In this document: positions 1 through 64,000 of the stretch, piece by piece | How positions within the stretch are numbered: position 1 is the first letter of the stretch | Layout of the letters: every line of letters starts with the position of its first letter | NCBI GenBank assembly: GCA_964408855.1 | Contig: CAYPBB010000004.1 | Span: 51,764 to 115,763, forward strand | Direction of reading: 5' to 3' | Source: an uncultured Ectothiorhodospiraceae bacterium | Lineage (GTDB): Bacteria > Bacteroidota > Ignavibacteria > SZUA-365 > GCA-2699105 | Length of the DNA: 64,000 nt | Notes under the pieces: model-generated | What the model saw: the letters and a program-made list of their open reading frames with translations, nothing else | Told to the model about the DNA's origin: nothing | Database searches by the model: none | Made by a program: the position numbers and the translations under genes

Positions 1-517
1 GGCGCCACCCGGAACTGCTGCCCCGAATCCGTCGCAAACCGCTTTCGAACATGCCGTTCATGACGCGCATCTGTATGCGATGTTTGCCTCGCTTGCTGTC
101 GCGCTGGCAGGTATTCTTCTTGCCTTCGGCATCTACACCAGGAAATTGATCGATATCGACGCGTTAACGCAAAAGCTCCAGCCGGCGCATACCTTCTTAT
201 CGAAAAAGTGGTTTTTCGATGAAGTGTACGAACAATGGATTGTCGTACCTATTGTCTTGATACTGAGCCGCGCCATGGCATGGTTCGATAACAACATTGT
301 CGACGGTGCGGTGAACGGGCTTGCCCGGCTGACCGAATTGAAATCGCGCGGCGCCGGGTTGTTCGACAAGTACGTGGTCGACGGCGGAGTCAACGCCGCC
401 GGGTTTACCGTCGGGTTCTTCGGACTGGTGTTCCGGAAAACACAGTCGGGAAAGGTGCAAACCTACATCGCCCTGGCCCTTGTCGGCATCGTCGTTCTGA
501 TGTATGCATTCCGCTGA
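1..517 (+). CDS. nuoL: NADH-quinone oxidoreductase subunit L, C-terminal fragment (gene starts upstream of window)
   Basis: Reading frame is open from position 2 and continues into ORF 80..517. Hydrophobic C-terminal segment typical of NuoL. Immediately followed by nuoM and nuoN. Confidence 0.75.
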   Translation, partial: APPGTAAPNPSQTAFEHAVHDAHLYAMFASLAVALAGILLAFGIYTRKLIDIDALTQKLQPAHTFLSKKWFFDEVYEQWIVVPIVLILSRAMAWFDNNIVDGAVNGLARLTELKSRGAGLFDKYVVDGGVNAAGFTVGFFGLVFRKTQSGKVQTYIALALVGIVVLMYAFR

Positions 518-571
518 TCTGATTTTGTGAATGAATAATTATTGTATGATAGCTTCCGATACGGAGGATTG

Positions 572-2152
572 ATGAACTTTCCTGTACTTACCCTGATCAC
601 ATTCCTGCCTGTGCTTGGGATGATCGCCGTCCTGCTGCTGCCGAAGGACAAGGAAAACTTGATACGGTACACGAGCGTAGCGGTGACCGCGCTTCAGTTA
701 ATACTGGCAATCGTCATCTGGGCTGGATTCGATATAACAAAAACCGGGGTCAACGATCAATCGACAATGCAGTTTGTCGAGCGCATCCCGTGGATTGTTA
801 TACCGGGCACGTCGTGGTTCGGCGAAATCCGCATCGATTATTTTCTCGGCATCGACGGAATTTCCATGCCGATGGTTCTTCTCACCGCGCTGATCAGCCT
901 TATCGCGAGCGTTTCGTCGTTCTCGATCTCGAAGTCGGTGAAAGGGTACTTTGCGATGTTCCTGCTGCTCGATACCGGTATGATGGGCGTTTTCTGCGCG
1001 CTGGATATGTTCCTCTTCTACGTATTCTGGGAACTGATGCTTCTGCCGATGTACTTCCTTATCGGTATATGGGGCGGACCCCGGCGAGAGTATGCGGCGA
1101 TCAAGTTCTTTATTTATACGCTCGCAGGGTCGGTTCTTCTTCTCGTGGTAATGATCGGATTGTATTTGACGACCATCGATCCGGCGACGAAGGCGCATAC
1201 ATTCAATATGCTCGCCATGATGGATCCGGCGAATATGACTTCAGGTATTTTTGCGACGGTCGGAAGCACTGCCCGTATGCTGGCGTTTATCGGTCTGTTC
1301 ATCGGTTTCGCTATCAAGGTGCCGATTTTCCCGTTCCATACATGGTTGCCCGATGCGCACGTCGAAGCGCCGACGGCGATTTCCGTCATTCTGGCAGGCG
1401 TCCTGCTGAAGATGGGAACCTATGGTTTGCTCCGTATCAGTTTCCCGATTTTTCCTGAAATGGCGAGGTACTTCCAGGAAGGAATGATTATTCTCGGCGT
1501 CGTGAACATCGTCTATGGCGCGTTATGCGCAATGGCGCAGACGGACTTCAAGAAGCTCATCGCTTACTCATCCGTTTCGCACATGGGCTACGTGCTTCTC
1601 GGAATGGCGGCGTTCAATTCGCAGGGAATGCAGGGCGCGGTGCTCCAAATGTTCAATCACGGCACGATCACCGCCATGCTCTTCCTTTTGGTCGGCGTGA
1701 TCTACGACCGGGCGCACACCCGCGGACTCAACGAGTTCGGCGGTCTATATAACAAGATGCCCGTGTATTCGTTCTTTACCGTTATCGCTTTCTTCGCGGC
1801 AATCGGCTTGCCGACGCTGAGCGGTTTCGTTTCCGAAGCCTTCGTATTTCTCGGCGCGTTCCGGGCGTCGATTGGGTGGACAATCGTCGGTACACTCGGT
1901 ATTGTGCTGGGAGCGGGCTATATGTTGTGGACATTCCAGCGCGTCTTCATGGGCAAGCTTCCCGAAAAATGGGAAAACGTCATGCCCGACGCCGACAAAC
2001 GCGAAATATTCATGTTGGCTCCGTTGACCATCGTTATTCTGTGGATCGGGCTTTTCCCCTCCACCGCGTTGAACTGGATGGCGGCTTCGGCCGGTCACCT
2101 GGCGCAGATCATTACTCACACTGCGAACACCGCTTCCATGAGCGGATTCTAA
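572..2152 (+). CDS. nuoM: NADH-quinone oxidoreductase subunit M
   Basis: About 526 aa polytopic membrane protein with the NuoM/ND4-type antiporter-like fold signature (HTWLPDAH, multiple TM helices). GGAGG RBS 5 nt upstream of ATG at 572. The ORF-track start at 542 is probably an N-terminal over-extension. Confidence 0.9.
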   Translation: MNFPVLTLITFLPVLGMIAVLLLPKDKENLIRYTSVAVTALQLILAIVIWAGFDITKTGVNDQSTMQFVERIPWIVIPGTSWFGEIRIDYFLGIDGISMPMVLLTALISLIASVSSFSISKSVKGYFAMFLLLDTGMMGVFCALDMFLFYVFWELMLLPMYFLIGIWGGPRREYAAIKFFIYTLAGSVLLLVVMIGLYLTTIDPATKAHTFNMLAMMDPANMTSGIFATVGSTARMLAFIGLFIGFAIKVPIFPFHTWLPDAHVEAPTAISVILAGVLLKMGTYGLLRISFPIFPEMARYFQEGMIILGVVNIVYGALCAMAQTDFKKLIAYSSVSHMGYVLLGMAAFNSQGMQGAVLQMFNHGTITAMLFLLVGVIYDRAHTRGLNEFGGLYNKMPVYSFFTVIAFFAAIGLPTLSGFVSEAFVFLGAFRASIGWTIVGTLGIVLGAGYMLWTFQRVFMGKLPEKWENVMPDADKREIFMLAPLTIVILWIGLFPSTALNWMAASAGHLAQIITHTANTASMSGF

Positions 2153-2193
2153 CGACGTGCGCATCTATCACAATGATTGAGAACTCCTGAACT

Positions 2194-3693
2194 ATGGAAG
2201 TCACCTACCAGAGCCTCCCGTTCATCGTACCCGAAATCATCCTGGCGTGTACCTTCGTTCTTGCGATGATAGCCGAGTTCGCGTTCAAACGGAACAAGTA
2301 CGCAACGCCCGCGCTTGTGCTGATAGGATTTGCCGCGTCGGGTATCGCATTGACGGCGATGGACGCAACGCCGCGCGCGTTGTTTTATGGGATGTACGCA
2401 GTCGATCCGTTCAGCGCGTTTTTCAAGTATTTCATTATCGGCACGGCAATCGTCATCGTTCTATTTTCGCTCCAATCGGGCGAATTGAAACGCGAACAAA
2501 CGCACAGCGGAGAGTACTATTGCTTCATCGCGGCAGTCGCATTCGGGATGGTGCTGATGTCGGGCGCGAACAATCTGTTGATGATGTACCTGGCAATCGA
2601 AGTATCGAGTATCAGTTCTTACATTCTTGCCGGATTCAGCAAATCGAATCCCCGGTCGGGCGAAGCCGCACTGAAATATGTGATCTTCGGCGGCGTCTCC
2701 AGCGGCGTGATGATCTACGGTATTTCGTTGTTGTACGGGTTGACGGGGACGCTCGATATTCAAGGTGTGCGTCTGGCGCTCGCGTCGGGAACGGCGATAT
2801 CGAACGCGTGGGGGTTCGTGGTGCTCATCGGTTCCATGGTGTTGATCCTCGCAGGTCTCGGCTATAAAATCAGCGCCGTTCCATTTCATTTCTGGACTCC
2901 TGATGTATACGAGGGCGCACCCATTACCGTGACAGCTCTTCTCGCCGTCGCCAGCAAAGCTGCGGGATTCGCGCTGCTAATCCGGTTCTTCACCGCGACC
3001 TTTTTCGACACCTTCACCGCCGAGGGCGTGTGGAAATCGTTCGGCGGCATCAACTGGCATCTCTTGCTCGCCGTTCTATCGCTCCTGACCATGACGATAG
3101 GAAACGTGGTCGCCATATGGCAGAACAATCTCAAACGTATGCTTGCGTACTCGAGTATTGCCCATGCGGGGTACATGCTCATGGGAGTCGTGGTGTTGAG
3201 CAATACCGGACTTTCCTCGGTGATGGTGTATTTCATGACGTATTTCTTCATGAATCTCGGCGCATTCTATGTCGTGATGGTGATCGCCGACAAGACCGGT
3301 TCCGAAGATATCGATGCGTACCGCGGACTTGCGGCTCGTTCGCCGGTGCTTGCCGCCGGATTGACGGTATTTCTTATATCGCTCACCGGTCTGCCGCCGA
3401 CGGCAGGGTTTATCGGAAAGATGTTCCTCTTCCTTGCCGCCGTCGAAACGCCGTATCTGTGGCTTGTCATAGCCGCCGCAGTCAATACGGTCTTTTCGCT
3501 TTACTACTATGCCCGCGTCATGCGCAATATGTATCTGCGTGAGCCGTTGGACGGCGATCTCAGCCCGTTGAAATTCAGTCCGCTTGTACTGACGGTCGTT
3601 GTTGCGTTCATCATTCCGACAATTCTTTTCGGCGTGTTCTGGCAGCCGCTTGTCGAATTCGCTCAACGATCCGTGCATATGTTTCTGATGTAG
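2194..3693 (+). CDS. nuoN: NADH-quinone oxidoreductase subunit N
   Basis: 499 aa polytopic membrane protein with the NuoN/ND2 antiporter-like pattern (FHFWTPDVYEGAP). Follows nuoM in conserved order. Confidence 0.9.
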   Translation: MEVTYQSLPFIVPEIILACTFVLAMIAEFAFKRNKYATPALVLIGFAASGIALTAMDATPRALFYGMYAVDPFSAFFKYFIIGTAIVIVLFSLQSGELKREQTHSGEYYCFIAAVAFGMVLMSGANNLLMMYLAIEVSSISSYILAGFSKSNPRSGEAALKYVIFGGVSSGVMIYGISLLYGLTGTLDIQGVRLALASGTAISNAWGFVVLIGSMVLILAGLGYKISAVPFHFWTPDVYEGAPITVTALLAVASKAAGFALLIRFFTATFFDTFTAEGVWKSFGGINWHLLLAVLSLLTMTIGNVVAIWQNNLKRMLAYSSIAHAGYMLMGVVVLSNTGLSSVMVYFMTYFFMNLGAFYVVMVIADKTGSEDIDAYRGLAARSPVLAAGLTVFLISLTGLPPTAGFIGKMFLFLAAVETPYLWLVIAAAVNTVFSLYYYARVMRNMYLREPLDGDLSPLKFSPLVLTVVVAFIIPTILFGVFWQPLVEFAQRSVHMFLM

Positions 3694-3712
3694 CCGGCAG
3701 GGAGAGTCCCGT

Positions 3713-4744
3713 ATGAAATACAAGCTATTTGGGCGGTGCGGACTTCGCGTATCCGAGCTGGCCCTCGGAACAATGACGTTCGGCGAAGAGTGGGGATGGG
3801 GCGCTTCGAAACAGGAAAGCAAACGTGTGTTCGATTTGTACGCGGAAGCGGGCGGCAATTTTATCGATACCGCCAACCGCTACACGAACGGTACCAGCGA
3901 ATCGTATGTCGGCGAATTCATTGCTTCCGACAGGGAGCACTTCGTCGTCGCGACTAAATATTCCCTATATACACGCCACGGCGATCCGAACTTCTGCGGA
4001 AATCACAGGAAGAATCTCGTCCAGGCGCTCGATGCGAGTCTGCGGCGGCTGAACACTGAGTACATCGACTTGTATTGGGTGCATGCCTGGGATTTTACCA
4101 CCGCGGTAGACGAGGTACTCCGAGCGCTCGACGATGCGGTACGCTCGGGGAAGGTGCTTCATATCGGCGTATCGGATACACCGGCATGGATCGTTTCTCA
4201 AGCGAATACTATTGCCGAACTCCGGGGGTGGACACGTTTCGCCGGGTTGCAAATCCGGTACAGTCTTCTCGACCGTACCGCCGAACGGGATCTGCTTCCG
4301 ATGGCGCGCTCCTTCGAACTGGCTGTTACGCCCTGGAGCGTTCTCGGCGCAGGCGTGCTGACGGGAAAATACAACAGCGACCCTGCCGCGAAAGGCCGCG
4401 CTGCGCTTTCGAAACCGGTGGACGATGAAAAATTGCGTATCGCCGCAGTGGTCGGCGAAATTGCGAATGAAAACGGATGCACCCCAGCCGAAGTCGCCAT
4501 CAATTGGGTGCGTCAACAGCCTGGAATAATAATCCCGCTCATCGGCGCTCGTTCTGCCGAGCAGCTTCAATCGAGTCTCGACGCTGTGAACACAAGCCTT
4601 ACCCCCGGCCAGATCGTCAGGCTCAGCGAAGCGACCGCCTTCCCGCCGGGGTTTCCGCACGACTTCCTGGAATCGGATGGAATCCGGGATATTGTGTACG
4701 CTGGGACTTATTCCGATATTATCAATCACAGGATGGCAACATAG
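3713..4744 (+). CDS. aldo/keto reductase family oxidoreductase
   Basis: N-terminus KLGxxGLxVSxLxLGTMTFG and downstream AKR-like motifs. Length 343 aa. RBS GGGAGAG upstream. Confidence 0.85.
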   Translation: MKYKLFGRCGLRVSELALGTMTFGEEWGWGASKQESKRVFDLYAEAGGNFIDTANRYTNGTSESYVGEFIASDREHFVVATKYSLYTRHGDPNFCGNHRKNLVQALDASLRRLNTEYIDLYWVHAWDFTTAVDEVLRALDDAVRSGKVLHIGVSDTPAWIVSQANTIAELRGWTRFAGLQIRYSLLDRTAERDLLPMARSFELAVTPWSVLGAGVLTGKYNSDPAAKGRAALSKPVDDEKLRIAAVVGEIANENGCTPAEVAINWVRQQPGIIIPLIGARSAEQLQSSLDAVNTSLTPGQIVRLSEATAFPPGFPHDFLESDGIRDIVYAGTYSDIINHRMAT

Positions 4745-4758
4745 CATCTACCGAATGA

Positions 4759-5124
4759 GTGGATAAGCACGAGAGCTCGATGAATCTTGGATCGATTCCA
4801 TACGAAGAGTTTTTAAGCGAAGTCAAACTTCGCGTTTGTTCGCTTTGCTCCAAAACCGGAGCCGACGGACAATGCACCATTACAGGAACGAAATCCTGTA
4901 CGGTTGAACGTCATCTGCCGAAGATCATCCAGGTTGCGAACATGATCAACAGCAACAACGTCGACGACTACGTGTCTGCGTTCAGGGAACATGTCTGCCG
5001 CGACTGCCGAAAGGATGGGGACACGCACTGCACCGTCAGGGAATCGGATGCATGCGGCCTCGATAAGTACTTCCCGATCGTCGTCGAGGCGATCGAGGCG
5101 GTTCAGCGGCGGTACGCTCGGTAA
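4759..5124 (+). CDS. hypothetical small Cys-rich protein (multiple CxxC pairs, possible metal-binding)
   Basis: 121 aa ORF with CSLC, CRDC and C..C motifs. Tightly spaced after the AKR gene. No recognisable family. Confidence 0.4.
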   Translation: MDKHESSMNLGSIPYEEFLSEVKLRVCSLCSKTGADGQCTITGTKSCTVERHLPKIIQVANMINSNNVDDYVSAFREHVCRDCRKDGDTHCTVRESDACGLDKYFPIVVEAIEAVQRRYAR

Positions 5125-5311
5125 CACCGGGCGGCTGCTGAGATCCGCCCGTGGAATAATCGGAAAAAAGTGCAACGCTACCGGAACCTCCGGTAATCCT
5201 CGCTGGTACAATTCACAGAACGATTGATGATTGCTTGAACAACGGAACCCCTGCGTTCCCGCGCCAACCCGTCTGATGAATTTCTGTACAATTTACTAAT
5301 GAGGATTTCCG

Positions 5312-7012
5312 ATGAATACGATTGAACGCCGTATCAAGGCATCGCTGTCTTTTGTCCTGATTGCAGGATTACTGGTTGGGTGCGGGACGTCGGGGGACAA
5401 CGGACCGATAACCGAACGTCCGACCGAAGAAGAGGTACAACAGCCGGCGACGACGGTTCCGGCCGCTCCGTTGCGCGACAAGGAAGGGAAACTTGAATCG
5501 CGCTTGATGATGAAATCGCTCTCCACCAATGAAATGAGCGTCGCAGGTGGAGTAGCCAGGCAAAACGATGCGATGGATCAGGACTGGAACACCGAATCGT
5601 ACGACGTCATTAACGAAAACCAATTTCTCGCGCCGGCGCACAATCCGCTTTCGACGTTTTCCATCGATGTGGATGCCGCCAGCTATTCGAATGTCAGAAG
5701 GTTTGTCACGGCAAGTCAGAAACCCCCGAAGGATGCCGTGCGTATCGAGGAGCTTGTCAACTATTTTACGTACGATTATCCACAGCCTTCGGGCGAACGC
5801 CCGTTCAGCATTACAACTGAAATCAGCGAATGTCCCTGGAATCCGAAACATAAGCTGGCACTGATAGGGCTGCAGGGAAAAAAGATCGAAAAGAAGAGTC
5901 TTCCCCCCAGCAATATTGTCTTTCTCATCGATGTGTCGGGGTCAATGGAATCGCCGCAAAAGCTCCCGCTACTCAAGCAATCGTTCCGTCTGCTGGTCAA
6001 CGAATTGCGGTCTGAGGACAGAGTGGCGATCGTCGTTTATGCCGGAGCTGCGGGACTGGTGCTGCCATCAACGGCTGGAGACGAGAAAACGCGCATTCTT
6101 GGAGCGATCGACCAGCTCAATGCCGGCGGATCGACCGCTGGCGGAGAAGGGATCAAACTGGCGTACAAGGTTGCGAAAGAAAACTTCATGCGGAACGGCA
6201 ACAATCGCGTTATTCTGGCGACAGACGGCGATTTCAATATCGGACCATCGAGCGATGCCGAAATGGTGCGCCTCATCGAAGAAAAACGCGAGGATGGGAT
6301 ATTCCTCACCGTGCTCGGTTTCGGGATGGGGAATTATAAGGATTCCAAGATGGAAAAGCTGGCGGATAAGGGGAACGGCAACTACGCGTATATCGATGAT
6401 ATTCTCGAGGCGAAGAAGACGCTTGTCAGCGAGTTTGGCGCGACACTGTTTACGATTGCCAAGGATGTAAAAATCCAGGTTGAATTCAATCCTTCCAAAG
6501 TAGCCGCCTACAGGCTCATCGGTTACGAAAACCGGCTGCTGAACAAGGAAGACTTCAACGACGACAAGAAAGACGCCGGCGAACTCGGCGCCGGGCACAC
6601 GGTTACCGCCATGTACGAAATTATCCCTGCAGGCGTGGAATCGCCGTACATCAAATCAGTCGACGATCTGAAGTACCAGAAAACCGCCCCCGACGCCAAT
6701 AAATCGAATTCAGATGAAATGATGACGGTGAAGCTGCGATACAAGGAACCCTCCGGTTCCGTCAGCAAGCTGATCGAGGTTCCTGTAAAGGATAAGCACA
6801 TAAAACTGTCAAACGCCTCCGAGAACCTCCGGTTCGCTTCGGCAGTGGCGGCATTCGGAATGCTGTTAAGGAGTTCCGAGTTCATCGGATCGTTCGGCTT
6901 CGAGGATGCTATCAAGCAGGCGAAGAGCTCGAAAGGCGGCGACGAAAGCGGGTACCGGCACGACTTTGTCAAAATGGCTGAACGTTGCCAATTACTATTT
7001 GCCGGCAGCTAG
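5312..7012 (+). CDS. von Willebrand factor type A (vWA) domain lipoprotein, YfbK/BatA-like
   Basis: Lipoprotein-type signal (LIAGLLVGCGTSG). MIDAS motif DVSGSM and vWA fold pattern. C-terminal region conserved in the YfbK family. RBS GAGGA. Confidence 0.8.
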   Translation: MNTIERRIKASLSFVLIAGLLVGCGTSGDNGPITERPTEEEVQQPATTVPAAPLRDKEGKLESRLMMKSLSTNEMSVAGGVARQNDAMDQDWNTESYDVINENQFLAPAHNPLSTFSIDVDAASYSNVRRFVTASQKPPKDAVRIEELVNYFTYDYPQPSGERPFSITTEISECPWNPKHKLALIGLQGKKIEKKSLPPSNIVFLIDVSGSMESPQKLPLLKQSFRLLVNELRSEDRVAIVVYAGAAGLVLPSTAGDEKTRILGAIDQLNAGGSTAGGEGIKLAYKVAKENFMRNGNNRVILATDGDFNIGPSSDAEMVRLIEEKREDGIFLTVLGFGMGNYKDSKMEKLADKGNGNYAYIDDILEAKKTLVSEFGATLFTIAKDVKIQVEFNPSKVAAYRLIGYENRLLNKEDFNDDKKDAGELGAGHTVTAMYEIIPAGVESPYIKSVDDLKYQKTAPDANKSNSDEMMTVKLRYKEPSGSVSKLIEVPVKDKHIKLSNASENLRFASAVAAFGMLLRSSEFIGSFGFEDAIKQAKSSKGGDESGYRHDFVKMAERCQLLFAGS

Positions 7013-7030
7013 CCGTAAACGGTGGTAACT

Positions 7031-7063
7031 ACAAACGGCTGACCTTTGTGGTCAGCCGTTTGT
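7031..7063. terminator. bidirectional intrinsic terminator-like hairpin between convergent genes
   Basis: Perfect inverted repeat ACAAACGGCTGACC / GGTCAGCCGTTTGT with a 5-nt loop, between the vWA gene stop (7012) and the minus-strand gene stop (7085). Confidence 0.5.
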
Positions 7064-7084
7064 ACGTTTACGCTGAATTGCGGA

Positions 7085-8005
7085 TTACAAGCCGCAGGCC
7101 CGGTACACTTCCGCGCGCGGCGGGTCGGCTTGTTCGAGCTGCTGCATGACAAGTTTCCGGTCCGGATATCCATCCAGGTTCGGGCAGAACTGTCCGGCGT
7201 TGCCTTCGAGCCACTGCGTCAGCAGAATCGACTGCGAGGTGCTTTCGGTCATCGTCTTGGTAACGAACTGCAGCGCCTTTACGATGCTTTGTTTTGCGGG
7301 TTCGGGTTCCGTCGTAATGAAATCGAGCCCTTCATAATAATACCAATACAGTGCCAGACGGTACGATTCCATCTTTGCGTTCAGAATCTCCGAAATGAGA
7401 TTCATCCGGCTGTATTGGTTGATCGAACCGCGCCATTCATTTGCGCGGGAAGAATTCTGCGAGCGTTGTGCGGCAATCAGGGCTTTCTGGTAATACGGCG
7501 TTCCCTGCAGCGGTTCCATGCTGTCGAAATCCAGTCCGACAATAAAGTACATATAAAAATCGAGCAGACTGCCGACCTCGCTGAACTGGTATTCGTTATG
7601 CGTGAGCGGGATATCCTTGTTGTAGAGGAACGACCAGTTCGGATCCATGATCTTGAAAATCAGCGTGCTGTTGTCCGTTTTCCGTCCGTCCACATATAGA
7701 CGGCGGGAGGAGAACACTGCGATTTGAGCCGTGAATTCGCCCGATTCGGTGCCGGACGTGAAGTTGATCTGAATGCTCACAGGGATCAGGTCCTGGTGGA
7801 ATTCGATGCTTGTCCACCTGAATTCCTCGATGTATTTACGAATGTGGCCATCGAATTCGATGAGCCTGTCCCGTACAGACGGCGAAAGCGCGTCTTTTGT
7901 GACAGTGAGGTCGAGTTGGATTTCCTGTGCAGAGGCGCGGTGACCCGCGGATATTGCCGCGATGAACAGGAGAAGGAAGAGCGTGTATTGTTTCATATAC
8001 TTCAA
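7085..8005 (-). CDS. hypothetical exported protein (signal peptide)
   Basis: 306 aa. N-terminal signal MKYMKQYTLFLLLFIAAISAGHRASAQ. No catalytic motif recognised. The plus-strand ORF 7046..7699 is antisense to it and rejected. Confidence 0.55.
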   Translation of the reverse strand: MKYMKQYTLFLLLFIAAISAGHRASAQEIQLDLTVTKDALSPSVRDRLIEFDGHIRKYIEEFRWTSIEFHQDLIPVSIQINFTSGTESGEFTAQIAVFSSRRLYVDGRKTDNSTLIFKIMDPNWSFLYNKDIPLTHNEYQFSEVGSLLDFYMYFIVGLDFDSMEPLQGTPYYQKALIAAQRSQNSSRANEWRGSINQYSRMNLISEILNAKMESYRLALYWYYYEGLDFITTEPEPAKQSIVKALQFVTKTMTESTSQSILLTQWLEGNAGQFCPNLDGYPDRKLVMQQLEQADPPRAEVYRACGL

Positions 8006-8165
8006 GGTTGATGCTTTGTTCTTTTAATATACTAAAAAACGAAAACGGTCTTCAAGGTAGAAACGCATAACCCGTACCGGGGTTGGCGCGGCGCGAGAAC
8101 ATTTTGTAGTTTACCCGACTGGAATTCGGCACAATCATCATATACCGACAGACGGAGACAGAAGC

Positions 8166-8948
8166 ATGGAAATGAAGAATATTGTTACGCAGGACGAAGG
8201 ACGTGTTCGCATTCTCACGATCAACAGACCCGAAGCGATGAATGCACTGAATAAAGAGACGTTGACGGAGTTGCGCAGAGCCATGCTCGATACCTACAAC
8301 GCCGCGTCCATCGATGCGGTTGTCATCACCGGGGCGGGCGAGAAAGCCTTCGTCGCCGGAGCCGATATTGCAGAACTCTCGAATGAAAATTCCGGCTCAG
8401 GCCGGCAATTCGCCCTCTTCGGACAGGAAGTGTTTCTCTCGGTCGAACGCAGTCCGAAGCCCGTTATCGCCGCGGTCAACGGATTCGCGCTGGGCGGCGG
8501 ATGCGAACTCGCGCTTGCATGCCATATCCGCATCGCGGCGGAGAACGCAAAATTCGGTCAGCCGGAAGTGAATCTTGGCATCATTCCCGGTTACGGCGGC
8601 ACGCAGCGGCTTCCGCGTATCATCGGACAGGGGAGGGCGAACGAATTGATCCTGACCGGCGCCATCATCGACGCGCAGGAAGCGTACCGGATCGGTCTGG
8701 CGAACCTGGTTGTTCCCAGAGGCGAAACGCTTGCCAAAGCAACAGAAATGGCGGCGCTTATCGGTTCGAAGGGACAGGTGGCGGTCCGCCATGCGCTTAT
8801 GGCGCTTTGCGCCGTTCAGGAGTCCAGCTTGCAGGAAGGATTGCGCCAGGAAGCAGCGCTTTTTGGACTGTGCTGCGGATCGGACGATTTCAAGGAAGGC
8901 ACAGCCGCATTTCTCGAAAAACGCAAACCTGATTTTCAGGGGAAATGA
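8166..8948 (+). CDS. enoyl-CoA hydratase/isomerase (crotonase) family protein
   Basis: Crotonase-fold motifs: RILTINRPEAMNAL, FVAGADI, GFALGGGCELALACH. 260 aa. Confidence 0.85.
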   Translation: MEMKNIVTQDEGRVRILTINRPEAMNALNKETLTELRRAMLDTYNAASIDAVVITGAGEKAFVAGADIAELSNENSGSGRQFALFGQEVFLSVERSPKPVIAAVNGFALGGGCELALACHIRIAAENAKFGQPEVNLGIIPGYGGTQRLPRIIGQGRANELILTGAIIDAQEAYRIGLANLVVPRGETLAKATEMAALIGSKGQVAVRHALMALCAVQESSLQEGLRQEAALFGLCCGSDDFKEGTAAFLEKRKPDFQGK

Positions 8949-10060
8949 GCGAATCAGATGTAGATCTTGTACGCCCGAAGACGGCAACGCTTAGGAACAG
9001 GCTTGAACGCGGATTTCGAATCCGGTTATGGATTGCGGGAATCCTTGCGGTTATTGCGTTGCTGCTGTATGCGGCGAATCAGTTTTATGCCGTCGTCATG
9101 CCCGATCTTTCCGCATTGAGCGAGCGCGAGGATCAGACCGCCCTACAGCGTATCGAAACGGAAGTGGTCGAGGCATTCAGGGGATTCGGGATTAAATCGA
9201 CATGGATCGAAAGGAAGGATTTTTCGCTTCCGGCCTATGGGAAAATCAGGACCGTCTGGAAGGTCTACGCACCGCTGGACGTTCCGCTTGCATCGCTGAA
9301 CCAGGAACTCACGACTATCGCCGCAAAATATAACTCGGTCGCCGGCGCAAGCGAAAATTTGAAAACCGGCGAGGTTACCGTCCATATCAAACATGGTAAC
9401 ATGGTTGTATTCAGCGTGGATCTTATTCCCGATCCATCGAAACGAAGGAATGGAGGGAAGATCGCGATCCTGTTCGATGGTCTGGAAGGAGCCTCGGAAT
9501 CTGAAATCGACAGGCTGGCGCTCTCCACCGAACCTATCGCCTGCGTTTTCGAACCGACGCTGGATGTATATGCCCTGTACAACAAACTGAAAAGCGAAAA
9601 GAAGGAAATGGTGTTCCATTTCCACATCAACCCGGAGAAGAAAACGGAAGGGCGGTTCGAATTCCACGAGGATATGCCGCCCGGCGCAATCAAGCGGCGC
9701 ATCCGGTTCCTGCTCCAGAACTACCCGGATGTCGGCGCATACTACATCACCACCGAGCTGGTGCCAGGCTCGGCGGCAGAGAGTATGGAGGAAGAGCTAC
9801 GCGCACATGGACTTTCCCGCGTGGAGATAGACGACATGGTGTACCTCGACCGGTCGTTAAGCGAAGACCAGCTTTCCGCCCGGATGAACGACCTGGCTGC
9901 GATTTCAGCCAGACGAGGCATGGTTATCGGAGTGGTGCGCCTGGATGACGGTATGGTGGATTTTATATCCGACGAGATGATCAGGCTGAGAAAGAAGGGC
10001 TTCGATTGCTACCGGCTTGGACCGCTTCTTCGCGAAAAGGGCCGGCTTTCGGTGAACTGA
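8945..10060 (+). CDS. hypothetical membrane-anchored protein, possibly YibQ-like divergent polysaccharide deacetylase
   Basis: Start overlaps the previous stop (ATGA). Single N-terminal TM helix (IRLWIAGILAVIALLLYA). KIAILFDGLEGA / HFHINPE segments resemble the divergent polysaccharide deacetylase family, but the assignment is weak. Confidence 0.45.
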   Translation: MSESDVDLVRPKTATLRNRLERGFRIRLWIAGILAVIALLLYAANQFYAVVMPDLSALSEREDQTALQRIETEVVEAFRGFGIKSTWIERKDFSLPAYGKIRTVWKVYAPLDVPLASLNQELTTIAAKYNSVAGASENLKTGEVTVHIKHGNMVVFSVDLIPDPSKRRNGGKIAILFDGLEGASESEIDRLALSTEPIACVFEPTLDVYALYNKLKSEKKEMVFHFHINPEKKTEGRFEFHEDMPPGAIKRRIRFLLQNYPDVGAYYITTELVPGSAAESMEEELRAHGLSRVEIDDMVYLDRSLSEDQLSARMNDLAAISARRGMVIGVVRLDDGMVDFISDEMIRLRKKGFDCYRLGPLLREKGRLSVN

Positions 10061-10137
10061 TGGGGATGGATTTTTACATTGGAGGGGATTGCTTCATTTG
10101 ATACTTTTGTGTACCTAAAAAATAATATCCCGAGATC

Positions 10138-10914
10138 ATGAAATACAGCATCGCACTCATCCTGTTTTTTCTTTCCGTTAGCACTCTGTTTGCCCAGAGC
10201 GCGGCAAACAAGCCGCAGGAATTGCGCTTCCATGAACGCATGTCCGAATCCATCAGCCACATGTCGGCAGAAGCGCCGCGGATACCGGCATTACCTGCCG
10301 ATGAAAAGCTGCCCGGGCAAAAAAGCAGGTTTCTCGGGACGGTGTATTCATTACTGCTTCCGGGCATGGGTGAATTATATGCCGGGAAGTTCGAACGGGG
10401 ACGGCTGAATCTCATCATCGAAGGGATTCTGTGGCTGGGATTTACGGGACTCTCGTCCTACGGCGGGTGGGTCGACGATCAGGCTAGAACCTTCGCGGCG
10501 GTGCATTCAGGCGCGAATTTTGACGGGAAAGATGACGGATACCGGACAGATATCGAAAACTTCGACGACATTTATGCATACAACAACGCTCGTCTGAACG
10601 ATAACAATCTTCAAGCCCTGTATCCGGACGATCCTTCGGCGGGGTATTACTGGAAGTGGGACAACTCCGCAAACAGGGATAAATACGAGACGATGCGCAT
10701 CAAATCCGATGAGATGTACAACGGCGCCAACTTCGTCGTTATCGGGATGATTGCGAATCGTATCTGGAGCGCTATCAAGGCATCGCTTGCCGTTAGGGAT
10801 CACAATAGCGAATTGAAACAAAACCTCGGCTATCTGCCCGATATGCAACCGAGAGTAACAACGTGCAATGGAACCGTCGATGGTATAGAATTCCAGTTTT
10901 CGACGCGTTTTTAG
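10138..10914 (+). CDS. hypothetical secreted/outer-membrane protein
   Basis: Signal peptide MKYSIALILFFLSVSTLFAQSA. C-terminal residue F. LLPGMGELYAGK motif of a Bacteroidota-type family of unknown function. Confidence 0.5.
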   Translation: MKYSIALILFFLSVSTLFAQSAANKPQELRFHERMSESISHMSAEAPRIPALPADEKLPGQKSRFLGTVYSLLLPGMGELYAGKFERGRLNLIIEGILWLGFTGLSSYGGWVDDQARTFAAVHSGANFDGKDDGYRTDIENFDDIYAYNNARLNDNNLQALYPDDPSAGYYWKWDNSANRDKYETMRIKSDEMYNGANFVVIGMIANRIWSAIKASLAVRDHNSELKQNLGYLPDMQPRVTTCNGTVDGIEFQFSTRF

Positions 10915-11129
10915 GGATTTTCGCATTTCCTCAGATTAATATTTGCTAAATATTTCACGATATCGTAACAATTACGTTGCGAGTGCGTATATTGGAACTG
11001 TTGGTTATATCCTGACTGTTCTTTGAAAAAGTGACTGATGAGTGTAACAAATGTACTTGCCGGTACGTCTTATACCTGTACCAGGTATTTGTCATTGACA
11101 GACACAATAAAAAGACCAATGATACGTCT

Positions 11130-11813
11130 ATGCATACGAATGAGCCTATCGAGAAACTATTGACACGGAAAGAACGCGAGCGTTTGCTTCGCAGAAGCGA
11201 AATCCTTGCGGCCGCACGCGAAGTATTCGCGCTGAAAGGATTCGCCGAAGCCACGCTCGACGAGATTGCCGAAAAAGCGGAATTCGGGAAAGGAACGCTG
11301 TATAACTACTTCGCAAGCAAGGAAGAACTGTTCGCCGCCGTTATCACGGAAGGGTACAACCATGTTGTCGAAGTGCTGGAAACCATCAGCAAGGAAGAAA
11401 GCGACAATTTTGTCGAAACATACCTCGAAATTTCTCGTATTCTCCTGACGCATCTGATGAAAGATGTGGGACTGTTTATCCTTCTTCTCCGCGATAGTCA
11501 ACCGGTAGCTCACAGCAAGCTGATGGAATATTTTCCTCTGCTTGTCGATCTGACCGAACGCCCTCTTAAACGGGCGATAGCAAATGGAACGGCAAAACCA
11601 TGCCCAACCTCCGAGGTTGCATCGATTTTCATCAGCACCATTTTTTCCATGTTCAAGCATCACTATTTCATGGAAACGGCAAGCTGCCACGAAATGAGGT
11701 TCGATTCTATCCCAACATACTCGCAAGAGGAGATCGAAAAACAGATAGTCAAAACCGAAGAGATATTAATGATGACCTTTTTTGAGGGAATCCTGTCGAA
11801 ACGAGACGAATGA
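11130..11813 (+). CDS. TetR/AcrR family transcriptional regulator
   Basis: N-terminal HTH (EILAAAREVFALKGFAEATLDEIAEKAEFGKGTLYNYF) typical of TetR. In-frame ATG at 11130. Lies upstream of the efflux operon. Confidence 0.8.
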   Translation: MHTNEPIEKLLTRKERERLLRRSEILAAAREVFALKGFAEATLDEIAEKAEFGKGTLYNYFASKEELFAAVITEGYNHVVEVLETISKEESDNFVETYLEISRILLTHLMKDVGLFILLLRDSQPVAHSKLMEYFPLLVDLTERPLKRAIANGTAKPCPTSEVASIFISTIFSMFKHHYFMETASCHEMRFDSIPTYSQEEIEKQIVKTEEILMMTFFEGILSKRDE

Positions 11814-11886
11814 TATGTGTGGCGCCGGATGAACGGCCCGGCGCCGGTTTCTATCCGAAATCATAACGATATAACAGGAACACTGA

Positions 11887-13224
11887 ATGATTTACAAACT
11901 CTCTTTGTCCATCGTCTTCGCTCTTTGCGTCTCAGCCCAAATGGCTGTTGCACAGCAGGTGATTACGCTGGACGATGCAATTCGGATTGCGTTGGAGAAC
12001 AACCGCGATTTGAAAATCGCCGATCTCGAGACGCAGAAAGCCGACGCGCAGGTACGCCAGGCGTACGGTTTGGCGATGCCGAGTGTGACAGCTTCCGGGG
12101 ATTATGCGCGCGCATTGAAGAAACAAGTGTTTTTCCTTCCGGCAAAGTTCATGGATCCCGATGCGCCGGATGGAAAAACCGTACCGATAGAAGTAGGCTC
12201 CGATCACTCGCTGACGATGGGATTTACGGCATCGCAGGTGCTGTTCAATTCCGCCGTTTTCACCGGCGTCGGAACCGCCAAAATTTACCAGCAGGCATCG
12301 CGCGAACTTCGGACTGCGACGCATCAGTCGACCATCGCAAAAACCAGGCGCTCGTTCTATCAGGTGCTGTTTATCCGCGATGTGCTCGAACTGACCCGCG
12401 CCAGTTTCAAGAATGCGGAAGACAATCTGAATAACGTCCGCATTCTGAATAGGCAGGGTATCGTATCGGATTACGATCTCATCCGCGCGGAAGTACAGAC
12501 CGAGAACATTCGTCCAATGGTAACCCAGGCCGAGAGCAATGTTGTGCTTGCCGAAAACGGACTGAAGATGACGCTCGGACTTTCGCCTGACAAGGATATC
12601 CAGATCGATGGAGATCTGGAATTCATCCCTGTCGACGCCGCCGTTCTTCAACGTGCCGACGAACTGCTGCTCGAGAACAATGCGAGTCTCAAGGCGCTTA
12701 GCCTGCAATCGGAAGTGAACGACGAACTTGTCGCGATCAATCGTTCCGAATATCTGCCGACGCTCGCAGCGTATGGTACGTACCAATGGCTCGGACAGAA
12801 CAACGAGTTTTCGAAACTGACCGACGATCTGATATCCACCTCGCAGGTAGGGCTGAACATCAGTTTGAATCTGTTCAACGGATGGCAGACCACCGCGAAA
12901 GTCGATGCCGCGAAAATCGCCTACTATCAGAGCCAGGAGCAACTCATGGCGGCAAAAGACGCGATGAAAACGCAATTGCGGAATATCCGTTTCAAGCTTG
13001 AAGAAGCCCGCAAGCGGATCGAAGCTCAGGGCAAGACAGTGGAACAAGCCGAGAAAGGCTACAAAATTGCGACGACGAGGTATTCCTCCGGATCGGGTAC
13101 CCAGCTTGAAGTGAACGACGCCGACGTTGCATTGATGCAGGCGCGAGTCAACAAGGCGCAGGCAGTCTACGATTACAATGTCGCCAAAGCCGACCTGATG
13201 GAAATTCTCAACATCGAAGAATAG
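11887..13224 (+). CDS. TolC-family outer membrane efflux protein
   Basis: 445 aa. Signal peptide. Two repeated alpha-helical/beta-barrel halves. LDDAIRIALENNRDLK-type N-terminal motif typical of outer membrane factors. Confidence 0.85.
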   Translation: MIYKLSLSIVFALCVSAQMAVAQQVITLDDAIRIALENNRDLKIADLETQKADAQVRQAYGLAMPSVTASGDYARALKKQVFFLPAKFMDPDAPDGKTVPIEVGSDHSLTMGFTASQVLFNSAVFTGVGTAKIYQQASRELRTATHQSTIAKTRRSFYQVLFIRDVLELTRASFKNAEDNLNNVRILNRQGIVSDYDLIRAEVQTENIRPMVTQAESNVVLAENGLKMTLGLSPDKDIQIDGDLEFIPVDAAVLQRADELLLENNASLKALSLQSEVNDELVAINRSEYLPTLAAYGTYQWLGQNNEFSKLTDDLISTSQVGLNISLNLFNGWQTTAKVDAAKIAYYQSQEQLMAAKDAMKTQLRNIRFKLEEARKRIEAQGKTVEQAEKGYKIATTRYSSGSGTQLEVNDADVALMQARVNKAQAVYDYNVAKADLMEILNIEE

Positions 13225-13241
13225 AAAGTAATACAATACAT

Positions 13242-14330
13242 ATGAAATCCGGATTTACTATGAACTCACGCATCAAACACACGCTATGGAAATATCTGGC
13301 TGCGCCGCTCGCGCTTGCCGGAATCGCGCTTTCCCTTTCTTCCTGCGGTAATTCCAACGCCGAATCGGCGGCGGATGAAACCAAACGCCCCGACGACGTT
13401 GTCAATGTCTCGGTCGAAACAGTGCAGAAAACGGACTTCTACGAACGCCTGAAACTTTCCGGCGCCATTAAATCCTTCGAAGACGTCAAACTCTCCTCCG
13501 AAGAAGGCGGCAAGCTGGTGAAATGGGTGGCCGGCAAGGGTTCGCGCGTTTCGGCGGGAACCATCATTGCCCGTCTCGACAGCAGTCTGCTGAAGCCGCA
13601 GTACGAAGCCGCATTGGCGCAGTACAAGCTGGCTCAGGTGACCTACGAAAAGCAAAAGAAGGTGTATGAAGAAAACGCCATCTCGGAATTGCAATTGAAG
13701 ACCTTTGAATACCAGCGCGATGCGGCGAAGGCGCAATCGGATCTGATGAAATCGAGATTCGAAAAGACGATCATCCGCAGCCCGATCGCGGGCTTCCTGA
13801 ACGACCGCTTCTATGAGGAAGGCGAACTGGTTCCGCCCGGCATGCCGTTGGCGCATATCGTCAGCGACTCCCGGTTGAAGATTGCCGCAGGCGTCCCCGA
13901 GCGATATGCCGGCAGACTCAACGTCGGCGATGCGGTTCAGTTCACGACCGACGCGTTCCCCGGAGAGGTATTCAATGGGAAGCTCACGTTCATCGCTTCC
14001 GCGGTGAATTCGGATAACCGCACTATTCCGGTTGAAGTCACCATTTCAGGCTCCGGTAAATTGAAACCGGACATGATCGCAACCATCAACCTGACGTTGA
14101 AGGCGGTGAAGAACGCGGTGGTAATTCCAAGCGACTATATCCAGCAGGTTGATATGAACAGGTTTGTTGTATATGTCGACAACAACGGAACCGCCGAAGA
14201 GCGCACCGTTACCATCGAATCAACGAGCCAGGGAAAAGCGCACATCTCGAAAGGAATCGGCGCAGGAGAACGGCTCATTACCCTTGGGTTCCAGAACGTT
14301 TCCCAGGGACAAAAAATCAACGTGAAGTAA
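13242..14330 (+). CDS. efflux RND transporter periplasmic adaptor subunit (HlyD/MFP family)
   Basis: Lipoprotein-like N-terminus (LSSCGNS). Coiled-coil hairpin region. Beta-barrel/MP domain motifs. Position between TolC and the RND pump. Confidence 0.85.
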   Translation: MKSGFTMNSRIKHTLWKYLAAPLALAGIALSLSSCGNSNAESAADETKRPDDVVNVSVETVQKTDFYERLKLSGAIKSFEDVKLSSEEGGKLVKWVAGKGSRVSAGTIIARLDSSLLKPQYEAALAQYKLAQVTYEKQKKVYEENAISELQLKTFEYQRDAAKAQSDLMKSRFEKTIIRSPIAGFLNDRFYEEGELVPPGMPLAHIVSDSRLKIAAGVPERYAGRLNVGDAVQFTTDAFPGEVFNGKLTFIASAVNSDNRTIPVEVTISGSGKLKPDMIATINLTLKAVKNAVVIPSDYIQQVDMNRFVVYVDNNGTAEERTVTIESTSQGKAHISKGIGAGERLITLGFQNVSQGQKINVK

Positions 14331-14367
14331 CTCATCCGCGAAGCGGAATAATCTGAAGGAATACAAT

Positions 14368-17300
14368 ATGCGTATCTGGAACGTAGCGATTGATAATAGA
14401 GTCGCCGTTTACATACTGATAATGATTATCGTTATCATCGGAGCGCAAGCATACATGTCGATGCCCCGCGAGGCGGCGCCGGATATCACGATTCCGTACG
14501 TCATCGTATCGGTTCCGTATGTCGGCGTCAGCCCTACCGACATGGAAGGTCTTGTCACAAAACCGCTCGAACGGGAATTGAAAACGCTGAAAGACGTGAA
14601 GCAAATCACTTCGTCGTCGAGCGAAGGCGTTGCGTCCATTTCTGTGGAATTCAATTCGGGCGTGGATATCGACGAGGCGTTGCGCCGCGTCCGTGATAAA
14701 GTAAATACAGCCCGTCCCGATTTACCGGACGATATTCTTGAACCGATCATCATGGAAATCAACTTCTCCGAGTTCCCGATCATGTACGTGAACGTCGGTG
14801 GAAAGGTCGGTCTGGCGAAACTGAAAAGCATCGCCGAAAACTATCAGGACGATTTTGAAGCCATTCCGGGCGTGATCAGCGCGGAAATCACCGGCGGCTT
14901 GACCCGCGAAGTGCAGATCAATTGCGACGTCAACCGGTTGAAAGGCTACGAAGTGAGTTTTGGCGATATCTCGAACGCGATATCTGCCGAAAATCTCACG
15001 ATCCCCGGAGGATCGATCAACAACGGGAGAACGGAGTTTTCTGTCCGCGTGCCCGGCGAATATAAAAACCCGAAACCGATCGAAGATATCGTCGTGAAAA
15101 CCCGGAACGGGCAGCCGATATATATCCGCGACGTAGCGACGGTGGATTATTCGTTCGAAGACCGCAGCACCATCAGCCGGTTGAACAAGGAACCGGTAGT
15201 GACCATGACAATCAAGAAACGCGCGGGCGAAAATCTTATCCGTATCGCCGATCAGGTAAAGGAAGTGATCGAAAAACGCGCAGCGACCCTCCCGAATGGC
15301 GTGGATATTTCCGTCTCGAACGACCAGTCCATCGAAATCAAGCGGTCGGTGTTTGAATTGGAAAACAGCGTTTTGACGGGTATGTTCCTCGTCGTTATCT
15401 GTCTTTTTGCGTTCTTCGGCCTGAAAAACGCGCTGCTTATCAGCACTTCGATTCCGTTATCGATGCTGATCGGTGTCGGCGTACTTTCGGTCATGGGTAT
15501 CACGCTCAACTTCGTGGTGCTTTTCGCTCTGGTACTTGTGCTCGGTATTGTGGTGGACGACGCCATCGTCGTCATCGAAAATATTTACCGGCATCAGCAG
15601 GAGTTCGGCAAGTCACTGATTCAGGCCGCGAAGGATGCAACGAAAGAAGTGGCAATACCGGTTGTGACCGCAACCGTCACCACGATCTCTGCTTTCATGC
15701 CGCTGCTGTTCTGGCCGGGCATTGTCGGCGACTTCATGAGCTACCTGCCGATCACGGTCATTTCAACGATGCTTGCGTCGCTGCTTGTTGCGCTTGTCAT
15801 CAGTCCGGTGCAAGGCTCGGTGTTCATCAACTACAAGAAAGAGATTGCCAAAGCGAAGGAATCGCTCGATCATCCGACATTCTGGAAGCGCTACAATCCG
15901 TTCACCATCATTTACCACTGGGTCGATCATAGGTTCTTTCCGGGAGCGCAGCGCCGGTACGTGGGTACCCTACGGTGGACGATGGCTCATAAGGGATTAA
16001 CGCTGCTTCTGTCGTTCGGCGGTCTGGTATTCGTACTGGTTCTCTTTGCCATGTTCAATACCGGCGTGGAATTCTTCCCGTCGACCCAGCCGAACAGCGT
16101 CACGGTCGGTATCGAAATGCCTTCCGGCACCCCACTCGAGGTCACCGACCGCGCAGCGCGGATGGTGGAAGAGCGACTTAAGAATATCCGCGGCAAGGAA
16201 GATATCGAATTCGTGGTGACCAACATCGGTCAATCAAGCGACGCATTTGATTTTTCTGGATCGAAACCGGCGAACAAAGCATCGATCGCCTTGCAGTTAT
16301 ACAAAAAGGCGGACCGCAAATACAATTCGTTCGAAACGCTGGAGGAAATCCGTAAAGCGGCAGTCGGTATTCCCGGCGCCGAGGTCAAGGTGGATAAAGA
16401 GCAACATGGACCGCCGGTCGGCGCGGCCGTCAGTATCGAAGTATCCGGCGACGATTTTGCGACTTTGCGCTCGCTTTCTCAGCGTGTGCAGAACACTATC
16501 AAGTCGGTCCCCGGTCTTGTCGACTTGAAAGACGACTATAATCAGGGCAAGCCCGAGGTTGAAGTCATCATCGACCGCGAAAAAGCGGCGCTCTACCAGA
16601 TGTCCACCGGTCAGATTGCAGGCGTTGTCCGCAGCGCCATCAACGGCTTCGAAGCCTCGCAATACCGTGTCGGCGAAGACGAGTACAAGATCATGGTACG
16701 GTTGCAGGAAGATCAGCGCACATCGATCGACGATCTGGAAAATCTGAACATTACGTTCATGAACAACCAGGGGAAATTGAAGTCCATCCCGCTCGTGTCG
16801 GTGGCGCAGATTGTCCGCAGCAGCGGTATCACCAATATCAAGCATAAGGACCAGAAGCGCGTGATCACCATAACAGGCGACGCGCAGGGAAGGCTTGCGA
16901 ACGATGTTCTCGCCGATGTTCAGAAACGGCTTGCGAGCTTCGCGTTGCCGCAGAACTACGAAATCAAGTTCTCCGGCGAACAGGAAGAGCAGGACAAGGC
17001 AGCGGCATTTCTGTTCCAGGCGTTGATCATCACCCTGCTTCTCGTCTTCCTGGTTTTAGTCACCGAATTCAACTCGGTGAAGGTGCCGATCGTGATCATG
17101 ATCTCGGTCTTCCTTTCGCTGATCGGCGTATTCATCGGTATTCTTATTACCCGAACGCCGTTCAGTATCATCATGACAGGCGTCGGCGTCGTGTCGCTTG
17201 CCGGTATCGTGGTGAAGAACGCCATCGTGTTGCTCGACTTCGCCAAACAGAAGCGCGACGAAGGAATGGGTATGGAAGAAGCCTTGCTCGAAGCAGGCCG

Positions 17301-17601
17301 CACACGCCTCCGCCCGGTACTTCTAACCGCGGCGACAACCGTACTCGGCGTTCTGCCGCTCGCCACCGGCGCCGATATCGATTGGCGCAATCTGAAACCT
17401 GTCATCGGGGCGGAAAGCGGCGACTTCTGGCGTTCGCTTGGTATCGCCATCATCTTCGGTTTGTCGTTCTCTACATTCCTTACGCTGGTGATCATCCCGA
17501 CGATCTACGCATGGCTCGAATTGAAGCTCGACGCTATCGGCGCGCGCATCAAACGGCTCCTCGGACGCAAGGAACCGCTGGTCGAAGCAGTGGAAAACTA
17601 G
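14368..17601 (+). CDS. efflux RND transporter permease (AcrB/HAE1 family)
   Basis: 1077 aa. 12-TM architecture with two large periplasmic loops. Conserved AcrB motifs (VVDDAIVVIENI, LLTAATTVLGVLPLA). Confidence 0.9.
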   Translation: MRIWNVAIDNRVAVYILIMIIVIIGAQAYMSMPREAAPDITIPYVIVSVPYVGVSPTDMEGLVTKPLERELKTLKDVKQITSSSSEGVASISVEFNSGVDIDEALRRVRDKVNTARPDLPDDILEPIIMEINFSEFPIMYVNVGGKVGLAKLKSIAENYQDDFEAIPGVISAEITGGLTREVQINCDVNRLKGYEVSFGDISNAISAENLTIPGGSINNGRTEFSVRVPGEYKNPKPIEDIVVKTRNGQPIYIRDVATVDYSFEDRSTISRLNKEPVVTMTIKKRAGENLIRIADQVKEVIEKRAATLPNGVDISVSNDQSIEIKRSVFELENSVLTGMFLVVICLFAFFGLKNALLISTSIPLSMLIGVGVLSVMGITLNFVVLFALVLVLGIVVDDAIVVIENIYRHQQEFGKSLIQAAKDATKEVAIPVVTATVTTISAFMPLLFWPGIVGDFMSYLPITVISTMLASLLVALVISPVQGSVFINYKKEIAKAKESLDHPTFWKRYNPFTIIYHWVDHRFFPGAQRRYVGTLRWTMAHKGLTLLLSFGGLVFVLVLFAMFNTGVEFFPSTQPNSVTVGIEMPSGTPLEVTDRAARMVEERLKNIRGKEDIEFVVTNIGQSSDAFDFSGSKPANKASIALQLYKKADRKYNSFETLEEIRKAAVGIPGAEVKVDKEQHGPPVGAAVSIEVSGDDFATLRSLSQRVQNTIKSVPGLVDLKDDYNQGKPEVEVIIDREKAALYQMSTGQIAGVVRSAINGFEASQYRVGEDEYKIMVRLQEDQRTSIDDLENLNITFMNNQGKLKSIPLVSVAQIVRSSGITNIKHKDQKRVITITGDAQGRLANDVLADVQKRLASFALPQNYEIKFSGEQEEQDKAAAFLFQALIITLLLVFLVLVTEFNSVKVPIVIMISVFLSLIGVFIGILITRTPFSIIMTGVGVVSLAGIVVKNAIVLLDFAKQKRDEGMGMEEALLEAGRTRLRPVLLTAATTVLGVLPLATGADIDWRNLKPVIGAESGDFWRSLGIAIIFGLSFSTFLTLVIIPTIYAWLELKLDAIGARIKRLLGRKEPLVEAVEN

Positions 17602-17628
17602 AAACTACCCCGATCCCCTTACAACGAA

Positions 17629-17657
17629 CGCGCTCCGCTTCTGCGGGGCGCGTTTTT
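17629..17657 (+). terminator. intrinsic terminator after RND pump gene
   Basis: Hairpin CGCGCTCCGC-ttct-GCGGGGCGCG followed by TTTTT. Confidence 0.5.
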
Positions 17658-17684
17658 GCGTTTGATGCCGTACGGACATTTTCA

Positions 17685-20303
17685 TTATTGAACGATGAAC
17701 GCTTTTCGCTGAGTGCCCGACGAAGATGTAAATTCCATTATATACAACCCTTTCGGGATGGAATGTAGTGGAATGAACAGCGGTTTCGATTCACCCTGAA
17801 TATTCTCGGCATCCACCGAAATAATCTTTGTTCCGAGCGAATTATAGATCGAAATAGTATTCCTGCCAGTATAATTCGATTTATTGACCAGATGAATACC
17901 ATCAGCGCTCGCTGTCACCGGATTCGGGTAAATGTCGAATTCGTCTGTTGTGTGCATAGCGCCGGGATTCTCCACACCCGTCGGTGTATTGGAGAGGTGG
18001 ATGCGCATCTCAGCTCTTCCGCCGGCGGAAGTGACGACGAGACGATTACCATTCATCGACCATTTAAAACCTTGACCCGTAATTGTGTCAGGTTCAAAGC
18101 CGAGATAGATTGAAAACACAACGTCAGCCACGCTCCGCAGCGTCAGATCAATAGACTTGGCGGCGATGTGGGTAAAGAGCGTCGCAGGTGCGTTCGATGC
18201 GAACACAGGTTTGCCGTTTAACGAACATGCCTTCGCCTTTTCCAGAAAGAGGGTAACTTCGGTAGTTTGGTCTGCGCCGATGATACCGAACTGTGCGTCC
18301 GATTCGATTGCTCCGAGAGCAGTCTTGACGCTGAATGGGGCGTTACTCTGCGCAACTGCGGAGACGAATATATCCGAACCGACGACGCAGCTCACCGCAT
18401 GCGCATTGAACGCGGAATCGACCTCCTGAAACACTGCCGACGCCGGAACCGGAGCTGGAACGAGCATCGTCTGAAATGTCGCAGCGGTTCCATTTGCGCT
18501 CGAATACAGCGCAGTGTGGTCTTCGAACTTCATGTACGAGGGAGCGTGTTTACGAACCGGCGTTTCGTAGGAAAGCGCCTGCGCGGTAGCTGTGACGTTG
18601 GCAAACAGTCGCTCGTTACCGCTCTGCCAGACGCATGTACCGGGAGCGGTCATCGAGAATGTACCTGCGGATTCCAAACCGTTTCCATGAATCTGATGGG
18701 TGAACCGATGCGGCGCGTTGGAGGTAACGATATCTTTTAGTATCACAAACTTGTTGTTGAAGAAGACGGATGTCCGTGATATCGTCGCATCCTGATATGT
18801 TGTCGATGCTGTTGAAACGCTGCCCCATTGCGAGGAAAGGGTATCCTCGATGTACGTATCCGCGCCGATGAGGAAATTTAATATCGAGGTCTGATCAGGA
18901 CCCTTCCCATCGACAAGAATGATGTTGTGGTTTTTTCCGTAAATCAGGCTATCGCGGTAACTGTATTGGTAGTACCCGGGTTCGATGGCGAGGAGTTCGC
19001 CCCCGGAAGCCATGATGAATCCCGTTTCATTCGCGTGCTTGTGTCCCGAACCGAATGTCGAACCTCCTGTGCGGGCGACGCCGTATTTTCCGATCAGTGC
19101 GAAGTATGTCGCGTCCGGCGACCATGACGAGCGGTAGACCACATATCCTGCTTCCGGCATGAAGGAAACACGCGGCGTCGATGGGGGAGTATCAAGCTCT
19201 TTGGCTCCGGCGCAGAGATATTCGATGCGCGAATCGTACGTCTCCGAAAGTGCGGCGAACAAGGCGTCGTCGGTAAGCGATGCCGTGCCGGAATAATTCC
19301 TCCACGCAGCTAGCGTATCGCGGAGACCCAGTTGGGCGATTGTTGCAAATTCCGGGAATCGCGTATCCATATACGTATCTTCGAATGCCGGAAGCCTTCC
19401 GTCCGGCAAACGGAGCGAGGCAATCCACCTGGTAAGATTGCCTATGCCGGGAGTATAGAGCATATTCCCCAGCAAACTTCCATTCACCGCAATGGCGTAA
19501 TCGTCGAATCCAATCGCGTTATTGCACGCCTGGAAGAATGGAAGAAGCGACATCATTGCGTACCGGAAATAGTACGGTCCTTCGCTGTAACCGTTCAACG
19601 CAAAAGTCCCCTGGTACTTGTTCAGAACGTCATGAATAAACCTATGGGTATATAAAAACCAGTCTTCGGTCTTCCTTCGAACGTCGGGAAGCTCGGAGCC
19701 TTTCAACGTGAGCGAAGCCATTCCGAGCGCTGCGGCAAGTTTAAGGGTCAGGTTGTTATGAAGTACGATTGGCGATCGAAGCTCGCGTTGCATCCCTTCG
19801 GCGAACGTGGCGAGCGTTCGCTCGACCGTGGTATCGGCAGACATCTCGTAGCCCCGGTAGAAGTCGTACGCTTCGCAGAACTGCATCAGCTCGACCGACC
19901 GCCATTGGTACTCTGAACTATTCGCCTGAACTGTCGGATCGATTTCGTGGAAATAGGTATGGAGCATTCCGGTAAGAGACTGGATCTCAGCGAGATCGAG
20001 CGCCGTGCCGTCTTCTTTCAAACCGACGGCCAGAACAAATGCGCCAGACTTGGCGATCCGCGAGCGTGTGATTTGTACATCCGACCGGTTGCGGGATTGG
20101 TTCAGTATCTGAAGATAGAGATTGCGGGTTCGAGTGTCTGAAGCAATTCTCTGTCGTAATTCAGGCAGTTTATCGGCCGAATACATCAGGAATGGGTGTT
20201 TGACAGTGAGCGTATCCCACTCGATGTACTGTGCGACGGCGGATTGAATAAAGAGAATGAAGAGAACACTCCCCAGGTAAAGCTTTGAAAACATATGCTG
20301 CAT
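17685..20303 (-). CDS. secreted polysaccharide-lyase-like (heparinase II/III-like) protein with T9SS C-terminal sorting domain
   Basis: 872 aa. N-terminal signal peptide. C-terminal roughly 80 aa matches the type IX secretion CTD pattern (YPNP...GxYxxEF...). The N-terminal alpha/alpha-toroid-like region resembles heparinase II/III / alginate-lyase families, but that assignment is weak. Confidence 0.5.
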   Translation of the reverse strand: MQHMFSKLYLGSVLFILFIQSAVAQYIEWDTLTVKHPFLMYSADKLPELRQRIASDTRTRNLYLQILNQSRNRSDVQITRSRIAKSGAFVLAVGLKEDGTALDLAEIQSLTGMLHTYFHEIDPTVQANSSEYQWRSVELMQFCEAYDFYRGYEMSADTTVERTLATFAEGMQRELRSPIVLHNNLTLKLAAALGMASLTLKGSELPDVRRKTEDWFLYTHRFIHDVLNKYQGTFALNGYSEGPYYFRYAMMSLLPFFQACNNAIGFDDYAIAVNGSLLGNMLYTPGIGNLTRWIASLRLPDGRLPAFEDTYMDTRFPEFATIAQLGLRDTLAAWRNYSGTASLTDDALFAALSETYDSRIEYLCAGAKELDTPPSTPRVSFMPEAGYVVYRSSWSPDATYFALIGKYGVARTGGSTFGSGHKHANETGFIMASGGELLAIEPGYYQYSYRDSLIYGKNHNIILVDGKGPDQTSILNFLIGADTYIEDTLSSQWGSVSTASTTYQDATISRTSVFFNNKFVILKDIVTSNAPHRFTHQIHGNGLESAGTFSMTAPGTCVWQSGNERLFANVTATAQALSYETPVRKHAPSYMKFEDHTALYSSANGTAATFQTMLVPAPVPASAVFQEVDSAFNAHAVSCVVGSDIFVSAVAQSNAPFSVKTALGAIESDAQFGIIGADQTTEVTLFLEKAKACSLNGKPVFASNAPATLFTHIAAKSIDLTLRSVADVVFSIYLGFEPDTITGQGFKWSMNGNRLVVTSAGGRAEMRIHLSNTPTGVENPGAMHTTDEFDIYPNPVTASADGIHLVNKSNYTGRNTISIYNSLGTKIISVDAENIQGESKPLFIPLHSIPKGLYIMEFTSSSGTQRKAFIVQ

Positions 20304-20529
20304 CGCCGAAAAATTCCTTTCACAAAACTACCTTTACAATGTCGTAATTCTCCGGGAATAATGCTGCCAATTCTTTCAAACGTCATGTTTAAATTGCATT
20401 CGAAAACTGGAAAATGGCGGCGGTTCCCACTCGGGGTATCGTTTCCCGGAGGCATTCATCTGGTTCTGGCGTGGAAGAGAATCTGTAAGTTGTTTTATTT
20501 CAATGAAAAATAGTCTATATTTGTTGACT

Positions 20530-21243
20530 ATGGCTGATCAGAACAACAAGTCACCGTTTATCATTGCCATCGACGGACCTGCGGGGTCCGGGAAGACCAC
20601 GACTGCAAAGGCGTTAGCACAGCAGTTGGGGTTTGTCTACGTGGATACTGGCGCCATGTACCGCGCGGTTGCGTACGCAGCCCGGCAGCGCTCAATCGAT
20701 ATGACGGATGAAGCGCAGGTTTGCGCCTTCATTCAGAGCGTGGAAATCGCCATTCAGCGGGTCGATGGGTCGCAGGTGACGTTGCTTCACGGCGAGAATG
20801 TGGAGCCGTACATCCGCACGCCTGAAATGAGTATGCTGGCAAGCAAGATCAGCGCCGTACCGTGCGTGCGCGATACCATGGTGAAAATGCAGCGCGAAGT
20901 CGGCTACTCGTCCAACGGAGCGGTCCTTGAAGGCAGAGATATCGGGACGGTGGTATTCCCGGATTCGCCGTGCAAGATATTTCTTATCGCAAGCCCGGAA
21001 ACGCGGGCAATCCGCCGTCAGAAACAGCTCGCGGAATCGGGCACAAACGTTGAACTGGAAACGTTGATAAAGGAAATTGCCGAACGCGACGCCAACGACG
21101 CCAACCGCAAACATTCGCCGCTTCGCAAGGCGCCCGACGCAATCGAAGTGGAAACGACGAATACGACGATCGACGAGCAGGTATCGATGATTCTGACGCT
21201 CGTAAAGAAAAGGATGAATAAATTGGAAAGCGGAGTTGAATGA
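20530..21243 (+). CDS. cmk: cytidylate kinase
   Basis: P-loop IIAIDGPAGSGKTT and DTGAMYRA motifs. The ORF-track start at 20503 is probably an over-extension; ATG at 20530 gives MADQNNKSPFIIAIDGPAG. Confidence 0.85.
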   Translation: MADQNNKSPFIIAIDGPAGSGKTTTAKALAQQLGFVYVDTGAMYRAVAYAARQRSIDMTDEAQVCAFIQSVEIAIQRVDGSQVTLLHGENVEPYIRTPEMSMLASKISAVPCVRDTMVKMQREVGYSSNGAVLEGRDIGTVVFPDSPCKIFLIASPETRAIRRQKQLAESGTNVELETLIKEIAERDANDANRKHSPLRKAPDAIEVETTNTTIDEQVSMILTLVKKRMNKLESGVE

Positions 21244-22127
21244 ACGTAACCATCGATAAAAACGCAGGCTTTTGCTGGGGCGTCGTTCGTACCGTCGAAG
21301 TAGCGGAACGCGAACTGCAAACCGGCGCAGCGCTTGTATCGCTTGGTGATATCATCCATAATCCCAAAGAAATTGAACGCCTCGACGAAAAAGGACTGAC
21401 CACCATCTCGACGGATGAACTGGTGCGTCTTCCCCACGGAACGAAAGTCCTGATCCGGGCGCATGGCGAACCGCCCGAAACATACCGTAAGGCAAGCGAT
21501 CTCGGGATCGAGCTTATCGACGCAACCTGTCCGGTGGTGACGAAACTGCAGGAGAGAATCCGCAAGTTTTACGACGACGGCTACCAGGTCGTCATTTTCG
21601 GCAAAAAGGACCACGCGGAGGTAATTGGATTGCGCGGCGTGTGCAACGACGATTGCATCGTGATCAAATCGCTTGCCGAAGCGGAAGCCCAGATTGATCT
21701 GAGCAGGAAAACAGTATTGTTTTCCCAGACGACGATGGACAAGCAGACGTTCTATGCGATCAAGGATTACCTTACCGTGAAGGTGGAAACCCTGATCGTC
21801 GATTCGATGGAACAGATTGCTGCGGAATTCCACGCGAAGGATACCATCTGCGGGCAGGTCTCCGGACGCGAACAAAAGCTGCGCGAATATGCCGCAGAGA
21901 ACGACGTCATGGTGTTCGTCGCGGGCAAAAAAAGCAGCAACGGAAAAGTGTTATACGAAGTATGCCACGAGGCAAATCCCCGGACGTACTTCATCGAAGA
22001 CATCGATGAGATCGATCCTGCCTGGATCGAAGGCGCGGAGAGCGTCGGGATTTCAGGCGCTACGAGCACGCCGCAATGGTTGATGCAGCAGGTGAAGGAA
22101 TATCTCGAACGAATACATGAACAATGA
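21240..22127 (+). CDS. ispH: 4-hydroxy-3-methylbut-2-enyl diphosphate reductase
   Basis: IspH/LytB motifs (GFCWGV, conserved Cys residues, THG..). 295 aa. Overlaps the cmk stop (ATGA). Precedes rpsA as in many bacteria. Confidence 0.9.
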   Translation: MNVTIDKNAGFCWGVVRTVEVAERELQTGAALVSLGDIIHNPKEIERLDEKGLTTISTDELVRLPHGTKVLIRAHGEPPETYRKASDLGIELIDATCPVVTKLQERIRKFYDDGYQVVIFGKKDHAEVIGLRGVCNDDCIVIKSLAEAEAQIDLSRKTVLFSQTTMDKQTFYAIKDYLTVKVETLIVDSMEQIAAEFHAKDTICGQVSGREQKLREYAAENDVMVFVAGKKSSNGKVLYEVCHEANPRTYFIEDIDEIDPAWIEGAESVGISGATSTPQWLMQQVKEYLERIHEQ

Positions 22128-22259
22128 GAATAATTGCCGCCGTACAATAACCGTATGTTTCACACTTAATCTTGATAATTGGTCTTTCCATTCTGCGAGT
22201 CGTCACCGGCGGCGGCGGCGGACAAAATGCGAAAGTATTTCATGAACCAAGGAGACTGA

Positions 22260-24041
22260 ATGTCTGAAGAACAAACAATTGTTACCGAATCTGCTGTTCT
22301 ATCGGTGCAACCCGGCGCGAACATTGTAGCCAGCGTCGGAAAAGTCGTGCTTGACAGCGACTACAGCAAGGACGATTTCGCCAAATTTAAATCGATGTAC
22401 GAGAACACCCTGACCACCCTTCGTCCTGGGGAAATCATTCAGGGTAAAATCGTCAATATGACCAAAGACTACGTTACGATTGACATCGGCTTGAAATCCG
22501 AAGGTCTCGTTCCGATCGATGAGTTTTCGAACGCGTCGGAACTCGAACGCGGTCAGGTGGTGGAAGTGTATCTCGAACAACTCGAAGACAAAGACGGCAA
22601 TGTGCAGCTTTCCCGTAAGCGCGCCGACTTTGTCCGCATTTGGGAACGCATCCAGGATGCTTACGACAATCTTGAAATTTTACAGGGACGCTGCATCCGC
22701 CGTATCAAGGGCGGTATCGTCGTCGATCTCATGGGCATCGACGCATTCCTTCCGGGTTCGCAGATCGATATCCGCCCGGTGCGCGATTTCGACGCCTACC
22801 TCGGCAAATCCCTCGACGTACGCGTCGTGAAGATCAACCAGCCCGCCGAAAACATTGTCGTCAGCCGTAAGGCGATTATCGAAGAGCAGATTACCGGTCA
22901 GCGCAAAGCGATCCTCGACAGCCTCGAAAAGGGTCAGATCCTCGAAGGTATCGTGAAAGCCATTGCCGACTTCGGCGTGTTCATCGATCTCGGCGGCGTG
23001 GACGGTCTCGTCCATATCACCGACCTCTCGTGGGGCAGAGTGAACCATCCGACCGAAATCGTGAAGCTGGACCAGACGGTGAACGTTGTTGTTCTCGATT
23101 TCGACACCGAAAAGAAACGCATCTCTCTGGGCATGAAGCAGCTTCAGCCGCACCCGTGGGAAAACATCGGCGAGAAATACCCCGTCACCACGAAGGTGCG
23201 CGGAAAGGTTGTTTCGCTTGCCGATTACGGCGCATTCATCGAAATCGAAAAGGGTATCGAAGGCTTGATCCACATTTCCGAAATGAGCTGGACACAGCAC
23301 ATCAAGCATCCGTCGCAGGTCGTTTCCATGGGACAGATGGTGGACGCTGTGATCCTCAATCTCGATGTGGAAGAGAAGAAAATCTCCCTCGGTATGAAAC
23401 AGCTCGAACCCGATCCGTGGGCGAACCTCATCGCGAAATACCCGGTCGATTCGCAGCACAACGGTATCGTGCGCAACCTCACCAACTTCGGCGTGTTCGT
23501 TGAACTCGAACCCGGCGTCGACGGTCTGGTGCATATTTCCGACCTCTCATGGACGAAGAAAATCCGCCACCCGGGAGAAATCGTGAAGAAGGGCGACAAT
23601 ATCGAAGTCGTCATTCTCGGCATCGACCAGGATCAGCGCCGCATTTCGCTCGGTCACAAGCAGGTGCAGGACAATCCGTGGGATGTGTTCGAAACGCAGT
23701 ACGCGGTCGGCATCGAATGCGAAGGCAAGGTAGTCCGCCTGATTGAAAAGGGCGTGATTGTCGAGCTTCCCGCCGGCGTGGACGGTTTTGTTCCGGCATC
23801 GCAGCTTGCCAGCAAGCAGGTGAAGAACATTCCGGAAGCGTTCAAGGAAGGCGACAAGCTGCCGTTGAAGGTGATAGAATTCGACAAGGAGAACAAGAAG
23901 ATTGTTCTTTCGGTCACCGAATACCTCAAGGGTAAGGACGCCGAGACCGTGGATGCATACCATGCAGCGCACGGCCTCGTCAACGCGCCGGACAAGGAAA
24001 CCAACGAAGTTTCCCCCGACGATTTGAACTTCGACCTGTAA
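22260..24041 (+). CDS. rpsA: 30S ribosomal protein S1
   Basis: 593 aa with six S1 domains (repeated G.V....FGAFV.L..G..GL.HIS..SW patterns). Strong RBS AAGGAGA. Confidence 0.9.
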   Translation: MSEEQTIVTESAVLSVQPGANIVASVGKVVLDSDYSKDDFAKFKSMYENTLTTLRPGEIIQGKIVNMTKDYVTIDIGLKSEGLVPIDEFSNASELERGQVVEVYLEQLEDKDGNVQLSRKRADFVRIWERIQDAYDNLEILQGRCIRRIKGGIVVDLMGIDAFLPGSQIDIRPVRDFDAYLGKSLDVRVVKINQPAENIVVSRKAIIEEQITGQRKAILDSLEKGQILEGIVKAIADFGVFIDLGGVDGLVHITDLSWGRVNHPTEIVKLDQTVNVVVLDFDTEKKRISLGMKQLQPHPWENIGEKYPVTTKVRGKVVSLADYGAFIEIEKGIEGLIHISEMSWTQHIKHPSQVVSMGQMVDAVILNLDVEEKKISLGMKQLEPDPWANLIAKYPVDSQHNGIVRNLTNFGVFVELEPGVDGLVHISDLSWTKKIRHPGEIVKKGDNIEVVILGIDQDQRRISLGHKQVQDNPWDVFETQYAVGIECEGKVVRLIEKGVIVELPAGVDGFVPASQLASKQVKNIPEAFKEGDKLPLKVIEFDKENKKIVLSVTEYLKGKDAETVDAYHAAHGLVNAPDKETNEVSPDDLNFDL

Positions 24042-24065
24042 GCCGGTTTCACTCGTGAATTGTAT

Positions 24066-24093
24066 GGGCGCAGCATGCTGCGCCCTTTTTTAT
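24066..24093 (+). terminator. rho-independent terminator of rpsA
   Basis: Hairpin GGGCGCAGCA/TGCTGCGCCC followed by TTTTTTATT. Confidence 0.65.
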
Positions 24094-24099
24094 TGTGGG

Positions 24100-24540
24100 C
24101 TGGTAAATGTGTGCAGGCGAAATTCTTCATACCCCTTTGGACAAAGGGGTCGATTGCCGCTCAAAATTCTTGCGGCAATCGGGGGAATGTGTTCTTCGCG
24201 AAAATCCTATATACCACAGGCGCTCGCATTCAATGGTGAATACGCCTACCACGCTTTGTCATCCTGGGCGCGCAGCGCCCGGGATCTCGTAGGATAGCAG
24301 CCTCCAGTTGGGCAAGCAGAAACCTGGTGTTTCCCGTGCATTACCGGCATCGCAATCCCCCCGCCTCGCCGGACTGACAGCCTACATTTCCGCTCCGCCT
24401 TCCCCGCGACGAGCCGACCCCCAAGTCGTCTACGTCCGGCTACTGCCGCGGGGTACTAAGACGTGCCGCGCAGACTCTTACCGTGCCGGACAGCCTTAGA
24501 CGGATAGGACTCAAGCGTGGGGGAAGGAGAGATACTGTTC
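24100..24540. other. GC-rich structured non-coding region (candidate ncRNA or integration-site remnant) preceding the low-GC insert
   Basis: No convincing ORF (only short high-GC ORFs). Multiple local hairpins (CCCCTTTGGACAAAGGGG; GATTGCCGC..GCGGCAATC; CGACG..CGTCG). Segment TCGCAATCCCCCCGCCTCG at 24340-24358 resembles a tRNA/tmRNA T-arm plus acceptor 3' end. Sub-motifs recur at 26.96-27.35 kb. Confidence 0.3.
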
Positions 24541-24890
24541 GGGACACTGGGGCAATGTGCACAGTGCTTGTCTTGTATAGCCCTAAACGATGTTTAGCGG
24601 GTGTCATTTGTTAGGCAGAGTTGCATTTAGTAGAAAAAGTTACGAGATTGAGTGTGGTGTACAAATATTCTTGGCAACGGATATATTGTGGGTGCGTGGC
24701 ATAACTGTTCTCATTAATTTCGAATAGCCAAACCATAGACGATGCCAGCCAAGCAATTGTTTGAGTTAACTTAGCGGACTAAGATAATGAAATCTATTTT
24801 TGTTTATCATAGCCATTGAATAATTGAAAAATGATTTGAGTCGAAGCAAGGTGGTTGAGTAAAAGTTGGAATAGTAATGGAGGCATAAGT

Positions 24891-26798
24891 ATGGCCAATG
24901 ACAATACGCTAATAAGTCTAGCAATGTTGAAGTCCTCAATTGACGCTAAGAAGGATTACCTTGAAAGGCTGCGTCCGTTTATTATGGATGCGCTATTTAA
25001 ACAACGTCCGGAGGTTGTGAGTGATTATATAGTATCTACATATCTAAAGGATATGTATGGACTTGTCATCCCACAGCAAGTAACGCAGATATTATTGCAA
25101 AGAATTGCTAGGGATGGGTGTTTGGTAAGAGAACACGGGGTATACCGTATTGTTAATCTCGATGAATCTGTCCAACTTGATACTGTTAAGGCAACAGAGC
25201 ATATTGGGAATGTTATTAATGGTCTAATCAGGTATTCATCCACCACAGTGTCCCCAATTGAAAGCAAGGATGAAGCGATTAATCAACTTATCGCATTTCT
25301 ATCTGAATTTTCCATTCCGTGTGTAAAGTATTATCTGCGAAATACTGCACTGCCGGATATTGCTAATACCCAAGGATCTGAGAATGTACTGGTAGCAAAT
25401 TATGTAATATATATATCTGAAAATGAACATGAACTGTATTCTAGTTTCCTTGTAATGCTGCAGGGACATATGCTCGCGAACTCACTCGTTTGCCCGTCTT
25501 TATCTGAGGCGCCGAAGTCGTATAAAAACGTAACATTTTTCTTTGATACTCGGCTAATCCTTGCTCTCGCTGGCTTAGATGGAAATATAAAAAAACATGC
25601 AACTTTGTCACTTTGTGAACTGATTCGCAAATTGCATGGTACGATGTCTGTGTTTTCGCATACGATGGAAGAAGTGCAACGTGTAATTACTGTTGCATCA
25701 GATTTTATCGATTCAACGGAGGGTAGGGGGTCTATCGTTCGAGAAGCTAGAATGGCTAAAAGAACGAAATCAGATCTGTTGCTGATTGCAGCGGATCTTG
25801 AGATCGAGTTAGCGAATATTAATATAAAGGTTCAGCCGACGCCGAGGTATCATCGGGAGTATCAAATAGATGAAACAATGTTCGAAAACATACTAACTGA
25901 TGAGATTGACTATTATAATCAAAAGGCGATTGAGTATGACGTCAATACTGTTCGCAGTATTTATGCATTAAGAGAGAGGCTTTCGCCGAATACAATCGAA
26001 CGCTGTCGAGCTGTGGCCGTAACCTCCAACACAGCTTTTGCAAATGCTGCATATCAATATGGACAAAAATATTTAGAGACAAGTTCAGTGTCAAGTGTGA
26101 TTACGGATTTTAGTCTGGCAAATATGGCTTGGTTAAAGACGCCGATGGAATCGCCCCAAATACCACAGAATGAATTAATTGCCTTTGCATATACTGCCCA
26201 TCAGCCAACTAGGAGATTTATCGAGGCATTGGAACGTGAGCTTGATAAATTGGAACATGAGGGACGGATGACCGAGCGTCATCTTCAGTTATTGCGTAGC
26301 AGGACAGAAAGCCCGGAGTTGATGAGATACACTTTAGGTAGAGAGGAGTCCTTAAATTATAAGACCATGACCGAGATAGCTGAAAATATTGAGAAGGAGA
26401 TTAAAGAGGAGGAGAAAAGATTACGCGAGTTACGGGAGAGTGAGCTAAACAAAATAATCGAAGAGAAAAGCCACATTCTCGATATGCTGACAAGTAATCA
26501 AAGGGAGACGTATGATGGGGTGAAAAAAGATGCAGACAAAATATCAAGCAGATATTCACTGATCGCCTCGATTTTTATCGCTATCATATCTCTTGGTGTT
26601 GTATTGTTTGTTACATTCTATCCCAATTATGAATGGTATTTTATGCTTCCAATATGGATAGCATATGTTGTGATAGCATATACACCTATGATAAACGGTG
26701 TAAATATTTGTGTATTACACAAAAAAATTAAAGAATCGATTTATAAACGTTATATAAAGAAAATGGAAAGAAGATTAAGAGTGAAGTTGTTGCCATAA
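24891..26798 (+). CDS. orphan low-GC island protein: large soluble N-terminal domain, coiled-coil segment, C-terminal two-helix membrane anchor (candidate standalone defence/abortive-infection effector)
   Basis: Single long ORF in a roughly 2.3 kb AT-rich insert (about 40% GC against 57% flanks). GGAGG RBS 9 nt before ATG 24891; track start 24855 is in the same frame. Charged coiled-coil (EKEIKEEEKRLRELRESELNKIIEEK) precedes two C-terminal TM helices (YSLIASIFIAIISLGVVLFVTFY; WYFMLPIWIAYVVIAYTPMI). No recognisable catalytic motif. Confidence 0.6.
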   Translation: MANDNTLISLAMLKSSIDAKKDYLERLRPFIMDALFKQRPEVVSDYIVSTYLKDMYGLVIPQQVTQILLQRIARDGCLVREHGVYRIVNLDESVQLDTVKATEHIGNVINGLIRYSSTTVSPIESKDEAINQLIAFLSEFSIPCVKYYLRNTALPDIANTQGSENVLVANYVIYISENEHELYSSFLVMLQGHMLANSLVCPSLSEAPKSYKNVTFFFDTRLILALAGLDGNIKKHATLSLCELIRKLHGTMSVFSHTMEEVQRVITVASDFIDSTEGRGSIVREARMAKRTKSDLLLIAADLEIELANINIKVQPTPRYHREYQIDETMFENILTDEIDYYNQKAIEYDVNTVRSIYALRERLSPNTIERCRAVAVTSNTAFANAAYQYGQKYLETSSVSSVITDFSLANMAWLKTPMESPQIPQNELIAFAYTAHQPTRRFIEALERELDKLEHEGRMTERHLQLLRSRTESPELMRYTLGREESLNYKTMTEIAENIEKEIKEEEKRLRELRESELNKIIEEKSHILDMLTSNQRETYDGVKKDADKISSRYSLIASIFIAIISLGVVLFVTFYPNYEWYFMLPIWIAYVVIAYTPMINGVNICVLHKKIKESIYKRYIKKMERRLRVKLLP

Positions 26799-26829
26799 AG
26801 ATATCAATGGTGATACGAAAATGCGGATG

Positions 26830-27440
26830 CGTCCATAAATCCCTGCATGTATGTCAGTGCGAGACTGAGCATGTTGAATACATTGGCCCCCCCGGTGGTG
26901 CTTTCGTCAGGTCCGAGCATGACGGACTGTACTCAGGACAAAAGGGGGCAGCAATTGCATTGCGAAATCCGCACTGAGTATCGGGGGTTCTGGAAGGCGG
27001 CGCGGTTGACGAATCTGTCTCTGCGAGAACAGGCAGCCTACTATCCCCCCGCTCCGTATTTCTTCGCGCTGCAGCGAAGCCTTGCGCTCAGAAACGGATC
27101 GTGCCCTCCGGCAATGGCCGGATGAAGACACCTTGCTCACTCCTCTCAGTCCGCCTGAGGCGGACTGATCGTCGTGAAAGGGGCATAAAGAGTTTGCGAA
27201 ATCCGCACTGAGAATCGGGGGTTCTGGAAGTCGGAATCGTTTACCCCGTCCCGGTCCGTCCTTGAGAGTCCCTGCGCGTCTAATAGATGGCCCCCCGCCT
27301 CGTCACGGCTTCGCCCTGACGAGTCGACCCCCACGTCGTGGAGGTTTGAAGAAAACACCCAAGCCGTGTGGGTTTGAAGAAAATACCCGCGCCGCGGGGG
27401 TATGAAAACACGCCGCCCAATATCCATGCGGGTGCGGGAG
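26830..27440. repeat. GC-rich repeat cluster on the right flank of the low-GC insert (partial direct repeats of the left-flank motifs)
   Basis: About 39-nt direct repeat GCGAAATCCGCACTGAG(T/A)ATCGGGGGTTCTGGAAG(G/T)CGG at 26961-26999 and 27196-27234. CAGCCTAC(T/A)... GCTCCG at 27033-27055 matches 24376-24398. CCCCCCGCCTCG at 27294-27305 matches 24347-24358. GACGAG(T)CGACCCCCA(C)GTCGT at 27318-27339 matches 24398-24419. Tandem GGTTTGAAGAAAA(C/T)ACCC x2 at 27346-27386. Confidence 0.5.
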
Positions 27441-27581
27441 GCGGGTTGTGGTTTCGTGGGAATTATTCGCTACATTTGTATCGGATCTGTATGCCTGAAG
27501 AAGGCGCAATTGTGCCGGTCAGACTACAGAATCAACGAATCTGACGATTTTACTCACATTTTGACACAGGAGAAGAGTTTC

Positions 27582-28664
27582 ATGGCAACGCGCTCGCATA
27601 ACTTTTTTGCCGGACCGGCAGTGCTTCCGTTATCTGTTGTGGAAGCCGCCCGCGACGCCGCATGGGATTTTGCGGGAATGGGCATGTCGATCATGGAAAT
27701 CAGCCACCGCTCGAAGGAATTCGATAAGGTGATGCTTGAAGCCCAGGAAGACGCTCTCACGATCATGGGGCTTTCGAAGGACGAATATTCGGTTGTGTAC
27801 GTGGGCGGAGGCGCAAGCACCCAGTTCGCGATGGTGCCGATGAACTTCCTCCATACCAAAGCAGATTATGTCAATACCGGCGAGTGGGCAACCAAAGCGA
27901 TCAAAGAGGCGAAACTGTTCGGTACGCCCAATGTCGTTGCCACCTCGGAACCCGATAATTTCAACTATATCCCGAAAGACCTTCCCTGGTCTGCCGATGC
28001 GGACTATGCGCATATCACTACCAACAATACCATCTACGGAACCCGCTGGAACGAAATGCCCAACGTCGGCAATGTACCATTGGTCGCCGATATGTCGTCG
28101 GACATGCTCAGCCGCGAACTGGACTACAGTAAATTCAGCCTGATCTATGCAGGCGCGCAGAAGAACCTGGGACCCGCAGGCGTGGTGCTGGTCGTCATCA
28201 AGAAATCGTGGCTCGAAAAAGCCCGCACCGACATCCCCACCATGCTGAAATACAAAATCCACGTTGATAAGGATTCGATGTACAACACGCCGCCGGTGTT
28301 CCCGGTGTACGTTGTCGGACAGACGCTGAAGTGGATTCTGAAGGAAGGCGGACTCGGCGCTATCGAGGAACGCAACATTCGCAAGGCGAAGCTGATCTAC
28401 GATATGATCGATGCGTATCCCGAGTTCTACAAAGGCGCCGTGAAGGCAAAGGAAGACCGCTCGCTCATGAACATCACCTGGAACCTCCCGACGCCGGAAC
28501 TCGAAGACAAGTTCGTGGCGGAAGCCAAAGCGCAGAAAATGCTGGGGCTCAAAGGACACCGTTCCGTCGGCGGCATCCGCGCCAGCACATACAATGCCTG
28601 CCCGGTGGAATCGGTCGAGCTTCTCGCGAAGTTCATGGAAGAGTTCTACAAAGCGAACAAGTAA
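27582..28664 (+). CDS. serC: phosphoserine aminotransferase
   Basis: Class-V aminotransferase / SerC motifs (FFAGPAVLP, PLV(A)DMSS, QKN). RBS AGGAGAAG before ATG 27582. The ORF-track start 27402 extends into the upstream repeat region and is rejected. Confidence 0.9.
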   Translation: MATRSHNFFAGPAVLPLSVVEAARDAAWDFAGMGMSIMEISHRSKEFDKVMLEAQEDALTIMGLSKDEYSVVYVGGGASTQFAMVPMNFLHTKADYVNTGEWATKAIKEAKLFGTPNVVATSEPDNFNYIPKDLPWSADADYAHITTNNTIYGTRWNEMPNVGNVPLVADMSSDMLSRELDYSKFSLIYAGAQKNLGPAGVVLVVIKKSWLEKARTDIPTMLKYKIHVDKDSMYNTPPVFPVYVVGQTLKWILKEGGLGAIEERNIRKAKLIYDMIDAYPEFYKGAVKAKEDRSLMNITWNLPTPELEDKFVAEAKAQKMLGLKGHRSVGGIRASTYNACPVESVELLAKFMEEFYKANK

Positions 28665-28687
28665 TTTTTGCGACATATACGTCGAAA

Positions 28688-28731
28688 CAGGACGGCCATC
28701 CCTCTCGGATGGCTGTTTTTTATTGTACCGA
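28688..28731 (+). terminator. rho-independent terminator of serC
   Basis: Hairpin ACGGCCATCC-ctctc-GGATGGCTGT followed by TTTTTTATT. Confidence 0.6.
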
Positions 28732-28846
28732 CATTCAGGTATGTCGCGGAGGAGACACATCCGATTTGTTGGCGTGATAATAAAAAGAAGATAGTGTCTA
28801 AAATAGCGTAAAACAGTTTTCTCATCTTATTGCAAGCGGAGGCTTT

Positions 28847-29692
28847 ATGTTATTTCGTTTTCTTCTGTTTCTCGGGGTGATTGTCTTGTTCAACGCCCCT
28901 ACATCCTTTGGTCAGATTCTCTATACCGATATCGTGCCCGATACGGTACTCTGTACGCCGCCGGGACCGGGCGGTCACACCAATTATTATATCGATATGA
29001 ACCATGACGGTATTTTCGATTTTCAGATGACCCATTTTTACGCCAAGGTTGACTGGGTATCGGCGGAAGCGTACAGTTATAGCGACGGTATTCACGCAAA
29101 TTACCCGTGTAAAATTCTGACCAATGTATACAACCACGGGATGGCTTTCAGCGTCGGCGACACAATCGGTCCGAATACGCAGGGCACGTGGTATAACGGT
29201 CTGGAGTTCGGCGGAATGACATCGGTGTATCTCAGCAATTATAATGAAACGTATTACCCCTGGCACGATGCCGCGGATAAATACCTTGCGGTGACGATGG
29301 AGGATGCGCAGCACACCTATTATGGATGGGTCTGCATGGACGTGGGACCAAACTCGGCATGGCTGAAAGTGAAGGCGTTTGCGATGAATTTCGCGCCGGA
29401 TTCATATATCACAGCCGGGCAATGGACGACGACGGGTATCGACATGGCCGCCGCTGTTGCCGGGAGTATCTCGGTATATCAGGCTCCGGGTTTTATCATG
29501 GTCAGAATGGATGATACGCCTGGCCAGGAACAAACAATTGCCGTTTATTCTGTTCTGGGAGAGCGCGTTGCATCGGTAACGCAGACAGGCGCGGTGACTG
29601 CTATCCCATCGCGCGGCCTGCCGAAAGGCATGTATCTGGTGACTGCAACCACGGGCGAAACAATACGTTACGGGAAGGTGTTATTACGGTAA
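28847..29692 (+). CDS. hypothetical secreted protein with T9SS C-terminal sorting domain
   Basis: Signal peptide MLFRFLLFLGVIVLFNAPTSFGQ. C-terminal IAVYSVLGERV...GMYLVTATTGETIRYGKVLLR fits the T9SS CTD pattern. RBS GGAGG. Confidence 0.6.
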   Translation: MLFRFLLFLGVIVLFNAPTSFGQILYTDIVPDTVLCTPPGPGGHTNYYIDMNHDGIFDFQMTHFYAKVDWVSAEAYSYSDGIHANYPCKILTNVYNHGMAFSVGDTIGPNTQGTWYNGLEFGGMTSVYLSNYNETYYPWHDAADKYLAVTMEDAQHTYYGWVCMDVGPNSAWLKVKAFAMNFAPDSYITAGQWTTTGIDMAAAVAGSISVYQAPGFIMVRMDDTPGQEQTIAVYSVLGERVASVTQTGAVTAIPSRGLPKGMYLVTATTGETIRYGKVLLR

Positions 29693-29885
29693 GGAAGGTG
29701 TAAGCAATAAATACGCACGCAATGTTGAACCGCTGGCACAGTTGCTCATTGCGTGCATACTAATCAGAATTATATGCGTCTTTAATGCGTTTGGGTCCCC
29801 CGGAAAATGGGATTTAACAACCGGTTAATACGTAATACGAAAAATGGGAATGTCATCAATCTGATATATTGACACCGCAGGTAAT

Positions 29886-29915
29886 CGGGAGGTTACACTT
29901 CCCGTTTCTTTTTTA
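29886..29915 (+). terminator. putative terminator after T9SS-cargo gene
   Basis: Hairpin CGGGAGgttacaCTTCCCG followed by TTTCTTTTTT. Confidence 0.4.
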
Positions 29916-30051
29916 ATCGAAAGCCAGAGTAGTCTCGATAGGGTGCATGAGGTGTCTTGGTTTTCGAATGCAGAATCGTGTCCGGCTGTTTCTATCAGAC
30001 TACTGCGTACAGTTTATCGCCAAAAATCCGTATCTTTCTTGTCCGAATTGA

Positions 30052-31374
30052 ATGGAACACATGGAAGACAAGAATACCAGACCTCGAACAATTGCGCTGC
30101 ACACGCTGGGATGCAAACTCAACTATGCTGAGACATCGACACTTGGAAAGGCGTTCACCGGTAAGGGTTTCGAAATCGTGGATTTCAAGGAAAGCAGCGA
30201 TGTTGTCCTCATTAACACCTGTTCCGTAACCGAAAACGCCGACAGGGAATGCAGGCAGATCGTCCGGAAGGCGCTGCGGCATTCGCCGGATGCGTATGTT
30301 ATCGTTACCGGTTGTTACGCACAGCTTCGACCGGAAGAAATCGCTTCCATCGAAGGGGTCGATCTCGTTCTCGGCGCGGAAGAAAAATTCCGCATCTTCG
30401 ACTATTTGAACGGATACTCGAAAGAAGGGTATCCGCGGATACACGTCGGCGATATTGCCGACGCCACAAGCTACAGTCCCGCGTTTACATCCGAAGTGAG
30501 CAGCCGTACGAGAGCATTTCTCAAGGTTCAGGACGGATGCGATTACAACTGCGCGTTCTGTACGATTCCGATGGCCCGCGGGGCCAGCAGGAGCGTGGGA
30601 ATCGAAGCAACGCTTGCGAACGCGCGCCAGGTACTTGATGCCGGGTATCGGGAAATTGTTCTTTCCGGAGTGAATGTAGGCGATTATGGGCGGAAGACCG
30701 GGACTTCGTTCACCGAGCTTGTACAGCGGCTTGTGGAATTACCAGGAGAATTCCGGATGCGGATCAGCTCCATCGAACCAAATCTGCTGACGGACGAGAT
30801 CATCGGCATCGCGGCATCGAACGCGAAACTGTGCAGGCATTTCCATATCCCGCTGCAATCGGGCAGCGCGGACGTGCTTCGCGGGATGCGGCGGCGCTAC
30901 ACCGTCGATCACTACCGCGAGCGTATCGAACGGATTCTACGCGATATCCCCGATTGCGCCATCGGCGCGGATGTTATCGTCGGATTTCCCGGAGAGACAG
31001 AACGCTGCTTCGAAGAAACCTCTATGTTTCTTTCCGAGCTTCCGGTCTCTTATCTGCATGTCTTTTCATATTCCGAGCGTCCAGAAACCCATGCGCTCAG
31101 CATTTCCGGTATCGTGCCTCATCAGGAACGAGCCAGGCGAAGCAAAATGCTTCGTACCCTCTCCGATACAAAGCGGCGGCATTTTTACGAGTCGCATACC
31201 GGCAGGAACGCTGTTGTTTTGCTTGAAGGGAAGATCGAAAACGGGGTGCAATTCGGATTCACGAGCCAGTATGTCAAGGTAGGTGTTCCGCCCGCTCCGG
31301 ACCGCGAAAACACGTTCACGGAGGTTATCCTCACTGAAGTGTGCGATGGTTATGTCTCGGGAATGCTTTCCTGA
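30052..31374 (+). CDS. mtaB: radical-SAM methylthiotransferase, MtaB-like (MiaB/RimO family)
   Basis: N-terminal MTTase domain (HTLGCKLNYAETS). Radical SAM CxxxCxxC (CAFCTIP). C-terminal TRAM-like region. Lacks the MiaB-specific N-terminal pattern, so MtaB is preferred. Confidence 0.75.
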   Translation: MEHMEDKNTRPRTIALHTLGCKLNYAETSTLGKAFTGKGFEIVDFKESSDVVLINTCSVTENADRECRQIVRKALRHSPDAYVIVTGCYAQLRPEEIASIEGVDLVLGAEEKFRIFDYLNGYSKEGYPRIHVGDIADATSYSPAFTSEVSSRTRAFLKVQDGCDYNCAFCTIPMARGASRSVGIEATLANARQVLDAGYREIVLSGVNVGDYGRKTGTSFTELVQRLVELPGEFRMRISSIEPNLLTDEIIGIAASNAKLCRHFHIPLQSGSADVLRGMRRRYTVDHYRERIERILRDIPDCAIGADVIVGFPGETERCFEETSMFLSELPVSYLHVFSYSERPETHALSISGIVPHQERARRSKMLRTLSDTKRRHFYESHTGRNAVVLLEGKIENGVQFGFTSQYVKVGVPPAPDRENTFTEVILTEVCDGYVSGMLS

Positions 31375-31484
31375 TGCGTCTTGTGCTACATATTGTGAAT
31401 GTTGCCGGCTCGCAATATTCTTCTCCGCATTTCTTACATTAACACACCGTTATTGTCGCATCGTCACTTTTTACGGATAGCGCG

Positions 31485-33671
31485 TTGCTGAAACGTCTTC
31501 GTATCAAGACAAAACTGCAGTTGGCATTTCTGGTATTCGGGTTGTTTATCGTTGTTGCAACCGGATGGCAGGCATATACCAGCGGCCGAAGTGCGTTGGA
31601 GGAATTAAGCTTCCACCGGCTGACCTCGTTGCGGGAATCGAAGAAAAGCCAGATCGAGTTTTATTTCGACCAGTTGCACGACCAGGCGGCGACAATTTCC
31701 GAAAATCTGACGGTTCAACGAATCTATCCGGCGCTCAGGCGCGATTTCTTTGCGTTAAAACAGAAGTACGCATCATCGGGAAGCATCGGCGACGTTCCGA
31801 TTTTGCGGCAATATTATAAACAGACCGATTTTGGATCTTTGTTATCGAACGGCAACGCAACCTGGAAAATGCTCGCGTCCGACCCCTCCATCGCAGCATT
31901 GCAGCGCAGGCGGTTTATCCCGGCGGCCGGTACGGAATTCGAAGAACAGGGCGTAACTTCGCTACGCGTCCCTCCGATCCAGACCGAGGCGTACGAAGCG
32001 GCTGATGCACTAATGGACGAATATGCGCAGAGGTTCGGGTACTCGAACATCATGCTCGTCGATACGGAGACAGGGTTCATCATCTACACGCTCCATCCCA
32101 ATCCTGTGTTCGCAGCGTCGTTGTTATCGCCGCCGTTTTCGTCCACGCGGCTGGCGGCCGCATTTACCTATGCGCGCGATTCGCTCCATGCACCGTATTC
32201 AGGATTGACGGATTTTTCCTATAGTATCATGTCCCCTAAACGGCCCGTGGCATATATTGCCTCGCCGCTGAGCGGCAACGGAAACGCCGGTGTTTTGATA
32301 CTGGAGATCGGAACGGGTGAAGCGGATAAAATCATGACCGGCAGCCTCGATTGGGAACGGCAGGGATTGGGGAAGTCCGGCGAATCGTACATTGTCGGCA
32401 GCGACTTGCTCATGCGGTCCGATTCGCGGTTTCTACTCGCGAATCCAAAACTGTACCGGAATTACCTCAAAGAGACGGGCGTTTCCGCCGATACCATTCG
32501 ACTGATCGATTCGCTGAAAACGACGATCCTTTTACAGCCGGTACAAACATCCGCCGCGACGCGGGCGCTCGGAGGGCAGACAAACACAACCATTCTTGAC
32601 GATTACCGGGGCGAAAAGGTGCTCAGCTCATACTCTCCGCTGCATATCCGGGGAGTCGATTGGGTGATCATCGCTGAAATCGATACAAAAGAAGCATTCG
32701 CTTCGGTGTATGCTCTTCAGGAAAACCTCATACTTTTCGCCTTCATCATTCTGCTGATCGCGGCAGTCGCTGGATATGTAATCTCGAAAACAATCTCGAA
32801 TCCCATCTCGTTGCTGGCGTCGGCAACCGAGCATATCGGGAAGGGCAATCTTGCCTGGCGCGTGCAAACGGAGTCGTACGACGAAATAGGCGATCTTGCC
32901 CGCACCTTCAACGTCATGGCTGATAATCTGAAGCGGATGACCGATGCCCTCCAGAACGAGGTTGCCGAACGCATGAAGGCAGAATCGAACCTGCAGGAAA
33001 GCCATGAACGGCTGCGGAGCCTTTCAGCCCATCTGCAGACGATAACCGAGGAGGAGCGCAAGGCGCTTGCGCGGGAAATCCACGACGAGCTTGGTCAGGC
33101 ATTGACGGCCCTGAAGATGGAAACCGGTATGCTCGAAAAGCGTCTGGGCGATTCCGGCGCAGGGATGAAGGAACGGCTGGCGCAAATGAACGGACTCATC
33201 GGCGATACGATACAGACGGTGAAACGGCTCACCGCCGAGTTGCGGCCCGGTATACTCGACGATCTCGGCCTTTCCGCGGCAGTCGAATGGCAGGCCGAGG
33301 AATTTATGAAACATACAGGCATTCAATGTACTGTCGTGTGCTCGCCGCAGGAGATCATCGTCGCACAGGATGTCTCGATTGTCGCCTTCAGGTTGTTTCA
33401 GGAGACGTTGACGAACGTGGCGCGTCATGCTGAGGCGCAATCGGTGCATGCCTCGCTCGAAGAAGAGGAAGGACTGCTGCAGCTCATCGTTGCCGACGAC
33501 GGGATCGGTATCTCATCTGAAAGTATCGAACAGCCGGCGTCGTTCGGAATACTCGGTATGCGCGAACGCGTGCTGGCTATTGGAGGGACGCTGGAGATAT
33601 CCGGCGAAACGGGAAAGGGGACGACAGTGAAAGCAATTTTGCCAATCAATGCAAGGATTACCGAATCATGA
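31485..33671 (+). CDS. sensor histidine kinase (periplasmic sensor domain, HAMP, HisKA_3-type dimerisation, HATPase)
   Basis: TTG start; the in-frame stop just upstream excludes an ATG. N-terminal TM. Roughly 380 aa periplasmic region. Second TM followed by HAMP. H-box REIHDELGQ typical of NarL-partner kinases. ATP-binding G-boxes at the C-terminus. Confidence 0.8.
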   Translation: MLKRLRIKTKLQLAFLVFGLFIVVATGWQAYTSGRSALEELSFHRLTSLRESKKSQIEFYFDQLHDQAATISENLTVQRIYPALRRDFFALKQKYASSGSIGDVPILRQYYKQTDFGSLLSNGNATWKMLASDPSIAALQRRRFIPAAGTEFEEQGVTSLRVPPIQTEAYEAADALMDEYAQRFGYSNIMLVDTETGFIIYTLHPNPVFAASLLSPPFSSTRLAAAFTYARDSLHAPYSGLTDFSYSIMSPKRPVAYIASPLSGNGNAGVLILEIGTGEADKIMTGSLDWERQGLGKSGESYIVGSDLLMRSDSRFLLANPKLYRNYLKETGVSADTIRLIDSLKTTILLQPVQTSAATRALGGQTNTTILDDYRGEKVLSSYSPLHIRGVDWVIIAEIDTKEAFASVYALQENLILFAFIILLIAAVAGYVISKTISNPISLLASATEHIGKGNLAWRVQTESYDEIGDLARTFNVMADNLKRMTDALQNEVAERMKAESNLQESHERLRSLSAHLQTITEEERKALAREIHDELGQALTALKMETGMLEKRLGDSGAGMKERLAQMNGLIGDTIQTVKRLTAELRPGILDDLGLSAAVEWQAEEFMKHTGIQCTVVCSPQEIIVAQDVSIVAFRLFQETLTNVARHAEAQSVHASLEEEEGLLQLIVADDGIGISSESIEQPASFGILGMRERVLAIGGTLEISGETGKGTTVKAILPINARITES

Positions 33672-34300
33672 TCCGGATACTTATTGTCGATGATCATGCC
33701 GTTGTCAGACGGGGTCTCTCGCAGATCATCGAAGAGACGGTCGACATGCGCGTGGCCGATGAGGCGGTCGACTACTCGTCGGCGATCGAGAAGATTCAGA
33801 ACAACGAATACGACATCGTCCTGCTCGATATCTCGATGCCCGGCAGGAATGGATTCGACGTCCTGTCGCAGGTAAAGCAATTGAAAACCAGGCTCCCGAT
33901 ACTCGTTCTCAGCATGCATCCGGAGGAACAGTACGGGATCAGGGCAATGAAAGCAGGCGCGTCGGGGTACATCACGAAGGAAAGCGCCCCGGACGAGCTG
34001 ATTGCCGCGATCCGGAAAGTCGCCGCCGGTGGCAAGTACATCAGTCCCACGCTCACGGAAAAGGTGCTCAGCGATATTGCGTTGATGGACGAGCGTCCGC
34101 CGCATGAACGACTTTCGAACCGCGAGATGCAGGTGCTCTGTATGATTGCAGCGGGAAAACGGGTAAAACAGATTGCCGAGGACCTCAGTCTCAGCGAGAA
34201 AACCGTGAGCACATACCGAACGCGCATTCTTGAGAAAATGAATATCGCATCGAATTCGGAACTGACGCGCTACGCTATCGATAACCATCTCATCGAGTAA
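33668..34300 (+). CDS. response regulator, NarL/FixJ (LuxR-type HTH) family
   Basis: REC domain (ILIVDDH..., LLDISMPG, conserved K) plus C-terminal LuxR HTH (LSNREMQVLCMIAAGKRVKQIAEDLSLSEKTVSTYR). Start overlaps the kinase stop (ATGA). Confidence 0.85.
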   Translation: MIRILIVDDHAVVRRGLSQIIEETVDMRVADEAVDYSSAIEKIQNNEYDIVLLDISMPGRNGFDVLSQVKQLKTRLPILVLSMHPEEQYGIRAMKAGASGYITKESAPDELIAAIRKVAAGGKYISPTLTEKVLSDIALMDERPPHERLSNREMQVLCMIAAGKRVKQIAEDLSLSEKTVSTYRTRILEKMNIASNSELTRYAIDNHLIE

Positions 34301-34449
34301 CATCTCGACGAGGATGTAGGGATAATACGGACACAGAGATCGGACAAGTGCGAATTACTCAGGATCGGATGAGTTAGTATGTTTCGTGCGCTAACCGCCC
34401 GGCGCGGTTGCTTACGTTCTATCCATGCACTTTGTATCCGGAGATGCAC

Positions 34450-35664
34450 ATGTTCGATACTGGCAATACTGCTTTTATGTTGCTGGCGACAAGCCTGGTA
34501 ATGTTGATGACGCCCGGACTGGCGTTTTTCTATGGCGGTCTGGTGGGCAGAAAAAATGTTCTGACTATCATGATCCAGAGTTTTGTTTCGATGGGAATTA
34601 CCACGGTCATATGGTATGCCGTCGGCTACTCGCTTTGTTTCAGCGGCGACGTAGGCGGCATTATAGGGAATCTCGATAACGCATTCATGAACGGCATCAA
34701 TCCGACCGACGCATTCATCGGCGTGGAGACGTTGCCGTTATATGTTTTCGTCGCGTACCAGATGATGTTCGCGATTATCACTCCGGCTCTCATTACCGGC
34801 GCATTCACGAACCGCGTGAAGTTTCCGGCGTATCTGCTCTTCCTCATCGTGTGGCTTTTGTTCGTGTATTTCCCGATGGTGCATATGGTGTGGGGCGGCG
34901 GTATTCTGCAGCAATGGGGCGTCATGGATTTCGCGGGCGGTATCGTTGTTCATGCAATAGCCGGTATGGCGGCGCTGGCGTCGGTGTTCTATGTCGGCAA
35001 GCGCCGCACGAAGGATTCGGGACCCCATAGTATTCCGCTGGTTGCGCTCGGCACGGGGTTGCTTTGGTTCGGATGGTACGGATTCAATGCCGGATCGGAA
35101 CTGCAGGTCGATAGCGTGACCGCGCTGGCATTTCTCAACACGGACGTAGCTGCTTCGTTCGCGGCCATGGCCTGGCTGGTTCTGGAATGGTCGATCGCAA
35201 AAAAACCGAAATTCGTCGGTTTGTTGACGGGGGCGGTTGCCGGTCTGGCTACCATTACGCCCGCAGCAGGTTTCGTCACCACCTCGAGCGCGGCGATCAT
35301 TGGTATTGCCGCCGGCATCATTTGCTATTTCGCGGTATCCCTGAAAAATAAACTGCAATGGGACGATGCGCTGGACGTCTGGGGCGTTCACGGCGTCGGC
35401 GGTACGATCGGCGTGATTTTCCTGGGTATTTTTGCCAATACCGCCGTCAATCCCAAAGGCGTGGATGGATTACTGCTCGGAAATTCGAATTTCTTCTTTA
35501 TCGAGCTTATTGCCGTTATCGCAGCGAGCATATATGCATTCGTGTTCACCTATTTCATGTTGATCCTGATCAATAAAATAACGCCCGTCCGGGTTACCGA
35601 TACCGAGGAAACAAGCGGTCTCGATCAATCGCTCCACGGAGAAGAAGCGTATCTTGAAGCATAA
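34450..35664 (+). CDS. amt: ammonium transporter (Amt family)
   Basis: 11-TM protein with Amt signature segments (DFAGG.VVH..AG, GTG.LWFGWYGFN). GGAG 6 nt before ATG 34450. ORF-track start 34408 is in the same frame and is an alternative. Confidence 0.85.
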   Translation: MFDTGNTAFMLLATSLVMLMTPGLAFFYGGLVGRKNVLTIMIQSFVSMGITTVIWYAVGYSLCFSGDVGGIIGNLDNAFMNGINPTDAFIGVETLPLYVFVAYQMMFAIITPALITGAFTNRVKFPAYLLFLIVWLLFVYFPMVHMVWGGGILQQWGVMDFAGGIVVHAIAGMAALASVFYVGKRRTKDSGPHSIPLVALGTGLLWFGWYGFNAGSELQVDSVTALAFLNTDVAASFAAMAWLVLEWSIAKKPKFVGLLTGAVAGLATITPAAGFVTTSSAAIIGIAAGIICYFAVSLKNKLQWDDALDVWGVHGVGGTIGVIFLGIFANTAVNPKGVDGLLLGNSNFFFIELIAVIAASIYAFVFTYFMLILINKITPVRVTDTEETSGLDQSLHGEEAYLEA

Positions 35665-35677
35665 CACAAGAGGCACT

Positions 35678-36799
35678 ATGCAACGTACAATACTCGTCAC
35701 TGCACTTATCATCGTTTCCGTTTTCTGCGCACAAGCGCAGGAAAAGCACTGGACCGATAGTTTTATCCTGAAGGGGTTCGCATCCTCTTCATACGGATAC
35801 AATTTCAATAATCCCGGCGACGGTCAGATTCCGTTCCGCGTGTTCGACAAAAAAAGCAATACATTCATGATCGATGTGTTCGAACTCAGTCTGATCAAGG
35901 ACGCGGCAGAAAAGGGAACAGCCGGTATGAGAATTGACTTCGTCGCCGGCGGATCGATCCCCGGAGCCATTCATTCTGCAGGAATGTTCGCAGGGCAGGA
36001 TGTGGATTTAAAGCAGGCGTACGTTTCCTACGTCCTCCCCCTGGGTAGCGGCCTGAAAGTGGATTTCGGGAAATTCGTCACGCATCTCGGATATGAATTG
36101 ATCGACGGCAACGATGGATACAACGACAATGCAACCCGATCGTTTACTTTCGGATATACAATTCCGTTCACCCATACCGGGCTGCGCGCATCGTACCGGT
36201 TCAGCGGCCGCGTTTCTGCAATGCTGATGGCGGTCAACGGCTGGGATAACGTCGTCGATAATAATAAATCGAAATCCATCGGCGCACAGGTGGCAGTCAC
36301 ACCGGTAGATCCGCTTTCGCTCTATGCAAACATGATCTACGGACCGGAAGCTTCGGGGAACAACAGCGATAACACAATGGTGATGAATTTCCTGGGCGCT
36401 TATACGATCGGGAAAGCGAAAATCGGAGCCGATTTTGTTTACGGATCGCTTGACAACGGCGCCGTCAATGCTGAAACCAACGAAGCGGAAGCGGCCGCCT
36501 GGATGGGTATTGCTGGATATCTGCGCTATTCGGTCGCCGACTGGTTTGCGATTTCATTCCGCGGCGAACAACTCAGCGACGACGACGGCATAAGAACAGC
36601 GTACGGAAAAGAACTCAAGCTGACCAGTCTGACGCTCACTCCGGAATTCCGCGCAGCGGACAACTTCGTTTTCCGGATGGATTTCCGGATGGATTCGGCG
36701 AACGAGAAAGTATTCGCTCAAGAACATGACGCCGAGGAAGACGCGTTCACCGATTCACAGACATCGGTCACCTTGAATGCCTTGTATATTCTGCCCTAG
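35678..36799 (+). CDS. putative outer-membrane beta-barrel porin
   Basis: Signal peptide MQRTILVTALIIVSVFCAQAQ. Alternating amphipathic beta-strand pattern. Aromatic-rich. RBS AAGAGG. Position immediately downstream of amt. Confidence 0.5.
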   Translation: MQRTILVTALIIVSVFCAQAQEKHWTDSFILKGFASSSYGYNFNNPGDGQIPFRVFDKKSNTFMIDVFELSLIKDAAEKGTAGMRIDFVAGGSIPGAIHSAGMFAGQDVDLKQAYVSYVLPLGSGLKVDFGKFVTHLGYELIDGNDGYNDNATRSFTFGYTIPFTHTGLRASYRFSGRVSAMLMAVNGWDNVVDNNKSKSIGAQVAVTPVDPLSLYANMIYGPEASGNNSDNTMVMNFLGAYTIGKAKIGADFVYGSLDNGAVNAETNEAEAAAWMGIAGYLRYSVADWFAISFRGEQLSDDDGIRTAYGKELKLTSLTLTPEFRAADNFVFRMDFRMDSANEKVFAQEHDAEEDAFTDSQTSVTLNALYILP

Positions 36800-36846
36800 A
36801 ATCGACGGAGCGGCAACTCTCGTACCCCGTCCGCTTACGGCAACGC

Positions 36847-36893
36847 ATCGCAACCCTGCGCAAGTTCAGGCGGGGTTGCGATGTTCTTGTTTC
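36847..36893 (+). terminator. putative terminator after porin gene
   Basis: Hairpin ATCGCAACCC-(15 nt loop)-GGGGTTGCGAT followed by a T-rich run. Confidence 0.45.
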
Positions 36894-36915
36894 GGGGCTC
36901 GCGAACGATACACGA

Positions 36916-37227
36916 TCAACGAGTATCGCCGGAATCCCATCCGTAGACATAAAGGTCTACAACACCCTTGTCGTTGAACCGTATGCCCTCCGCTTCGAGC
37001 AACATCCGTTGCGTTGCGTCGCCGGTTCCCTTGTTTCGCATACTGATGCGTCCCTTGCTGTTGATAACCCGGTGCCAGGGTATTGGGGCGCTTACCGGAA
37101 GCGCCGAAAGCGCGTATCCCGCCTGCCGAGCGGTGCACCCGGCGAGCGCCGCCACGGTTCCGTACGTAGCGACTTTCCCTTCGGGGATCTGTTCGACAAT
37201 TACATAGATATCGTCATAGGAGAACAT
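36916..37227 (-). CDS. alkyltransferase-like protein (ATL; MGMT DNA-binding domain with active-site Cys replaced by Trp)
   Basis: 103 aa. Helix-turn-helix of the O6-alkylguanine transferase fold. PWHRV in place of the catalytic PCHRV, the hallmark of ATL proteins (Atl1 / YbaZ-type). Confidence 0.7.
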   Translation of the reverse strand: MFSYDDIYVIVEQIPEGKVATYGTVAALAGCTARQAGYALSALPVSAPIPWHRVINSKGRISMRNKGTGDATQRMLLEAEGIRFNDKGVVDLYVYGWDSGDTR

Positions 37228-37374
37228 AGTTCAGAGCATTATTTACGAATGTCCGGTGCGATACTCCGGTATTGCAGTAATACCGGTAATATCGTAATTT
37301 TACCAGACGTGTGTAAACCTCAATTCTTGGATTGGGGCTTAATAGTTTTTCCTACTACTTCCTATTTCATTGAC

Positions 37375-38334
37375 ATGATCATCGGAAAAAAACTTGAAAT
37401 TTTCCTCGCCGTTGTCGACGCAGGAAGTTTTAGCGCTGCAACCAAACGTCTCGCCATCAGCCAGTCGGTCGTGAGTTTTCACATCGAAGCGCTGGAAAAT
37501 GAAATGGGACTGAAGTTTATAGAACGCAAAGGCAGGACAATCGAGCTGACTCCCGAAGGAGAGTTGCTCTATCAGAAAGGGAAACGTCTTCAACGGGAAG
37601 CGCATAAGCTTGAGGGACTTCTGGCGGAACAATCCGATCTCATCGCGCACCGGATCAGTTTCGCCGGCGATGCATTGACATGCGCATACACGCTGCCATG
37701 GAATGTCGCGGCGTTTCGCGAAGAGAATCCCTCGGTAGTCATCAGCTACGAGCACCTGCCGACCGACGAAGTATTGCAGAAACTCCTCAACGAGGAGATC
37801 GATCTTGCTCTGATGGGACATTCGGTCCGGCATAAAAAGCTGGAGATGAAGCGCTGTTACAGCGACGATATTATTCTCGTCGGTTGCGTCCGGAAAGCGC
37901 CGGACCAGATCAAGGTTTCCGATCTCCCGAATCTCCCTCTGTTATGGATCAACAGCGACAGGGGGCTCTCCATGCAGATATCGCATGAACTTGCCAATGC
38001 GGGAATGCCCATAAAGAATCTGAAGATTATCATGGAAGTGGAGAACTTCCCTATCATGAAGTCGTTCATTCGCGCCGGCGTTGCTTGCGCATTGCTGCCG
38101 AAGGTGGCGGTGGAAGACGAGCTACGATTCAACTTGTTGAAGAAGGTGGAGATCGTGGATCTCTCGTTGACACGGACCACCTATCTCGTTCATCGGAAGT
38201 CGAAAAACCAGAGGGAAATCGTAAGCCGGTTTCTGGAATTCTATCAGCACAACAGTTGGATGGATAGCAAGCGGCGTCTCGACTGCGCCAACCCCGAACA
38301 GCAGGTCGCGATAAAACTGTCGCCTGCTTCGTAG
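37375..38334 (+). CDS. LysR family transcriptional regulator
   Basis: N-terminal LysR HTH (LEIFLAVVDAGSFSAATKRLAISQSVVSFHIEALENEMG) and C-terminal substrate-binding domain. The ORF-track start 37009 would overlap the convergent ATL gene; internal ATG at 37375 is used. Confidence 0.8.
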   Translation: MIIGKKLEIFLAVVDAGSFSAATKRLAISQSVVSFHIEALENEMGLKFIERKGRTIELTPEGELLYQKGKRLQREAHKLEGLLAEQSDLIAHRISFAGDALTCAYTLPWNVAAFREENPSVVISYEHLPTDEVLQKLLNEEIDLALMGHSVRHKKLEMKRCYSDDIILVGCVRKAPDQIKVSDLPNLPLLWINSDRGLSMQISHELANAGMPIKNLKIIMEVENFPIMKSFIRAGVACALLPKVAVEDELRFNLLKKVEIVDLSLTRTTYLVHRKSKNQREIVSRFLEFYQHNSWMDSKRRLDCANPEQQVAIKLSPAS

Positions 38335-38499
38335 CCGGAAAATCGAATCTGCTTGGCGTGCGAACGCGGATTTCGTGCGCGCATTCCGAACGATGCCGGC
38401 TTCGCATATAAAAACACTCTCCGGCGGGACGCCGGATAACTTCTCCACCACCAATTAATAGCATCATCGGATATTGATGAGCTGAAACGGACTGAACAA

Positions 38500-40170
38500 A
38501 TGAATCGTCTCATCTATGTGATTATTCCTGTCGCGATCGCACTGACGGCGATTGCCTGCACCAAACAAGTGAAAGAAAACAACGAGGCTTCTGTGAAATC
38601 GACGCTCCCAATGCTTGAGGAACGAATCGAAGCGTTTGCCCCTGTTTCAATCAAGCCCGATCTATCCAGCCTGACGGGCAAGGAACGGCAGCTTGTGGAC
38701 AAGCTGGTTGAAGCGGGCAAACTCGCGGATGAAATCTTTTGGATTCAGACTGCACCCGATGCGATACCGATACGCGATTCCCTCCAAAAAGCGCAAGGCG
38801 ACGAGGCGAAAAACCTTCTCCGCTATGTGAACATCATGTACGGTCCATACGACAGGGTGTTAGACGGCGAGCGCTTTGTGGGAACCGGTCCGGCGAAACA
38901 ACCGCCGACCGCGAATTTTTATCCTCAGGATATGACGAAAGAGGAATTCGAAGCGTACATCGCGGCGCATCCCGATCAAAAAGCGTCACTCGAGGGACAG
39001 TACAGCATCGTCGTTCGAAACGGCGCGGAATTAACCGCAGTGCCGTATCATAAAGCGTATCCGCAGGTGGAAAAAATTGCCGACCTGCTCGATGAGGCTT
39101 CGGCATTGGCGGAGAATGCATCGTTGAAAAAATATCTGAAACTCCGCGCAAAGGCCCTTCGCACGGACGACTATTTCGAAAGCGATATTGCGTGGATGGA
39201 ACTGAAGAACAATAATGTCGATATTGTGATTGGTCCTATCGAAAACTATGAAGACGGATTATTCAATTACCGGACTGCCTATGAGTGCGCGGTGATGGTA
39301 AAAGACCTCGATGGTACCGCCGAATTGCAGAAATACCTGAGCCACATCGACGCGTTCGAACACGGACTTCCGCAGGCGCAAAAGTATATCAGAAAGTCGG
39401 CGGGGAAAGCCAACGTCCTCGAGGTTGTGAATATTGTGTATTTCGGCGGCGATTTTCAGGCGGGCGTGAAGACCATCGCAGCGTCGTTGCCGAACGATCC
39501 CCGCGTGCATGAATTGAAAGGCGGCAAAAAGCAGATGTACAAGAATCTGATGGAAGCGAAGTTCGAGAAGATCGTGAAACCGATAGCCAGGGAAATTCTC
39601 GATCCACAACTGCTTCCGTATGTCGACAAAAAGGCGTTTACGAATTTTGTGACGCTTCATGAAGTGTCGCACACTCTTGGACGGAGCTTTGTCTATGGCA
39701 AGGACGACTTGCCGGTGCGGAAAGCATTAAAAGAGCGATACTCGGCAATCGAAGAATGCAAGGCGGATGTTCTTGGATTATACAATAACGTGCATCTTCT
39801 GAAAGAAGGCGTGATCGATCAGGAGTATATGAAGAAGGCGATAACCACCTATGTTGTCGGATTATACAGGTCGTTGCGGTTCGGCGCCGAGGAGGCGCAC
39901 GGAAAAGCGAACCTGATTCAATTGAATTGGCTTCGTTCGTTGGGCGCCATCACGATAAAGGACGGGAAAATCCATATCCGGGAGACTGATGCGTTTATGT
40001 CGTTCCTTCAACCTCTCGCCACCGAAATCCTTACGCTTCAATCGGAAGGCGATTACAAACGCGCCGGTACGATCATGGAACAGTATGGTGTGATGAACGA
40101 CGAAATACAGAGCATTGTATCGCGGTTATCCGGAATTCCGCGCGACCTCGATACATCGTATCCTCTATAG
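38500..40170 (+). CDS. M49 (dipeptidyl-peptidase III)-like zinc metallopeptidase, lipoprotein
   Basis: Lipoprotein signal (ALTAIACTKQ). HEVSHTLG (HExxH-type) and downstream EECKAD match the two M49 zinc-binding motifs (HExxGH / EECRAE). Confidence 0.6.
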   Translation: MNRLIYVIIPVAIALTAIACTKQVKENNEASVKSTLPMLEERIEAFAPVSIKPDLSSLTGKERQLVDKLVEAGKLADEIFWIQTAPDAIPIRDSLQKAQGDEAKNLLRYVNIMYGPYDRVLDGERFVGTGPAKQPPTANFYPQDMTKEEFEAYIAAHPDQKASLEGQYSIVVRNGAELTAVPYHKAYPQVEKIADLLDEASALAENASLKKYLKLRAKALRTDDYFESDIAWMELKNNNVDIVIGPIENYEDGLFNYRTAYECAVMVKDLDGTAELQKYLSHIDAFEHGLPQAQKYIRKSAGKANVLEVVNIVYFGGDFQAGVKTIAASLPNDPRVHELKGGKKQMYKNLMEAKFEKIVKPIAREILDPQLLPYVDKKAFTNFVTLHEVSHTLGRSFVYGKDDLPVRKALKERYSAIEECKADVLGLYNNVHLLKEGVIDQEYMKKAITTYVVGLYRSLRFGAEEAHGKANLIQLNWLRSLGAITIKDGKIHIRETDAFMSFLQPLATEILTLQSEGDYKRAGTIMEQYGVMNDEIQSIVSRLSGIPRDLDTSYPL

Positions 40171-40208
40171 CCTCTCTGCTCCATAGCAGGAAAACGAAAA
40201 CGCCGTCC

Positions 40209-40232
40209 CAGGGGACGGCGTTATATATGTAT
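40209..40232. terminator. bidirectional terminator hairpin between convergent genes
   Basis: AACGCCGTCCC-agg-GGACGGCGTT perfect palindrome, flanked by an A-run upstream and TTATATAT downstream. Confidence 0.5.
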
Positions 40233-40244
40233 CAAGGTTCGATT

Positions 40245-40532
40245 CTAGTATTCTCGCTGATTGTTCCTGAAATTACGTTTCGGTTTTTCTTCACGCGGAC
40301 GCGCTTCGCGGACGACGATGGCGCGTCCGTTGAAATCATGTCCATTGAGTGCGTCGATTGCGTTTTGGGCATTTGAATTATTCGGCATATCGACGAATGC
40401 AAATCCGCGGGATTTTCCAGTGAATTTGTCCGTGATCACGGAGGCAGATGAAACATCCCCGTACTGCTCAAACAGGGCGCGAATTTCTGAATCGCCTGAG
40501 GAATAAGGCAGATTCCCGACGTAAATATTCAT
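40245..40532 (-). CDS. RNA-binding protein (single RRM domain)
   Basis: RNP-2 IYVGNL and RNP-1 RGFAFVDM motifs. 95 aa with a C-terminal Arg-rich tail. Confidence 0.85.
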   Translation of the reverse strand: MNIYVGNLPYSSGDSEIRALFEQYGDVSSASVITDKFTGKSRGFAFVDMPNNSNAQNAIDALNGHDFNGRAIVVREARPREEKPKRNFRNNQREY

Positions 40533-40704
40533 ACAACAGACCTCATGGATTGGAGCAATGAAACGGAATGTTTTCGTTCACTCAACTATACAGTGAAAAC
40601 ATGTCCGGTGGCGCAGGCTCCAGGGTATGTGCAACACCCTGCTAAAATAATGGAAGTTTCCAAAGTTCCAACAGATGTTGAAACCATTCTTAGGAGTACT
40701 TATT

Positions 40705-42129
40705 CTATTTTGTCGAGAAATTCCTGCCGAGTATGTAGTCCGCCGCCGCATGCCCGCTTCTGACCGCTCCTTCGAGCGTCGCGGGGAGCGACGTACCGGT
40801 CCAGTCGCCTGCAATCGCGATTGCGCCATTCGCTATTGCGCCATTCGCGATTGCGCCATTCGCTATTGCGCCATTCGCTATTGCGCCATTCGCTATTGCG
40901 CCATTCGCTATTGCGCCATTCGCGATGGGGAACCGGGAGCGTACAGCATTGAGCCCCGGCGCGGGGATGAAGGTCGCAAACCGCTCGCGGACCGTTTTCA
41001 TGCGATAGAGTTCGCCCTGAGCGAGTGAAGGATATGCAGCATACAATTCCCGTGCAATCGTTCGTTCAAGTTCTTCGATCGGCTGATTGCTGACGGAGTC
41101 CGCCGCGGATATCACGCCGCTGTAGCGCCACCCTCCGTCCGCTGCCGAGCCTTTTGAGAACAGCCATTGGAGAGAGGTACCGAGGAATGCCGTCATTAGT
41201 TCATTTGTGAATTGCCGCTTCGACCATATATGCACCGAAGCGATTTCAGAAGGTACAAAAACGCCCGGAGGCGGAACCGGTATCGCCGCTTCGGGCGACG
41301 CAGCGGCAAGACGTTCATGCTGACGGTGCGATAATGCCAGTACAATAGCGGAGATGCTGTATGCATCCTTGTTCGTATTGATAGTGAAGCCGCTGCCGGC
41401 AGGAATGATCGATTCCACCATGGTATGGATCTGTATGCTGCCGCCGTTGCGAAGGATAGAGGAAAGCGCATCGTCGACATACAGCGCGCTCAAATCGGTA
41501 GACGGGAGAAGAAATGTCGATGCTGCTTTGCCGCCCAGAAACGCTTCCCTCAATACGGTCGCAAAAAGCATTGCGGAGGCATCGCGCGGGCGGGCGTTCA
41601 TCGTCGCGAGGACGATCGGTTCCCATAGCCGGGCGAGGGCGGCGGGTCCCTGACGCAGATGCGTCAACCACTCAAGCACGGAGCGAGTGTCCAGCGCCTG
41701 GAGCCTTTTACGCGAGAGCATCGCCGCGGCGCGGACGACATTCAGGAGCGCGAGCCGCTCGGCGAACGATAACATGTCGAATCCAAGAAATGCCGACAAT
41801 GCATCGAGAGGCCACGGGAGCCGCTTTGCTACAAGCGTCGCTCTATCCCCGTTGGCTGAGATAAACGGTACGCGGAGATTTCGGATAGGTACAAGTTTCG
41901 TATCGGCGCCGATGGTGCGGAGAAACGCGAGCATCTCCGTATAGCATCCCATCATGATATGCTGACCATTGTCGAGACGTTCGCCCGATATGCTGTCGGT
42001 GAAAGCGAACGCCCTTCCTCCGCAATGGGATTTTGCTTCGAACAGCGTAACGCGTATACCGCGCGAAGCCAGCCGGACCGCGGCTGCCAGCCCGGAAATC
42101 CCTCCCCCGATAACGGCGCAACCGGTCAT
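40705..42129 (-). CDS. hpnE: squalene-associated FAD-dependent desaturase (HpnE-like amine-oxidase family), with in-frame (ANGAI)x7 insertion
   Basis: N-terminal dinucleotide fold (AVIGGGISGLAAAVRLA). C-terminal GDWT...EGAVRSG FAD-binding motif. Position after the hpnC and hpnD homologues. Start overlaps the hpnD stop by 4 nt. Confidence 0.7.
   Translation of the reverse strand: MTGCAVIGGGISGLAAAVRLASRGIRVTLFEAKSHCGGRAFAFTDSISGERLDNGQHIMMGCYTEMLAFLRTIGADTKLVPIRNLRVPFISANGDRATLVAKRLPWPLDALSAFLGFDMLSFAERLALLNVVRAAAMLSRKRLQALDTRSVLEWLTHLRQGPAALARLWEPIVLATMNARPRDASAMLFATVLREAFLGGKAASTFLLPSTDLSALYVDDALSSILRNGGSIQIHTMVESIIPAGSGFTINTNKDAYSISAIVLALSHRQHERLAAASPEAAIPVPPPGVFVPSEIASVHIWSKRQFTNELMTAFLGTSLQWLFSKGSAADGGWRYSGVISAADSVSNQPIEELERTIARELYAAYPSLAQGELYRMKTVRERFATFIPAPGLNAVRSRFPIANGAIANGAIANGAIANGAIANGAIANGAIANGAIAIAGDWTGTSLPATLEGAVRSGHAAADYILGRNFSTK
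40811..40924. repeat. 15-bp perfect/near-perfect tandem repeat (ATTGCGCCATTCGCK) x7.6 inside hpnE coding sequence
   Basis: Seven full units at 40820-40924 plus a partial unit at 40811-40819. Differs only at the last unit base (T/G). Encodes ANGAI pentapeptide repeats on the minus strand. Confidence 0.9.
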
Positions 42130-42986
42130 ACAGTGGTTGCGTAGGCGACAGGGGAAGCGCTGTAGTATTCTTTCAGTGCGATAAACAGCTTGGTGGCAGG
42201 GGAGATGGAGATCTTTCCATCGAATACTTTGTAGTGCTTTTTCTCGATCTTGGTAAGAATGCGGTAGTAAATCTGGTCCATGATACGAGCGGCGAAGAAC
42301 GCTTTGTGGTCTTCATGTGCGAGAGAGAGCCGCGCCTTGTTATAGTAATCGCGCGCTCGTTGCACCTCGAACCGCATCAGGTCGATGAATGCCTGATTGT
42401 ATTTGCTTGCCAGTAATTCTTCTTCGCTGTACCCAAACCGGATAAAATCCTCATGGGGTAAGTAAATGCGGCCAATTTCCGCGTCGCTGCGTACGTCGCG
42501 GACAATATTGGTCAACTGCAGGGCGATTCCGAGATTGACTGCGTATTCCTTGGTTATTTCGTGCTTGTATCCGAAGATTTCGCTGCACATCAATCCGACG
42601 GTCGATGCTACCTTGTAGCAGTATTCATATAATTCCTCGAATGAAGTGTACCTGTTCTTCACCAGGTCCATTTCCATTCCATGGATGAGATCGTAGAAAT
42701 GGACGACAGGGATATTGAATTTCCTGGCAATCACGCTAAGCTTATTTAAAAGCGCGTGTTCGCTTTCGCCGCGGAGACCGCGCTCCAATTCCATCGCCCA
42801 AAGACTCAGACGCGCGCTTTTTACGGCTTTATCGCCTTCTTCATCCACAATGTCGTCGGTGCAACGGCAAAACGCGTACACAGTGTTAATTGCCTCGCGT
42901 TTGTGTTCCGGCAGCATCTGAAACGAAATCAGGAAATTCGTCTTGCTTTGTTTAGTGATGATTTCTTCTACACGGCTATCCTGCAT
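42126..42986 (-). CDS. hpnD: presqualene diphosphate synthase (squalene/phytoene synthase family)
   Basis: Isoprenoid synthase fold with Asp-rich motifs (YAFCRCTDDIVDE; DxxxD in second half). Segment LISFQMLPEHKREAINTVYAFCR is typical of HpnD. Confidence 0.75.
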   Translation of the reverse strand: MQDSRVEEIITKQSKTNFLISFQMLPEHKREAINTVYAFCRCTDDIVDEEGDKAVKSARLSLWAMELERGLRGESEHALLNKLSVIARKFNIPVVHFYDLIHGMEMDLVKNRYTSFEELYEYCYKVASTVGLMCSEIFGYKHEITKEYAVNLGIALQLTNIVRDVRSDAEIGRIYLPHEDFIRFGYSEEELLASKYNQAFIDLMRFEVQRARDYYNKARLSLAHEDHKAFFAARIMDQIYYRILTKIEKKHYKVFDGKISISPATKLFIALKEYYSASPVAYATTV

Positions 42987-43878
42987 GATCCTCTCCGGGA
43001 TTCGTTGCGCGCACGGGAAATACCGATCCGGTCAGAATGAGGAAATACTGCCTCATCGACAGAGCGGGACGCCGGGCGAGCACATCATAATCCTGTTGTT
43101 CAATCGCATCCAGAATCGATACGCCTCCCCGCCAAATTGCTTTCAGTTCAAGACGCAATCGCAGCGGGACTTGGGCAAACAGACTCGTTGCACTCCAAAA
43201 ATACTGTCTGGTGCGGTCAACCTCAAACTTCATCAGCCGTTTAAATGCAGCATTTGCATGGCTGGTACGGAGGTCGCTCTCGCCGATGCCGAACCGCGAC
43301 AGATCTTCGGCAGGAATATAGATCCGCGGTTTCCGGATATCCACCGAAACGTCCTGCCAGAAATTTGCCAGTTGGAGACCGGTACACAACGCGTCCGCAG
43401 GCGGGAACGTCGCGCCCGAGGCGCATCCAAACAACGCCAGGATAATTCTTCCTACGGGATCCGCCGAACGCGTGCAATAGTCCAGAACTTCCTCGAACGA
43501 TTCATACCGTTCCTTCACAATATCCTGTTTGAACGCATCGAGAAGGCGGTGGAACGGTTCGAGCGATAACCCATACCGTTTGACCGTATCGCCGAGAGCG
43601 ATGAATTCGGGCAGAGAAGGAGCGTCGAGGCACGCGTTCAACGCGCGGCGCCACTCGTCGAGACGCGCCAACCGCTGGTCAACGGAATCGTCGCCCTCGT
43701 CGGCGATGTCGTCGCCGTGCCGCGCAAACGCATACACGGCGGCCACGGCCGGGCGATGCCGTTTCGGTATGAGCATCGATCCGACCGGGAAATTCTCGTA
43801 GTGCGCCCGTGCGATGTTCGAGCAATGTTCATAGGAAGAAGCGAGAACACGGTCGTCTATTTCCTGATGCGGTTTCAT
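42976..43878 (-). CDS. hpnC: hydroxysqualene synthase (squalene/phytoene synthase family)
   Basis: YENFPVGS motif typical of HpnC. Asp-rich YAFARHGDDIADE. First gene of the hpnC-hpnD-hpnE order. 11-nt overlap with hpnD. Confidence 0.75.
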   Translation of the reverse strand: MKPHQEIDDRVLASSYEHCSNIARAHYENFPVGSMLIPKRHRPAVAAVYAFARHGDDIADEGDDSVDQRLARLDEWRRALNACLDAPSLPEFIALGDTVKRYGLSLEPFHRLLDAFKQDIVKERYESFEEVLDYCTRSADPVGRIILALFGCASGATFPPADALCTGLQLANFWQDVSVDIRKPRIYIPAEDLSRFGIGESDLRTSHANAAFKRLMKFEVDRTRQYFWSATSLFAQVPLRLRLELKAIWRGGVSILDAIEQQDYDVLARRPALSMRQYFLILTGSVFPVRATNPGEDHAG

Positions 43879-44071
43879 GCCGCAAGATAGGAAATCCTTC
43901 GTTCGAAACTACATGAAACGCGAGCCGGCCGGGAAATGAACCGGGCTGTTCGATGAGGCCGTATGCGATGTTGATGCCGCACTGCGGCGTTGCCTTCCTT
44001 GCTTCCTCCGTGAACCAATTCAACAACGTCTGGCGTTAGGAATATAAGCTGAATTAAAGGAGTACGGTACG

Positions 44072-44494
44072 ATGAAACGAACAGTCGCGATGAGTCTGAT
44101 AGTGGGAATCGTGGTATCTTCGCTTATTTTTCTTGAAGCCGCCGCATGGAACGGCAGCGGATCGATGCCTCGGCAGGAAGAAAAAAAGTACGAGATGAAA
44201 ACCTATTATCTGGTTCTTTTAAAGAAAGGTCCCAACCGGAATCATTCGAAGGAGGAAGCGGCAGTCATCCAAAAAGGACATATGGATAATATTAACCGGT
44301 TGGCGGAGGAAGGCATGCTCGTGATGGCGGGACCGATTGCCGACACGACAGATTTACGGGGAATCTTTGTCTTCAATGTTGAGTCCATGGAAAAGGCAAA
44401 AGAGTTGTGCGATAGCGATCCGGCGATACAATCCGGACGGCTGACGGCTGAAATACACCCGTGGTGGGCGGCAAAAGGGTCGACACTTCCATAG
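44072..44494 (+). CDS. YciI-like (Dabb-fold) family protein with N-terminal signal/TM segment
   Basis: 140 aa. RBS AAAGGAG. Central segment YYLVLLKKGPN...MAGP matches the YciI-like pattern. Confidence 0.5.
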   Translation: MKRTVAMSLIVGIVVSSLIFLEAAAWNGSGSMPRQEEKKYEMKTYYLVLLKKGPNRNHSKEEAAVIQKGHMDNINRLAEEGMLVMAGPIADTTDLRGIFVFNVESMEKAKELCDSDPAIQSGRLTAEIHPWWAAKGSTLP

Positions 44495-44501
44495 CGGAAA
44501 C

Positions 44502-45137
44502 TTGTTCTCGATCGCAGCGGTTACAATAAATGAGTGTATGATTAAGACAACGATAATATCGGCGGCGTTACCTGCGCTAATAACGGCATGGATCGCCGTT
44601 CATCCCGGGTTGTTATTTCAACATGGAGCGGATATGGCAGACGACATTGATACCACGAACGGACTTGCTGAGGCGATGTTTGGCGCCGGTTGTTTTTGGG
44701 GCGTTCAGGCGGAATTCGACAAAACACCCGGCGTTCGGTCGACCCGGGTTGGGTACAGCGGAGGGCTGTGGGATAACCCAACGTACAAGGATGTCTGTTC
44801 GGATATGACGGGTCACGCGGAAGTCGTGCATGTCTATTTTGATCCTGTCGAGATTGCGTACGATTCGCTTCTGACGCTTTTTTTTCAGCTTCACGATCCG
44901 ACGCAACTGAACCGGCAGGGACCGGATGTCGGCACGCAATACAGGTCGGTGATTTTTTATTATAATGAAGAGCAAAAGAGAGCCGCAGAAGAAATACTCC
45001 GGCAGCTCGACATGTCGGGGAGATATTCTCGTCCAGTCGTTACACAGATCAAACCTGCCGAAGTGTTCTGGGACGGCGAGGAGTACCACCAGAAGTACCT
45101 CGAAAAACGCGGTTTGACCTCGTGCCATACGCAGTGA
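44502..45137 (+). CDS. msrA: peptide-methionine (S)-S-oxide reductase
   Basis: GCFWG active-site motif and conserved downstream MsrA segments (VGYSGG, TQYRSVIF). Start is uncertain. ATG at 44634 has a GGAG RBS and would give a 167 aa cytoplasmic form. The longer form 44502/44538 would add a TM segment. Confidence 0.8.
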   Translation: MFSIAAVTINECMIKTTIISAALPALITAWIAVHPGLLFQHGADMADDIDTTNGLAEAMFGAGCFWGVQAEFDKTPGVRSTRVGYSGGLWDNPTYKDVCSDMTGHAEVVHVYFDPVEIAYDSLLTLFFQLHDPTQLNRQGPDVGTQYRSVIFYYNEEQKRAAEEILRQLDMSGRYSRPVVTQIKPAEVFWDGEEYHQKYLEKRGLTSCHTQ

Positions 45138-45353
45138 TAGAACAGCGTAGCAACTAGCAACGTAGGGATTGCACAAGTTGAAGAATTCGTACTACCGTTT
45201 ATTCGTCGTAGGGATACAGTGATCGCGCCGGTTGTGGGATAAACCTGACGACAAGCTATCTGTAATCAGGTATTCTCGTCTTTTACTGTAGCTTTTGTTG
45301 ATATCGATTGTTCTTATTCATAGATTCATGACCAATAGTGTTTTTGTGGATAT

Positions 45354-46379
45354 TTGAGTTCTACAATGAGTAAGGGTGCTATGGGAGGTTATCCTTCTTT
45401 TGTTTTCATATCGCCTCCAGCGATGATTCTCGCGTTTACTCAATGCAGCGACGATGAGCCAACCAAGCCGCCGGTTATTACTGAGCCGGATACCACAAGC
45501 AACGACTTTGTCTGGGATATTACCCAGATCGGTGTTCGCCACACGGCATTATATGACGTGGAAGCAATCTCCGATACCGATGTCTGGATTTGCGGAGAGA
45601 TACATTTCCCCGATACGTGCCAAAACGATTCATCGGGTAATATTATTCGCCCTTTCAATATTGCACATTGGGATGGGAAACAGGGGACGTTCAGCCGCTT
45701 ACATTGGAATAAGGATAACCCAAACGAATTCAACCCAGTGTATGGCATTAAGGCCTTTACTTCAAAAGAAGTATGGTTTTCTGCGGGAGGTGAGATTGTA
45801 TGCCTGTTACAAGGAGAATTCATCTATCGGACAATTCCAACTAGTCTTTTTGAATACACTGGGACCAATCATCTCGATGGCACAAAAAAATAATCTATAT
45901 CTGGCCGGTTTGAAGGGCGTAATACTTCATTTTGATGGGAAGAACACTTTCACTCCTATCAACTCTGGCACGGATAAGGAGATTCAGGACATGTGGATGG
46001 CAGACGGTGCTATCATGTGCGTGGTATCCAACGGAATAAGGGTCCTGCATATGAAACGGAAATCCTGAAGATAAACGATAAAACCGTCACTCGCTGGCGC
46101 GATACATTGATGTATACCGGCATGTCCGGTATATGGTTTACCGATACAAGCCACATCTTCCTCGCCGGTCCTGGATTCCGTTTGTATGAAAACGGCATAT
46201 GGAAAACACAAACACTTCCTCATAACGGCTTCTCGCAATGTCTTAGAGGAGTGGCCCTGAACGATCTCTTTGTAGCAGGTCATGCCGGCGCTATCCAGCA
46301 CTTCAATGGAAAAGCATGGAAGCACTATCCGGATGCCGTTCCATCAGGACTCGAAATCACGTATTTCTATATGTCGTAA
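45354..46379 (+). pseudogene. frameshifted lipoprotein gene with beta-propeller-like repeats (two frameshifts; pseudogene or assembly/sequencing errors)
   Basis: Three overlapping ORFs (45354-45893 frame 0, 45454-46068 frame 1, 45993-46379 frame 0) share a repeating motif (VW..GE.., LYLAGLKGVILHFDGK, IFLAGPGFRLYENGIWK, LFVAGHAGAIQHFNGKAWK). The first shift maps to an A7 homopolymer followed by TAA at 45884-45893; one fewer A restores the frame. Lipobox LAFTQC at the N-terminus. Lower GC than flanks. Confidence 0.45.
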
Positions 46380-46695
46380 ATACGTAACAATGTCTATTTA
46401 ACTGGGTATGATATGGGCGGTAAGCCATACATTGTTCATGGAAGAAGGAGGGAATAAACAGACTTGTAGCTTTGCGTGTCATCATGGCATCTCCGGGCTT
46501 GCGGGATCGATTTCGGTGTCGTAACTAAAATCTTACATTTCCCGGAGACTTTATTTTGGACAGGTGTGCAGGTATATAAGCCCAATTGGATAATGAAAAC
46601 AATTGGATAGTATGAGGCTGACACCCAGGGAGATCTGGGGATGTTAAAATCAAGGCAATTCGACGTTCCCATTACTATCCGTACCGTTTACACGG

Positions 46696-46725
46696 AATAA
46701 AAATGGGCGCCCCGGAGGACGCCCA
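46696..46725 (-). terminator. rho-independent terminator of the T9SS nonaheme cytochrome gene
   Basis: Hairpin TGGGCGCCC-cgga-GGACGCCCA with an adjacent A-run on plus (U-run on the minus transcript), immediately downstream of the minus-strand stop at 46753. Confidence 0.5.
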
Positions 46726-46752
46726 CATATTGGATCGACGATGAGATGACGA

Positions 46753-48774
46753 TTACTTCGTCAGCACCATCTTCTTGGTCGCGCGGTAGTTGCCTGCTTC
46801 GATGCGGTAGAAGTACACGCCCGAAGGTGCAACATGCGTATCAGTGTTGGTGGTTCCGTTCCAGGCGACGCGGTATGTGCCGGCCTGGTAGAATCCGTCG
46901 ACAAGAACGTTCACGCGTTTACCGTTTGCGTCGTACACGGCGAGCTTCACGTTCGCTCCTTTCGGGACGGAGAACATGATTTCGGTGCTCGGGTTGAACG
47001 GATTCGGGAAGTTCTGTGCGAGGTTGTAGTTGTTCGGAACCGCGCCGCCGACAGGTTCAACGTTCACTTTCTTCATCTCGTCGATGGAGGCCTTCAATAA
47101 TGCTTCCGCATATTTGAAGTTGTGGACGCCGAAGCTGTTGTCGTTGTTCACAAAGTAGTAATTCCAATGAACGTCGATTTCAAGCTGCGTCTTCAGCGCA
47201 GTATCGGACGGGAATCGCGGTCTGCCGTCCGGACGGAGCTTCAGATAGCCCTTCAACTCGTCGAGAAGCGCCTTGATTTCGGTCTGCGTTTCTTCCATTT
47301 CCGTCAGCGTGACGCCGCTCGTGTGGCAGGTCTTGCAACCGGTGTTGTTCAGGACATCGTCGGTAGCATCGTTCGGAGTGTCGTTGTCATAGAGAACACG
47401 GAAGGTGTGACCGCCGAGTTTATTGTTATACTGCGCATCCTCTGGTTCCGCCATGTGGCATTCGGCGCATGCGTCGGCAATGTTGGTGTGAACCGAATTC
47501 GGGTAGCTGTAACCCGGGAATTCGCGACCGCCTTCGCCCTTCAGCATCGGTCCCTGGTGCGAAGCGTGGAGACCGCTCTGACCGGAAGGACGGATACTGT
47601 GGCAATCGGCGCACAACTGGTTTTTGGCTTTCCGCAACTGCGACGGATTTGCGTTGCTGTGCGGATCGTGGCAGGTGACGCAACCGACGTAGGCGGGATC
47701 CTTGTACGGCGCATTCGAGAAGGAAGTTTCCGGCGGATTGGCGCTCTTGACGAACACATCGAGATAGCCTGCGGATGTATGGCAGCGGGCGCAATCGCTG
47801 TTCACGTTGGTCTTGCTGCCGCGGTTCATGTATTCCGGAAGCTCTGGACCTTCATCCATCGAGTGGCTGTGCGCGGAGTTCTCGTATTCCAGAAGCGTAC
47901 GGTGGTAGGGCGGCGCATCGTGGCACTGCTTGCACGTCTCGCTCGATGCGGAAGAATAAATCTTGTTGTCGCCGGTCGGGCCGCCGTGGGCGCTGCCGGG
48001 GCCATGACACGATTCGCATTGAATGCCTGCGCGGTGCGCGAGCATAGGCGCGACGAGCTTTAACGAATCCCAGTTGCCGGCTTTCAATTCGGTTGGGAAC
48101 GTCCAACTGCTCGATTTTGCTAGATGAAGGAATCCATCGCCTTCCGCAGCCGGATTCGTGGAACCAGTGGTGTGGCAACCGAGGCAGTTTGAATTGAAAT
48201 GCCCGCCGACTTCATCAAGCCGGCGTTCCAATGCCGTTGCGTGCGCCGTCTGGTTCCATGTAGTTGCTACGGCGCTGTGGCACATAGCGCACTGCGGATA
48301 CGTCGCCGCGCCGCCGAGCATGGTGCCGACGCCGACATACTTGGCGACGTTGATCGCAAGCGTGTCCGTTCCGCCGTTCCCTTTGTTGTCCGTAGCGGTA
48401 AGCTGGATTTTATACGTTCCTTCCATGTCTGGAATGAAGAACGCGCGTTGCTGATCGATCATCGTGAACGCCGCGGTCGATCCTGCAGGCGCAGAGATGA
48501 ATGTGAATGTCGATGATGCCCAGGCTGTTGCGTCGCCGTTTGTAGCGTCGCGGGAGAATTTCCCGAAGACGCCCAAATAGACTTTTCCGCCTTTGGCGCA
48601 ATTCGGTAGACCGCTGAACGGCACATCGTACGCATCCGCAGGATCCGCAGCGACGAGGTTCGGCGATACGCCAAACGTACGGGCTTTCACAACAGCCGGG
48701 GTTAGCTGAGCATGGAGCGGCAGTGCGAAGCTCACCAGCACGGCTGCTACCAGAAATAGATGCAATGCCCTCAT
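46753..48774 (-). CDS. extracellular nonaheme c-type cytochrome with T9SS C-terminal sorting domain
   Basis: Signal peptide MRALHLFLVAAVLVSFALPLHAQ. Nine CxxCH motifs (CAMCH, CLGCH, CESCH, CKQCH, CARCH, CVTCH, CADCH, CAECH, CKTCH). C-terminal roughly 90 aa fits the T9SS CTD pattern (NFPNPFNPSTEI...VYDANGKRV...SGVYFYRIEAGNYRATKKMVLTK). Confidence 0.75.
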   Translation of the reverse strand: MRALHLFLVAAVLVSFALPLHAQLTPAVVKARTFGVSPNLVAADPADAYDVPFSGLPNCAKGGKVYLGVFGKFSRDATNGDATAWASSTFTFISAPAGSTAAFTMIDQQRAFFIPDMEGTYKIQLTATDNKGNGGTDTLAINVAKYVGVGTMLGGAATYPQCAMCHSAVATTWNQTAHATALERRLDEVGGHFNSNCLGCHTTGSTNPAAEGDGFLHLAKSSSWTFPTELKAGNWDSLKLVAPMLAHRAGIQCESCHGPGSAHGGPTGDNKIYSSASSETCKQCHDAPPYHRTLLEYENSAHSHSMDEGPELPEYMNRGSKTNVNSDCARCHTSAGYLDVFVKSANPPETSFSNAPYKDPAYVGCVTCHDPHSNANPSQLRKAKNQLCADCHSIRPSGQSGLHASHQGPMLKGEGGREFPGYSYPNSVHTNIADACAECHMAEPEDAQYNNKLGGHTFRVLYDNDTPNDATDDVLNNTGCKTCHTSGVTLTEMEETQTEIKALLDELKGYLKLRPDGRPRFPSDTALKTQLEIDVHWNYYFVNNDNSFGVHNFKYAEALLKASIDEMKKVNVEPVGGAVPNNYNLAQNFPNPFNPSTEIMFSVPKGANVKLAVYDANGKRVNVLVDGFYQAGTYRVAWNGTTNTDTHVAPSGVYFYRIEAGNYRATKKMVLTK

Positions 48775-49190
48775 TTAACCTCCGATACAATGATTTGATG
48801 GGACAAATAGAAGAACCTGTCTTCTTTTATTAAGACATGGATTTCCGAATGCAATAACGAACTGCAATACTGCAACTGCTAACTGCGCAATCCTAGAAAA
48901 ACGGCTGAAACTTTGCGTTGTGACAGTGAAATATACACAAGCCATTCTCCATTTTCCAGTAGAGCGCATCAAGAGCAATGAATAAATCATTGAACGGCAA
49001 GCCAACCCAAGCTTTTTTGTGGGAAAGAACAAGGATGAGGTGCTTGACATTTACAGTCGCTTTCGTCTTAGTGTGTAAATATTCTACATCAATATACGAA
49101 CAACGTCGTGTAACTGTCAATGAATTCTACACTTATTTCTGAAAAAAAGATGCTTTTGTATTCAGTCCGACGTGTCCCCTTTAAAACGGC

Positions 49191-49217
49191 AAAAGTGACG
49201 CAAATTGCGCCACTTTT
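49191..49217. terminator. putative bidirectional terminator hairpin downstream of the multiheme lipoprotein gene
   Basis: AAAAGTGACGCA-aat-TGCGCCACTTTT palindrome (one mismatch) flanked by an A-run and a T-run. Confidence 0.4.
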
Positions 49218-49241
49218 GATCCGATTTGTCTTTTGTTTCTG

Positions 49242-50075
49242 TTACCAGTCGGTGCGTTCCAAACCGAAAACATTCAATTTGCCGTTCACGTGCAGGTTTT
49301 TATCGATGATATTATTGTTTGCGTCCACCGTTTGAGAATGGCAATTCGAGCATGTGGACGGGAAGCTTGCGTGCTGCTGTCCTTTTGGCTTCGGATCGCC
49401 GGTTGCCGGGTTGCCGTGGCACGACCCGCACTTCGCCTGATCGGTCCCTTTCCAGGAGACTGTTGCGTTATTTCCGCCTGTAAAGTTTCCGTGGCAGTAG
49501 GTATTTGCGCAGCCCGCACCGTCCTGTTGGAAGGAGGGAGTGCCGGAAGTACCAATCGTTACGGTGTTTGCCAGTGCGATGTTCAGCACGACTTCCGCTC
49601 CGTCCGGATTGCTGCCGCCGATGTGATTCGGATCGTCGAATCCGGTTATCGCCGGGTGGCAGTTCGTGCAGACCAAATTGAGAGAGGAACTGAGGCCCTG
49701 ATCGATATGCCTGCCGTGGGTTGCATACCAATATGGATAATTGGTCCCCCGGTCGCGTTCGCCGTGGCACGTATAACACGCTTCCGGTCCGCCGTCTTCC
49801 GCCCGGTGGCATCCCGATGTTGTACAGGAAACCTTTGCGATCCCTCCTGCATAGTCCTTTCCGTGACAGGTCGTGCAATTCTCCAGACTCCAGCCGTTCG
49901 ATCGGATCACCGTTCCGTGCCAATCGGGAGACGAGGGACTCGTCATACCCGGCGGATGGATGCCGTTCAGTGCCGGCGCAATCGGAAGATCTCCCTTATC
50001 CTTTAGCTCGCTTGAACAACCGGCAATCGCAAGCATTGCGAACGCCAGTCCTGCTAGTATTACTCGTGCGTTCAT
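49242..50075 (-). CDS. multiheme c-type cytochrome lipoprotein
   Basis: Lipoprotein signal (LAIAGCSSE). Five canonical CxxCH (CTTCH, CYTCH, CTNCH, CGSCH, CSNCH) plus two Cx4CH-like motifs (CTTSGCH, CANTYCH). 277 aa. Start overlaps the upstream gene by 4 nt. Confidence 0.7.
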   Translation of the reverse strand: MNARVILAGLAFAMLAIAGCSSELKDKGDLPIAPALNGIHPPGMTSPSSPDWHGTVIRSNGWSLENCTTCHGKDYAGGIAKVSCTTSGCHRAEDGGPEACYTCHGERDRGTNYPYWYATHGRHIDQGLSSSLNLVCTNCHPAITGFDDPNHIGGSNPDGAEVVLNIALANTVTIGTSGTPSFQQDGAGCANTYCHGNFTGGNNATVSWKGTDQAKCGSCHGNPATGDPKPKGQQHASFPSTCSNCHSQTVDANNNIIDKNLHVNGKLNVFGLERTDW

Positions 50076-51151
50076 TTGTTTTCACCTCCTGCCACTCCAG
50101 TCGAATGGCAAACCATACATACCGGATCGCCTCCGTCGACATTATGGCACGTAGCGCAGTGCTGGATATCCATCGATGCAAGGCGCGCATGACGGTTCAT
50201 CGCTTTGCCGCCCGTCGCCGAAGCAAATCCGGCAAGCTGGTGCGACTGCGGCACGATCCGTTCGCCGTTTGCGTCGTACCCGTTGGTGTGGCAATCGACG
50301 CAGAAGCTCTCCTGTTCGTGACACGTTGCGCAACGGCTCGATTGAATCCGCGCATCGAATCCGTGCGTGTATTTATACGTCAGACTATGCGCCTGTTGCG
50401 AGGTAAGCATGCCGCCGTCGTCCATTTTTTCGCCGCGAGGGTAGCTACCGATATAGAAATCTGTCTTCGTCGATGGAGCCGGCACATCATTCGTCGGTGT
50501 ATGGCATTCGGCGCAGAAGCTCTGCGAGTGGCAAACCGCGCAGTCGCGGCTGTCCTCGCCGGTGAGCGCCATCTTTCCATGGAACCTGGAGAAATCGGCC
50601 ATACGGTGATTTTTTGGAAGGAGGTTCGCAAGATTGGTATGGCACGCTTCGCATTGGTTGGTTGCCACGTTCTGCTGCATGGCGTCCGCCATCGAAACAA
50701 TCGGAGCAATTTTTTCGGCATTGTTGTGACACTCATAGCATCCGTCCATCGACGGTCCGGTAAAGCTGTCGCCGGTTTGGATATGGCAGCGGGCGCATTC
50801 AAGCTTCTGCGCGTCTGCATGGAATTTATGCGAGAAACGCAGTTCGTGAGGTCTCGGTGTACCTTTCACCTCGGCAAGATCGGTCGTTGCGTCCAATCCC
50901 CAATACTTGCGCACATCCGCTTCTTCATGGCAGCTCTGGCATGCGGAAGGGCCAGGAATGAGGTTGTCTTCCGCCGATTGGCTTTCGGCTGCCGCATGGC
51001 AGTCTGCGCAGGCGGCGAGTTCCTTGTGAATCTCATGCGAGAACATCACGCCGACCTTCGTCGCATCGGCGGCGGAAGGCGAGCTTGTCAGCGACACCAG
51101 TACTATCGCGGCTACAAGCAGTGAAGCGAAAATGGAATAGTAGTATTTCAT
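50072..51151 (-). CDS. periplasmic undecaheme c-type cytochrome
   Basis: Eleven CxxCH motifs. Signal peptide beginning MKYYYSIFASLLVAAIVLV; the ORF-track start 51196 is probably an over-extension. Confidence 0.75.
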   Translation of the reverse strand: MKYYYSIFASLLVAAIVLVSLTSSPSAADATKVGVMFSHEIHKELAACADCHAAAESQSAEDNLIPGPSACQSCHEEADVRKYWGLDATTDLAEVKGTPRPHELRFSHKFHADAQKLECARCHIQTGDSFTGPSMDGCYECHNNAEKIAPIVSMADAMQQNVATNQCEACHTNLANLLPKNHRMADFSRFHGKMALTGEDSRDCAVCHSQSFCAECHTPTNDVPAPSTKTDFYIGSYPRGEKMDDGGMLTSQQAHSLTYKYTHGFDARIQSSRCATCHEQESFCVDCHTNGYDANGERIVPQSHQLAGFASATGGKAMNRHARLASMDIQHCATCHNVDGGDPVCMVCHSTGVAGGENK

Positions 51152-52479
51152 TGCGCTTCCTCCTTGGTCGACCATCCGAGAGGATCGTTGAACCAATAGT
51201 TGATCCTGAGCAAGCCGCGCGTATCCGATTTATAAATGCGGTTGCTCATGTATTGCCCCTGCAGATCGATGGAGACGATTGGGATGGGGCGGTAGGTAAG
51301 ACCGGCAATGCCTGCCCACGCCGACGTTTTTTCGAGCTTATCGGATAGGGCGTAGTTGCTGTACACGACGCCTGCATGCGGCGTGAGTTTGTTTTCAAGA
51401 AACGGATACCGGAATTCGAAATTCAGTCCGTCGAGATCTCCATCCCAGCTCATGTCCTTTGTGTACATGATGGCGGCGTATTTATGCGATGCGCCGACGG
51501 AGAACCGGTACGCCGTCGATTCAAGACCGTCGATTTCCGGATAATCGTCGCCGGCGTTGTAGATGACCGCCGAAAAACGTCCCATCAACGTGATGCGTGG
51601 ATGAATCTTGTAGTCGATGCCGAGCACCGCCTCCTGATTCGCGCTCATCTCGAGGATGGAGAAATACGAATTCCAGGCGATAGTGGGCGCACGATGGGCG
51701 AGATTCAGAGATAGCCCCAGGTTGTCCAACGCCTGGTATGTCGCCGCAACTTCGGCGCGGGAGGCCTGCTCGAAATTGAAATCGTAATCGAATCTTACGT
51801 ACAGCCAGACGTTGTCGACAAGATAGCTGACGTTCAGACTGCCGTACTGGTTGGCGCGCGAACCGTAATCGATGGTTGTGGTCACCGCCTGACCGAGCGG
51901 ATCGAGCCGCAGGGCTTCGAACGGTGTCGATTCGCGGTGCCGGTTCATGTAACTCAATCCGAGCTTCATATTCTCGACGAGGTACAACGATACCTGCGCG
52001 CCGATCTGCCAGTTGTCTTCGAGATTGTTGAAGAAATCGGTTCTCTGCGATGGGGGAGTCAACCCGCCGCCGTAGCCCATGATTTCAACGCGGTTCGATG
52101 GACGTACGCGGATAGATGCGCCGTCTACGGTCCCGTAATTGACACCGGCATACACCGCCTGCCTTCCGAGACGGAGGTCGATCATATCTGCGACGTTCTT
52201 CACATTGATGTATGCGTTGAACAACCGCAATCTTGGATCGTGATCCATCTCGGTATCGAAATCGGTCGATGCCTGCATGTAGGTGTGGAACGAAATGTCT
52301 GCCGTTCCAAAGTTGAGTTGAATGTTCTCGTATGCTCTCAGGTGCGTTGTCGACGAGTCGGTTGAAAACGAGCGTTCCCAGCCATAGACGGTCGTCACCA
52401 GCCTGCCGTTCAGGACCTGCGCCGTCGAGACGCCTGAAAGCACGACGAGAAACAGAACAACAGTACAAACCTTTTGCAT
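51148..52479 (-). CDS. putative outer-membrane beta-barrel (porin-like) protein of a porin-cytochrome conduit
   Basis: Signal peptide MQKVCTVVLFLVVLSGVSTAQ. 443 aa, rich in Tyr/Gly/Asn with alternating hydrophobic beta-strand pattern. Flanked on both sides by multiheme cytochrome genes. Confidence 0.5.
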   Translation of the reverse strand: MQKVCTVVLFLVVLSGVSTAQVLNGRLVTTVYGWERSFSTDSSTTHLRAYENIQLNFGTADISFHTYMQASTDFDTEMDHDPRLRLFNAYINVKNVADMIDLRLGRQAVYAGVNYGTVDGASIRVRPSNRVEIMGYGGGLTPPSQRTDFFNNLEDNWQIGAQVSLYLVENMKLGLSYMNRHRESTPFEALRLDPLGQAVTTTIDYGSRANQYGSLNVSYLVDNVWLYVRFDYDFNFEQASRAEVAATYQALDNLGLSLNLAHRAPTIAWNSYFSILEMSANQEAVLGIDYKIHPRITLMGRFSAVIYNAGDDYPEIDGLESTAYRFSVGASHKYAAIMYTKDMSWDGDLDGLNFEFRYPFLENKLTPHAGVVYSNYALSDKLEKTSAWAGIAGLTYRPIPIVSIDLQGQYMSNRIYKSDTRGLLRINYWFNDPLGWSTKEEAQ

Positions 52480-52544
52480 ATGTTCGTCCTTTAGTTCTGT
52501 TGACCAGAATGAGAGTTGTTAATTGCTTGAATTTGGATAACTGC

Positions 52545-52586
52545 GGGGTAAAAACAAAACAGGCGGACCCGCATGGGATCCGCCTG
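52545..52586 (-). terminator. putative terminator/attenuator downstream of tetraheme cytochrome gene
   Basis: Hairpin CAGGCGGA(CC)...(GGGA)TCCGCCTG with a U-run on the minus transcript (plus GGGGTAAAAACAAAAC). Confidence 0.4.
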
Positions 52587-52599
52587 CGGTCTAGATTGA

Positions 52600-53160
52600 C
52601 TATTTTGGCAAACCGTGCTCGATTTTCGCCCACATTTCCTTCATTTTGAAGGCTTTATATGTCGGGCTTTTTTCGTTGTGGCACTGCTTGCAATGCTTTT
52701 CGGCGCTGCCGTCGGCCACCTTGGGTAATTCCAGTCCGAGTTTCTTCGCTTCTTCAAGCTGTTCGGGTTTGTTGTGTTTCGTCTTGAACAGCGATGCAGC
52801 ACCGTGGCACGATTCGCAGCCGACGCCTTCGGCTTTGTCGAACTTCGCGTCGAACTTCGCAGCTTTTTCCATCATCCCGGTAACATGGCAACTGAGGCAT
52901 TCCGGCGTTTCGGCTGCCTTGGTTTTAAAGCCTTTGTCTGCCGCGATTTTGTCCGCAGCGGGTGTTTGAAGGGTTTTGAACGCACTGGCATGGGCGCTCG
53001 ACTCCCATTTGGCGTACACTTTACCGCCCTTGTCGGTGTTATGGCATCCTTTGCACGACTTGGCGCCGACGTATTGCGGCGAATCGGCTGGCGTGAGAGT
53101 GAATGCGCACAACGCCACAAAAACGATCGATCCGAGAATTGGCACGACGACTCGTTTCAT
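52600..53160 (-). CDS. periplasmic tetraheme c-type cytochrome
   Basis: Signal peptide. Four CxxCH (CKGCH, CLSCH, CESCH, CKQCH). 186 aa, Lys-rich. Confidence 0.8.
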   Translation of the reverse strand: MKRVVVPILGSIVFVALCAFTLTPADSPQYVGAKSCKGCHNTDKGGKVYAKWESSAHASAFKTLQTPAADKIAADKGFKTKAAETPECLSCHVTGMMEKAAKFDAKFDKAEGVGCESCHGAASLFKTKHNKPEQLEEAKKLGLELPKVADGSAEKHCKQCHNEKSPTYKAFKMKEMWAKIEHGLPK

Positions 53161-53267
53161 TTTCTCCTCGATTCATTGGTGAATGGATTATTGATTTGTG
53201 TATGTATTGCAAAAAGCAGTTGCATGGGTTCGGTATCTGGAGTCCTATGTCCTCTACTTCTATGTAT

Positions 53268-55538
53268 TTACGACTGAGGATGTTCCTTCGCGCCGTTCAC
53301 GCTTTCTTCGTCGTCGGTGATGATTGTCACATCACCGGCTTTCGCCTTCAGGCGCTCGAGTTCAAGTGGATGCTCTTCGAGCATTTCATGCTCGGTGAGG
53401 GTACCCTTGAACCAGGCGACATTCATCGGATATACGTCTGGGTTGAAGATGATAAAGTAAAAATGCCAGACGATGATAGCAAGCGTTGCGAGCCATGCTT
53501 CGTAAAAATGGATGATGGTCATGATATCGAGGAATTCCTTCGAGGTCATCGCTCCGAAAAACTCATGGAACCACAGCATCAGACCCGTCGCGCCCATCAC
53601 GATCGTGCCCCAGATCAACGCCCAGTATTCGGCTTTCTCCATATAACTGAATCTGTCGAACCTCGGCCGGTCGCCGGTTCTGCCGAGGTACCACTTGAAT
53701 GCCTGAAGCGCATCTTTCACATCTTTCCAGATAGGCAGCATATCCTTGATGAACTGTCTGCCGCGTTTGGTGGCGACCATGTACCAGATGTGATACAGCG
53801 ACGCAGCGAGCATGACGGCTCCGGCAATTCTGTGAAGAACGCCGCGCAGTTCAAACGCCGGTTCGCCGAGAATCTCGCGGATGTATACCACCCACCATGC
53901 ATTGGGGTAGGTCAATCCAAAGCCGGTGAATACGAGCAGAATGAAACTCAGTGCGAGCGTCGCGTGCTGGATTCGCTCGCTCAGCGTCATTCTCAGATAT
54001 AGATTGTGGGCAACCTCGTGCTGGTGACCTCTACGGCGGGCTTTCAGCTTTTCGAGCGCCTTCTTCCTGAAATCAAGCAGATTGTGGAAGAGCATCCCGC
54101 CGATTGTCAGTACGATGAGCAGGATGTAGATCGTCGTGATCGTGTATTGAATTCCGGATTCCTTCTCGGTGCGGACAACATGGATCGGACCTTTTGTAAA
54201 GCTCTCGGAGGCGTTCGGATGGCACTTCCCGCATGTTTGTTTCAAATTGGAGGGATGAATGCTCGACGTTGAATCGCTCGATGGTTTAATGCTATGCGCG
54301 CCGTGGCAGCTCGCGCAATTCGCTGCGACTTTCGATCCGCCCTGAACGGCGAGCCCGTGATAGCTGTCGAGATAGCTTTCTCCGGGATTCGCGACGATAC
54401 CGTATTTGTCTGCCATGCGCACCGAGTTGTGGCAGGGAAGACACACCTTCTCCGGAAGGTTGCGGCTGTTTACCGGCGATTGCTTTGAATCGACGGCAAG
54501 AATGCCGTGTTCTCCGTGGCAATCGGTACAAGATGGCGCATCGCGGACGCCGCGCGCAAGCGCCGAACCATGGATGCTCTCGTTGAATTCCGTTTTGATG
54601 GCATCGTGACATTTCCCGCATGTAGTCGGAATTTTCAGCTTGTTCACTTTCGAGTCCGCGACAGACCCGGGCGCTACTTCGTGCGCTCCGTGGCAATCGA
54701 TGCAGTTTGCAGCATCAGCATTACCGCGGTGCAGCGACATCCCGTGGATGCTATGCTCATACGCATCGATGAAACCGGCGCTTGTCGCCATGCGCGATTT
54801 CACATCGTCGTCGTTTTGATGGCATGAAAGGCAGAGTTTTTCCTGCGCAATCTTCAGGTCCAGCTTGCTCAGTCCGCTGCTGGGCGTGATCGATTTGGAG
54901 TGGCACGAAATACATGTCGGCGCGCCTTTGACATTGGCGGCGACTGCTTTCCCGTGCCACGATGCGTTGAATGTCGCGACCTCGGCGCTGTGGCATGTGC
55001 CGCACGACTTGTTCAGATTTGCGCTGGAAAATGGAGAAGCCGGGTTTTTCGGAGCGACGACATTATGTGTTCCGTGGCACTCCTTGCACGCCGATTGCAA
55101 ACGTCCGGCAGTCTTAGCGGCATTCAGCATTGAGGCGTGGAATTTGTGCGTCTGCAGCGCGTCTTTATGGCAGCTTGTACACTGCACCGGAGTGATTTTC
55201 TCTTTATGCGGCACATCGTCGGGATTGAATCCGACATGACAAGAGATACAACTCAGCTTGCTATGAGGAGAGGCTTTCAGAATCTTCGGATTGGTGTAGA
55301 GCGAAACCTCTCTCCCGTTTTTCTCCATCGTCAAATCTTTATCGTTATGGCAAGCCTGACAATCGGCGACCGATTGGGCGATACTTTGTCCGCTGAATAT
55401 CAGCAGTACCGCCGCAGACAGGAATGCCAGAAGCTGGGTCCTTTTCATCGAAGTATACCTGCTTTCGGAGCAAATCTGGCGTTTGTTAAATTCAACGTGC
55501 TTCCTTTCTGGTGTAGTATTCATGGGTTTGCGCGGCAT
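53268..55538 (-). CDS. CbcL-like fusion: periplasmic multiheme (13 CxxCH) c-type cytochrome domain plus C-terminal membrane di-heme cytochrome b (HydC/FdnI-type) domain
   Basis: Signal/anchor. Thirteen CxxCH motifs in the N-terminal roughly 430 aa. C-terminal roughly 300 aa carries 4-5 TM helices with conserved His (HNLLDF, HRIAGAV, HFYEAW, WHFYFI), as in Ni/Fe-hydrogenase / formate-dehydrogenase b-type cytochrome subunits. Confidence 0.7.
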   Translation of the reverse strand: MPRKPMNTTPERKHVEFNKRQICSESRYTSMKRTQLLAFLSAAVLLIFSGQSIAQSVADCQACHNDKDLTMEKNGREVSLYTNPKILKASPHSKLSCISCHVGFNPDDVPHKEKITPVQCTSCHKDALQTHKFHASMLNAAKTAGRLQSACKECHGTHNVVAPKNPASPFSSANLNKSCGTCHSAEVATFNASWHGKAVAANVKGAPTCISCHSKSITPSSGLSKLDLKIAQEKLCLSCHQNDDDVKSRMATSAGFIDAYEHSIHGMSLHRGNADAANCIDCHGAHEVAPGSVADSKVNKLKIPTTCGKCHDAIKTEFNESIHGSALARGVRDAPSCTDCHGEHGILAVDSKQSPVNSRNLPEKVCLPCHNSVRMADKYGIVANPGESYLDSYHGLAVQGGSKVAANCASCHGAHSIKPSSDSTSSIHPSNLKQTCGKCHPNASESFTKGPIHVVRTEKESGIQYTITTIYILLIVLTIGGMLFHNLLDFRKKALEKLKARRRGHQHEVAHNLYLRMTLSERIQHATLALSFILLVFTGFGLTYPNAWWVVYIREILGEPAFELRGVLHRIAGAVMLAASLYHIWYMVATKRGRQFIKDMLPIWKDVKDALQAFKWYLGRTGDRPRFDRFSYMEKAEYWALIWGTIVMGATGLMLWFHEFFGAMTSKEFLDIMTIIHFYEAWLATLAIIVWHFYFIIFNPDVYPMNVAWFKGTLTEHEMLEEHPLELERLKAKAGDVTIITDDEESVNGAKEHPQS

Positions 55539-55589
55539 AAGTGCGTCACCAGTATGTTATAAGATCAGTGCATTCATTGATGGAATCGG

Positions 55590-57080
55590 TCAGTTCCCGA
55601 GATGGCAATCGGAACAATTCGCGGTTTTCCATGCATCGTCGATATCCGACGGATGGTTGAACTCCATTCCGTCGAGGCTGCTTACAGGACTTGTCGCCGG
55701 TCCCTGTCTAATTATTGCATGGCAGACCGAACAGTCGTTCGATATGACCTTGCCGTCTTCCGAAACGTGCTTGTTATCGTGGCAGCGGAAACAGCCGATA
55801 TTGTACATATGCCCGATGTTGTTTGGATAGGCTTTCCAATTGACCTTCATTTCGGCGAAGAAATTCCTCGAATAAATTCTCATTATCTCCGTGATCGCGC
55901 GCTCTACATCCTGGGAGCGGGTTTTCAGGATTTCCGGAGCGCGTTCGCGGTATTCGCCGCGGATGATGTCGGGAATCTCCAAACGAGCCTGTGTTGACGT
56001 CGCGAACTCGCGGGTCATTGCATACGAAGCGATGCCTCTGATACCCGGGAGCGTAGGATCGATCTTGCCGTTCGCCATAGCGTCGTTGATTGTCCGGAAC
56101 GGCGGATAGTAGATATGAGAAGGACGGTTATGGCAGTCGATGCAATCCATTTTGCGCTTCTCGTATTTCCCGATTTCCTTCCCGGAAATCTCATGGTCCT
56201 TCGAACGGAATATCCGTACTTCGCCTTTCAGGTTCTTGCTCATGACCCAGGGGATGACCTGGCGTTTATCGTCGGACGCGATATAGGTTATTTCCTGTTC
56301 GGTATTCATATGCCAATGGATGCCTTCCGTAGGACCCAATTCGCTCTGTCCGCCGCCGATTTTAAGATCCATTTCGATGATCCACGGCACGGTTCCTGTT
56401 GTATCGATCGGGAAGTACACCTTCTTCAATTTCTTTTCGGCGGTGAATTTGCTGGGCCAGTGGCATTCCTCGCACGTTTCGCGCGCCGGACGCAGGTTGT
56501 GGACGGGCGTTTCGATTGGCCGGTGATACTTATCGAAGATGACCGAGTACACCTGGTACATACCGCTGATCTTGGCTTTGACGAACCAATCAGCGCCGGT
56601 GCCGATATGGCACTCGGCGCAGGCGACGCGGGCATGCGGGGAATGCTGGTACGCAGTATACTCGGGGTTCATGACCTCATGGCATACTTCGCCGCAGAAC
56701 TCAACCGATTCGGAATAGGTGTAGGTCTGATACATACCTGCCGCGGAGATAACGATCAGGAACATCGTTCCCACAGTGAAGATCATCACCGCCATGCGAT
56801 GGCGGGGCAGATTCAGATCGAGGTGGATGTACCGGCGCGGTTCGCCGTGGCGTTTCCGCCGCCGGCGCCGTTCCCAAAGAATACCGATAGGGATGAGGAA
56901 GAGTCCGGCAAACATGATTCCCGGAAGAATCATATACGTGAAGATCCCGAGATAGGGCGAACTGGTAAAGCCAAGCACATCCATCATGAAGAACACGAAG
57001 ATGCTGCCCAGAGTCAGGAGGGTGATTCCTACTCCGGCAAGGCTAATCGGATTGTAGACGATATCCGGCAATCTTCTCAT
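55590..57080 (-). CDS. ImcH-like inner-membrane multiheme c-type cytochrome (NapC/NirT-like quinol dehydrogenase family)
   Basis: Two or three N-terminal TM helices. Six CxxCH (CAECH, CEECH, CIDCH, CFRCH, CSVCH, CSDCH) plus one Cx3CH (CGEVCH). 496 aa. Confidence 0.6.
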   Translation of the reverse strand: MRRLPDIVYNPISLAGVGITLLTLGSIFVFFMMDVLGFTSSPYLGIFTYMILPGIMFAGLFLIPIGILWERRRRRKRHGEPRRYIHLDLNLPRHRMAVMIFTVGTMFLIVISAAGMYQTYTYSESVEFCGEVCHEVMNPEYTAYQHSPHARVACAECHIGTGADWFVKAKISGMYQVYSVIFDKYHRPIETPVHNLRPARETCEECHWPSKFTAEKKLKKVYFPIDTTGTVPWIIEMDLKIGGGQSELGPTEGIHWHMNTEQEITYIASDDKRQVIPWVMSKNLKGEVRIFRSKDHEISGKEIGKYEKRKMDCIDCHNRPSHIYYPPFRTINDAMANGKIDPTLPGIRGIASYAMTREFATSTQARLEIPDIIRGEYRERAPEILKTRSQDVERAITEIMRIYSRNFFAEMKVNWKAYPNNIGHMYNIGCFRCHDNKHVSEDGKVISNDCSVCHAIIRQGPATSPVSSLDGMEFNHPSDIDDAWKTANCSDCHLGN

Positions 57081-57126
57081 ACGTACCTCGCTTCAACACA
57101 ATGTTGAAATATTCCACTACAGTTCA

Positions 57127-57185
57127 AGTCACAGGTGCATTCTTCGCAGGCGCATTCTTCACAGGTGCATTTTTCGCAGGTGCTG
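57127..57185. repeat. 15-bp tandem repeat (CAGGTGCATTCTTCG-like) x3.7 in the upstream region of the ImcH-like gene
   Basis: Units CAGGTGCATTCTTCG / CAGGCGCATTCTTCA / CAGGTGCATTTTTCG / CAGGTGCTGG. Located 47-105 nt upstream of the minus-strand start at 57080. Confidence 0.8.
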
Positions 57186-57378
57186 GTTCATCAAGGTCTA
57201 TCGTCGTAAAATACCAAAATACTGGTAGATGGGGTACAATAATACGATAAAATAGAGTATAAATGTAGAAATATGACGCTGGTCCGACAGTTGTTTTTCG
57301 TAAATGTCTTCAAATAATATCCGCAATCAAAATCATCTATCCAATATTCAGATAATATACTCTGAATATTATCGAAAA

Positions 57379-57933
57379 TTACGCTTGAGCGGTCTTCAAG
57401 TCATCGATACGCGATTGAACTACGCCTTCGCATTCGCGGCAATAGTACGCCTCCTTCAGGTCGATGTCTTCTACATACGTGGACGCATTCATCGCGCATC
57501 CTGGATTGATGCAATGGCGCAATCCGAACGTATGCCCAAGTTCGTGGACTGCTTCCTTCAGCGAGCGCTGGTAAAGCATGTGCGGCGATGGCTGCAGCCC
57601 GTAGAACTCGTTGTGGAGCCGGAACGTGGAAAACACGGAAGCGCGGTTATCGACCTGCGCCTGTCCGAACAGAAACGTCAGCACGGGCAGGAATAAATCG
57701 TAGCTCGTCACGCCGAGTATTTTCGAAACGCCCGCAGGCGCATGTTCGAGAAGCATTGCCAGGATACGCGCGGAATGATATTGCCTTCGCGATGAATCAT
57801 GCGCATCGTGTATAGGTAGCGCCAGATTCACCGGTTCTACAGGGAGATGGTAGACCAACGCCAGATCGGTGCAGAACTCCTGCAAGGGAAGCGGCGTATT
57901 CAGGGCTATCGGTACCACGTGTATCTTAACCAT
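57379..57933 (-). CDS. archaemetzincin-like zinc metalloprotease
   Basis: HELGHTFGLRHC motif followed by CxxC (CAMNASTYVEDIDLKEAYYCRECE), characteristic of the archaemetzincin (AmzA) family. 184 aa. Confidence 0.65.
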   Translation of the reverse strand: MVKIHVVPIALNTPLPLQEFCTDLALVYHLPVEPVNLALPIHDAHDSSRRQYHSARILAMLLEHAPAGVSKILGVTSYDLFLPVLTFLFGQAQVDNRASVFSTFRLHNEFYGLQPSPHMLYQRSLKEAVHELGHTFGLRHCINPGCAMNASTYVEDIDLKEAYYCRECEGVVQSRIDDLKTAQA

Positions 57934-57943
57934 TCAGATCGCA

Positions 57944-59305
57944 TTAATCGGGGCGTTTAAGGCCGTATTTTTCGATTTTATTGTACAAGGTTACCCGGTC
58001 GATTCCGAGCCGGTCGGCGCTGCGGGTAATATTCCAATTCAGATCGTCGAGCGTTTTCATGATATGGAAGCGTTCCATGTCCGCAAGCGACTCGCTAGCG
58101 CTTTGGTTGCCTGCCGAGGAAAGCTGCATCGGAAGATGTTTCAACCGTATCGCTTCGTCGCCGCAAACGACCATGGCGCGTTCGATAGCGTTCTCCAACT
58201 CACGCACGTTGCCGGGCCATGGGTATCCAACCATCGACTCGATCGCTTCGGGAGTGATATTCCGGGACTGTTTATTCATTCTGGTTGCGTACTTTTTCAC
58301 GAAGTGCGCAGCGAGTATGGGAATGTCGCTCCTCCGGTCGCGCAGTGGGGGAACGTGAATCGCGAATACGTTAATTCTATAGTAGAGGTCTTCCCGAAAC
58401 GTACCTTCTTTCACCGCTTTTTCCAAGTCCATATTCGTCGCGCATACCAGTCTGAAGTCGACATGGATTTGTTTCTCGCCGCCGACTCGTTGAAACTGTT
58501 TGCTTTCCAGGACGCGCAGCAAATCGACTTGGGATTTCAGACTGAGCGTTCCGATTTCATCCAGAAACAGCGTTCCGCCGTTCGCCATCTCGAAGCTGCC
58601 TTTCCGGCGGTACTGCGCGCCGGTAAATGCGCCTTTCTCGTGACCAAACAGCTCGCTCTCGATAAGCGAATCAGCAAGGGCGCCGCAGTTCACCGGTATG
58701 ATCGGGAAATACTTCCGTTCGCTGTTCGAATGAATCGCTTTAGCGATCAGCTCTTTCCCGGTCCCGCTCTCGCCAAGAATCAGTACGGTAGAATCGGTGG
58801 GCGCAACCGTGCGTATCAACTCGAACACCGATTGCATTCCTGTGCTTTCGCCGATGAAATCCTCGACGTTGTGCAGCGTTTCAATCCGTTCCTTGAGCTG
58901 CACGTTTTCCTTTTTCAGCATCCGCTGATGCGCGGCGTTCCGAACCATCACCGTTAGCTCATCCGGATCCACCGGCTTCGTCACGTAATCGAAGGCGCCG
59001 GCTTTCAGCGCTCTGACAGCCGAATCCACCGCGGCGAATGCCGTGATGATGATGATGACAATCTCGCCGTCGAATTCCCTGATTCGGTCCTGCAGCGCAA
59101 GTCCGTCCATACCGGGCATCTTGATATCGAGAAGAATGATGTCGATCGTGGACTTCTGGATCAGATTCAGCGCGTCGGCGGCGTTTTCGGCAGTGCTGAC
59201 CTGATATCCTTCGTCGAGGAACCATTCGCAAAGCGACTCGCGAACGGATAGTTCGTCGTCGACGATAAGGATATGGATGGATGCGCGGTCGAGTGTTTGG
59301 TTCAT
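57944..59305 (-). CDS. sigma-54-dependent response regulator (NtrC/Fis family: REC + AAA+ sigma54-interaction + HTH)
   Basis: REC domain ([18 protein letters not shown]). Walker [15 protein letters not shown] sigma54-contact motif. C-terminal Fis-type HTH. Confidence 0.85.
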
Positions 59306-59359
59306 ATTCGTACAGTTAAGAATGAATGCCAGAGCGTGAATATCTGTATTCGGATCGCA

Positions 59360-61090
59360 TTACGATCCCTCCTGTGGACCGTCGGCTGGGAGGAGGACAC
59401 GGAATGCCGTTCCTTTCCCCAATTCGCTCATTACTTTAATATCGCCTTTGTGCCGCTTGACGATGCCGTAGACGATAGAGAGACCGAGACCTGTGCCGTG
59501 TCCGACTTCTTTTGTCGTTACGAAAGGTTCGAACAAACGCGGCAGGAGCGTTTCATCGATACCGCTGCCGTTGTCCTTGACGGTGATCTCGGCGATGGAA
59601 TGTTGGATCTCCGCGCTGATGCGGATCGTCCCTCCGTCCTGCATCGCCTCGATGCTGTTGACAACAAGCGCGATGATCATTTGCTGTATCTGATTGGCGT
59701 CGCAGACAATGGTTGTCTCCTCGCTTCTGAAATCCTGCACCAGCCGCACCATCTGCATATCGGCTTTGTGTTGAATCAGCCGCACACATTTATCGATCGT
59801 ATCCCTCAAATCGGTTTTTGTATACGAGGCCGAGTCGCTTCTGGCGAAGAACAGGAGGTTCTTCACGATATCGCCGCAGCGCTTCGCTTCGTCGGCAATG
59901 AGCGTGGAATCCTTCATGATTTTTTCGATCATTTCGGGCGTAAGTTCCATTCGGGACATTCTGCTCCTGATCAGCCGCGCATACGTAAGTATACCCGAGA
60001 GGGGATTGTTCAACTCGTGCGCGATCATCGAACTCAACTGCCCGAGCGACGCCATTTTTTCGATATGGACGACCTGCGCCTGCACCTCCTGAAGTTCGCG
60101 CGTTTTTTCTTCCACTTTCTGTTCGAGCGTGTTGGACCATTCGACAAGCTCTGCCTTTGCCGCCTTGATATCCGACGCCATTTCGTTGAACGAACGGTTT
60201 AGCATCCCAAGCTCGTTCTTTGTATCGACCGCGAGCTTGTAATCGAGGTTGCCTGCGGAGATAGCCTTTGTTCCATCGATCAGTTTCTGAACGGGGCGGT
60301 GGACGAATGAAACAATGAAGAATCCTGCGACACTGCCGACCGCGAGAAGCGAAATGAGCGCGCTTATTATGAGCATGTTGCGGCTCTTGTCGGTGTATTC
60401 GTCGACCATTTCCATGGAAAGCTGCACATCGAGAACGCCGAGGATCGTTTGGTCGGGGGTATGAACATGACAGCTTTGGTAGCACTCGCGTTCGTTCTGA
60501 ATCGGATTGATCAGTCCGAGCACCCGGTGTCCCGAAGCGGCCTCGTATACGCGCAAATACTGATCGGTCTTGGTTTTATTAAATCCGTCGCCCGAGCCGT
60601 GGCACATGGTGCAGGCGTCGGCGTCGACATCGACCACGCGACCGATTTCCGTGCTATCGGAGCTATACCGGATTACTCCGGCTTTGTCGTACACCCGGAT
60701 GCGTTCGGTACCCTTGGTCTTTCCCAGATCCATGATAGTGAATGCAATGGATTCGATGTCGTTGTGCTGCATGCCATAGCGCAACGACCGCTTGGTCATT
60801 TCCGAAGTGCGCTCGGCGCAACCTTCAACGGCCTTCGAAAAGTACCGCATTTCGGAGGTAACATTATAATAGGTAGTAATGGACAGTACCAGTACCAGAG
60901 CCAGTACAAGGAGGATGATTATTTTGAAACTCAGCGACTGATACAGTTTCATCGTTCCGTCCATAATAAAGGACATTCCCGTCTGTAAAGTAGTAAAGAA
61001 AAGCGCCTTTTTCAAGGCGCTGTAAAAAAAATCAACAACATTATTGCATGCCGTAATAAATACGCTGAAAATCCCTATGTTTTTCGCCAC
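59360..61090 (-). CDS. sensor histidine kinase with periplasmic domain carrying c-type heme-binding motifs
   Basis: TM, roughly 170 aa periplasmic segment, second TM, HAMP-like linker, coiled coil, HisKA (H-box IAHELNNPL), HATPase (G-boxes). The periplasmic segment contains CTMCH (CxxCH) and CYQSCH (Cx3CH). True start may be an internal Met near 60952. 16-nt overlap with the upstream gene. Confidence 0.8.
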   Translation of the reverse strand: MAKNIGIFSVFITACNNVVDFFYSALKKALFFTTLQTGMSFIMDGTMKLYQSLSFKIIILLVLALVLVLSITTYYNVTSEMRYFSKAVEGCAERTSEMTKRSLRYGMQHNDIESIAFTIMDLGKTKGTERIRVYDKAGVIRYSSDSTEIGRVVDVDADACTMCHGSGDGFNKTKTDQYLRVYEAASGHRVLGLINPIQNERECYQSCHVHTPDQTILGVLDVQLSMEMVDEYTDKSRNMLIISALISLLAVGSVAGFFIVSFVHRPVQKLIDGTKAISAGNLDYKLAVDTKNELGMLNRSFNEMASDIKAAKAELVEWSNTLEQKVEEKTRELQEVQAQVVHIEKMASLGQLSSMIAHELNNPLSGILTYARLIRSRMSRMELTPEMIEKIMKDSTLIADEAKRCGDIVKNLLFFARSDSASYTKTDLRDTIDKCVRLIQHKADMQMVRLVQDFRSEETTIVCDANQIQQMIIALVVNSIEAMQDGGTIRISAEIQHSIAEITVKDNGSGIDETLLPRLFEPFVTTKEVGHGTGLGLSIVYGIVKRHKGDIKVMSELGKGTAFRVLLPADGPQEGS

Positions 61091-61866
61091 GCGTTGAGTT
61101 TTTCAACGATGAATTGTTGATACGAGTCATCGCCGAATGCCATTTCAAGGTCTTCGACCGGCTGACCTCCGTCGTTGAGACAGATCCCTGGAAGTGGAGG
61201 CTGAAGCAATGCCTGTGCCGCCGAATCCATGAACTCGGTCATCATTGATTGTATGTGGCGTTCTGCCTCGTCGACTGAAGCGAGCGGAGAGTGCTCTCCT
61301 GCGGTTTCGTCGCTTTTTATTACAGCCAGCCAGCCGCGCTCATATGGCGATGTGCGGATATCGTTCGTCACTTTCCCGAACGATCCATTGCGTCTTACGA
61401 TAGAACCCCGGAACGGCGATAATAATGGAACGGTACATCCGCCAAGGTAAATCCACCCGAATGGGTTTTCCATTTCGGTATCGCTTTCGGCTGCGAGCGT
61501 GATGATATCGGCATTCTTCGGGAGGATGCGCAGAAGATAGGCATCGATCCCGACGCGGAAATATCCGCCAGGAAGCTGCTGTACCCACAATTGACCGGGC
61601 GTGTAACGATACTCGGTATGCAAGGATACGGAGGAATACGGTTTCAGCAGCGTCGCCACTTCTTCGGGTATTTCGGCCGCGATAGGCACGCGTACCGAAC
61701 GAAGCATATCTTCCGCGCGTCCCGCCGCTCTCGGAAATTCGCGCTGCAGAACGCTGTCCAGCGGGCAGTGTTCGCAATCGAAGTTTCTGTCGCAGCGTTT
61801 GTAGGATAGCACGCCGGCATTCATCCATACGCAGCAGTCGTTGCATTTTTCAAATCTTACCAGCAT
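61075..61866 (-). CDS. GcvH-like (glycine-cleavage H fold) protein lacking the lipoyl-lysine, with N-terminal Cys-rich motif
   Basis: N-terminal C..CC...C..C..C cluster (CNDCCVWMNAGVLSYKRCDRNFDCEHCP). Central and C-terminal segments align to the GcvH pattern (VGIDAY...; SPYERGWLAVIKS), but no SVKA lipoylation motif. Confidence 0.45.
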   Translation of the reverse strand: MLVRFEKCNDCCVWMNAGVLSYKRCDRNFDCEHCPLDSVLQREFPRAAGRAEDMLRSVRVPIAAEIPEEVATLLKPYSSVSLHTEYRYTPGQLWVQQLPGGYFRVGIDAYLLRILPKNADIITLAAESDTEMENPFGWIYLGGCTVPLLSPFRGSIVRRNGSFGKVTNDIRTSPYERGWLAVIKSDETAGEHSPLASVDEAERHIQSMMTEFMDSAAQALLQPPLPGICLNDGGQPVEDLEMAFGDDSYQQFIVEKLNAWRKT

Positions 61867-61911
61867 TGTGTCCTCCCAGTAGTAGGTACTGGAATTATTG
61901 AGTTACGCATG

Positions 61912-63096
61912 TTATGCCTGTGCCGGTTCGGATTCCATCGCTCTCACGGATCCGATTTCGATGATGATTTCCTCGTCGGCATGTTCTTCCGGGAAGATGG
62001 GCAGGTATTGAACGGCTTTCGAGAAAATGAAGAAGCCGAATGTAACGATGCCTCCGGTGATCATGATTTCCTCGAACGAGGGGAAGTAGACGCCCCCATA
62101 GTACGAGTCGAGCGAGGTGGTGGTGACGTTGAGCCGGTTCGCGACAAATCCGAGCACGACCGATATAGAGATGAAGAACAACCCAAGACGGGTTCTGCGG
62201 AACTGCTTCATCGCATATAGCGCGACCGGGAGAACGACGAATAAACCAAGCTCGAGCAGCAGCATGTTGGATTCAAGCGTTCCGTTGAAGAGCGTGCCCA
62301 GCAGTCCTTTGCCGCCGAGATCGAGCAGGCGCATCGTGGTATAGACGAGCAACACGGCAATCATGATGCGCGCGAGATTGAATAACAGCGGCGTTTCGAG
62401 CGTGCGCTTGAATGCCCGCGAACTGAAGTACGATTCGACGATCGTCATTCCGATACCCACGGCAACAGCCGAGACGAAGAAGAACACCGGCAGCATCGGC
62501 GAGTACCAGAACGGATGCATCTTTTGCGGAATGATCAGGTACAGACTGCCCAGCGACGATTGATGAAGCATGGACAGCAGGATGCCCGCGATGACAAGCG
62601 GAATGGTGATTGCCTTGACGATCTTCAATGTCCGCGTGAGTTTAAAACGTTCCAGCACGACGGGACTGAATTCCAGCGCCAGCACCGTTGAATAGAGCAT
62701 CACGCACCATGCGACCTCGAACATAACGGAGTGGGGATTCCACATAATGATGGCATGCCAGATCGCCCAGGGACGTCCAAGATCGAACATCAATCCGGCA
62801 ATCACGAGCGTGTAACCGAGAAAGGCAGTCAGCACCGTAGGACGGACAATTGGTTTGAATTGCTTTATGTTGAAAATGTAGACGATGGCGCACAGTGTGA
62901 AGCCCCCGGCTGCGAGTCCTACACCGGTAACCACATCGAATCCGATCCACAAACCCCAGGGAGTGGCATCGGAAAGGTGGGTGGTGGCCCCCAGTCCGTA
63001 GACGAACCGCCGGAACGTCACGATCGCAGCGCCGACGATGAAAAACATACCGACAACGCGCCAGAAGGTAATCTTGGGAATAGCGAAACGTTTCAT
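61912..63096 (-). CDS. NrfD/PsrC-family integral membrane quinone-interacting subunit
   Basis: 394 aa, about 10 TM helices. N-terminal pattern (PWGLWIGFDVVTGVGLAAGGF) typical of NrfD/PsrC/HmcC-type subunits. Confidence 0.8.
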   Translation of the reverse strand: MKRFAIPKITFWRVVGMFFIVGAAIVTFRRFVYGLGATTHLSDATPWGLWIGFDVVTGVGLAAGGFTLCAIVYIFNIKQFKPIVRPTVLTAFLGYTLVIAGLMFDLGRPWAIWHAIIMWNPHSVMFEVAWCVMLYSTVLALEFSPVVLERFKLTRTLKIVKAITIPLVIAGILLSMLHQSSLGSLYLIIPQKMHPFWYSPMLPVFFFVSAVAVGIGMTIVESYFSSRAFKRTLETPLLFNLARIMIAVLLVYTTMRLLDLGGKGLLGTLFNGTLESNMLLLELGLFVVLPVALYAMKQFRRTRLGLFFISISVVLGFVANRLNVTTTSLDSYYGGVYFPSFEEIMITGGIVTFGFFIFSKAVQYLPIFPEEHADEEIIIEIGSVRAMESEPAQA

Positions 63097-63106
63097 GGCA
63101 TCCTCC

Positions 63107-63862
63107 TTAGCGCTTGGGGTTGTTACGTTGTTCGAGTTCGGCGTGTTGCCGTACTTCTTCGCGGCGGCTGGTGATCCAGTACACCGCCGAGAGCATCACT
63201 CCGGCAGTGGCGACGATGTTGGGAAGCTTCGAGAGGACATTCCATGTATGGTTCGGCAGCGCCTCCATACCGACCTTCGTTGCGAATCCCAATTGTTCGA
63301 ACGGCACGCTCGAGAGATAGAGGATCGAGGTCCCGCCGGCTTCGCCCTGTCCATAGACGCGCTTCACGTAGGTATCGGGCGAATCGTTGATGCGTTGCAG
63401 CGCCTCGGCGAGAAGTTCGTCGCGCTTGCCGAATTTCGTCGCCTCAGCCGGGCAGGCTTCGCTGCAGGCGGTCGGCAATCCCTTGCTCGTGCGCTCGTCG
63501 TAGCACATCGTGCATTTGCGGATGCGCGGCGAGTTGCTGGACCATTCGTACTTGGGAATTTCGAACGGACATGCAAGCATACAGTACCGGCAACCGAGAC
63601 ACTTATCGGCATCGTAGTTGACGGGTCCTTCCTTCGATTTGTATAGCGCGCCGACCGGGCACACGCTGGCGCATGCGGGCTGTGCGCAATGCTGGCACAT
63701 CCGGCGGATGTACAGGTCGTTTTTTTCTTCAATGAACGTAAAGTTGTTGGCGGTGAGCGCCTTGATTTCCTTTACCGGAAACTTGTGCGATTCCTGGCAT
63801 GCGGTTTGGCACGCACCGCAGCCGACGCACAGCGTCAGATCTATCAATAATCCGTACGGCAT
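63107..63862 (-). CDS. 4Fe-4S ferredoxin-type iron-sulfur subunit (NrfC/PsrB/HmcB-like), four [4Fe-4S] binding motifs
   Basis: Four Cys clusters: CVGCGACQTAC; CQHCAQPACASVCP; CLGCRYCMLACP; CTMCYD...CSEACP. Directly upstream of the NrfD-like gene. Confidence 0.85.
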   Translation of the reverse strand: MPYGLLIDLTLCVGCGACQTACQESHKFPVKEIKALTANNFTFIEEKNDLYIRRMCQHCAQPACASVCPVGALYKSKEGPVNYDADKCLGCRYCMLACPFEIPKYEWSSNSPRIRKCTMCYDERTSKGLPTACSEACPAEATKFGKRDELLAEALQRINDSPDTYVKRVYGQGEAGGTSILYLSSVPFEQLGFATKVGMEALPNHTWNVLSKLPNIVATAGVMLSAVYWITSRREEVRQHAELEQRNNPKR

Positions 63863-63916
63863 TGTCTGCTCCTTAGGTAACGGGTGAAAACACAGTGAAA
63901 CGGGTTGCCGGCGTGG

Positions 63917-64000
63917 TTAGCGTAGGAAATTCTGTTCGAATTCCTTCAGCGCCGCTTCGTCCAGCAGTTCCAGCGTGCCCGATACCGCCACGCCGCCGTC
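63917..64000 (-). CDS. 3' end of an upstream gene continuing beyond the window (unknown product)
   Basis: Open minus-strand frame ending ...LELLDEAALKEFEQNFLR with stop complement at 63917-63919. Only 28 codons visible. Confidence 0.3.
   Translation of the reverse strand, partial: DGGVAVSGTLELLDEAALKEFEQNFLR

Follow-up and report, generated by a model that had tools for sequence, protein, structure and literature searches.

Gene organization at the locus

The window, that is, the whole 64,000-nt stretch of DNA analyzed here, carries on its minus strand the genes of a sensor histidine kinase, an NtrC-class response regulator and an archaemetzincin, with a putative membrane redox operon upstream and a cytochrome cluster downstream (Table 1). 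The mechanical ORF of the kinase spans 59360-61090; its GTG start at 61090 falls inside the preceding gene, ahead of a terminator-like hairpin that separates this GcvH-like gene from the kinase gene. A comparable hairpin is found at the same place in Ignavibacterium-like relatives. On contig L081, which shares an identical stretch of 10,770 nt with the window and extends past the window end, an independent gene call sets the start at 60964, so the real kinase gene is 59360-60964 or 59360-60952. From its N to its C terminus, the kinase is composed of a first membrane helix (TM1), a periplasmic sCache/PAS-like domain with two heme-c motifs, a second membrane helix (TM2), and HAMP, HisKA and HATPase_c domains.

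The regulator shows the full architecture of an NtrC-type sigma54 activator, as the earlier note had described it, with REC (PF00072, 7e-33), AAA+ (PF00158, 8e-72), AAA lid (PF25601) and HTH_8 (PF02954, 2e-11) domains and a GAFTGA motif at residues 225-230 (58616-58633). Its NCBIfam matches to AtoC, ZraR and NtrC-like proteins all fall under the equivalog cutoffs. In each of 69 related loci, the gene directly behind the kinase is an orthologue of the regulator (51-67% identity). The archaemetzincin gene reported to accompany the pair is likewise present and reaches the cutoff of its family model; the protein matches Peptidase_M54 (E 7e-21) and displays HELGHTFGLRH, of the HExxHxxGxxH type, at residues 130-140 (57514-57546). 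Of 65 related loci, 60 have this conserved third gene of the module behind the regulator.

The trio is conserved together with an upstream operon encoding a GcvH-like protein, an FeS subunit, an NrfD-family subunit and another GcvH-like protein: a GcvH-like gene ends at most 700 nt from the kinase in 59 of 70 related loci, and FeS and NrfD genes are found together upstream of the kinase in 45 of 58. HmcBC and HybAB are quinone-interacting FeS/NrfD modules, and the two membrane-complex subunits of this putative target operon are closest to HmcB/HybA (FeS) and HmcC/HybB (NrfD), at scores far under the equivalog cutoffs. The FeS protein differs in lacking the N-terminal (Tat) region, so that it has no N-terminal signal sequence, and it ends in a hydrophobic C-terminal helix. 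In further contrast with HmcBC and HybAB, the operon is devoid of a cytochrome or hydrogenase partner, the partners being two to three GcvH-fold proteins. Downstream of the archaemetzincin gene, the ImcH-like/CbcL-like genes are present as the note had it, and their cluster encodes a NapC/NirT-type protein with six CXXCH motifs and one CX3CH motif, as well as a 13-CXXCH protein fused to cytochrome b.

Table 1. Features of the locus, in window coordinates
Feature	Position	Strand	Details and basis
Palindrome-like array	57092..57120	.	Minus strand GTgGA-N5-TCAAC-N5-GTTGA; PWM 15.2, second-best in window
Archaemetzincin-family Zn metalloprotease	57379..57933	-	NCBIfam NF033823, 145.6 bits vs cutoff 145
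NtrC-class response regulator / sigma54 enhancer-binding protein	57944..59305	-	453 aa
Sensor histidine kinase	59360..60964	-	534 aa; Pfam HAMP, HisKA, HATPase_c
Predicted periplasmic sensor domain	60377..60871	-	ORF residues 74-238; AF2, Foldseek, family profile
Heme-c motif 2, CYQSCH then V-H	60461..60484	-	Residues 203-210; CYQSCH itself 203-208, 60467-60484
Heme-c motif 1, CTMCH	60599..60613	-	Residues 160-164; C, C and H invariant in alignments A1 and A2
Met107 of the N-terminal periplasmic helix (RYGMQHN)	60770..60772	-	Candidate redox-dependent distal heme ligand
Terminator-like hairpin (intrinsic type)	61002..61021	-	AGCGCCTT-GAAA-AAGGCGCT, then TTTCTTT; terminator scan and sequence
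Weaker palindrome-like site	61019..61039	.	PWM 13.8, fourth-best in window; adjoins the terminator hairpin, ahead of the kinase start
GcvH-like protein, Cys-rich N terminus (G3 type)	61075..61866	-	Pfam GCV_H E 5.5e-9; PDB GcvH alignment; last gene of operon
Perfect predicted activator palindrome (cGTTGAgttttTCAACg)	61090..61110	.	PWM 22.0; best match in window
NrfD-family membrane subunit	61912..63096	-	Pfam NrfD; NCBIfam HmcC 313 bits, HybB 298 bits, both under cutoffs
Four-cluster-type FeS subunit	63107..63862	-	Pfam Fer4_11; NCBIfam HmcB 242 bits, match from profile position 37
Membrane-anchored GcvH-like gene (G2 type), last 27 codons	63917..64000	-	First gene of operon; translation

Predicted regulatory elements of the upstream operon and of the kinase genes

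Candidate sigma54 promoters were scored with a PWM built from the published consensus rather than from a curated set, the maximum possible score being 17.9 bits. Before the first GcvH-like gene, scores of at least 11 bits were reached in 24 of 45 loci, compared with 3.6% of random windows, and all 24 sites lie 32-151 nt ahead of the start codon, with 23 confined to 32-89 nt. De novo k-mer enrichment found TTCAACAC/GTGTTGAA in 32-38 of the 45 regions, and the related loci display a conserved palindrome, TGTTGA-N5-TCAACA, before the operon. Counted as GTTGA-N5-TCAAC with at most one mismatch, this palindrome occurs at 2.92 per kb in those regions versus 0.047 per kb elsewhere, the copies often being phased by 22 bp. 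Based on this co-occurrence, we infer that the palindrome is bound by the partner regulator of the kinase.

For the organism itself, the start of the operon is provided by L081, where the promoter and tandem palindromes are found about 650-830 nt past the window end. The sigma54-like site TGGCACGCGGATTGTA (TGGCAC-N5-TTGT; L081 201-216, about 64647-64662 in window numbering) scores 12.3 bits and lies 71 nt before the ATG of the first gene; it has GT at -12, where the canonical element has GC, and imperfect -12 elements are also seen in several relatives. About 150 nt upstream of it are two palindromes, at L081 30-50 and 51-71 (about 64792-64833), with scores of 22.1 and 19.6. The pattern of a sigma54 promoter with activator sites is thus present in the same genome, outside the window, and recurs in 24 of 45 related loci. 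We consider it probable that the putative two-heme kinase and its NtrC-class regulator act by sigma54-dependent activation of this GcvH-like/FeS/NrfD operon as their main target.

Within the window, the best palindrome match, a perfect one, precedes the kinase start by about 140 nt, within the 3′ end of the preceding gene, with 0.01 such matches expected per window. A palindrome with at most one mismatch occupies the position upstream of the kinase in 5 of 76 relatives. The presence of this perfect palindrome before the kinase gene suggests that the genes of the kinase, the regulator and the archaemetzincin are under feedback control; the sigma54 PWM detected no -24/-12 element between the palindrome and the kinase start (best score 1.8 bits).

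The downstream cytochrome cluster as a proposed target

The earlier note had proposed the pair as a strong candidate regulator of the ImcH-like/CbcL-like cluster, and it had found no convincing sigma54 promoter by eye in 57081-57380. The PWM scan agrees with the latter observation, since the best score in that segment is 0.0 bits of a possible 17.9. The same holds for the extended segment 57081-57400 (best score 0.0 bits), and the other intergenic gaps of the cluster do not exceed 4.3 bits. Nor is the adjacency shared by relatives: among 80 related loci, ImcH-like genes are found near the kinase in none and CbcL-like genes in one, while any gene with at least four CXXCH motifs occurs within 10 kb in 14. 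The proposal is not supported in this form, and the adjacency of the pair to the cluster is lineage-specific, with at most a secondary, non-canonical link.

Such a link, between the regulator and the ImcH-like gene, is possible and would rely on the palindrome-like array at 57092-57120 (Markov P 0.0015 for the intergenic region). A moderately scoring sequence of the activator-site type is placed there 30 nt ahead of the ImcH-like start codon (57080), which speaks against a cluster wholly without connection to the pair. At a distance of 13-40 nt from this codon, the array is too near for a -24/-12 promoter to fit downstream of it, and no sigma54 promoter accompanies it. One can therefore envisage a dual wiring, in which sigma54 activation of the upstream operon is combined with a lineage-specific modulation of the cytochrome cluster, either by binding to the array at the 5′ end of the ImcH-like gene, where the regulator would probably repress transcription or form a roadblock, or by transcription reading through from a kinase operon that is itself autoregulated. 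Everything that supports activation of the upstream operon applies here as well. In addition, the 15.2-bit site harbors an extra exact half-site, TTCAACAC, at 57092-57099, the genes are co-oriented, and no T-tract terminator is seen behind the archaemetzincin gene, the sole hairpin being an AT-rich inverted repeat at 57343-57370. On the other hand, this is one sub-optimal site, which may be a relic or a chance occurrence (about 0.02 expected per 300-nt gap at the background rate of the relatives), a comparable arrangement is not seen in relatives, and regulators of this class are not known, in this family, to repress from such a position. We thus regard dual wiring as rather unlikely.

The alternative in which the pair directly activates the co-oriented downstream cluster, as BccR does for cbcBA in Geobacter, appears less probable still. 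It could account for the immediate adjacency of the genes in one orientation, and the array is the second-best match in the window. It also has a precedent, given that BccR (GSU0598) is needed for the induction of cbcBA at low potential (bioRxiv 10.1101/2021.04.15.440034; PMC8396549). Moreover, in one related locus, from Desulfarculales (L068), the kinase is flanked by a 19-heme protein and a CbcL-like gene, and homologues of the tetraheme protein encoded at 52600-53160 of the window are found inside the conserved operon in two others (L025 and L039). Set against these points are the promoter scores, the lack of room between the array and the start codon and the synteny counts given above, together with the distribution of the palindrome in relatives, where it is barely enriched after the archaemetzincin gene (0.074 per kb, versus 0.047 per kb in the remaining parts of the loci). 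Furthermore, imcH and cbcL of Geobacter are constitutive and BccR-independent (bioRxiv 10.1101/2021.04.15.440034). Activation of the upstream operon as the main output is the reading that we retain.

The sensor domain and its two heme-c motifs

Both cysteine motifs singled out in the kinase, CTMCH and CYQSCH, are located between two hydrophobic helices of the ORF (residues 54-73 and 239-263) followed by the HAMP domain, so the intervening segment is predicted to be periplasmic. The AF2 model of this segment (pLDDT 79.7, pTM 0.74) combines a long helix at the N terminus with a five-stranded PAS-like/single-Cache sheet, with low confidence around motif 1 (pLDDT 49-60, model residues 81-100). Foldseek matched it to WalK, CitA, DcuS and DctB (E 1e-6 to 1e-3), and to 3B42 (E 4e-4). 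The profile of the kinase family, which comprises 2,321 clusters at 50% identity, matches both solved Geobacter c-heme sensor domains, 3B42 (E 5e-6) and 3B47 (E 4e-4), at the heme site: its N-E-x-x-C-x(2-4)-C-H aligns with PFPNEQRCQSCH of 3B42 and also with 3B47, and CYQSCH falls on the heme-attachment CQSCH of the two structures. All 15 aligned members match PF21563 at E 0.01 or better (best 2.5e-7). The window domain itself scores 21.5 bits against PF21563 (E 2.9e-4), under the 27-bit gathering cutoff, and represents a distant subfamily. PF11845 (sCache_heme) gave no match for the window domain and weak matches in 2 of 15 relatives (best 5e-4).

The two motifs are invariant in 26 homologues, and as both are found in nearly all of 173 family members, they are not a product of chance. 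Motif 1 sits between strands 2 and 3, in a segment that exceeds its counterpart in the one-heme Geobacter sensors by about 17 residues; the shorter equivalent in 3B42 lacks a CXXCH. For motif 2, the spacing is CX4CH in more than 140 of these members, CX3CH in 4 of 148 and CX2CH in 3, the window protein belonging to the rare CX3CH variant, and the histidine two residues after the motif is kept in 138 of 148. In 233 of 271 members, an M-x-x-N element precedes motif 1 by 53 residues, and those of the others that were inspected still carry the methionine. In the alignment with 3B42, the region of Met107 falls on a Met-Met stretch of the helix.

Among the objections to a heme sensor, the earlier note had foreseen a non-heme fold with incidental cysteines; the fold is indeed single-Cache/PAS-like, yet the conserved cysteines are no incidental feature. 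An ordinary ligand-binding Cache sensor whose Cys-His motifs form disulfides or a metal site is very improbable: the best fold matches are indeed non-heme proteins, AF2 is uncertain near motif 1 and the CX3CH spacing is rare, but in each motif the second cysteine is invariably followed by histidine, motif 2 coincides in the alignment with a covalent heme site known from solved structures, spacings that vary over CX2-4CH are a typical trait of c-heme sites that has been reported in Geobacter signal transducers as well (PMC8396549), and the many c-type cytochromes encoded in the window imply that a heme-attachment machinery must exist. The idea of a covalent-heme sensor gains support from the motif conservation and from the profile match to the GSU0935 and GSU0582 heme domains, and two hemes are very probably attached covalently to the part of the kinase that lies outside the cell membrane.

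Comparison with known systems

The nearest characterized sensors are GSU0582 and GSU0935 (3B47 and 3B42; PF21563), in which a redox-linked methionine on/off switch operates with potentials of -156 and -251 mV (PMC8396549). Their sensor domain is likewise periplasmic between two TM helices, with a long, methionine-bearing N-terminal helix and a PAS-like sheet, and its heme motif, between the last two strands, aligns with motif 2 of the window protein, for which a redox-linked switch of heme coordination is also likely (PMC8396549). The window protein differs by a second, family-invariant CXXCH in the expanded segment between strands 2 and 3, by the conserved histidine two residues after motif 2, and by a CX3CH/CX4CH rather than CX2CH motif. 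The output differs as well, being a chemoreceptor in Geobacter and a histidine kinase with a sigma54 activator here.

Two-heme versions, as yet uncharacterized, are noted as well, namely GSU0591, GSU0599, Adeh_2011 and Adeh_3383 (Londer et al. 2006, as cited in PMC3831638 and PMC8396549), and by description these are PAS-like periplasmic sensors with a heme motif at the GSU0935 position and an extra one. GSU0599 bears a two-component annotation and, judging by gene number, is the neighbor of the sigma54 regulator BccR (GSU0598). The neighborhood in Geobacter is the cbcBA cytochrome operon, in contrast to the GcvH-like/FeS/NrfD operon with archaemetzincin of the present family. sCache_heme (DUF3365/Tll0287, PF11845), with a proposed role in NO or redox sensing, shares an extracytoplasmic Cache-type fold and a covalent c-heme, but is a separate family with a single heme, often as a stand-alone protein (bioRxiv 10.64898/2026.02.01.703092; PMC12889525).

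On the output side, the inner-membrane cytochrome CbcBA of G. sulfurreducens is induced in a BccR- and sigma54-dependent manner (bioRxiv 10.1101/2021.04.15.440034). BccR is also a REC, sigma54 AAA+ and HTH regulator adjoining the operon of a respiratory membrane complex, which it controls via a -24/-12 promoter as the redox potential falls, and it offers a model for how the present pair may work. There are differences, in that the operon with the sigma54 promoter encodes FeS/NrfD and GcvH-like proteins here rather than a bc-type cytochrome, and that the arrangement is divergent in Geobacter and co-directional here. The adjacent ImcH-like/CbcL-like genes have no sigma54 promoter, in agreement with the constitutive imcH and cbcL of Geobacter.

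Proposed model

According to our model, heme 1 would be attached at C160/C163, with His164 as the proximal ligand, and heme 2 at C203/C207, with His208 as the proximal ligand. By homology with GSU0582 and GSU0935, heme 2 would be read out through the redox- or ligand-dependent binding and release of Met107; more speculatively, the family-specific His210 is a candidate for the sixth ligand of the extra heme. The resulting helix movement would be transmitted through TM2 and HAMP to the kinase core, which, judging from the domain families, would phosphorylate the NtrC-class regulator. The comparative evidence suggests that the regulator then binds the TGTTGA-N5-TCAACA palindromes and activates the sigma54 RNA polymerase, leading to expression of the main target operon, which would supply a membrane-anchored GcvH-like protein, an HmcB/HybA-like FeS protein, an HmcC/HybB-like NrfD protein and a Cys-rich GcvH-like protein.

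The sensor is thus of a known kind, with two-heme versions already in the literature, and belongs to a system whose regulon is unstudied. Most likely, this sensor/regulator pair switches on the uncharacterized membrane redox operon upstream, and not the downstream cytochrome cluster.

The kinase carries a probable two-heme sensor domain of Cache-like fold

Sensor kinases with covalently bound heme are thought to report to anaerobes how reducing their surroundings are. The earlier note had read the periplasmic region of the histidine kinase as such a sensor, paired with a sigma54 activator containing GAFTGA. Both motifs it named, CTMCH at residues 160-164 and CYQSCH at residues 203-208, indeed lie between two hydrophobic helices, with a HAMP domain next, and the regulator consists of REC, sigma54 AAA+ (with GAFTGA), AAA lid and HTH_8 domains. 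A search with the sensor region returned 25 homologues at 32-42% identity, and all those covering the region retain both motifs; an exhaustive profile search (E <= 1e-3) extended the family to 2,321 clusters at 50% identity. Across 173 members, nearly all of which have the motifs, the spacing of motif 1 is CXXCH without exception, while that of motif 2 varies: more than 140 members have CX4CH, 4 have CX3CH, the window's type, and 3 have CX2CH. A histidine stands at +2 after motif 2 in 138 of 148. In 233 of 271 members the N-terminal helix bears a methionine (Met107 in the window) at a constant distance of 53 residues ahead of motif 1, and those non-matching members that were inspected have the methionine too.

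The family profile matches the sensor domains of Geobacter GSU0935 (structure 3B42; E 5e-6) and GSU0582 (3B47; E 4e-4), aligning motif 2 onto their heme-binding CQSCH and the Met-bearing helices onto each other. In the Geobacter proteins, the stretch corresponding to motif 1 is about 17 residues shorter and has no heme motif. PF21563, the family of the Geobacter c-heme sensors, is matched by all 15 aligned members, the window domain scoring 21.5 bits, under the 27-bit cutoff. An AF2 model of the sensor domain (pLDDT 79.7) combines a long helix with a sheet of five strands, and its Foldseek neighbours are single-Cache/PDC sensors (WalK, CitA, DcuS, DctB), plus 3B42. The alternative of a non-heme sensor fold with incidental cysteines, which the earlier note had named as refuting its reading, does not apply: the fold is Cache-like, but the cysteines are family-defining, at a known heme site. 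That the domain is a heme sensor appears very likely. A second sensor kinase in the window (31485-33671), with dCache-like, HAMP and HisKA_3 domains, is unrelated.

GSU0582 and GSU0935 are high-spin when oxidised and low-spin and Met-bound when reduced, have potentials of -156 and -251 mV, and bind NO and CO (PMC8396549, PMC3460858). Passages that go back to Londer et al. 2006 ascribe two heme motifs to GSU0591, GSU0599, Adeh_2011 and Adeh_3383 (PMC3831638, PMC8396549), and our literature search found no characterisation of any of these four. Neither the type of sensor nor the class of regulator is new, and earlier work had already pointed out the two-heme version. Judged by gene number, GSU0599 adjoins GSU0598 (BccR), a sigma54 regulator on which low-potential induction of the cytochrome operon cbcBA depends; that study found imcH and cbcL to be constitutive (bioRxiv 10.1101/2021.04.15.440034).

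The kinase has conserved neighbours on both sides

All relevant genes of the region are on the minus strand. The mechanical ORF of the kinase starts at 61090, on the 5' side of the terminator and overlapping the preceding gene; on an identical contig, genes called independently put the start at 60964.

Features of the region in transcription order (window numbering)
Feature	Position	Strand	Remark
Membrane-anchored GcvH-like gene, 3' end	63917-64000	-	First; runs off window
HmcB/HybA-like FeS protein	63107-63862	-	Second
HmcC/HybB-like NrfD protein	61912-63096	-	Third
GcvH-like protein, Cys-rich N-terminus	61075-61866	-	Fourth
Hairpin terminator	61002-61021	-	Between Cys-rich GcvH-like gene and kinase
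Histidine kinase	start 60964	-	Start by gene call; after terminator
Response regulator	57944-59305	-	After kinase
Archaemetzincin	57379-57933	-	After regulator
AT-rich gap	300 nt	.	Archaemetzincin to ImcH-like gene
ImcH-like NapC/NirT protein	55590-57080	-	After gap
CbcL-like multiheme protein fused to cytochrome b	53268-55538	-	After ImcH-like gene
More cytochromes	down to 46753	-	After CbcL-like gene

From 252 relatives in species-representative genomes we took 80 related loci, which span Ignavibacteria, Bacteroidota, Acidobacteriota, Deltaproteobacteria, KSB1, Kryptonia, Eisenbacteria, Gemmatimonadota and others; the denominators of the neighbour counts comprise only loci with enough flanking sequence. 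The regulator lies immediately 3' of the kinase in 69/69 loci, followed by archaemetzincin in 60/65, in many phyla, suggesting that this protease of unknown function is functionally tied to the kinase/regulator pair. On the 5' side, a GcvH-like gene directly adjoins the kinase in 59 of 70 loci and co-directional FeS and NrfD genes lie upstream in 45 of 58, the operon being headed by one or two more membrane-anchored GcvH-like genes.

This GcvH-like/FeS/NrfD/GcvH-like operon (window 61075-64000; 1-3788 in contig L081, an overlapping contig from Logan; related loci L001-L080) is conserved and apparently undescribed. Its FeS protein has a C-terminal membrane helix and no N-terminal signal region, and in its GcvH-like proteins Gly takes the place of the lipoyl-lysine, with Lys or Cys one residue on. 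In the searchable literature we found no description of the combination of GcvH-like proteins with NrfD, of a tie across phyla between archaemetzincin and an HmcBC-like/GcvH-like operon, or of the conserved operator and resulting regulon prediction that follow.

A predicted palindromic operator and sigma54-type promoters precede the upstream operon

The k-mers CAACAC, TCAACA and TTCAAC are enriched 5- to 7-fold in the 380 nt that precede the first GcvH-like gene, and occur there in 32-38 of 45 loci. The favoured arrangement is GTTGA-N5-TCAAC, often in 22-bp repeats, 130-260 nt before the start codon. Allowing at most one mismatch, the density of this palindrome is 2.92/kb upstream of the first GcvH-like gene, 0.20/kb upstream of the kinase, 0.074/kb after archaemetzincin and 0.047/kb elsewhere. 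The cluster has no conserved regulator other than the sigma54 activator, and we therefore infer that this activator binds the palindrome.

Sigma54 elements were scored with a matrix made from the published consensus, not a curated one, so that scores (maximum 17.9 bits) are approximate. Sites of at least 11 bits occur upstream of the first GcvH-like gene in 24/45 loci, 32-151 nt before the start codon (23 of them at 32-89 nt), upstream of the kinase in 10/76, typically at -42, after archaemetzincin in 9/60, and in 3.6% of random windows. In Ignavibacterium-like loci, 2-oxoacid:ferredoxin oxidoreductase genes follow the post-archaemetzincin sites. Five such loci (L016, L018, L019, L020, L034) have a strong sigma54 promoter (14-16 bits) about 3.65 kb past the kinase start, 3' of archaemetzincin and 5' of these oxidoreductase genes and a ferredoxin-like ORF, and the regulon may accordingly be wider in this lineage. 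L020, a metagenome-assembled locus of Ignavibacterium album, shares the cluster and also has sigma54-like sites in front of its first GcvH-like gene (12.4 bits) and its kinase gene (13.6 bits).

Contig L081, from the same genome, matches the window exactly over 10,770 nt and reaches 862 nt further. It contains the full first gene of the operon, encoding a GcvH-like protein of 224 aa with an N-terminal membrane helix. The sequence TGGCACGCGGATTGTA stands 71 nt before the ATG of this gene (12.3 bits; GT, not GC, at -12, a deviation found in several relatives too), and two adjoining palindromes (22.1 and 19.6 bits) lie about 150 nt upstream of that sequence. This is a classic enhancer-dependent promoter layout and therefore places the likely primary target just outside the window; we regard the upstream operon as a likely target of the regulator.

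Within the window, the highest score goes to an exact palindrome at 61090-61110 (22.0 bits; 0.01 expected per window), 140 nt 5' of the kinase start, and a further palindrome-like site (13.8 bits) lies at 61019-61039. No -24/-12 element was found following either site, nor did hand inspection of 60952-61092 find degenerate GG-N10-GC elements. A sigma54-like sequence, CGGCACAGGCATTGCT (14.1 bits; 61205-61220, minus strand), lies about 100 nt 5' of this exact palindrome, also 5' of the terminator, and may be an unusual promoter with downstream activator sites. It is inside the GcvH-like coding sequence (encoding AAQALLQP) and has no counterpart at this position in relatives, and at the rate seen in related loci a window should contain about four sites scoring 12.5 bits or more; it is probably a chance match.

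The primary target probably lies outside the cytochrome cluster

The earlier note had proposed the pair as a strong candidate regulator of the ImcH-like/CbcL-like cluster. By eye it had seen no convincing sigma54 promoter in 57081-57380. The matrix scan bears out that absence (best 0.0/17.9 bits in 57081-57400). Other gaps of the cluster contain no element above 4.3 bits, and the window-wide scan found no intergenic sigma54 site on the cluster's strand. A sigma70-type scan, which leaves out promoters of the Bacteroidota/Ignavibacteriota group to which the organism probably belongs, gave counts equal to shuffle expectation, and the 300-nt gap yielded nothing from Rfam or RNA folding (folding z-score 0.16). 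Among the 80 related loci, an ImcH-like gene is near the kinase in none, a CbcL-like gene in one, and a gene with at least four CXXCH motifs within 10 kb in 14. With no sigma54 element and an adjacency not kept in relatives, the proposed regulation is not supported, and the pair probably has its primary target elsewhere, which corrects an attractive but unsupported assignment.

The second-best palindrome match of the window, at 57100-57120 (15.2 bits) with an extra exact half-site at 57092-57099, lies 13-40 nt 5' of the ImcH-like start codon; a match in this gap has a Markov P of 0.0015 and an empirical expectation from relatives of about 0.02. The 57092-57120 site lends modest support to a secondary link, perhaps a repressive one, or to a relic; it does not revive the case for activation of the cluster through sigma54.

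Abutting this palindrome-like site, a 15-bp tandem repeat of 3.5 copies (57132-57183; minus strand GCACCTGYGAARAAT), unique in the window, lies 52-103 nt 5' of the ImcH-like start codon and might serve some other regulator as an array of binding sites; a sigma54 promoter hidden in the repeats was dismissed, the spacing being wrong. Directly after the archaemetzincin stop codon is a perfect 10-bp inverted repeat, AATATTCAGA-8 nt-TCTGAATATT (57343-57370), AT-rich and without a T-tract.

In a Desulfarculales locus (L068, 3455-15328), genes for a 994-aa 19-CXXCH protein and, divergently, a CbcL-like protein precede the homologous kinase, and an additional 583-aa ORF separates kinase and regulator; this locus is a cytochrome-linked branch of the family, nearer to the Geobacter situation. 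In two relatives, homologues of the tetraheme cytochrome at 52600-53160 (37-40% identity) sit inside the conserved operon, just 5' of the kinase: about 3.1-2.6 kb ahead of it in L025 and about 0.7-0.2 kb ahead in L039. A T9SS C-terminal sorting domain is present on a 9-CXXCH multiheme cytochrome (46753-48774) and on a heparinase-like protein (17685-20303), an indication that the organism is of the Bacteroidota/Ignavibacteriota group and may use T9SS to export a multiheme cytochrome.

A model for heme-dependent control of the operon

In our model, the periplasmic two-heme domain would sense redox state or a small ligand, and binding and release of the methionine would act as an on/off switch that signals to the NtrC-class regulator; the regulator would then activate the adjacent operon of GcvH-like, FeS and NrfD proteins, and would probably feed back on its own operon. 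Taken as one statement, two-heme sensor, regulator and activation of the upstream operon together seem to us reasonably probable. A broader reading, doubtful as a whole, is that kinase, regulator and archaemetzincin control an undescribed membrane redox system of many phyla, in which a cytoplasm-facing, HmcBC/HybAB-like FeS/NrfD quinone module would work with non-canonical GcvH-fold proteins, the TGTTGA-N5-TCAACA operator would be unchanged across Acidobacteriota, Ignavibacteria and Deltaproteobacteria, and, in this genome, the regulator would also be wired via 57092-57120, tuning the extracellular-electron-transfer-type cytochrome cluster by periplasmic redox state.

The results offer three points of departure: a family of some 2,300 clusters with near-invariant heme motifs and a candidate ligand methionine, a predicted DNA operator conserved across phyla, and a defined, uncharacterised candidate target operon combining an FeS/NrfD membrane module with GcvH-like proteins. 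With heme-motif family, operator and target operon in hand, what the sensor senses and what it switches on become directly testable.

What the first reader, a model, noticed from the sequence alone, without database searches (positions are those of the whole stretch)
61075..63862. NrfC-like 4x[4Fe-4S] subunit, NrfD-like membrane subunit and a non-lipoylatable GcvH-like Cys-rich protein
An NrfCD/PsrBC/HmcBC-type quinone-interacting module lies upstream of the regulators, with another gene continuing beyond the window. It is followed by a 263-aa protein with a GcvH fold signature but no lipoyl-lysine motif, and an extra N-terminal Cys cluster (C..CC..C..C..C). GcvH-like proteins without the lipoylation site, fused to a Cys-rich module and encoded with respiratory membrane complexes, are not a standard arrangement. 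The protein could be a redox carrier or assembly factor. The 16-nt overlap with the kinase gene suggests translational coupling.
Basis: partly seen in the sequence, partly recalled or inferred. Interest (0 to 1): 0.5.

Follow-up and report, generated by a model that had tools for sequence, protein, structure and literature searches.

The report
Lysine-less H-protein pair in redox-sensing cassette
The Cys-rich GcvH-like gene is real and cannot be lipoylated, but it is best read as one of two paralogous adaptor proteins in a conserved, undescribed gene cassette that joins a heme-type sensor kinase, a sigma-54 activator, an archaemetzincin protease and usually a quinone-interacting iron-sulfur/NrfD module.

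Summary

- Only four of the six N-terminal Cys are conserved (C-x12-C-x5-C-x2-C, invariant in 99/99).
- The gene running off the window is not a catalytic subunit. It is a membrane-anchored paralogue of the same GcvH-like protein.
- The 16-nt overlap with the kinase is a longest-ORF artefact. The kinase starts at 60952, after a 122-nt spacer holding a terminator-like hairpin.

The order GcvH-TM / FeS / NrfD / Cys-GcvH / kinase / sigma-54 regulator / archaemetzincin recurs in 171 species genomes from several phyla. Some loci lack FeS/NrfD but keep the rest. Both the GcvH-like domain and the 4-Cys module also occur fused to receiver domains. An invariant DGG loop tracks the presence of the archaemetzincin gene (54/0/2/15).

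Best reading: a signalling adaptor, not a lipoyl or electron carrier. The mechanism is inferred from genomic evidence only. Export of the Tat-less Fe-S subunit is unexplained.

The parts
63917..64000 (-). Last 27 codons plus stop of the upstream gene. It encodes a 224-aa membrane-anchored GcvH-like paralogue (GcvH-TM). The window happens to begin at its invariant D-G-G motif (DGGVAVSGTLELLDEAALKEFEQNFLR*).
   Evidence: The same contig (L001 272-946) and a 70%-identical homologue (L004 7263-7937) give the full gene. The AF2 model shows a TM helix at 2-24, a GcvH core and a C-terminal helical extension. hhalign against the Cys-GcvH family gives prob 99.9%, E 8.8e-36 over 188 columns. The lipoyl column is G/N/D/S and never Lys.
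63107..63862 (-). HybA/HmcB-like ferredoxin, 251 aa. It has four [4Fe-4S] Cys motifs and a C-terminal TM helix with a basic tail. It has no Tat signal.
   Evidence: Cys at 12/15/18/22, 56/59/64/68, 88/91/94/98, 117/120/133/137. Only 54 nt separate it from the in-frame stop of the preceding gene, and no start codon lies between them. 45 of 72 homologues lack a Tat signal and 27 have one.
61912..63096 (-). NrfD-family membrane subunit (HmcC/HybB-like), 394 aa, about 10 TM helices, N-terminus inside.
   Evidence: Pfam NrfD 74 bits. NCBIfam HmcC 313 bits and HybB-type 298 bits, both below their equivalog cut-offs. The K+R loop bias is about 16 inside versus 4 outside. It is identical in homologues with Tat and non-Tat partners.
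61075..61866 (-). Cys-GcvH, 263 aa. It combines an N-terminal 4-Cys module, a non-lipoylatable H-protein fold and a C-terminal helical extension with a DGG loop.
   Evidence: The family has 99 proteins in the 5.8e9-protein database and occurs in 171 of 185,579 species genomes.
61756..61833 (-). 4-Cys module, residues 12-37: C12-V-W14-M...Y22-K-x-C25-D-x2-F29-x-C31-x2-C34-x2-D37. It is presumed to bind a metal (Fe-S or Zn).
   Evidence: Invariant in 99/99 homologues. No Pfam hit at E<=1 and no PDB sequence hit. AF2 pLDDT is 41-58. The module's profile finds 1019 representative proteins, including tandem copies and REC fusions.
61249..61614 (-). H-protein (GcvH) fold core, residues about 85-206. 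The hairpin that carries lipoyl-Lys in GcvH has Gly143 here.
61165..61173 (-). D232-G233-G234 loop in the C-terminal extension. It is conserved in both paralogues and co-distributed with the archaemetzincin gene.
   Evidence: D 94, G 92 and G 95 of 99. The motif is 116/116 in GcvH-TM. M54/DGG contingency is 54/0/2/15, with about 5 co-located changes on the tree.
61002..61021 (-). Terminator-like hairpin AGCGCCTT-GAAA-AAGGCGCT followed by TTTCTTT, lying between Cys-GcvH and the kinase.
   Evidence: Sequence read.
59360..60952 (-). Sensor histidine kinase, 530 aa from the corrected start. Its periplasmic domain carries CTMCH and CYQSCH (heme-c-type motifs), followed by HAMP, HisKA and HATPase domains.
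   Evidence: The start is set by alignment with homologues. CxxCH plus Cx3-4CH about 43 residues apart occur in 76 of 78 cassette kinases. There is a weak match to the Geobacter class-40H heme sensor family PF21563.
57944..59305 (-). Sigma-54-dependent response regulator (REC, AAA+ and HTH_8 domains), 453 aa.
   Evidence: Present within 6 kb in 51 of 54 well-flanked loci.
57379..57933 (-). Archaemetzincin-family (M54) metalloprotease with an intact HELGHTFGLRHC motif.
   Evidence: NCBIfam archmetzin 145.6 bits against a cut-off of 145. Pfam Peptidase_M54 75.5 bits. Present in 35 of 54 well-flanked loci. Its presence tracks the DGG loop.

Best explanation
The 263-aa ORF belongs to an undescribed protein family with three parts: (i) an N-terminal C-x12-C-x5-C-x2-C metal-binding module, (ii) an H-protein (GcvH) fold that has lost the lipoyl lysine, and (iii) a C-terminal helical extension with a D-G-G loop. 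Its paralogue, the gene running off the window, has the same core but a transmembrane anchor in place of the Cys module.

Together they are standing parts of a conserved cassette: GcvH-TM / HybA-like FeS / HybB-like NrfD / Cys-GcvH / kinase with heme-c-type motifs / sigma-54 response regulator / archaemetzincin. The first four genes sit behind a sigma-54-type promoter.

Most likely mechanism (inferred, not shown): the kinase reads periplasmic redox state through c-type heme. The sigma-54 regulator switches on the four-gene operon. The two GcvH-like proteins act on the cytoplasmic side as non-catalytic adaptors rather than as lipoyl or electron carriers. One is tethered to the membrane. The other is soluble and gated by its 4-Cys (Fe-S or Zn) module. 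They dock through the H-protein fold and DGG loop on the archaemetzincin, as a cleavage or binding site, and/or on the kinase/regulator or the cytoplasmic face of NrfD. This would couple the state of the quinone-linked Fe-S/NrfD module to signalling.
For: Shown:
- Fold and loss of the lipoyl Lys.
- The two GcvH-like proteins are paralogues, including the C-terminal extension.
- Synteny across at least 7 phyla. Of 54 well-flanked loci, HK is present in 53, RR in 51, GcvH-TM in 49, NrfD in 47, FeS in 43 and M54 in 35.
- Minimal cassettes without FeS/NrfD keep both GcvH-like genes with HK, RR and M54 (L064, L083, L043).
- REC-GcvH (268 aa) and TM-REC-GcvH (387 aa) fusions occur in paralogous clusters.
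- The 4-Cys module also occurs as REC+2xCys proteins next to sigma-54 regulators.
- Sigma-54-type -24/-12 sites lie about 55 nt upstream of GcvH-TM: L004 TGGCACGTGCTTTGCC and L001 TGGCACGCGGATTGTA. 19 of 277 such sites in 2.86 Mb fall within 400 nt upstream of GcvH-TM genes, against about 3.5 expected.
- 76 of 78 kinases carry CxxCH plus Cx3-4CH.
- M54 gene and DGG loop co-distribution is 54/0/2/15, Fisher p 1.5e-13, with about 5 co-located changes on a tree.

Established knowledge used:
- NrfD subunits carry no redox cofactor (PMC8076601).
- Archaemetzincins have no known substrate and look auto-occluded. The Myxococcus homologue CarG acts in a transcription-factor complex (PMC3427221).
Against: - No physical interaction, metal content, cleavage or expression data exist. 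Everything past fold and synteny is inference.
- Gene order places Cys-GcvH inside the FeS/NrfD operon in most loci, separated from the kinase here by a terminator-like hairpin. That fits a structural subunit of the membrane complex equally well.
- The sigma-54 site of this very contig has GT rather than GC at -12 and lies outside the window.
- The M54/DGG correlation is partly phylogenetic, resting on about 5 events and not 71 independent points. M54 could also be encoded elsewhere in the 'M54-minus' genomes.
- The heme-binding nature of the kinase motifs is untested.
Confidence: 0.45

Rival explanations
1. Cytoplasmic redox subunit or electron carrier of the FeS/NrfD complex. The 4-Cys module would bind a [4Fe-4S] cluster and pass electrons between the membrane module and a cytoplasmic partner, as HmcF or DsrK do in Hmc and Dsr complexes.
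For: - The gene lies directly after nrfD in 43 of 45 non-Tat loci.
- Four invariant Cys are compatible with an Fe-S cluster.
- Its paralogue is membrane-anchored next to the complex.
Against: - NrfD-family subunits have no heme or other cofactor to carry electrons across the membrane (PMC8076601), and the operon encodes no cytochrome b.
- Topology puts the four-cluster ferredoxin on the opposite (P) side.
- The protein persists where FeS/NrfD are absent.
- The same domains are fused to receiver domains.
Confidence: 0.2
2. Zinc-finger-type transcription cofactor. Cys-GcvH and the archaemetzincin would form a complex with the sigma-54 activator or RNA polymerase, as CarG (a non-proteolytic archaemetzincin homologue) does with CarD in Myxococcus. 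GcvH-TM would act as a membrane-tethered decoy.
For: - M54/DGG co-distribution.
- The CarG precedent (PMC3427221).
- REC+2xCys proteins look like small response regulators whose output is the Cys module.
- A weak zf-CHY-like hit in one of them.
Against: - The window's M54 keeps the catalytic Glu (HELGH), unlike CarG (NCBIfam archmetzin passes while Myxo_non_zincin fails).
- No DNA-binding family was detected.
- There is only one CxxC knuckle, so this is not a classical zinc ribbon.
Confidence: 0.15
3. Maturation or export chaperone for the Tat-less Fe-S subunit (REMP-like assembly factor).
For: The window's FeS subunit lacks a Tat signal and no Tat-bearing partner is encoded nearby. This is an unexplained export problem.
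Against: - Cys-GcvH is equally present where the FeS subunit has its own Tat signal (27 loci) and where there is no FeS gene at all.
- It has no similarity to NarJ/DmsD/TorD-type chaperones.
Confidence: 0.1
4. An ordinary GcvH paralogue working in glycine cleavage or lipoate relay, with a mis-called start.
For: Pfam GCV_H is above its gathering score. Source annotations read 'glycine cleavage system H protein'.
Against: - No Lys at or conserved near the lipoyl position in 99 homologues.
- TIGR00527 scores 22.5 bits against a cut-off of 115.85.
- The Cys module is invariant, so the start is right.
- No gcvT, gcvP or lipoate ligase appears in any of the loci inspected.
Confidence: 0.01

Closest known systems
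Glycine cleavage system H protein (GcvH, PF01597) and GcvH-L of Streptococcus pyogenes (PDB 5a35)
   Different: - No lipoyl lysine.
- An extra 4-Cys N-terminal module and an extra roughly 60-residue C-terminal extension with a DGG loop.
- Not encoded with gcvT/gcvP, nor with the SirTM/macrodomain partners of GcvH-L.
LbpA lipoate-binding proteins of sulfur-oxidising sHdr systems (from my own knowledge, not tested here)
   Same: GcvH-like proteins encoded with a respiratory or redox enzyme complex rather than with glycine cleavage genes.
   Different: LbpA keeps the lipoyl lysine and comes with dedicated lipoate-assembly genes. Here the lysine is absent and no such genes are nearby.
HmcBC / NhcBC / HybAB modules (four-cluster ferredoxin plus NrfD-family subunit)
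   Same: - Best NCBIfam hits are HmcB/HybA and HmcC/HybB.
- 16 Cys in four motifs and a C-terminal TM anchor.
- A 10-TM NrfD with its N-terminus inside.
- Related loci with a Tat-type FeS are followed by a 12-18-heme cytochrome c, as in Hmc/Nhc.
   Different: - Scores are below all equivalog cut-offs.
- In the window there is no cytochrome or hydrogenase partner in the operon and no Tat signal on the FeS subunit.
- The module is flanked by two GcvH-like genes.
FdnH, beta subunit of formate dehydrogenase-N (TIGR01582; its export route is from my own knowledge)
   Same: A four-cluster ferredoxin with a C-terminal TM helix and no signal peptide (FDH-beta hit of 114 bits).
   Different: FdnH rides out with Tat-signal-bearing FdnG. 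No such partner is encoded here.
NqrA / RnfC N-terminal barrel-sandwich hybrid domains
   Different: Only distant structural similarity. In NqrA and RnfC these are domains of larger catalytic subunits, not separate proteins with sensory N-termini.
Lipoyl domain L2 bound by pyruvate dehydrogenase kinases (PDB 3crk, 1y8n)
   Different: The PDK-L2 interaction depends on the lipoyl-lysine arm. There is no evidence here for a kinase contact.
Archaemetzincins (AmzA; CarG of Myxococcus xanthus)
   Same: The cassette's last gene passes the NCBIfam archaemetzincin model. The family has no known substrate, and CarG acts in transcriptional regulation (PMC3427221).
   Different: The catalytic Glu is retained here. 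Its presence tracks a DGG loop in two co-encoded proteins, which would be a first candidate partner or substrate.
Geobacter periplasmic heme-c PAS sensors (GSU0582/GSU0935; PF21563)
   Same: A periplasmic sensor domain with a CxxCH motif on a membrane signalling protein. Weak PF21563 match (E 0.004, below cut-off).
   Different: Here there are two motifs (CxxCH and Cx3-4CH) and the output is a histidine kinase. Family membership is not established.

Membership tests
GcvH (glycine cleavage H protein) | H-protein barrel-sandwich fold / Pfam PF01597 above the gathering score | tested here: met
GcvH (glycine cleavage H protein) | Lipoyl-attachment lysine at the tip of the hairpin (E. coli K65 with Met counted; 8 residues before the conserved Pro) | tested here: not met
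   Gly143 in the window protein. The column is W 78, A 7, G 4, N 3, F 3, S 2 of 99, and the neighbouring columns have no conserved Lys.
GcvH (glycine cleavage H protein) | Scores as an equivalog in NCBIfam (TIGR00527 / NF002270) | tested here: not met
   22.5 bits against 115.85, and 33.6 bits against 117.
GcvH (glycine cleavage H protein) | Encoded with or used by gcvT/gcvP or 2-oxoacid dehydrogenase/lipoate ligase genes | tested here: not met
   None in the window's neighbourhood or in the gene tables of L001, L004-L008 and L010. Whole genomes were not examined.
HmcB / HybA (four-cluster ferredoxin of NrfD-type complexes) | Four CxxCxxCxxxC-type motifs plus a C-terminal TM anchor | tested here: met
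   16 Cys in four groups. A hydrophobic C-terminal helix is followed by SRREEVRQH...KR.
HmcB / HybA (four-cluster ferredoxin of NrfD-type complexes) | Twin-arginine signal peptide | tested here: not met
   The ORF starts MPYGLLIDLTLCVGCGAC. Only 54 nt separate it from the in-frame upstream stop, with no start codon between. 27 of 72 syntenic homologues do have one.
HmcB / HybA and HmcC / HybB equivalogs | NCBIfam equivalog cut-offs | tested here: not met
   HmcB 241.7 against 420. HybA 200.8 against 263. HmcC 313.1 against 550. HybB-type 297.8 against 450.
NrfD family (PF03916) | Pfam model above threshold; polytopic membrane protein without heme motifs | tested here: met
   74 bits against 25.8. 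About 10 hydrophobic segments and a strong positive-inside bias.
Hmc/Nhc/Hyb complexes | Periplasmic catalytic or cytochrome partner encoded in the operon | tested here: not met
   The operon is GcvH-TM / FeS / NrfD / Cys-GcvH only. A 12-18-heme cytochrome follows NrfD only in the Tat-type relatives.
Archaemetzincin (M54) | HExxHxxGxxHC motif plus a Cys4 element; NCBIfam NF033823 cut-off | tested here: met
   HELGHTFGLRHC...C...C...CxxC read. 145.6 bits against 145, which is borderline.
Sigma-54-dependent two-component system | Kinase with HisKA/HATPase; regulator with REC, Sigma54_activat and HTH_8; a -24/-12 promoter at a target | tested here: met
   Domains. GG-N10-GC sites lie upstream of GcvH-TM in many loci. 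The site on this contig is TGGCAC-N5-TTGT, outside the window.
c-type heme sensor domain | Covalent heme at CxxCH in a periplasmic domain | not testable with these tools
   The motifs are conserved in 76 of 78 kinases and lie between two TM segments. Heme attachment needs biochemistry.

The most novel reading that the evidence does not exclude
Lysine-less H-protein folds and the new 4-Cys module would form a previously unrecognised domain toolkit of sigma-54-type two-component signalling. In this cassette they would link a heme-based periplasmic redox sensor to a menaquinone-interacting Fe-S/NrfD module, with an archaemetzincin acting as a dedicated protease or partner that recognises their DGG loop. 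That would be a proteolytic or docking switch controlling respiration, and would give bacterial archaemetzincins their first physiological substrate.
Probability: 0.25. Interest if true: 0.8.

Novelty: new variant of a known kind. Interest (0 to 1): 0.58.

Why it matters
- A gene routinely annotated 'glycine cleavage system H protein' turns out to be part of a conserved seven-gene cassette. It occurs in Ignavibacteria/Bacteroidota, Planctomycetota, Acidobacteriota, Myxococcota, Gemmatimonadota and others, often next to extracellular-electron-transfer cytochromes as in this window.
- It defines two uncharacterised modules: the 4-Cys domain and the GcvH-like-plus-DGG unit.
- It shows both modules fused to receiver domains.
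- It offers the first concrete candidate partner for archaemetzincins, whose substrates are unknown.
- It raises a clean cell-biology question: how a Tat-less four-cluster ferredoxin reaches the periplasmic face of NrfD.
- Each point can be tested with standard biochemistry in a cultivable Ignavibacterium or Melioribacter relative, or heterologously.

Tried and rejected
- **Catalytic subunit upstream of 64000.** Rejected. The gene is a GcvH-like paralogue, and in L004 the operon starts there.
- **Kinase overlap and translational coupling.** Rejected.
- **Inverted NrfD topology to explain the Tat-less FeS subunit.** Rejected. The K+R loop bias is the same with Tat and non-Tat partners.
- **Intramembrane salt bridge between the conserved Asp17 of GcvH-TM and the Lys/Arg at the kinase's TM1.** Rejected for lack of covariation.
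- **Sigma-54-like site inside the Cys-GcvH gene (61205-61220).** Not above chance: 24 matches in the window against 25.8 expected.
- **Identity of the 4-Cys module.** No Pfam family at E<=1, no PDB sequence match, and a low-confidence AF2 model.
- **Anti-phage defence link.** No PADLOC hits.
- **Literature.** No paper combining GcvH-like with NrfD, or GcvH with histidine kinase, sigma-54 and heme.
- **Organism name.** The cluster look-up gave no names.
- **AFDB Foldseek.** The library was unavailable.
- **A flawed step.** My first tblastn kinase query was out of frame. It was redone correctly.

Full report
**1. What is in the window**

On the minus strand, one search lists four ORFs: 63862..63107 (251 aa), 63096..61912 (394 aa), 61866..61075 (263 aa) and a kinase ORF whose longest form starts at 61090.

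- The 251-aa protein matches the 4Fe-4S dicluster families. In NCBIfam its best hits are HmcB (242 bits) and HybA (201 bits), both below their equivalog cut-offs.
- It has 16 cysteines in four ferredoxin-type groups, then a C-terminal hydrophobic helix with a basic tail.
- The 394-aa protein matches Pfam NrfD (74 bits), HmcC (313 bits) and HybB-type subunits (298 bits).
- The 263-aa protein matches Pfam GCV_H over residues 87-206 (36.4 bits, cut-off 22.2). It is far below the GcvH equivalog cut-offs.

**2. The GcvH-like protein**

The lipoyl lysine of GcvH lies eight residues before a conserved proline. That column is Gly143 here and Trp in 78 of 99 relatives. No neighbouring column has a conserved lysine.

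The N-terminal Cys region is not an artefact of the start codon. C12, W14, C25, C31 and C34 are invariant in all 99 homologues, and M15, Y22, K23, D26, F29 and D37 are nearly so. The module is C-x12-C-x5-C-x2-C.

It matches no Pfam family at E<=1 and no PDB sequence. AlphaFold models it with low confidence (pLDDT 41-58). Which metal it binds is open.

**3. What lies beyond the window, and the kinase start**

The same contig occurs in public assemblies (L001). A homologous locus with a 46%-identical Cys-GcvH (L004) was also found. The gene that runs off the window encodes a 224-aa protein with three parts: an N-terminal transmembrane helix (MVALFVILFFAVLLTVDLIIQARKK), a GcvH-like domain, and a C-terminal extension ending ...MLDGGVAVSG...FEQNFLR. 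Its last 27 codons are window 64000..63917.

Profile-profile comparison with the Cys-GcvH family gives probability 99.9% and E 8.8e-36 over 188 columns. The aligned region includes the extension and its 'G-x-T-M-x-D-G-G' motif. The AF2 model has the same layout behind a TM helix. In this family too the lipoyl column is G/N/D/S and the next one R/K/H.

So the FeS/NrfD pair is bracketed by two paralogous, lysine-less GcvH-like proteins, one membrane-anchored and one with a Cys module. In L004 divergently transcribed unrelated genes precede GcvH-TM, so there is no molybdopterin or cytochrome subunit.

The kinase's '16-nt overlap' comes from taking the longest ORF. Four homologous kinases all start MK(I/L/F)(Y/H)x(S/T)L(S/A)FK, which corresponds to ATG 60952. 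The 122-nt spacer holds an 8-bp GC-rich hairpin with a GAAA loop and a T-tract (61021..61002).

**4. A conserved cassette**

The first word-based search found only 7 relatives of Cys-GcvH. A profile search found 99. A scan of one genome per species found 171 genomes of 185,579. They are mostly Ignavibacteria and other Bacteroidota, with Planctomycetota (Phycisphaerales), Acidobacteriota, Myxococcota, Gemmatimonadota, Eisenbacteria, KSB1 and Calditrichales as well.

I called ORFs in 80 of these loci and compared them with the window's proteins. The recurring order is GcvH-TM / FeS / NrfD / Cys-GcvH / kinase / sigma-54 regulator / archaemetzincin. In Planctomycetota and Gemmatimonadota the kinase and regulator are divergent, followed by Cys-GcvH / GcvH-TM / FeS / NrfD.

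For 54 loci with at least 4.5 kb on both sides, the number with each partner within 6 kb is:

| Partner | Loci (of 54) |
|---|---|
| Kinase | 53 |
| Sigma-54 regulator | 51 |
| GcvH-TM | 49 |
| NrfD | 47 |
| FeS | 43 |
| M54 | 35 |

Several loci keep GcvH-TM, Cys-GcvH, kinase, regulator and M54 but have no FeS/NrfD. L064 is the cleanest example. Cys-GcvH is thus tied most tightly to the two-component system.

**5. Regulation and sensing**

A sigma-54-type site lies about 55 nt before the GcvH-TM start codon in L004 (TGGCACGTGCTTTGCC). The same position on the window's own contig reads TGGCACGCGGATTGTA, with GT instead of GC at -12, and is outside the window. Across all loci, 19 of 277 such sites in 2.86 Mb fall within 400 nt upstream of GcvH-TM genes, against roughly 3.5 expected.

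The kinase has a periplasmic domain between two TM segments. It carries CxxCH and, about 43 residues later, Cx3-4CH in 76 of 78 cassettes. It also shows a weak similarity to the Geobacter heme-c sensor family PF21563. I infer a heme-based periplasmic redox or ligand sensor. Heme attachment is untested.

**6. Evidence that the GcvH-like and 4-Cys units are signalling modules**

- In Ignavibacteria loci a second, divergent cluster encodes a Tat-type FeS, NrfD, a 13-heme cytochrome and a related kinase.
- That cluster also encodes a 268-aa receiver-GcvH fusion and, in some loci, a 387-aa TM-receiver-GcvH fusion. Pfam Response_reg scores 86-99 bits and GCV_H 63-68 bits.
- A profile of the 4-Cys module alone finds 1019 representative proteins among 1.84 billion.
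- Of the best 150, 80 are one to four modules followed by a GcvH-like domain. Seven are receiver domains followed by two modules. The rest are short or fragments.
- One receiver+2xCys gene lies between a Cache-HAMP kinase and a sigma-54 activator.

The pattern is variable inputs (TM anchor, receiver, 4-Cys) on a constant GcvH-like unit, plus receiver+4-Cys proteins. This is the domain logic of signal transduction, not of an electron-transfer chain.

**7. The archaemetzincin link**

The D-G-G motif in the C-terminal extension is nearly invariant in both paralogues.

- Scoring loci for the M54 gene and the motif gives 54 with both, 15 with neither, 2 with the motif only and none with M54 only. 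Fisher p is 1.5e-13.
- On a neighbour-joining tree of the Cys-GcvH proteins each trait changes about five times, in the same places.
- The DGG motif of GcvH-TM behaves the same way.

The published record says archaemetzincins have no known substrate and crystallise with occluded active sites. The Myxococcus homologue CarG works within a transcription-factor complex (PMC3427221). The window's protein keeps the catalytic HExxH glutamate. I infer that the DGG loop is the protease's docking or cleavage site. This is correlation, not proof, and M54 copies elsewhere in the genomes were not counted.

**8. The Fe-S/NrfD module and an unresolved problem**

The window's FeS subunit has no signal peptide. 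Only 54 nt separate its ATG from the in-frame stop of the preceding gene. Among syntenic homologues 45 lack and 27 have a classical twin-arginine signal.

- The Tat-type modules are followed by 12-18-heme cytochromes (Hmc/Nhc-like), and their GcvH-TM has two TM helices.
- The Tat-less modules are followed directly by Cys-GcvH, and their GcvH-TM has one helix.
- The positive-inside bias of NrfD is identical in both groups (about 16 K+R inside against 4-5 outside).
- The FeS tail after the anchor is basic.

These features place the Fe-S domain on the periplasmic side in both groups, as for FdnH, which rides out with a Tat-bearing partner. No such partner is in the cassette. The review of NrfD complexes (PMC8076601) lists P-side and N-side complexes but nothing like this arrangement. 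I leave this as unexplained.

**9. Interpretation**

Shown:
- the fold;
- the loss of the lysine;
- the invariant 4-Cys module;
- paralogy with a membrane-anchored partner;
- conserved synteny;
- sigma-54-type sites;
- conserved heme-type motifs in the kinase;
- receiver fusions;
- M54/DGG co-distribution.

Inferred:
- the two GcvH-like proteins are cytoplasmic adaptors of a redox-sensing sigma-54 system;
- the Cys module is a sensory or metal-binding input;
- the DGG loop meets the archaemetzincin;
- the FeS/NrfD pair is the respiratory element that the cassette controls or monitors.

In this window and in L004 the cassette is followed by ImcH-like and CbcL-like inner-membrane cytochromes, further multiheme cytochromes and a T9SS-tailed outer cytochrome. 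That fits a role in regulating extracellular electron transfer, but the downstream genes differ in other lineages.

The rival readings are an electron-carrying subunit, a zinc-finger transcription cofactor and an assembly chaperone. They remain possible at lower probability. A plain GcvH is excluded.

**10. Novelty**

No Pfam, NCBIfam or PADLOC model describes the family or the cassette. Full-text searches found no paper on it.

The parts belong to known kinds: two-component systems, NrfD-type modules, H-protein fold, archaemetzincin. The combination and the two new modules are undescribed. I rate it a new variant of a known kind, with moderate-to-high interest. The evidence is purely comparative.

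Noticed in passing
window 60599-60613 and 60467-60484 (minus strand; kinase residues CTMCH and CYQSCH): The cassette's histidine kinase has two heme-c-type motifs (CxxCH and Cx3-4CH) about 43 residues apart in its periplasmic domain. They are conserved in 76 of 78 homologous cassettes. The domain has a weak match to the Geobacter heme-sensor family PF21563.
   Followed up: partly
window 57379-57933 (M54) and 61165-61173 (DGG loop of Cys-GcvH); also window 63992-64000 (DGG of GcvH-TM): Presence of the archaemetzincin gene in the cassette tracks the D-G-G loop of both GcvH-like proteins (54 both, 15 neither, 2 loop only, 0 protease only). About five co-located changes appear on a tree. This may be the first candidate partner or substrate for a bacterial archaemetzincin.
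   Followed up: partly
window 63107-63862: The four-cluster ferredoxin lacks a Tat signal, although NrfD topology and its own basic C-terminal tail predict a periplasmic location. 45 of 72 syntenic homologues share this and 27 have a normal Tat signal. No Tat-bearing partner is in the operon.
   Followed up: partly
window 46753-57080 (minus strand): Directly downstream of the cassette lies an extracellular-electron-transfer-type cluster:
- a 496-aa NapC/NirT-like 6-heme protein (ImcH-like, 55590-57080);
- a 756-aa fusion of 13 CxxCH motifs with a cytochrome b561 domain (CbcL-like, 53268-55538);
- a 4-heme protein (52600-53160);
- a 443-aa protein with no Pfam match (51148-52479, possibly a porin);
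- two more cytochromes (50072-51196 and 49242-50075);
- a 9-heme protein with a T9SS sorting tail (46753-48774).
The same follows in L004.
   Followed up: partly
L059 134-940 and 950-2818; L035 5807-6970; also L021, L065, L067, L071, L078, L087: A paralogous cluster in Ignavibacteria encodes a Tat-type FeS, NrfD, a 13-heme cytochrome, a kinase with the same heme motifs plus Cys-rich inserts in its ATPase domain, a receiver-GcvH fusion (268 aa) and a TM-receiver-GcvH fusion (387 aa).
   Followed up: partly
P0230-P0370 (representative proteins); L091 3499-4281: The 4-Cys module is a widespread mobile domain (1019 representative proteins). It occurs in one to four tandem copies before GcvH-like domains and as receiver+2xCys proteins next to sigma-54 regulators. 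A second module subtype reads (R/K)KCRYML(T/S)G..SYK(I/L)C.N.Y(E/Q)C..C.FDQMMQ. Some proteins add an N-terminal MKCPFLE...YC motif (P0242, P0312).
   Followed up: partly
L001 200-215 and L004 7193-7208 (outside the window, about 55 nt upstream of the GcvH-TM start): There is a sigma-54-type -24/-12 promoter-like site at the same position in both loci. The one on the window's own contig has TTGT instead of TTGC at -12.
   Followed up: partly
window 61205-61220 (minus strand, inside the Cys-GcvH coding region): CGGCACAGGCATTGCT is one mismatch from the sigma-54 consensus and lies about 250 nt upstream of the kinase start. The number of such matches in the window is no more than chance (24 against 25.8 expected), so it carries little weight.
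   Followed up: yes
GcvH-TM family (P0008 residue 17; the gene lies beyond window position 64000): A conserved Asp (101 of 116, Glu in 11) sits inside the single transmembrane helix of the membrane-anchored paralogue. No covarying partner residue was found in the kinase.
   Followed up: partly
L020, L021, L023, L026, L035, L040, L048 (gene after NrfD): A third kind of GcvH-like membrane protein follows NrfD in Tat-type clusters. Its N-terminus reads ...ATKG(I/M)EYL followed by a TM helix.
   Followed up: no
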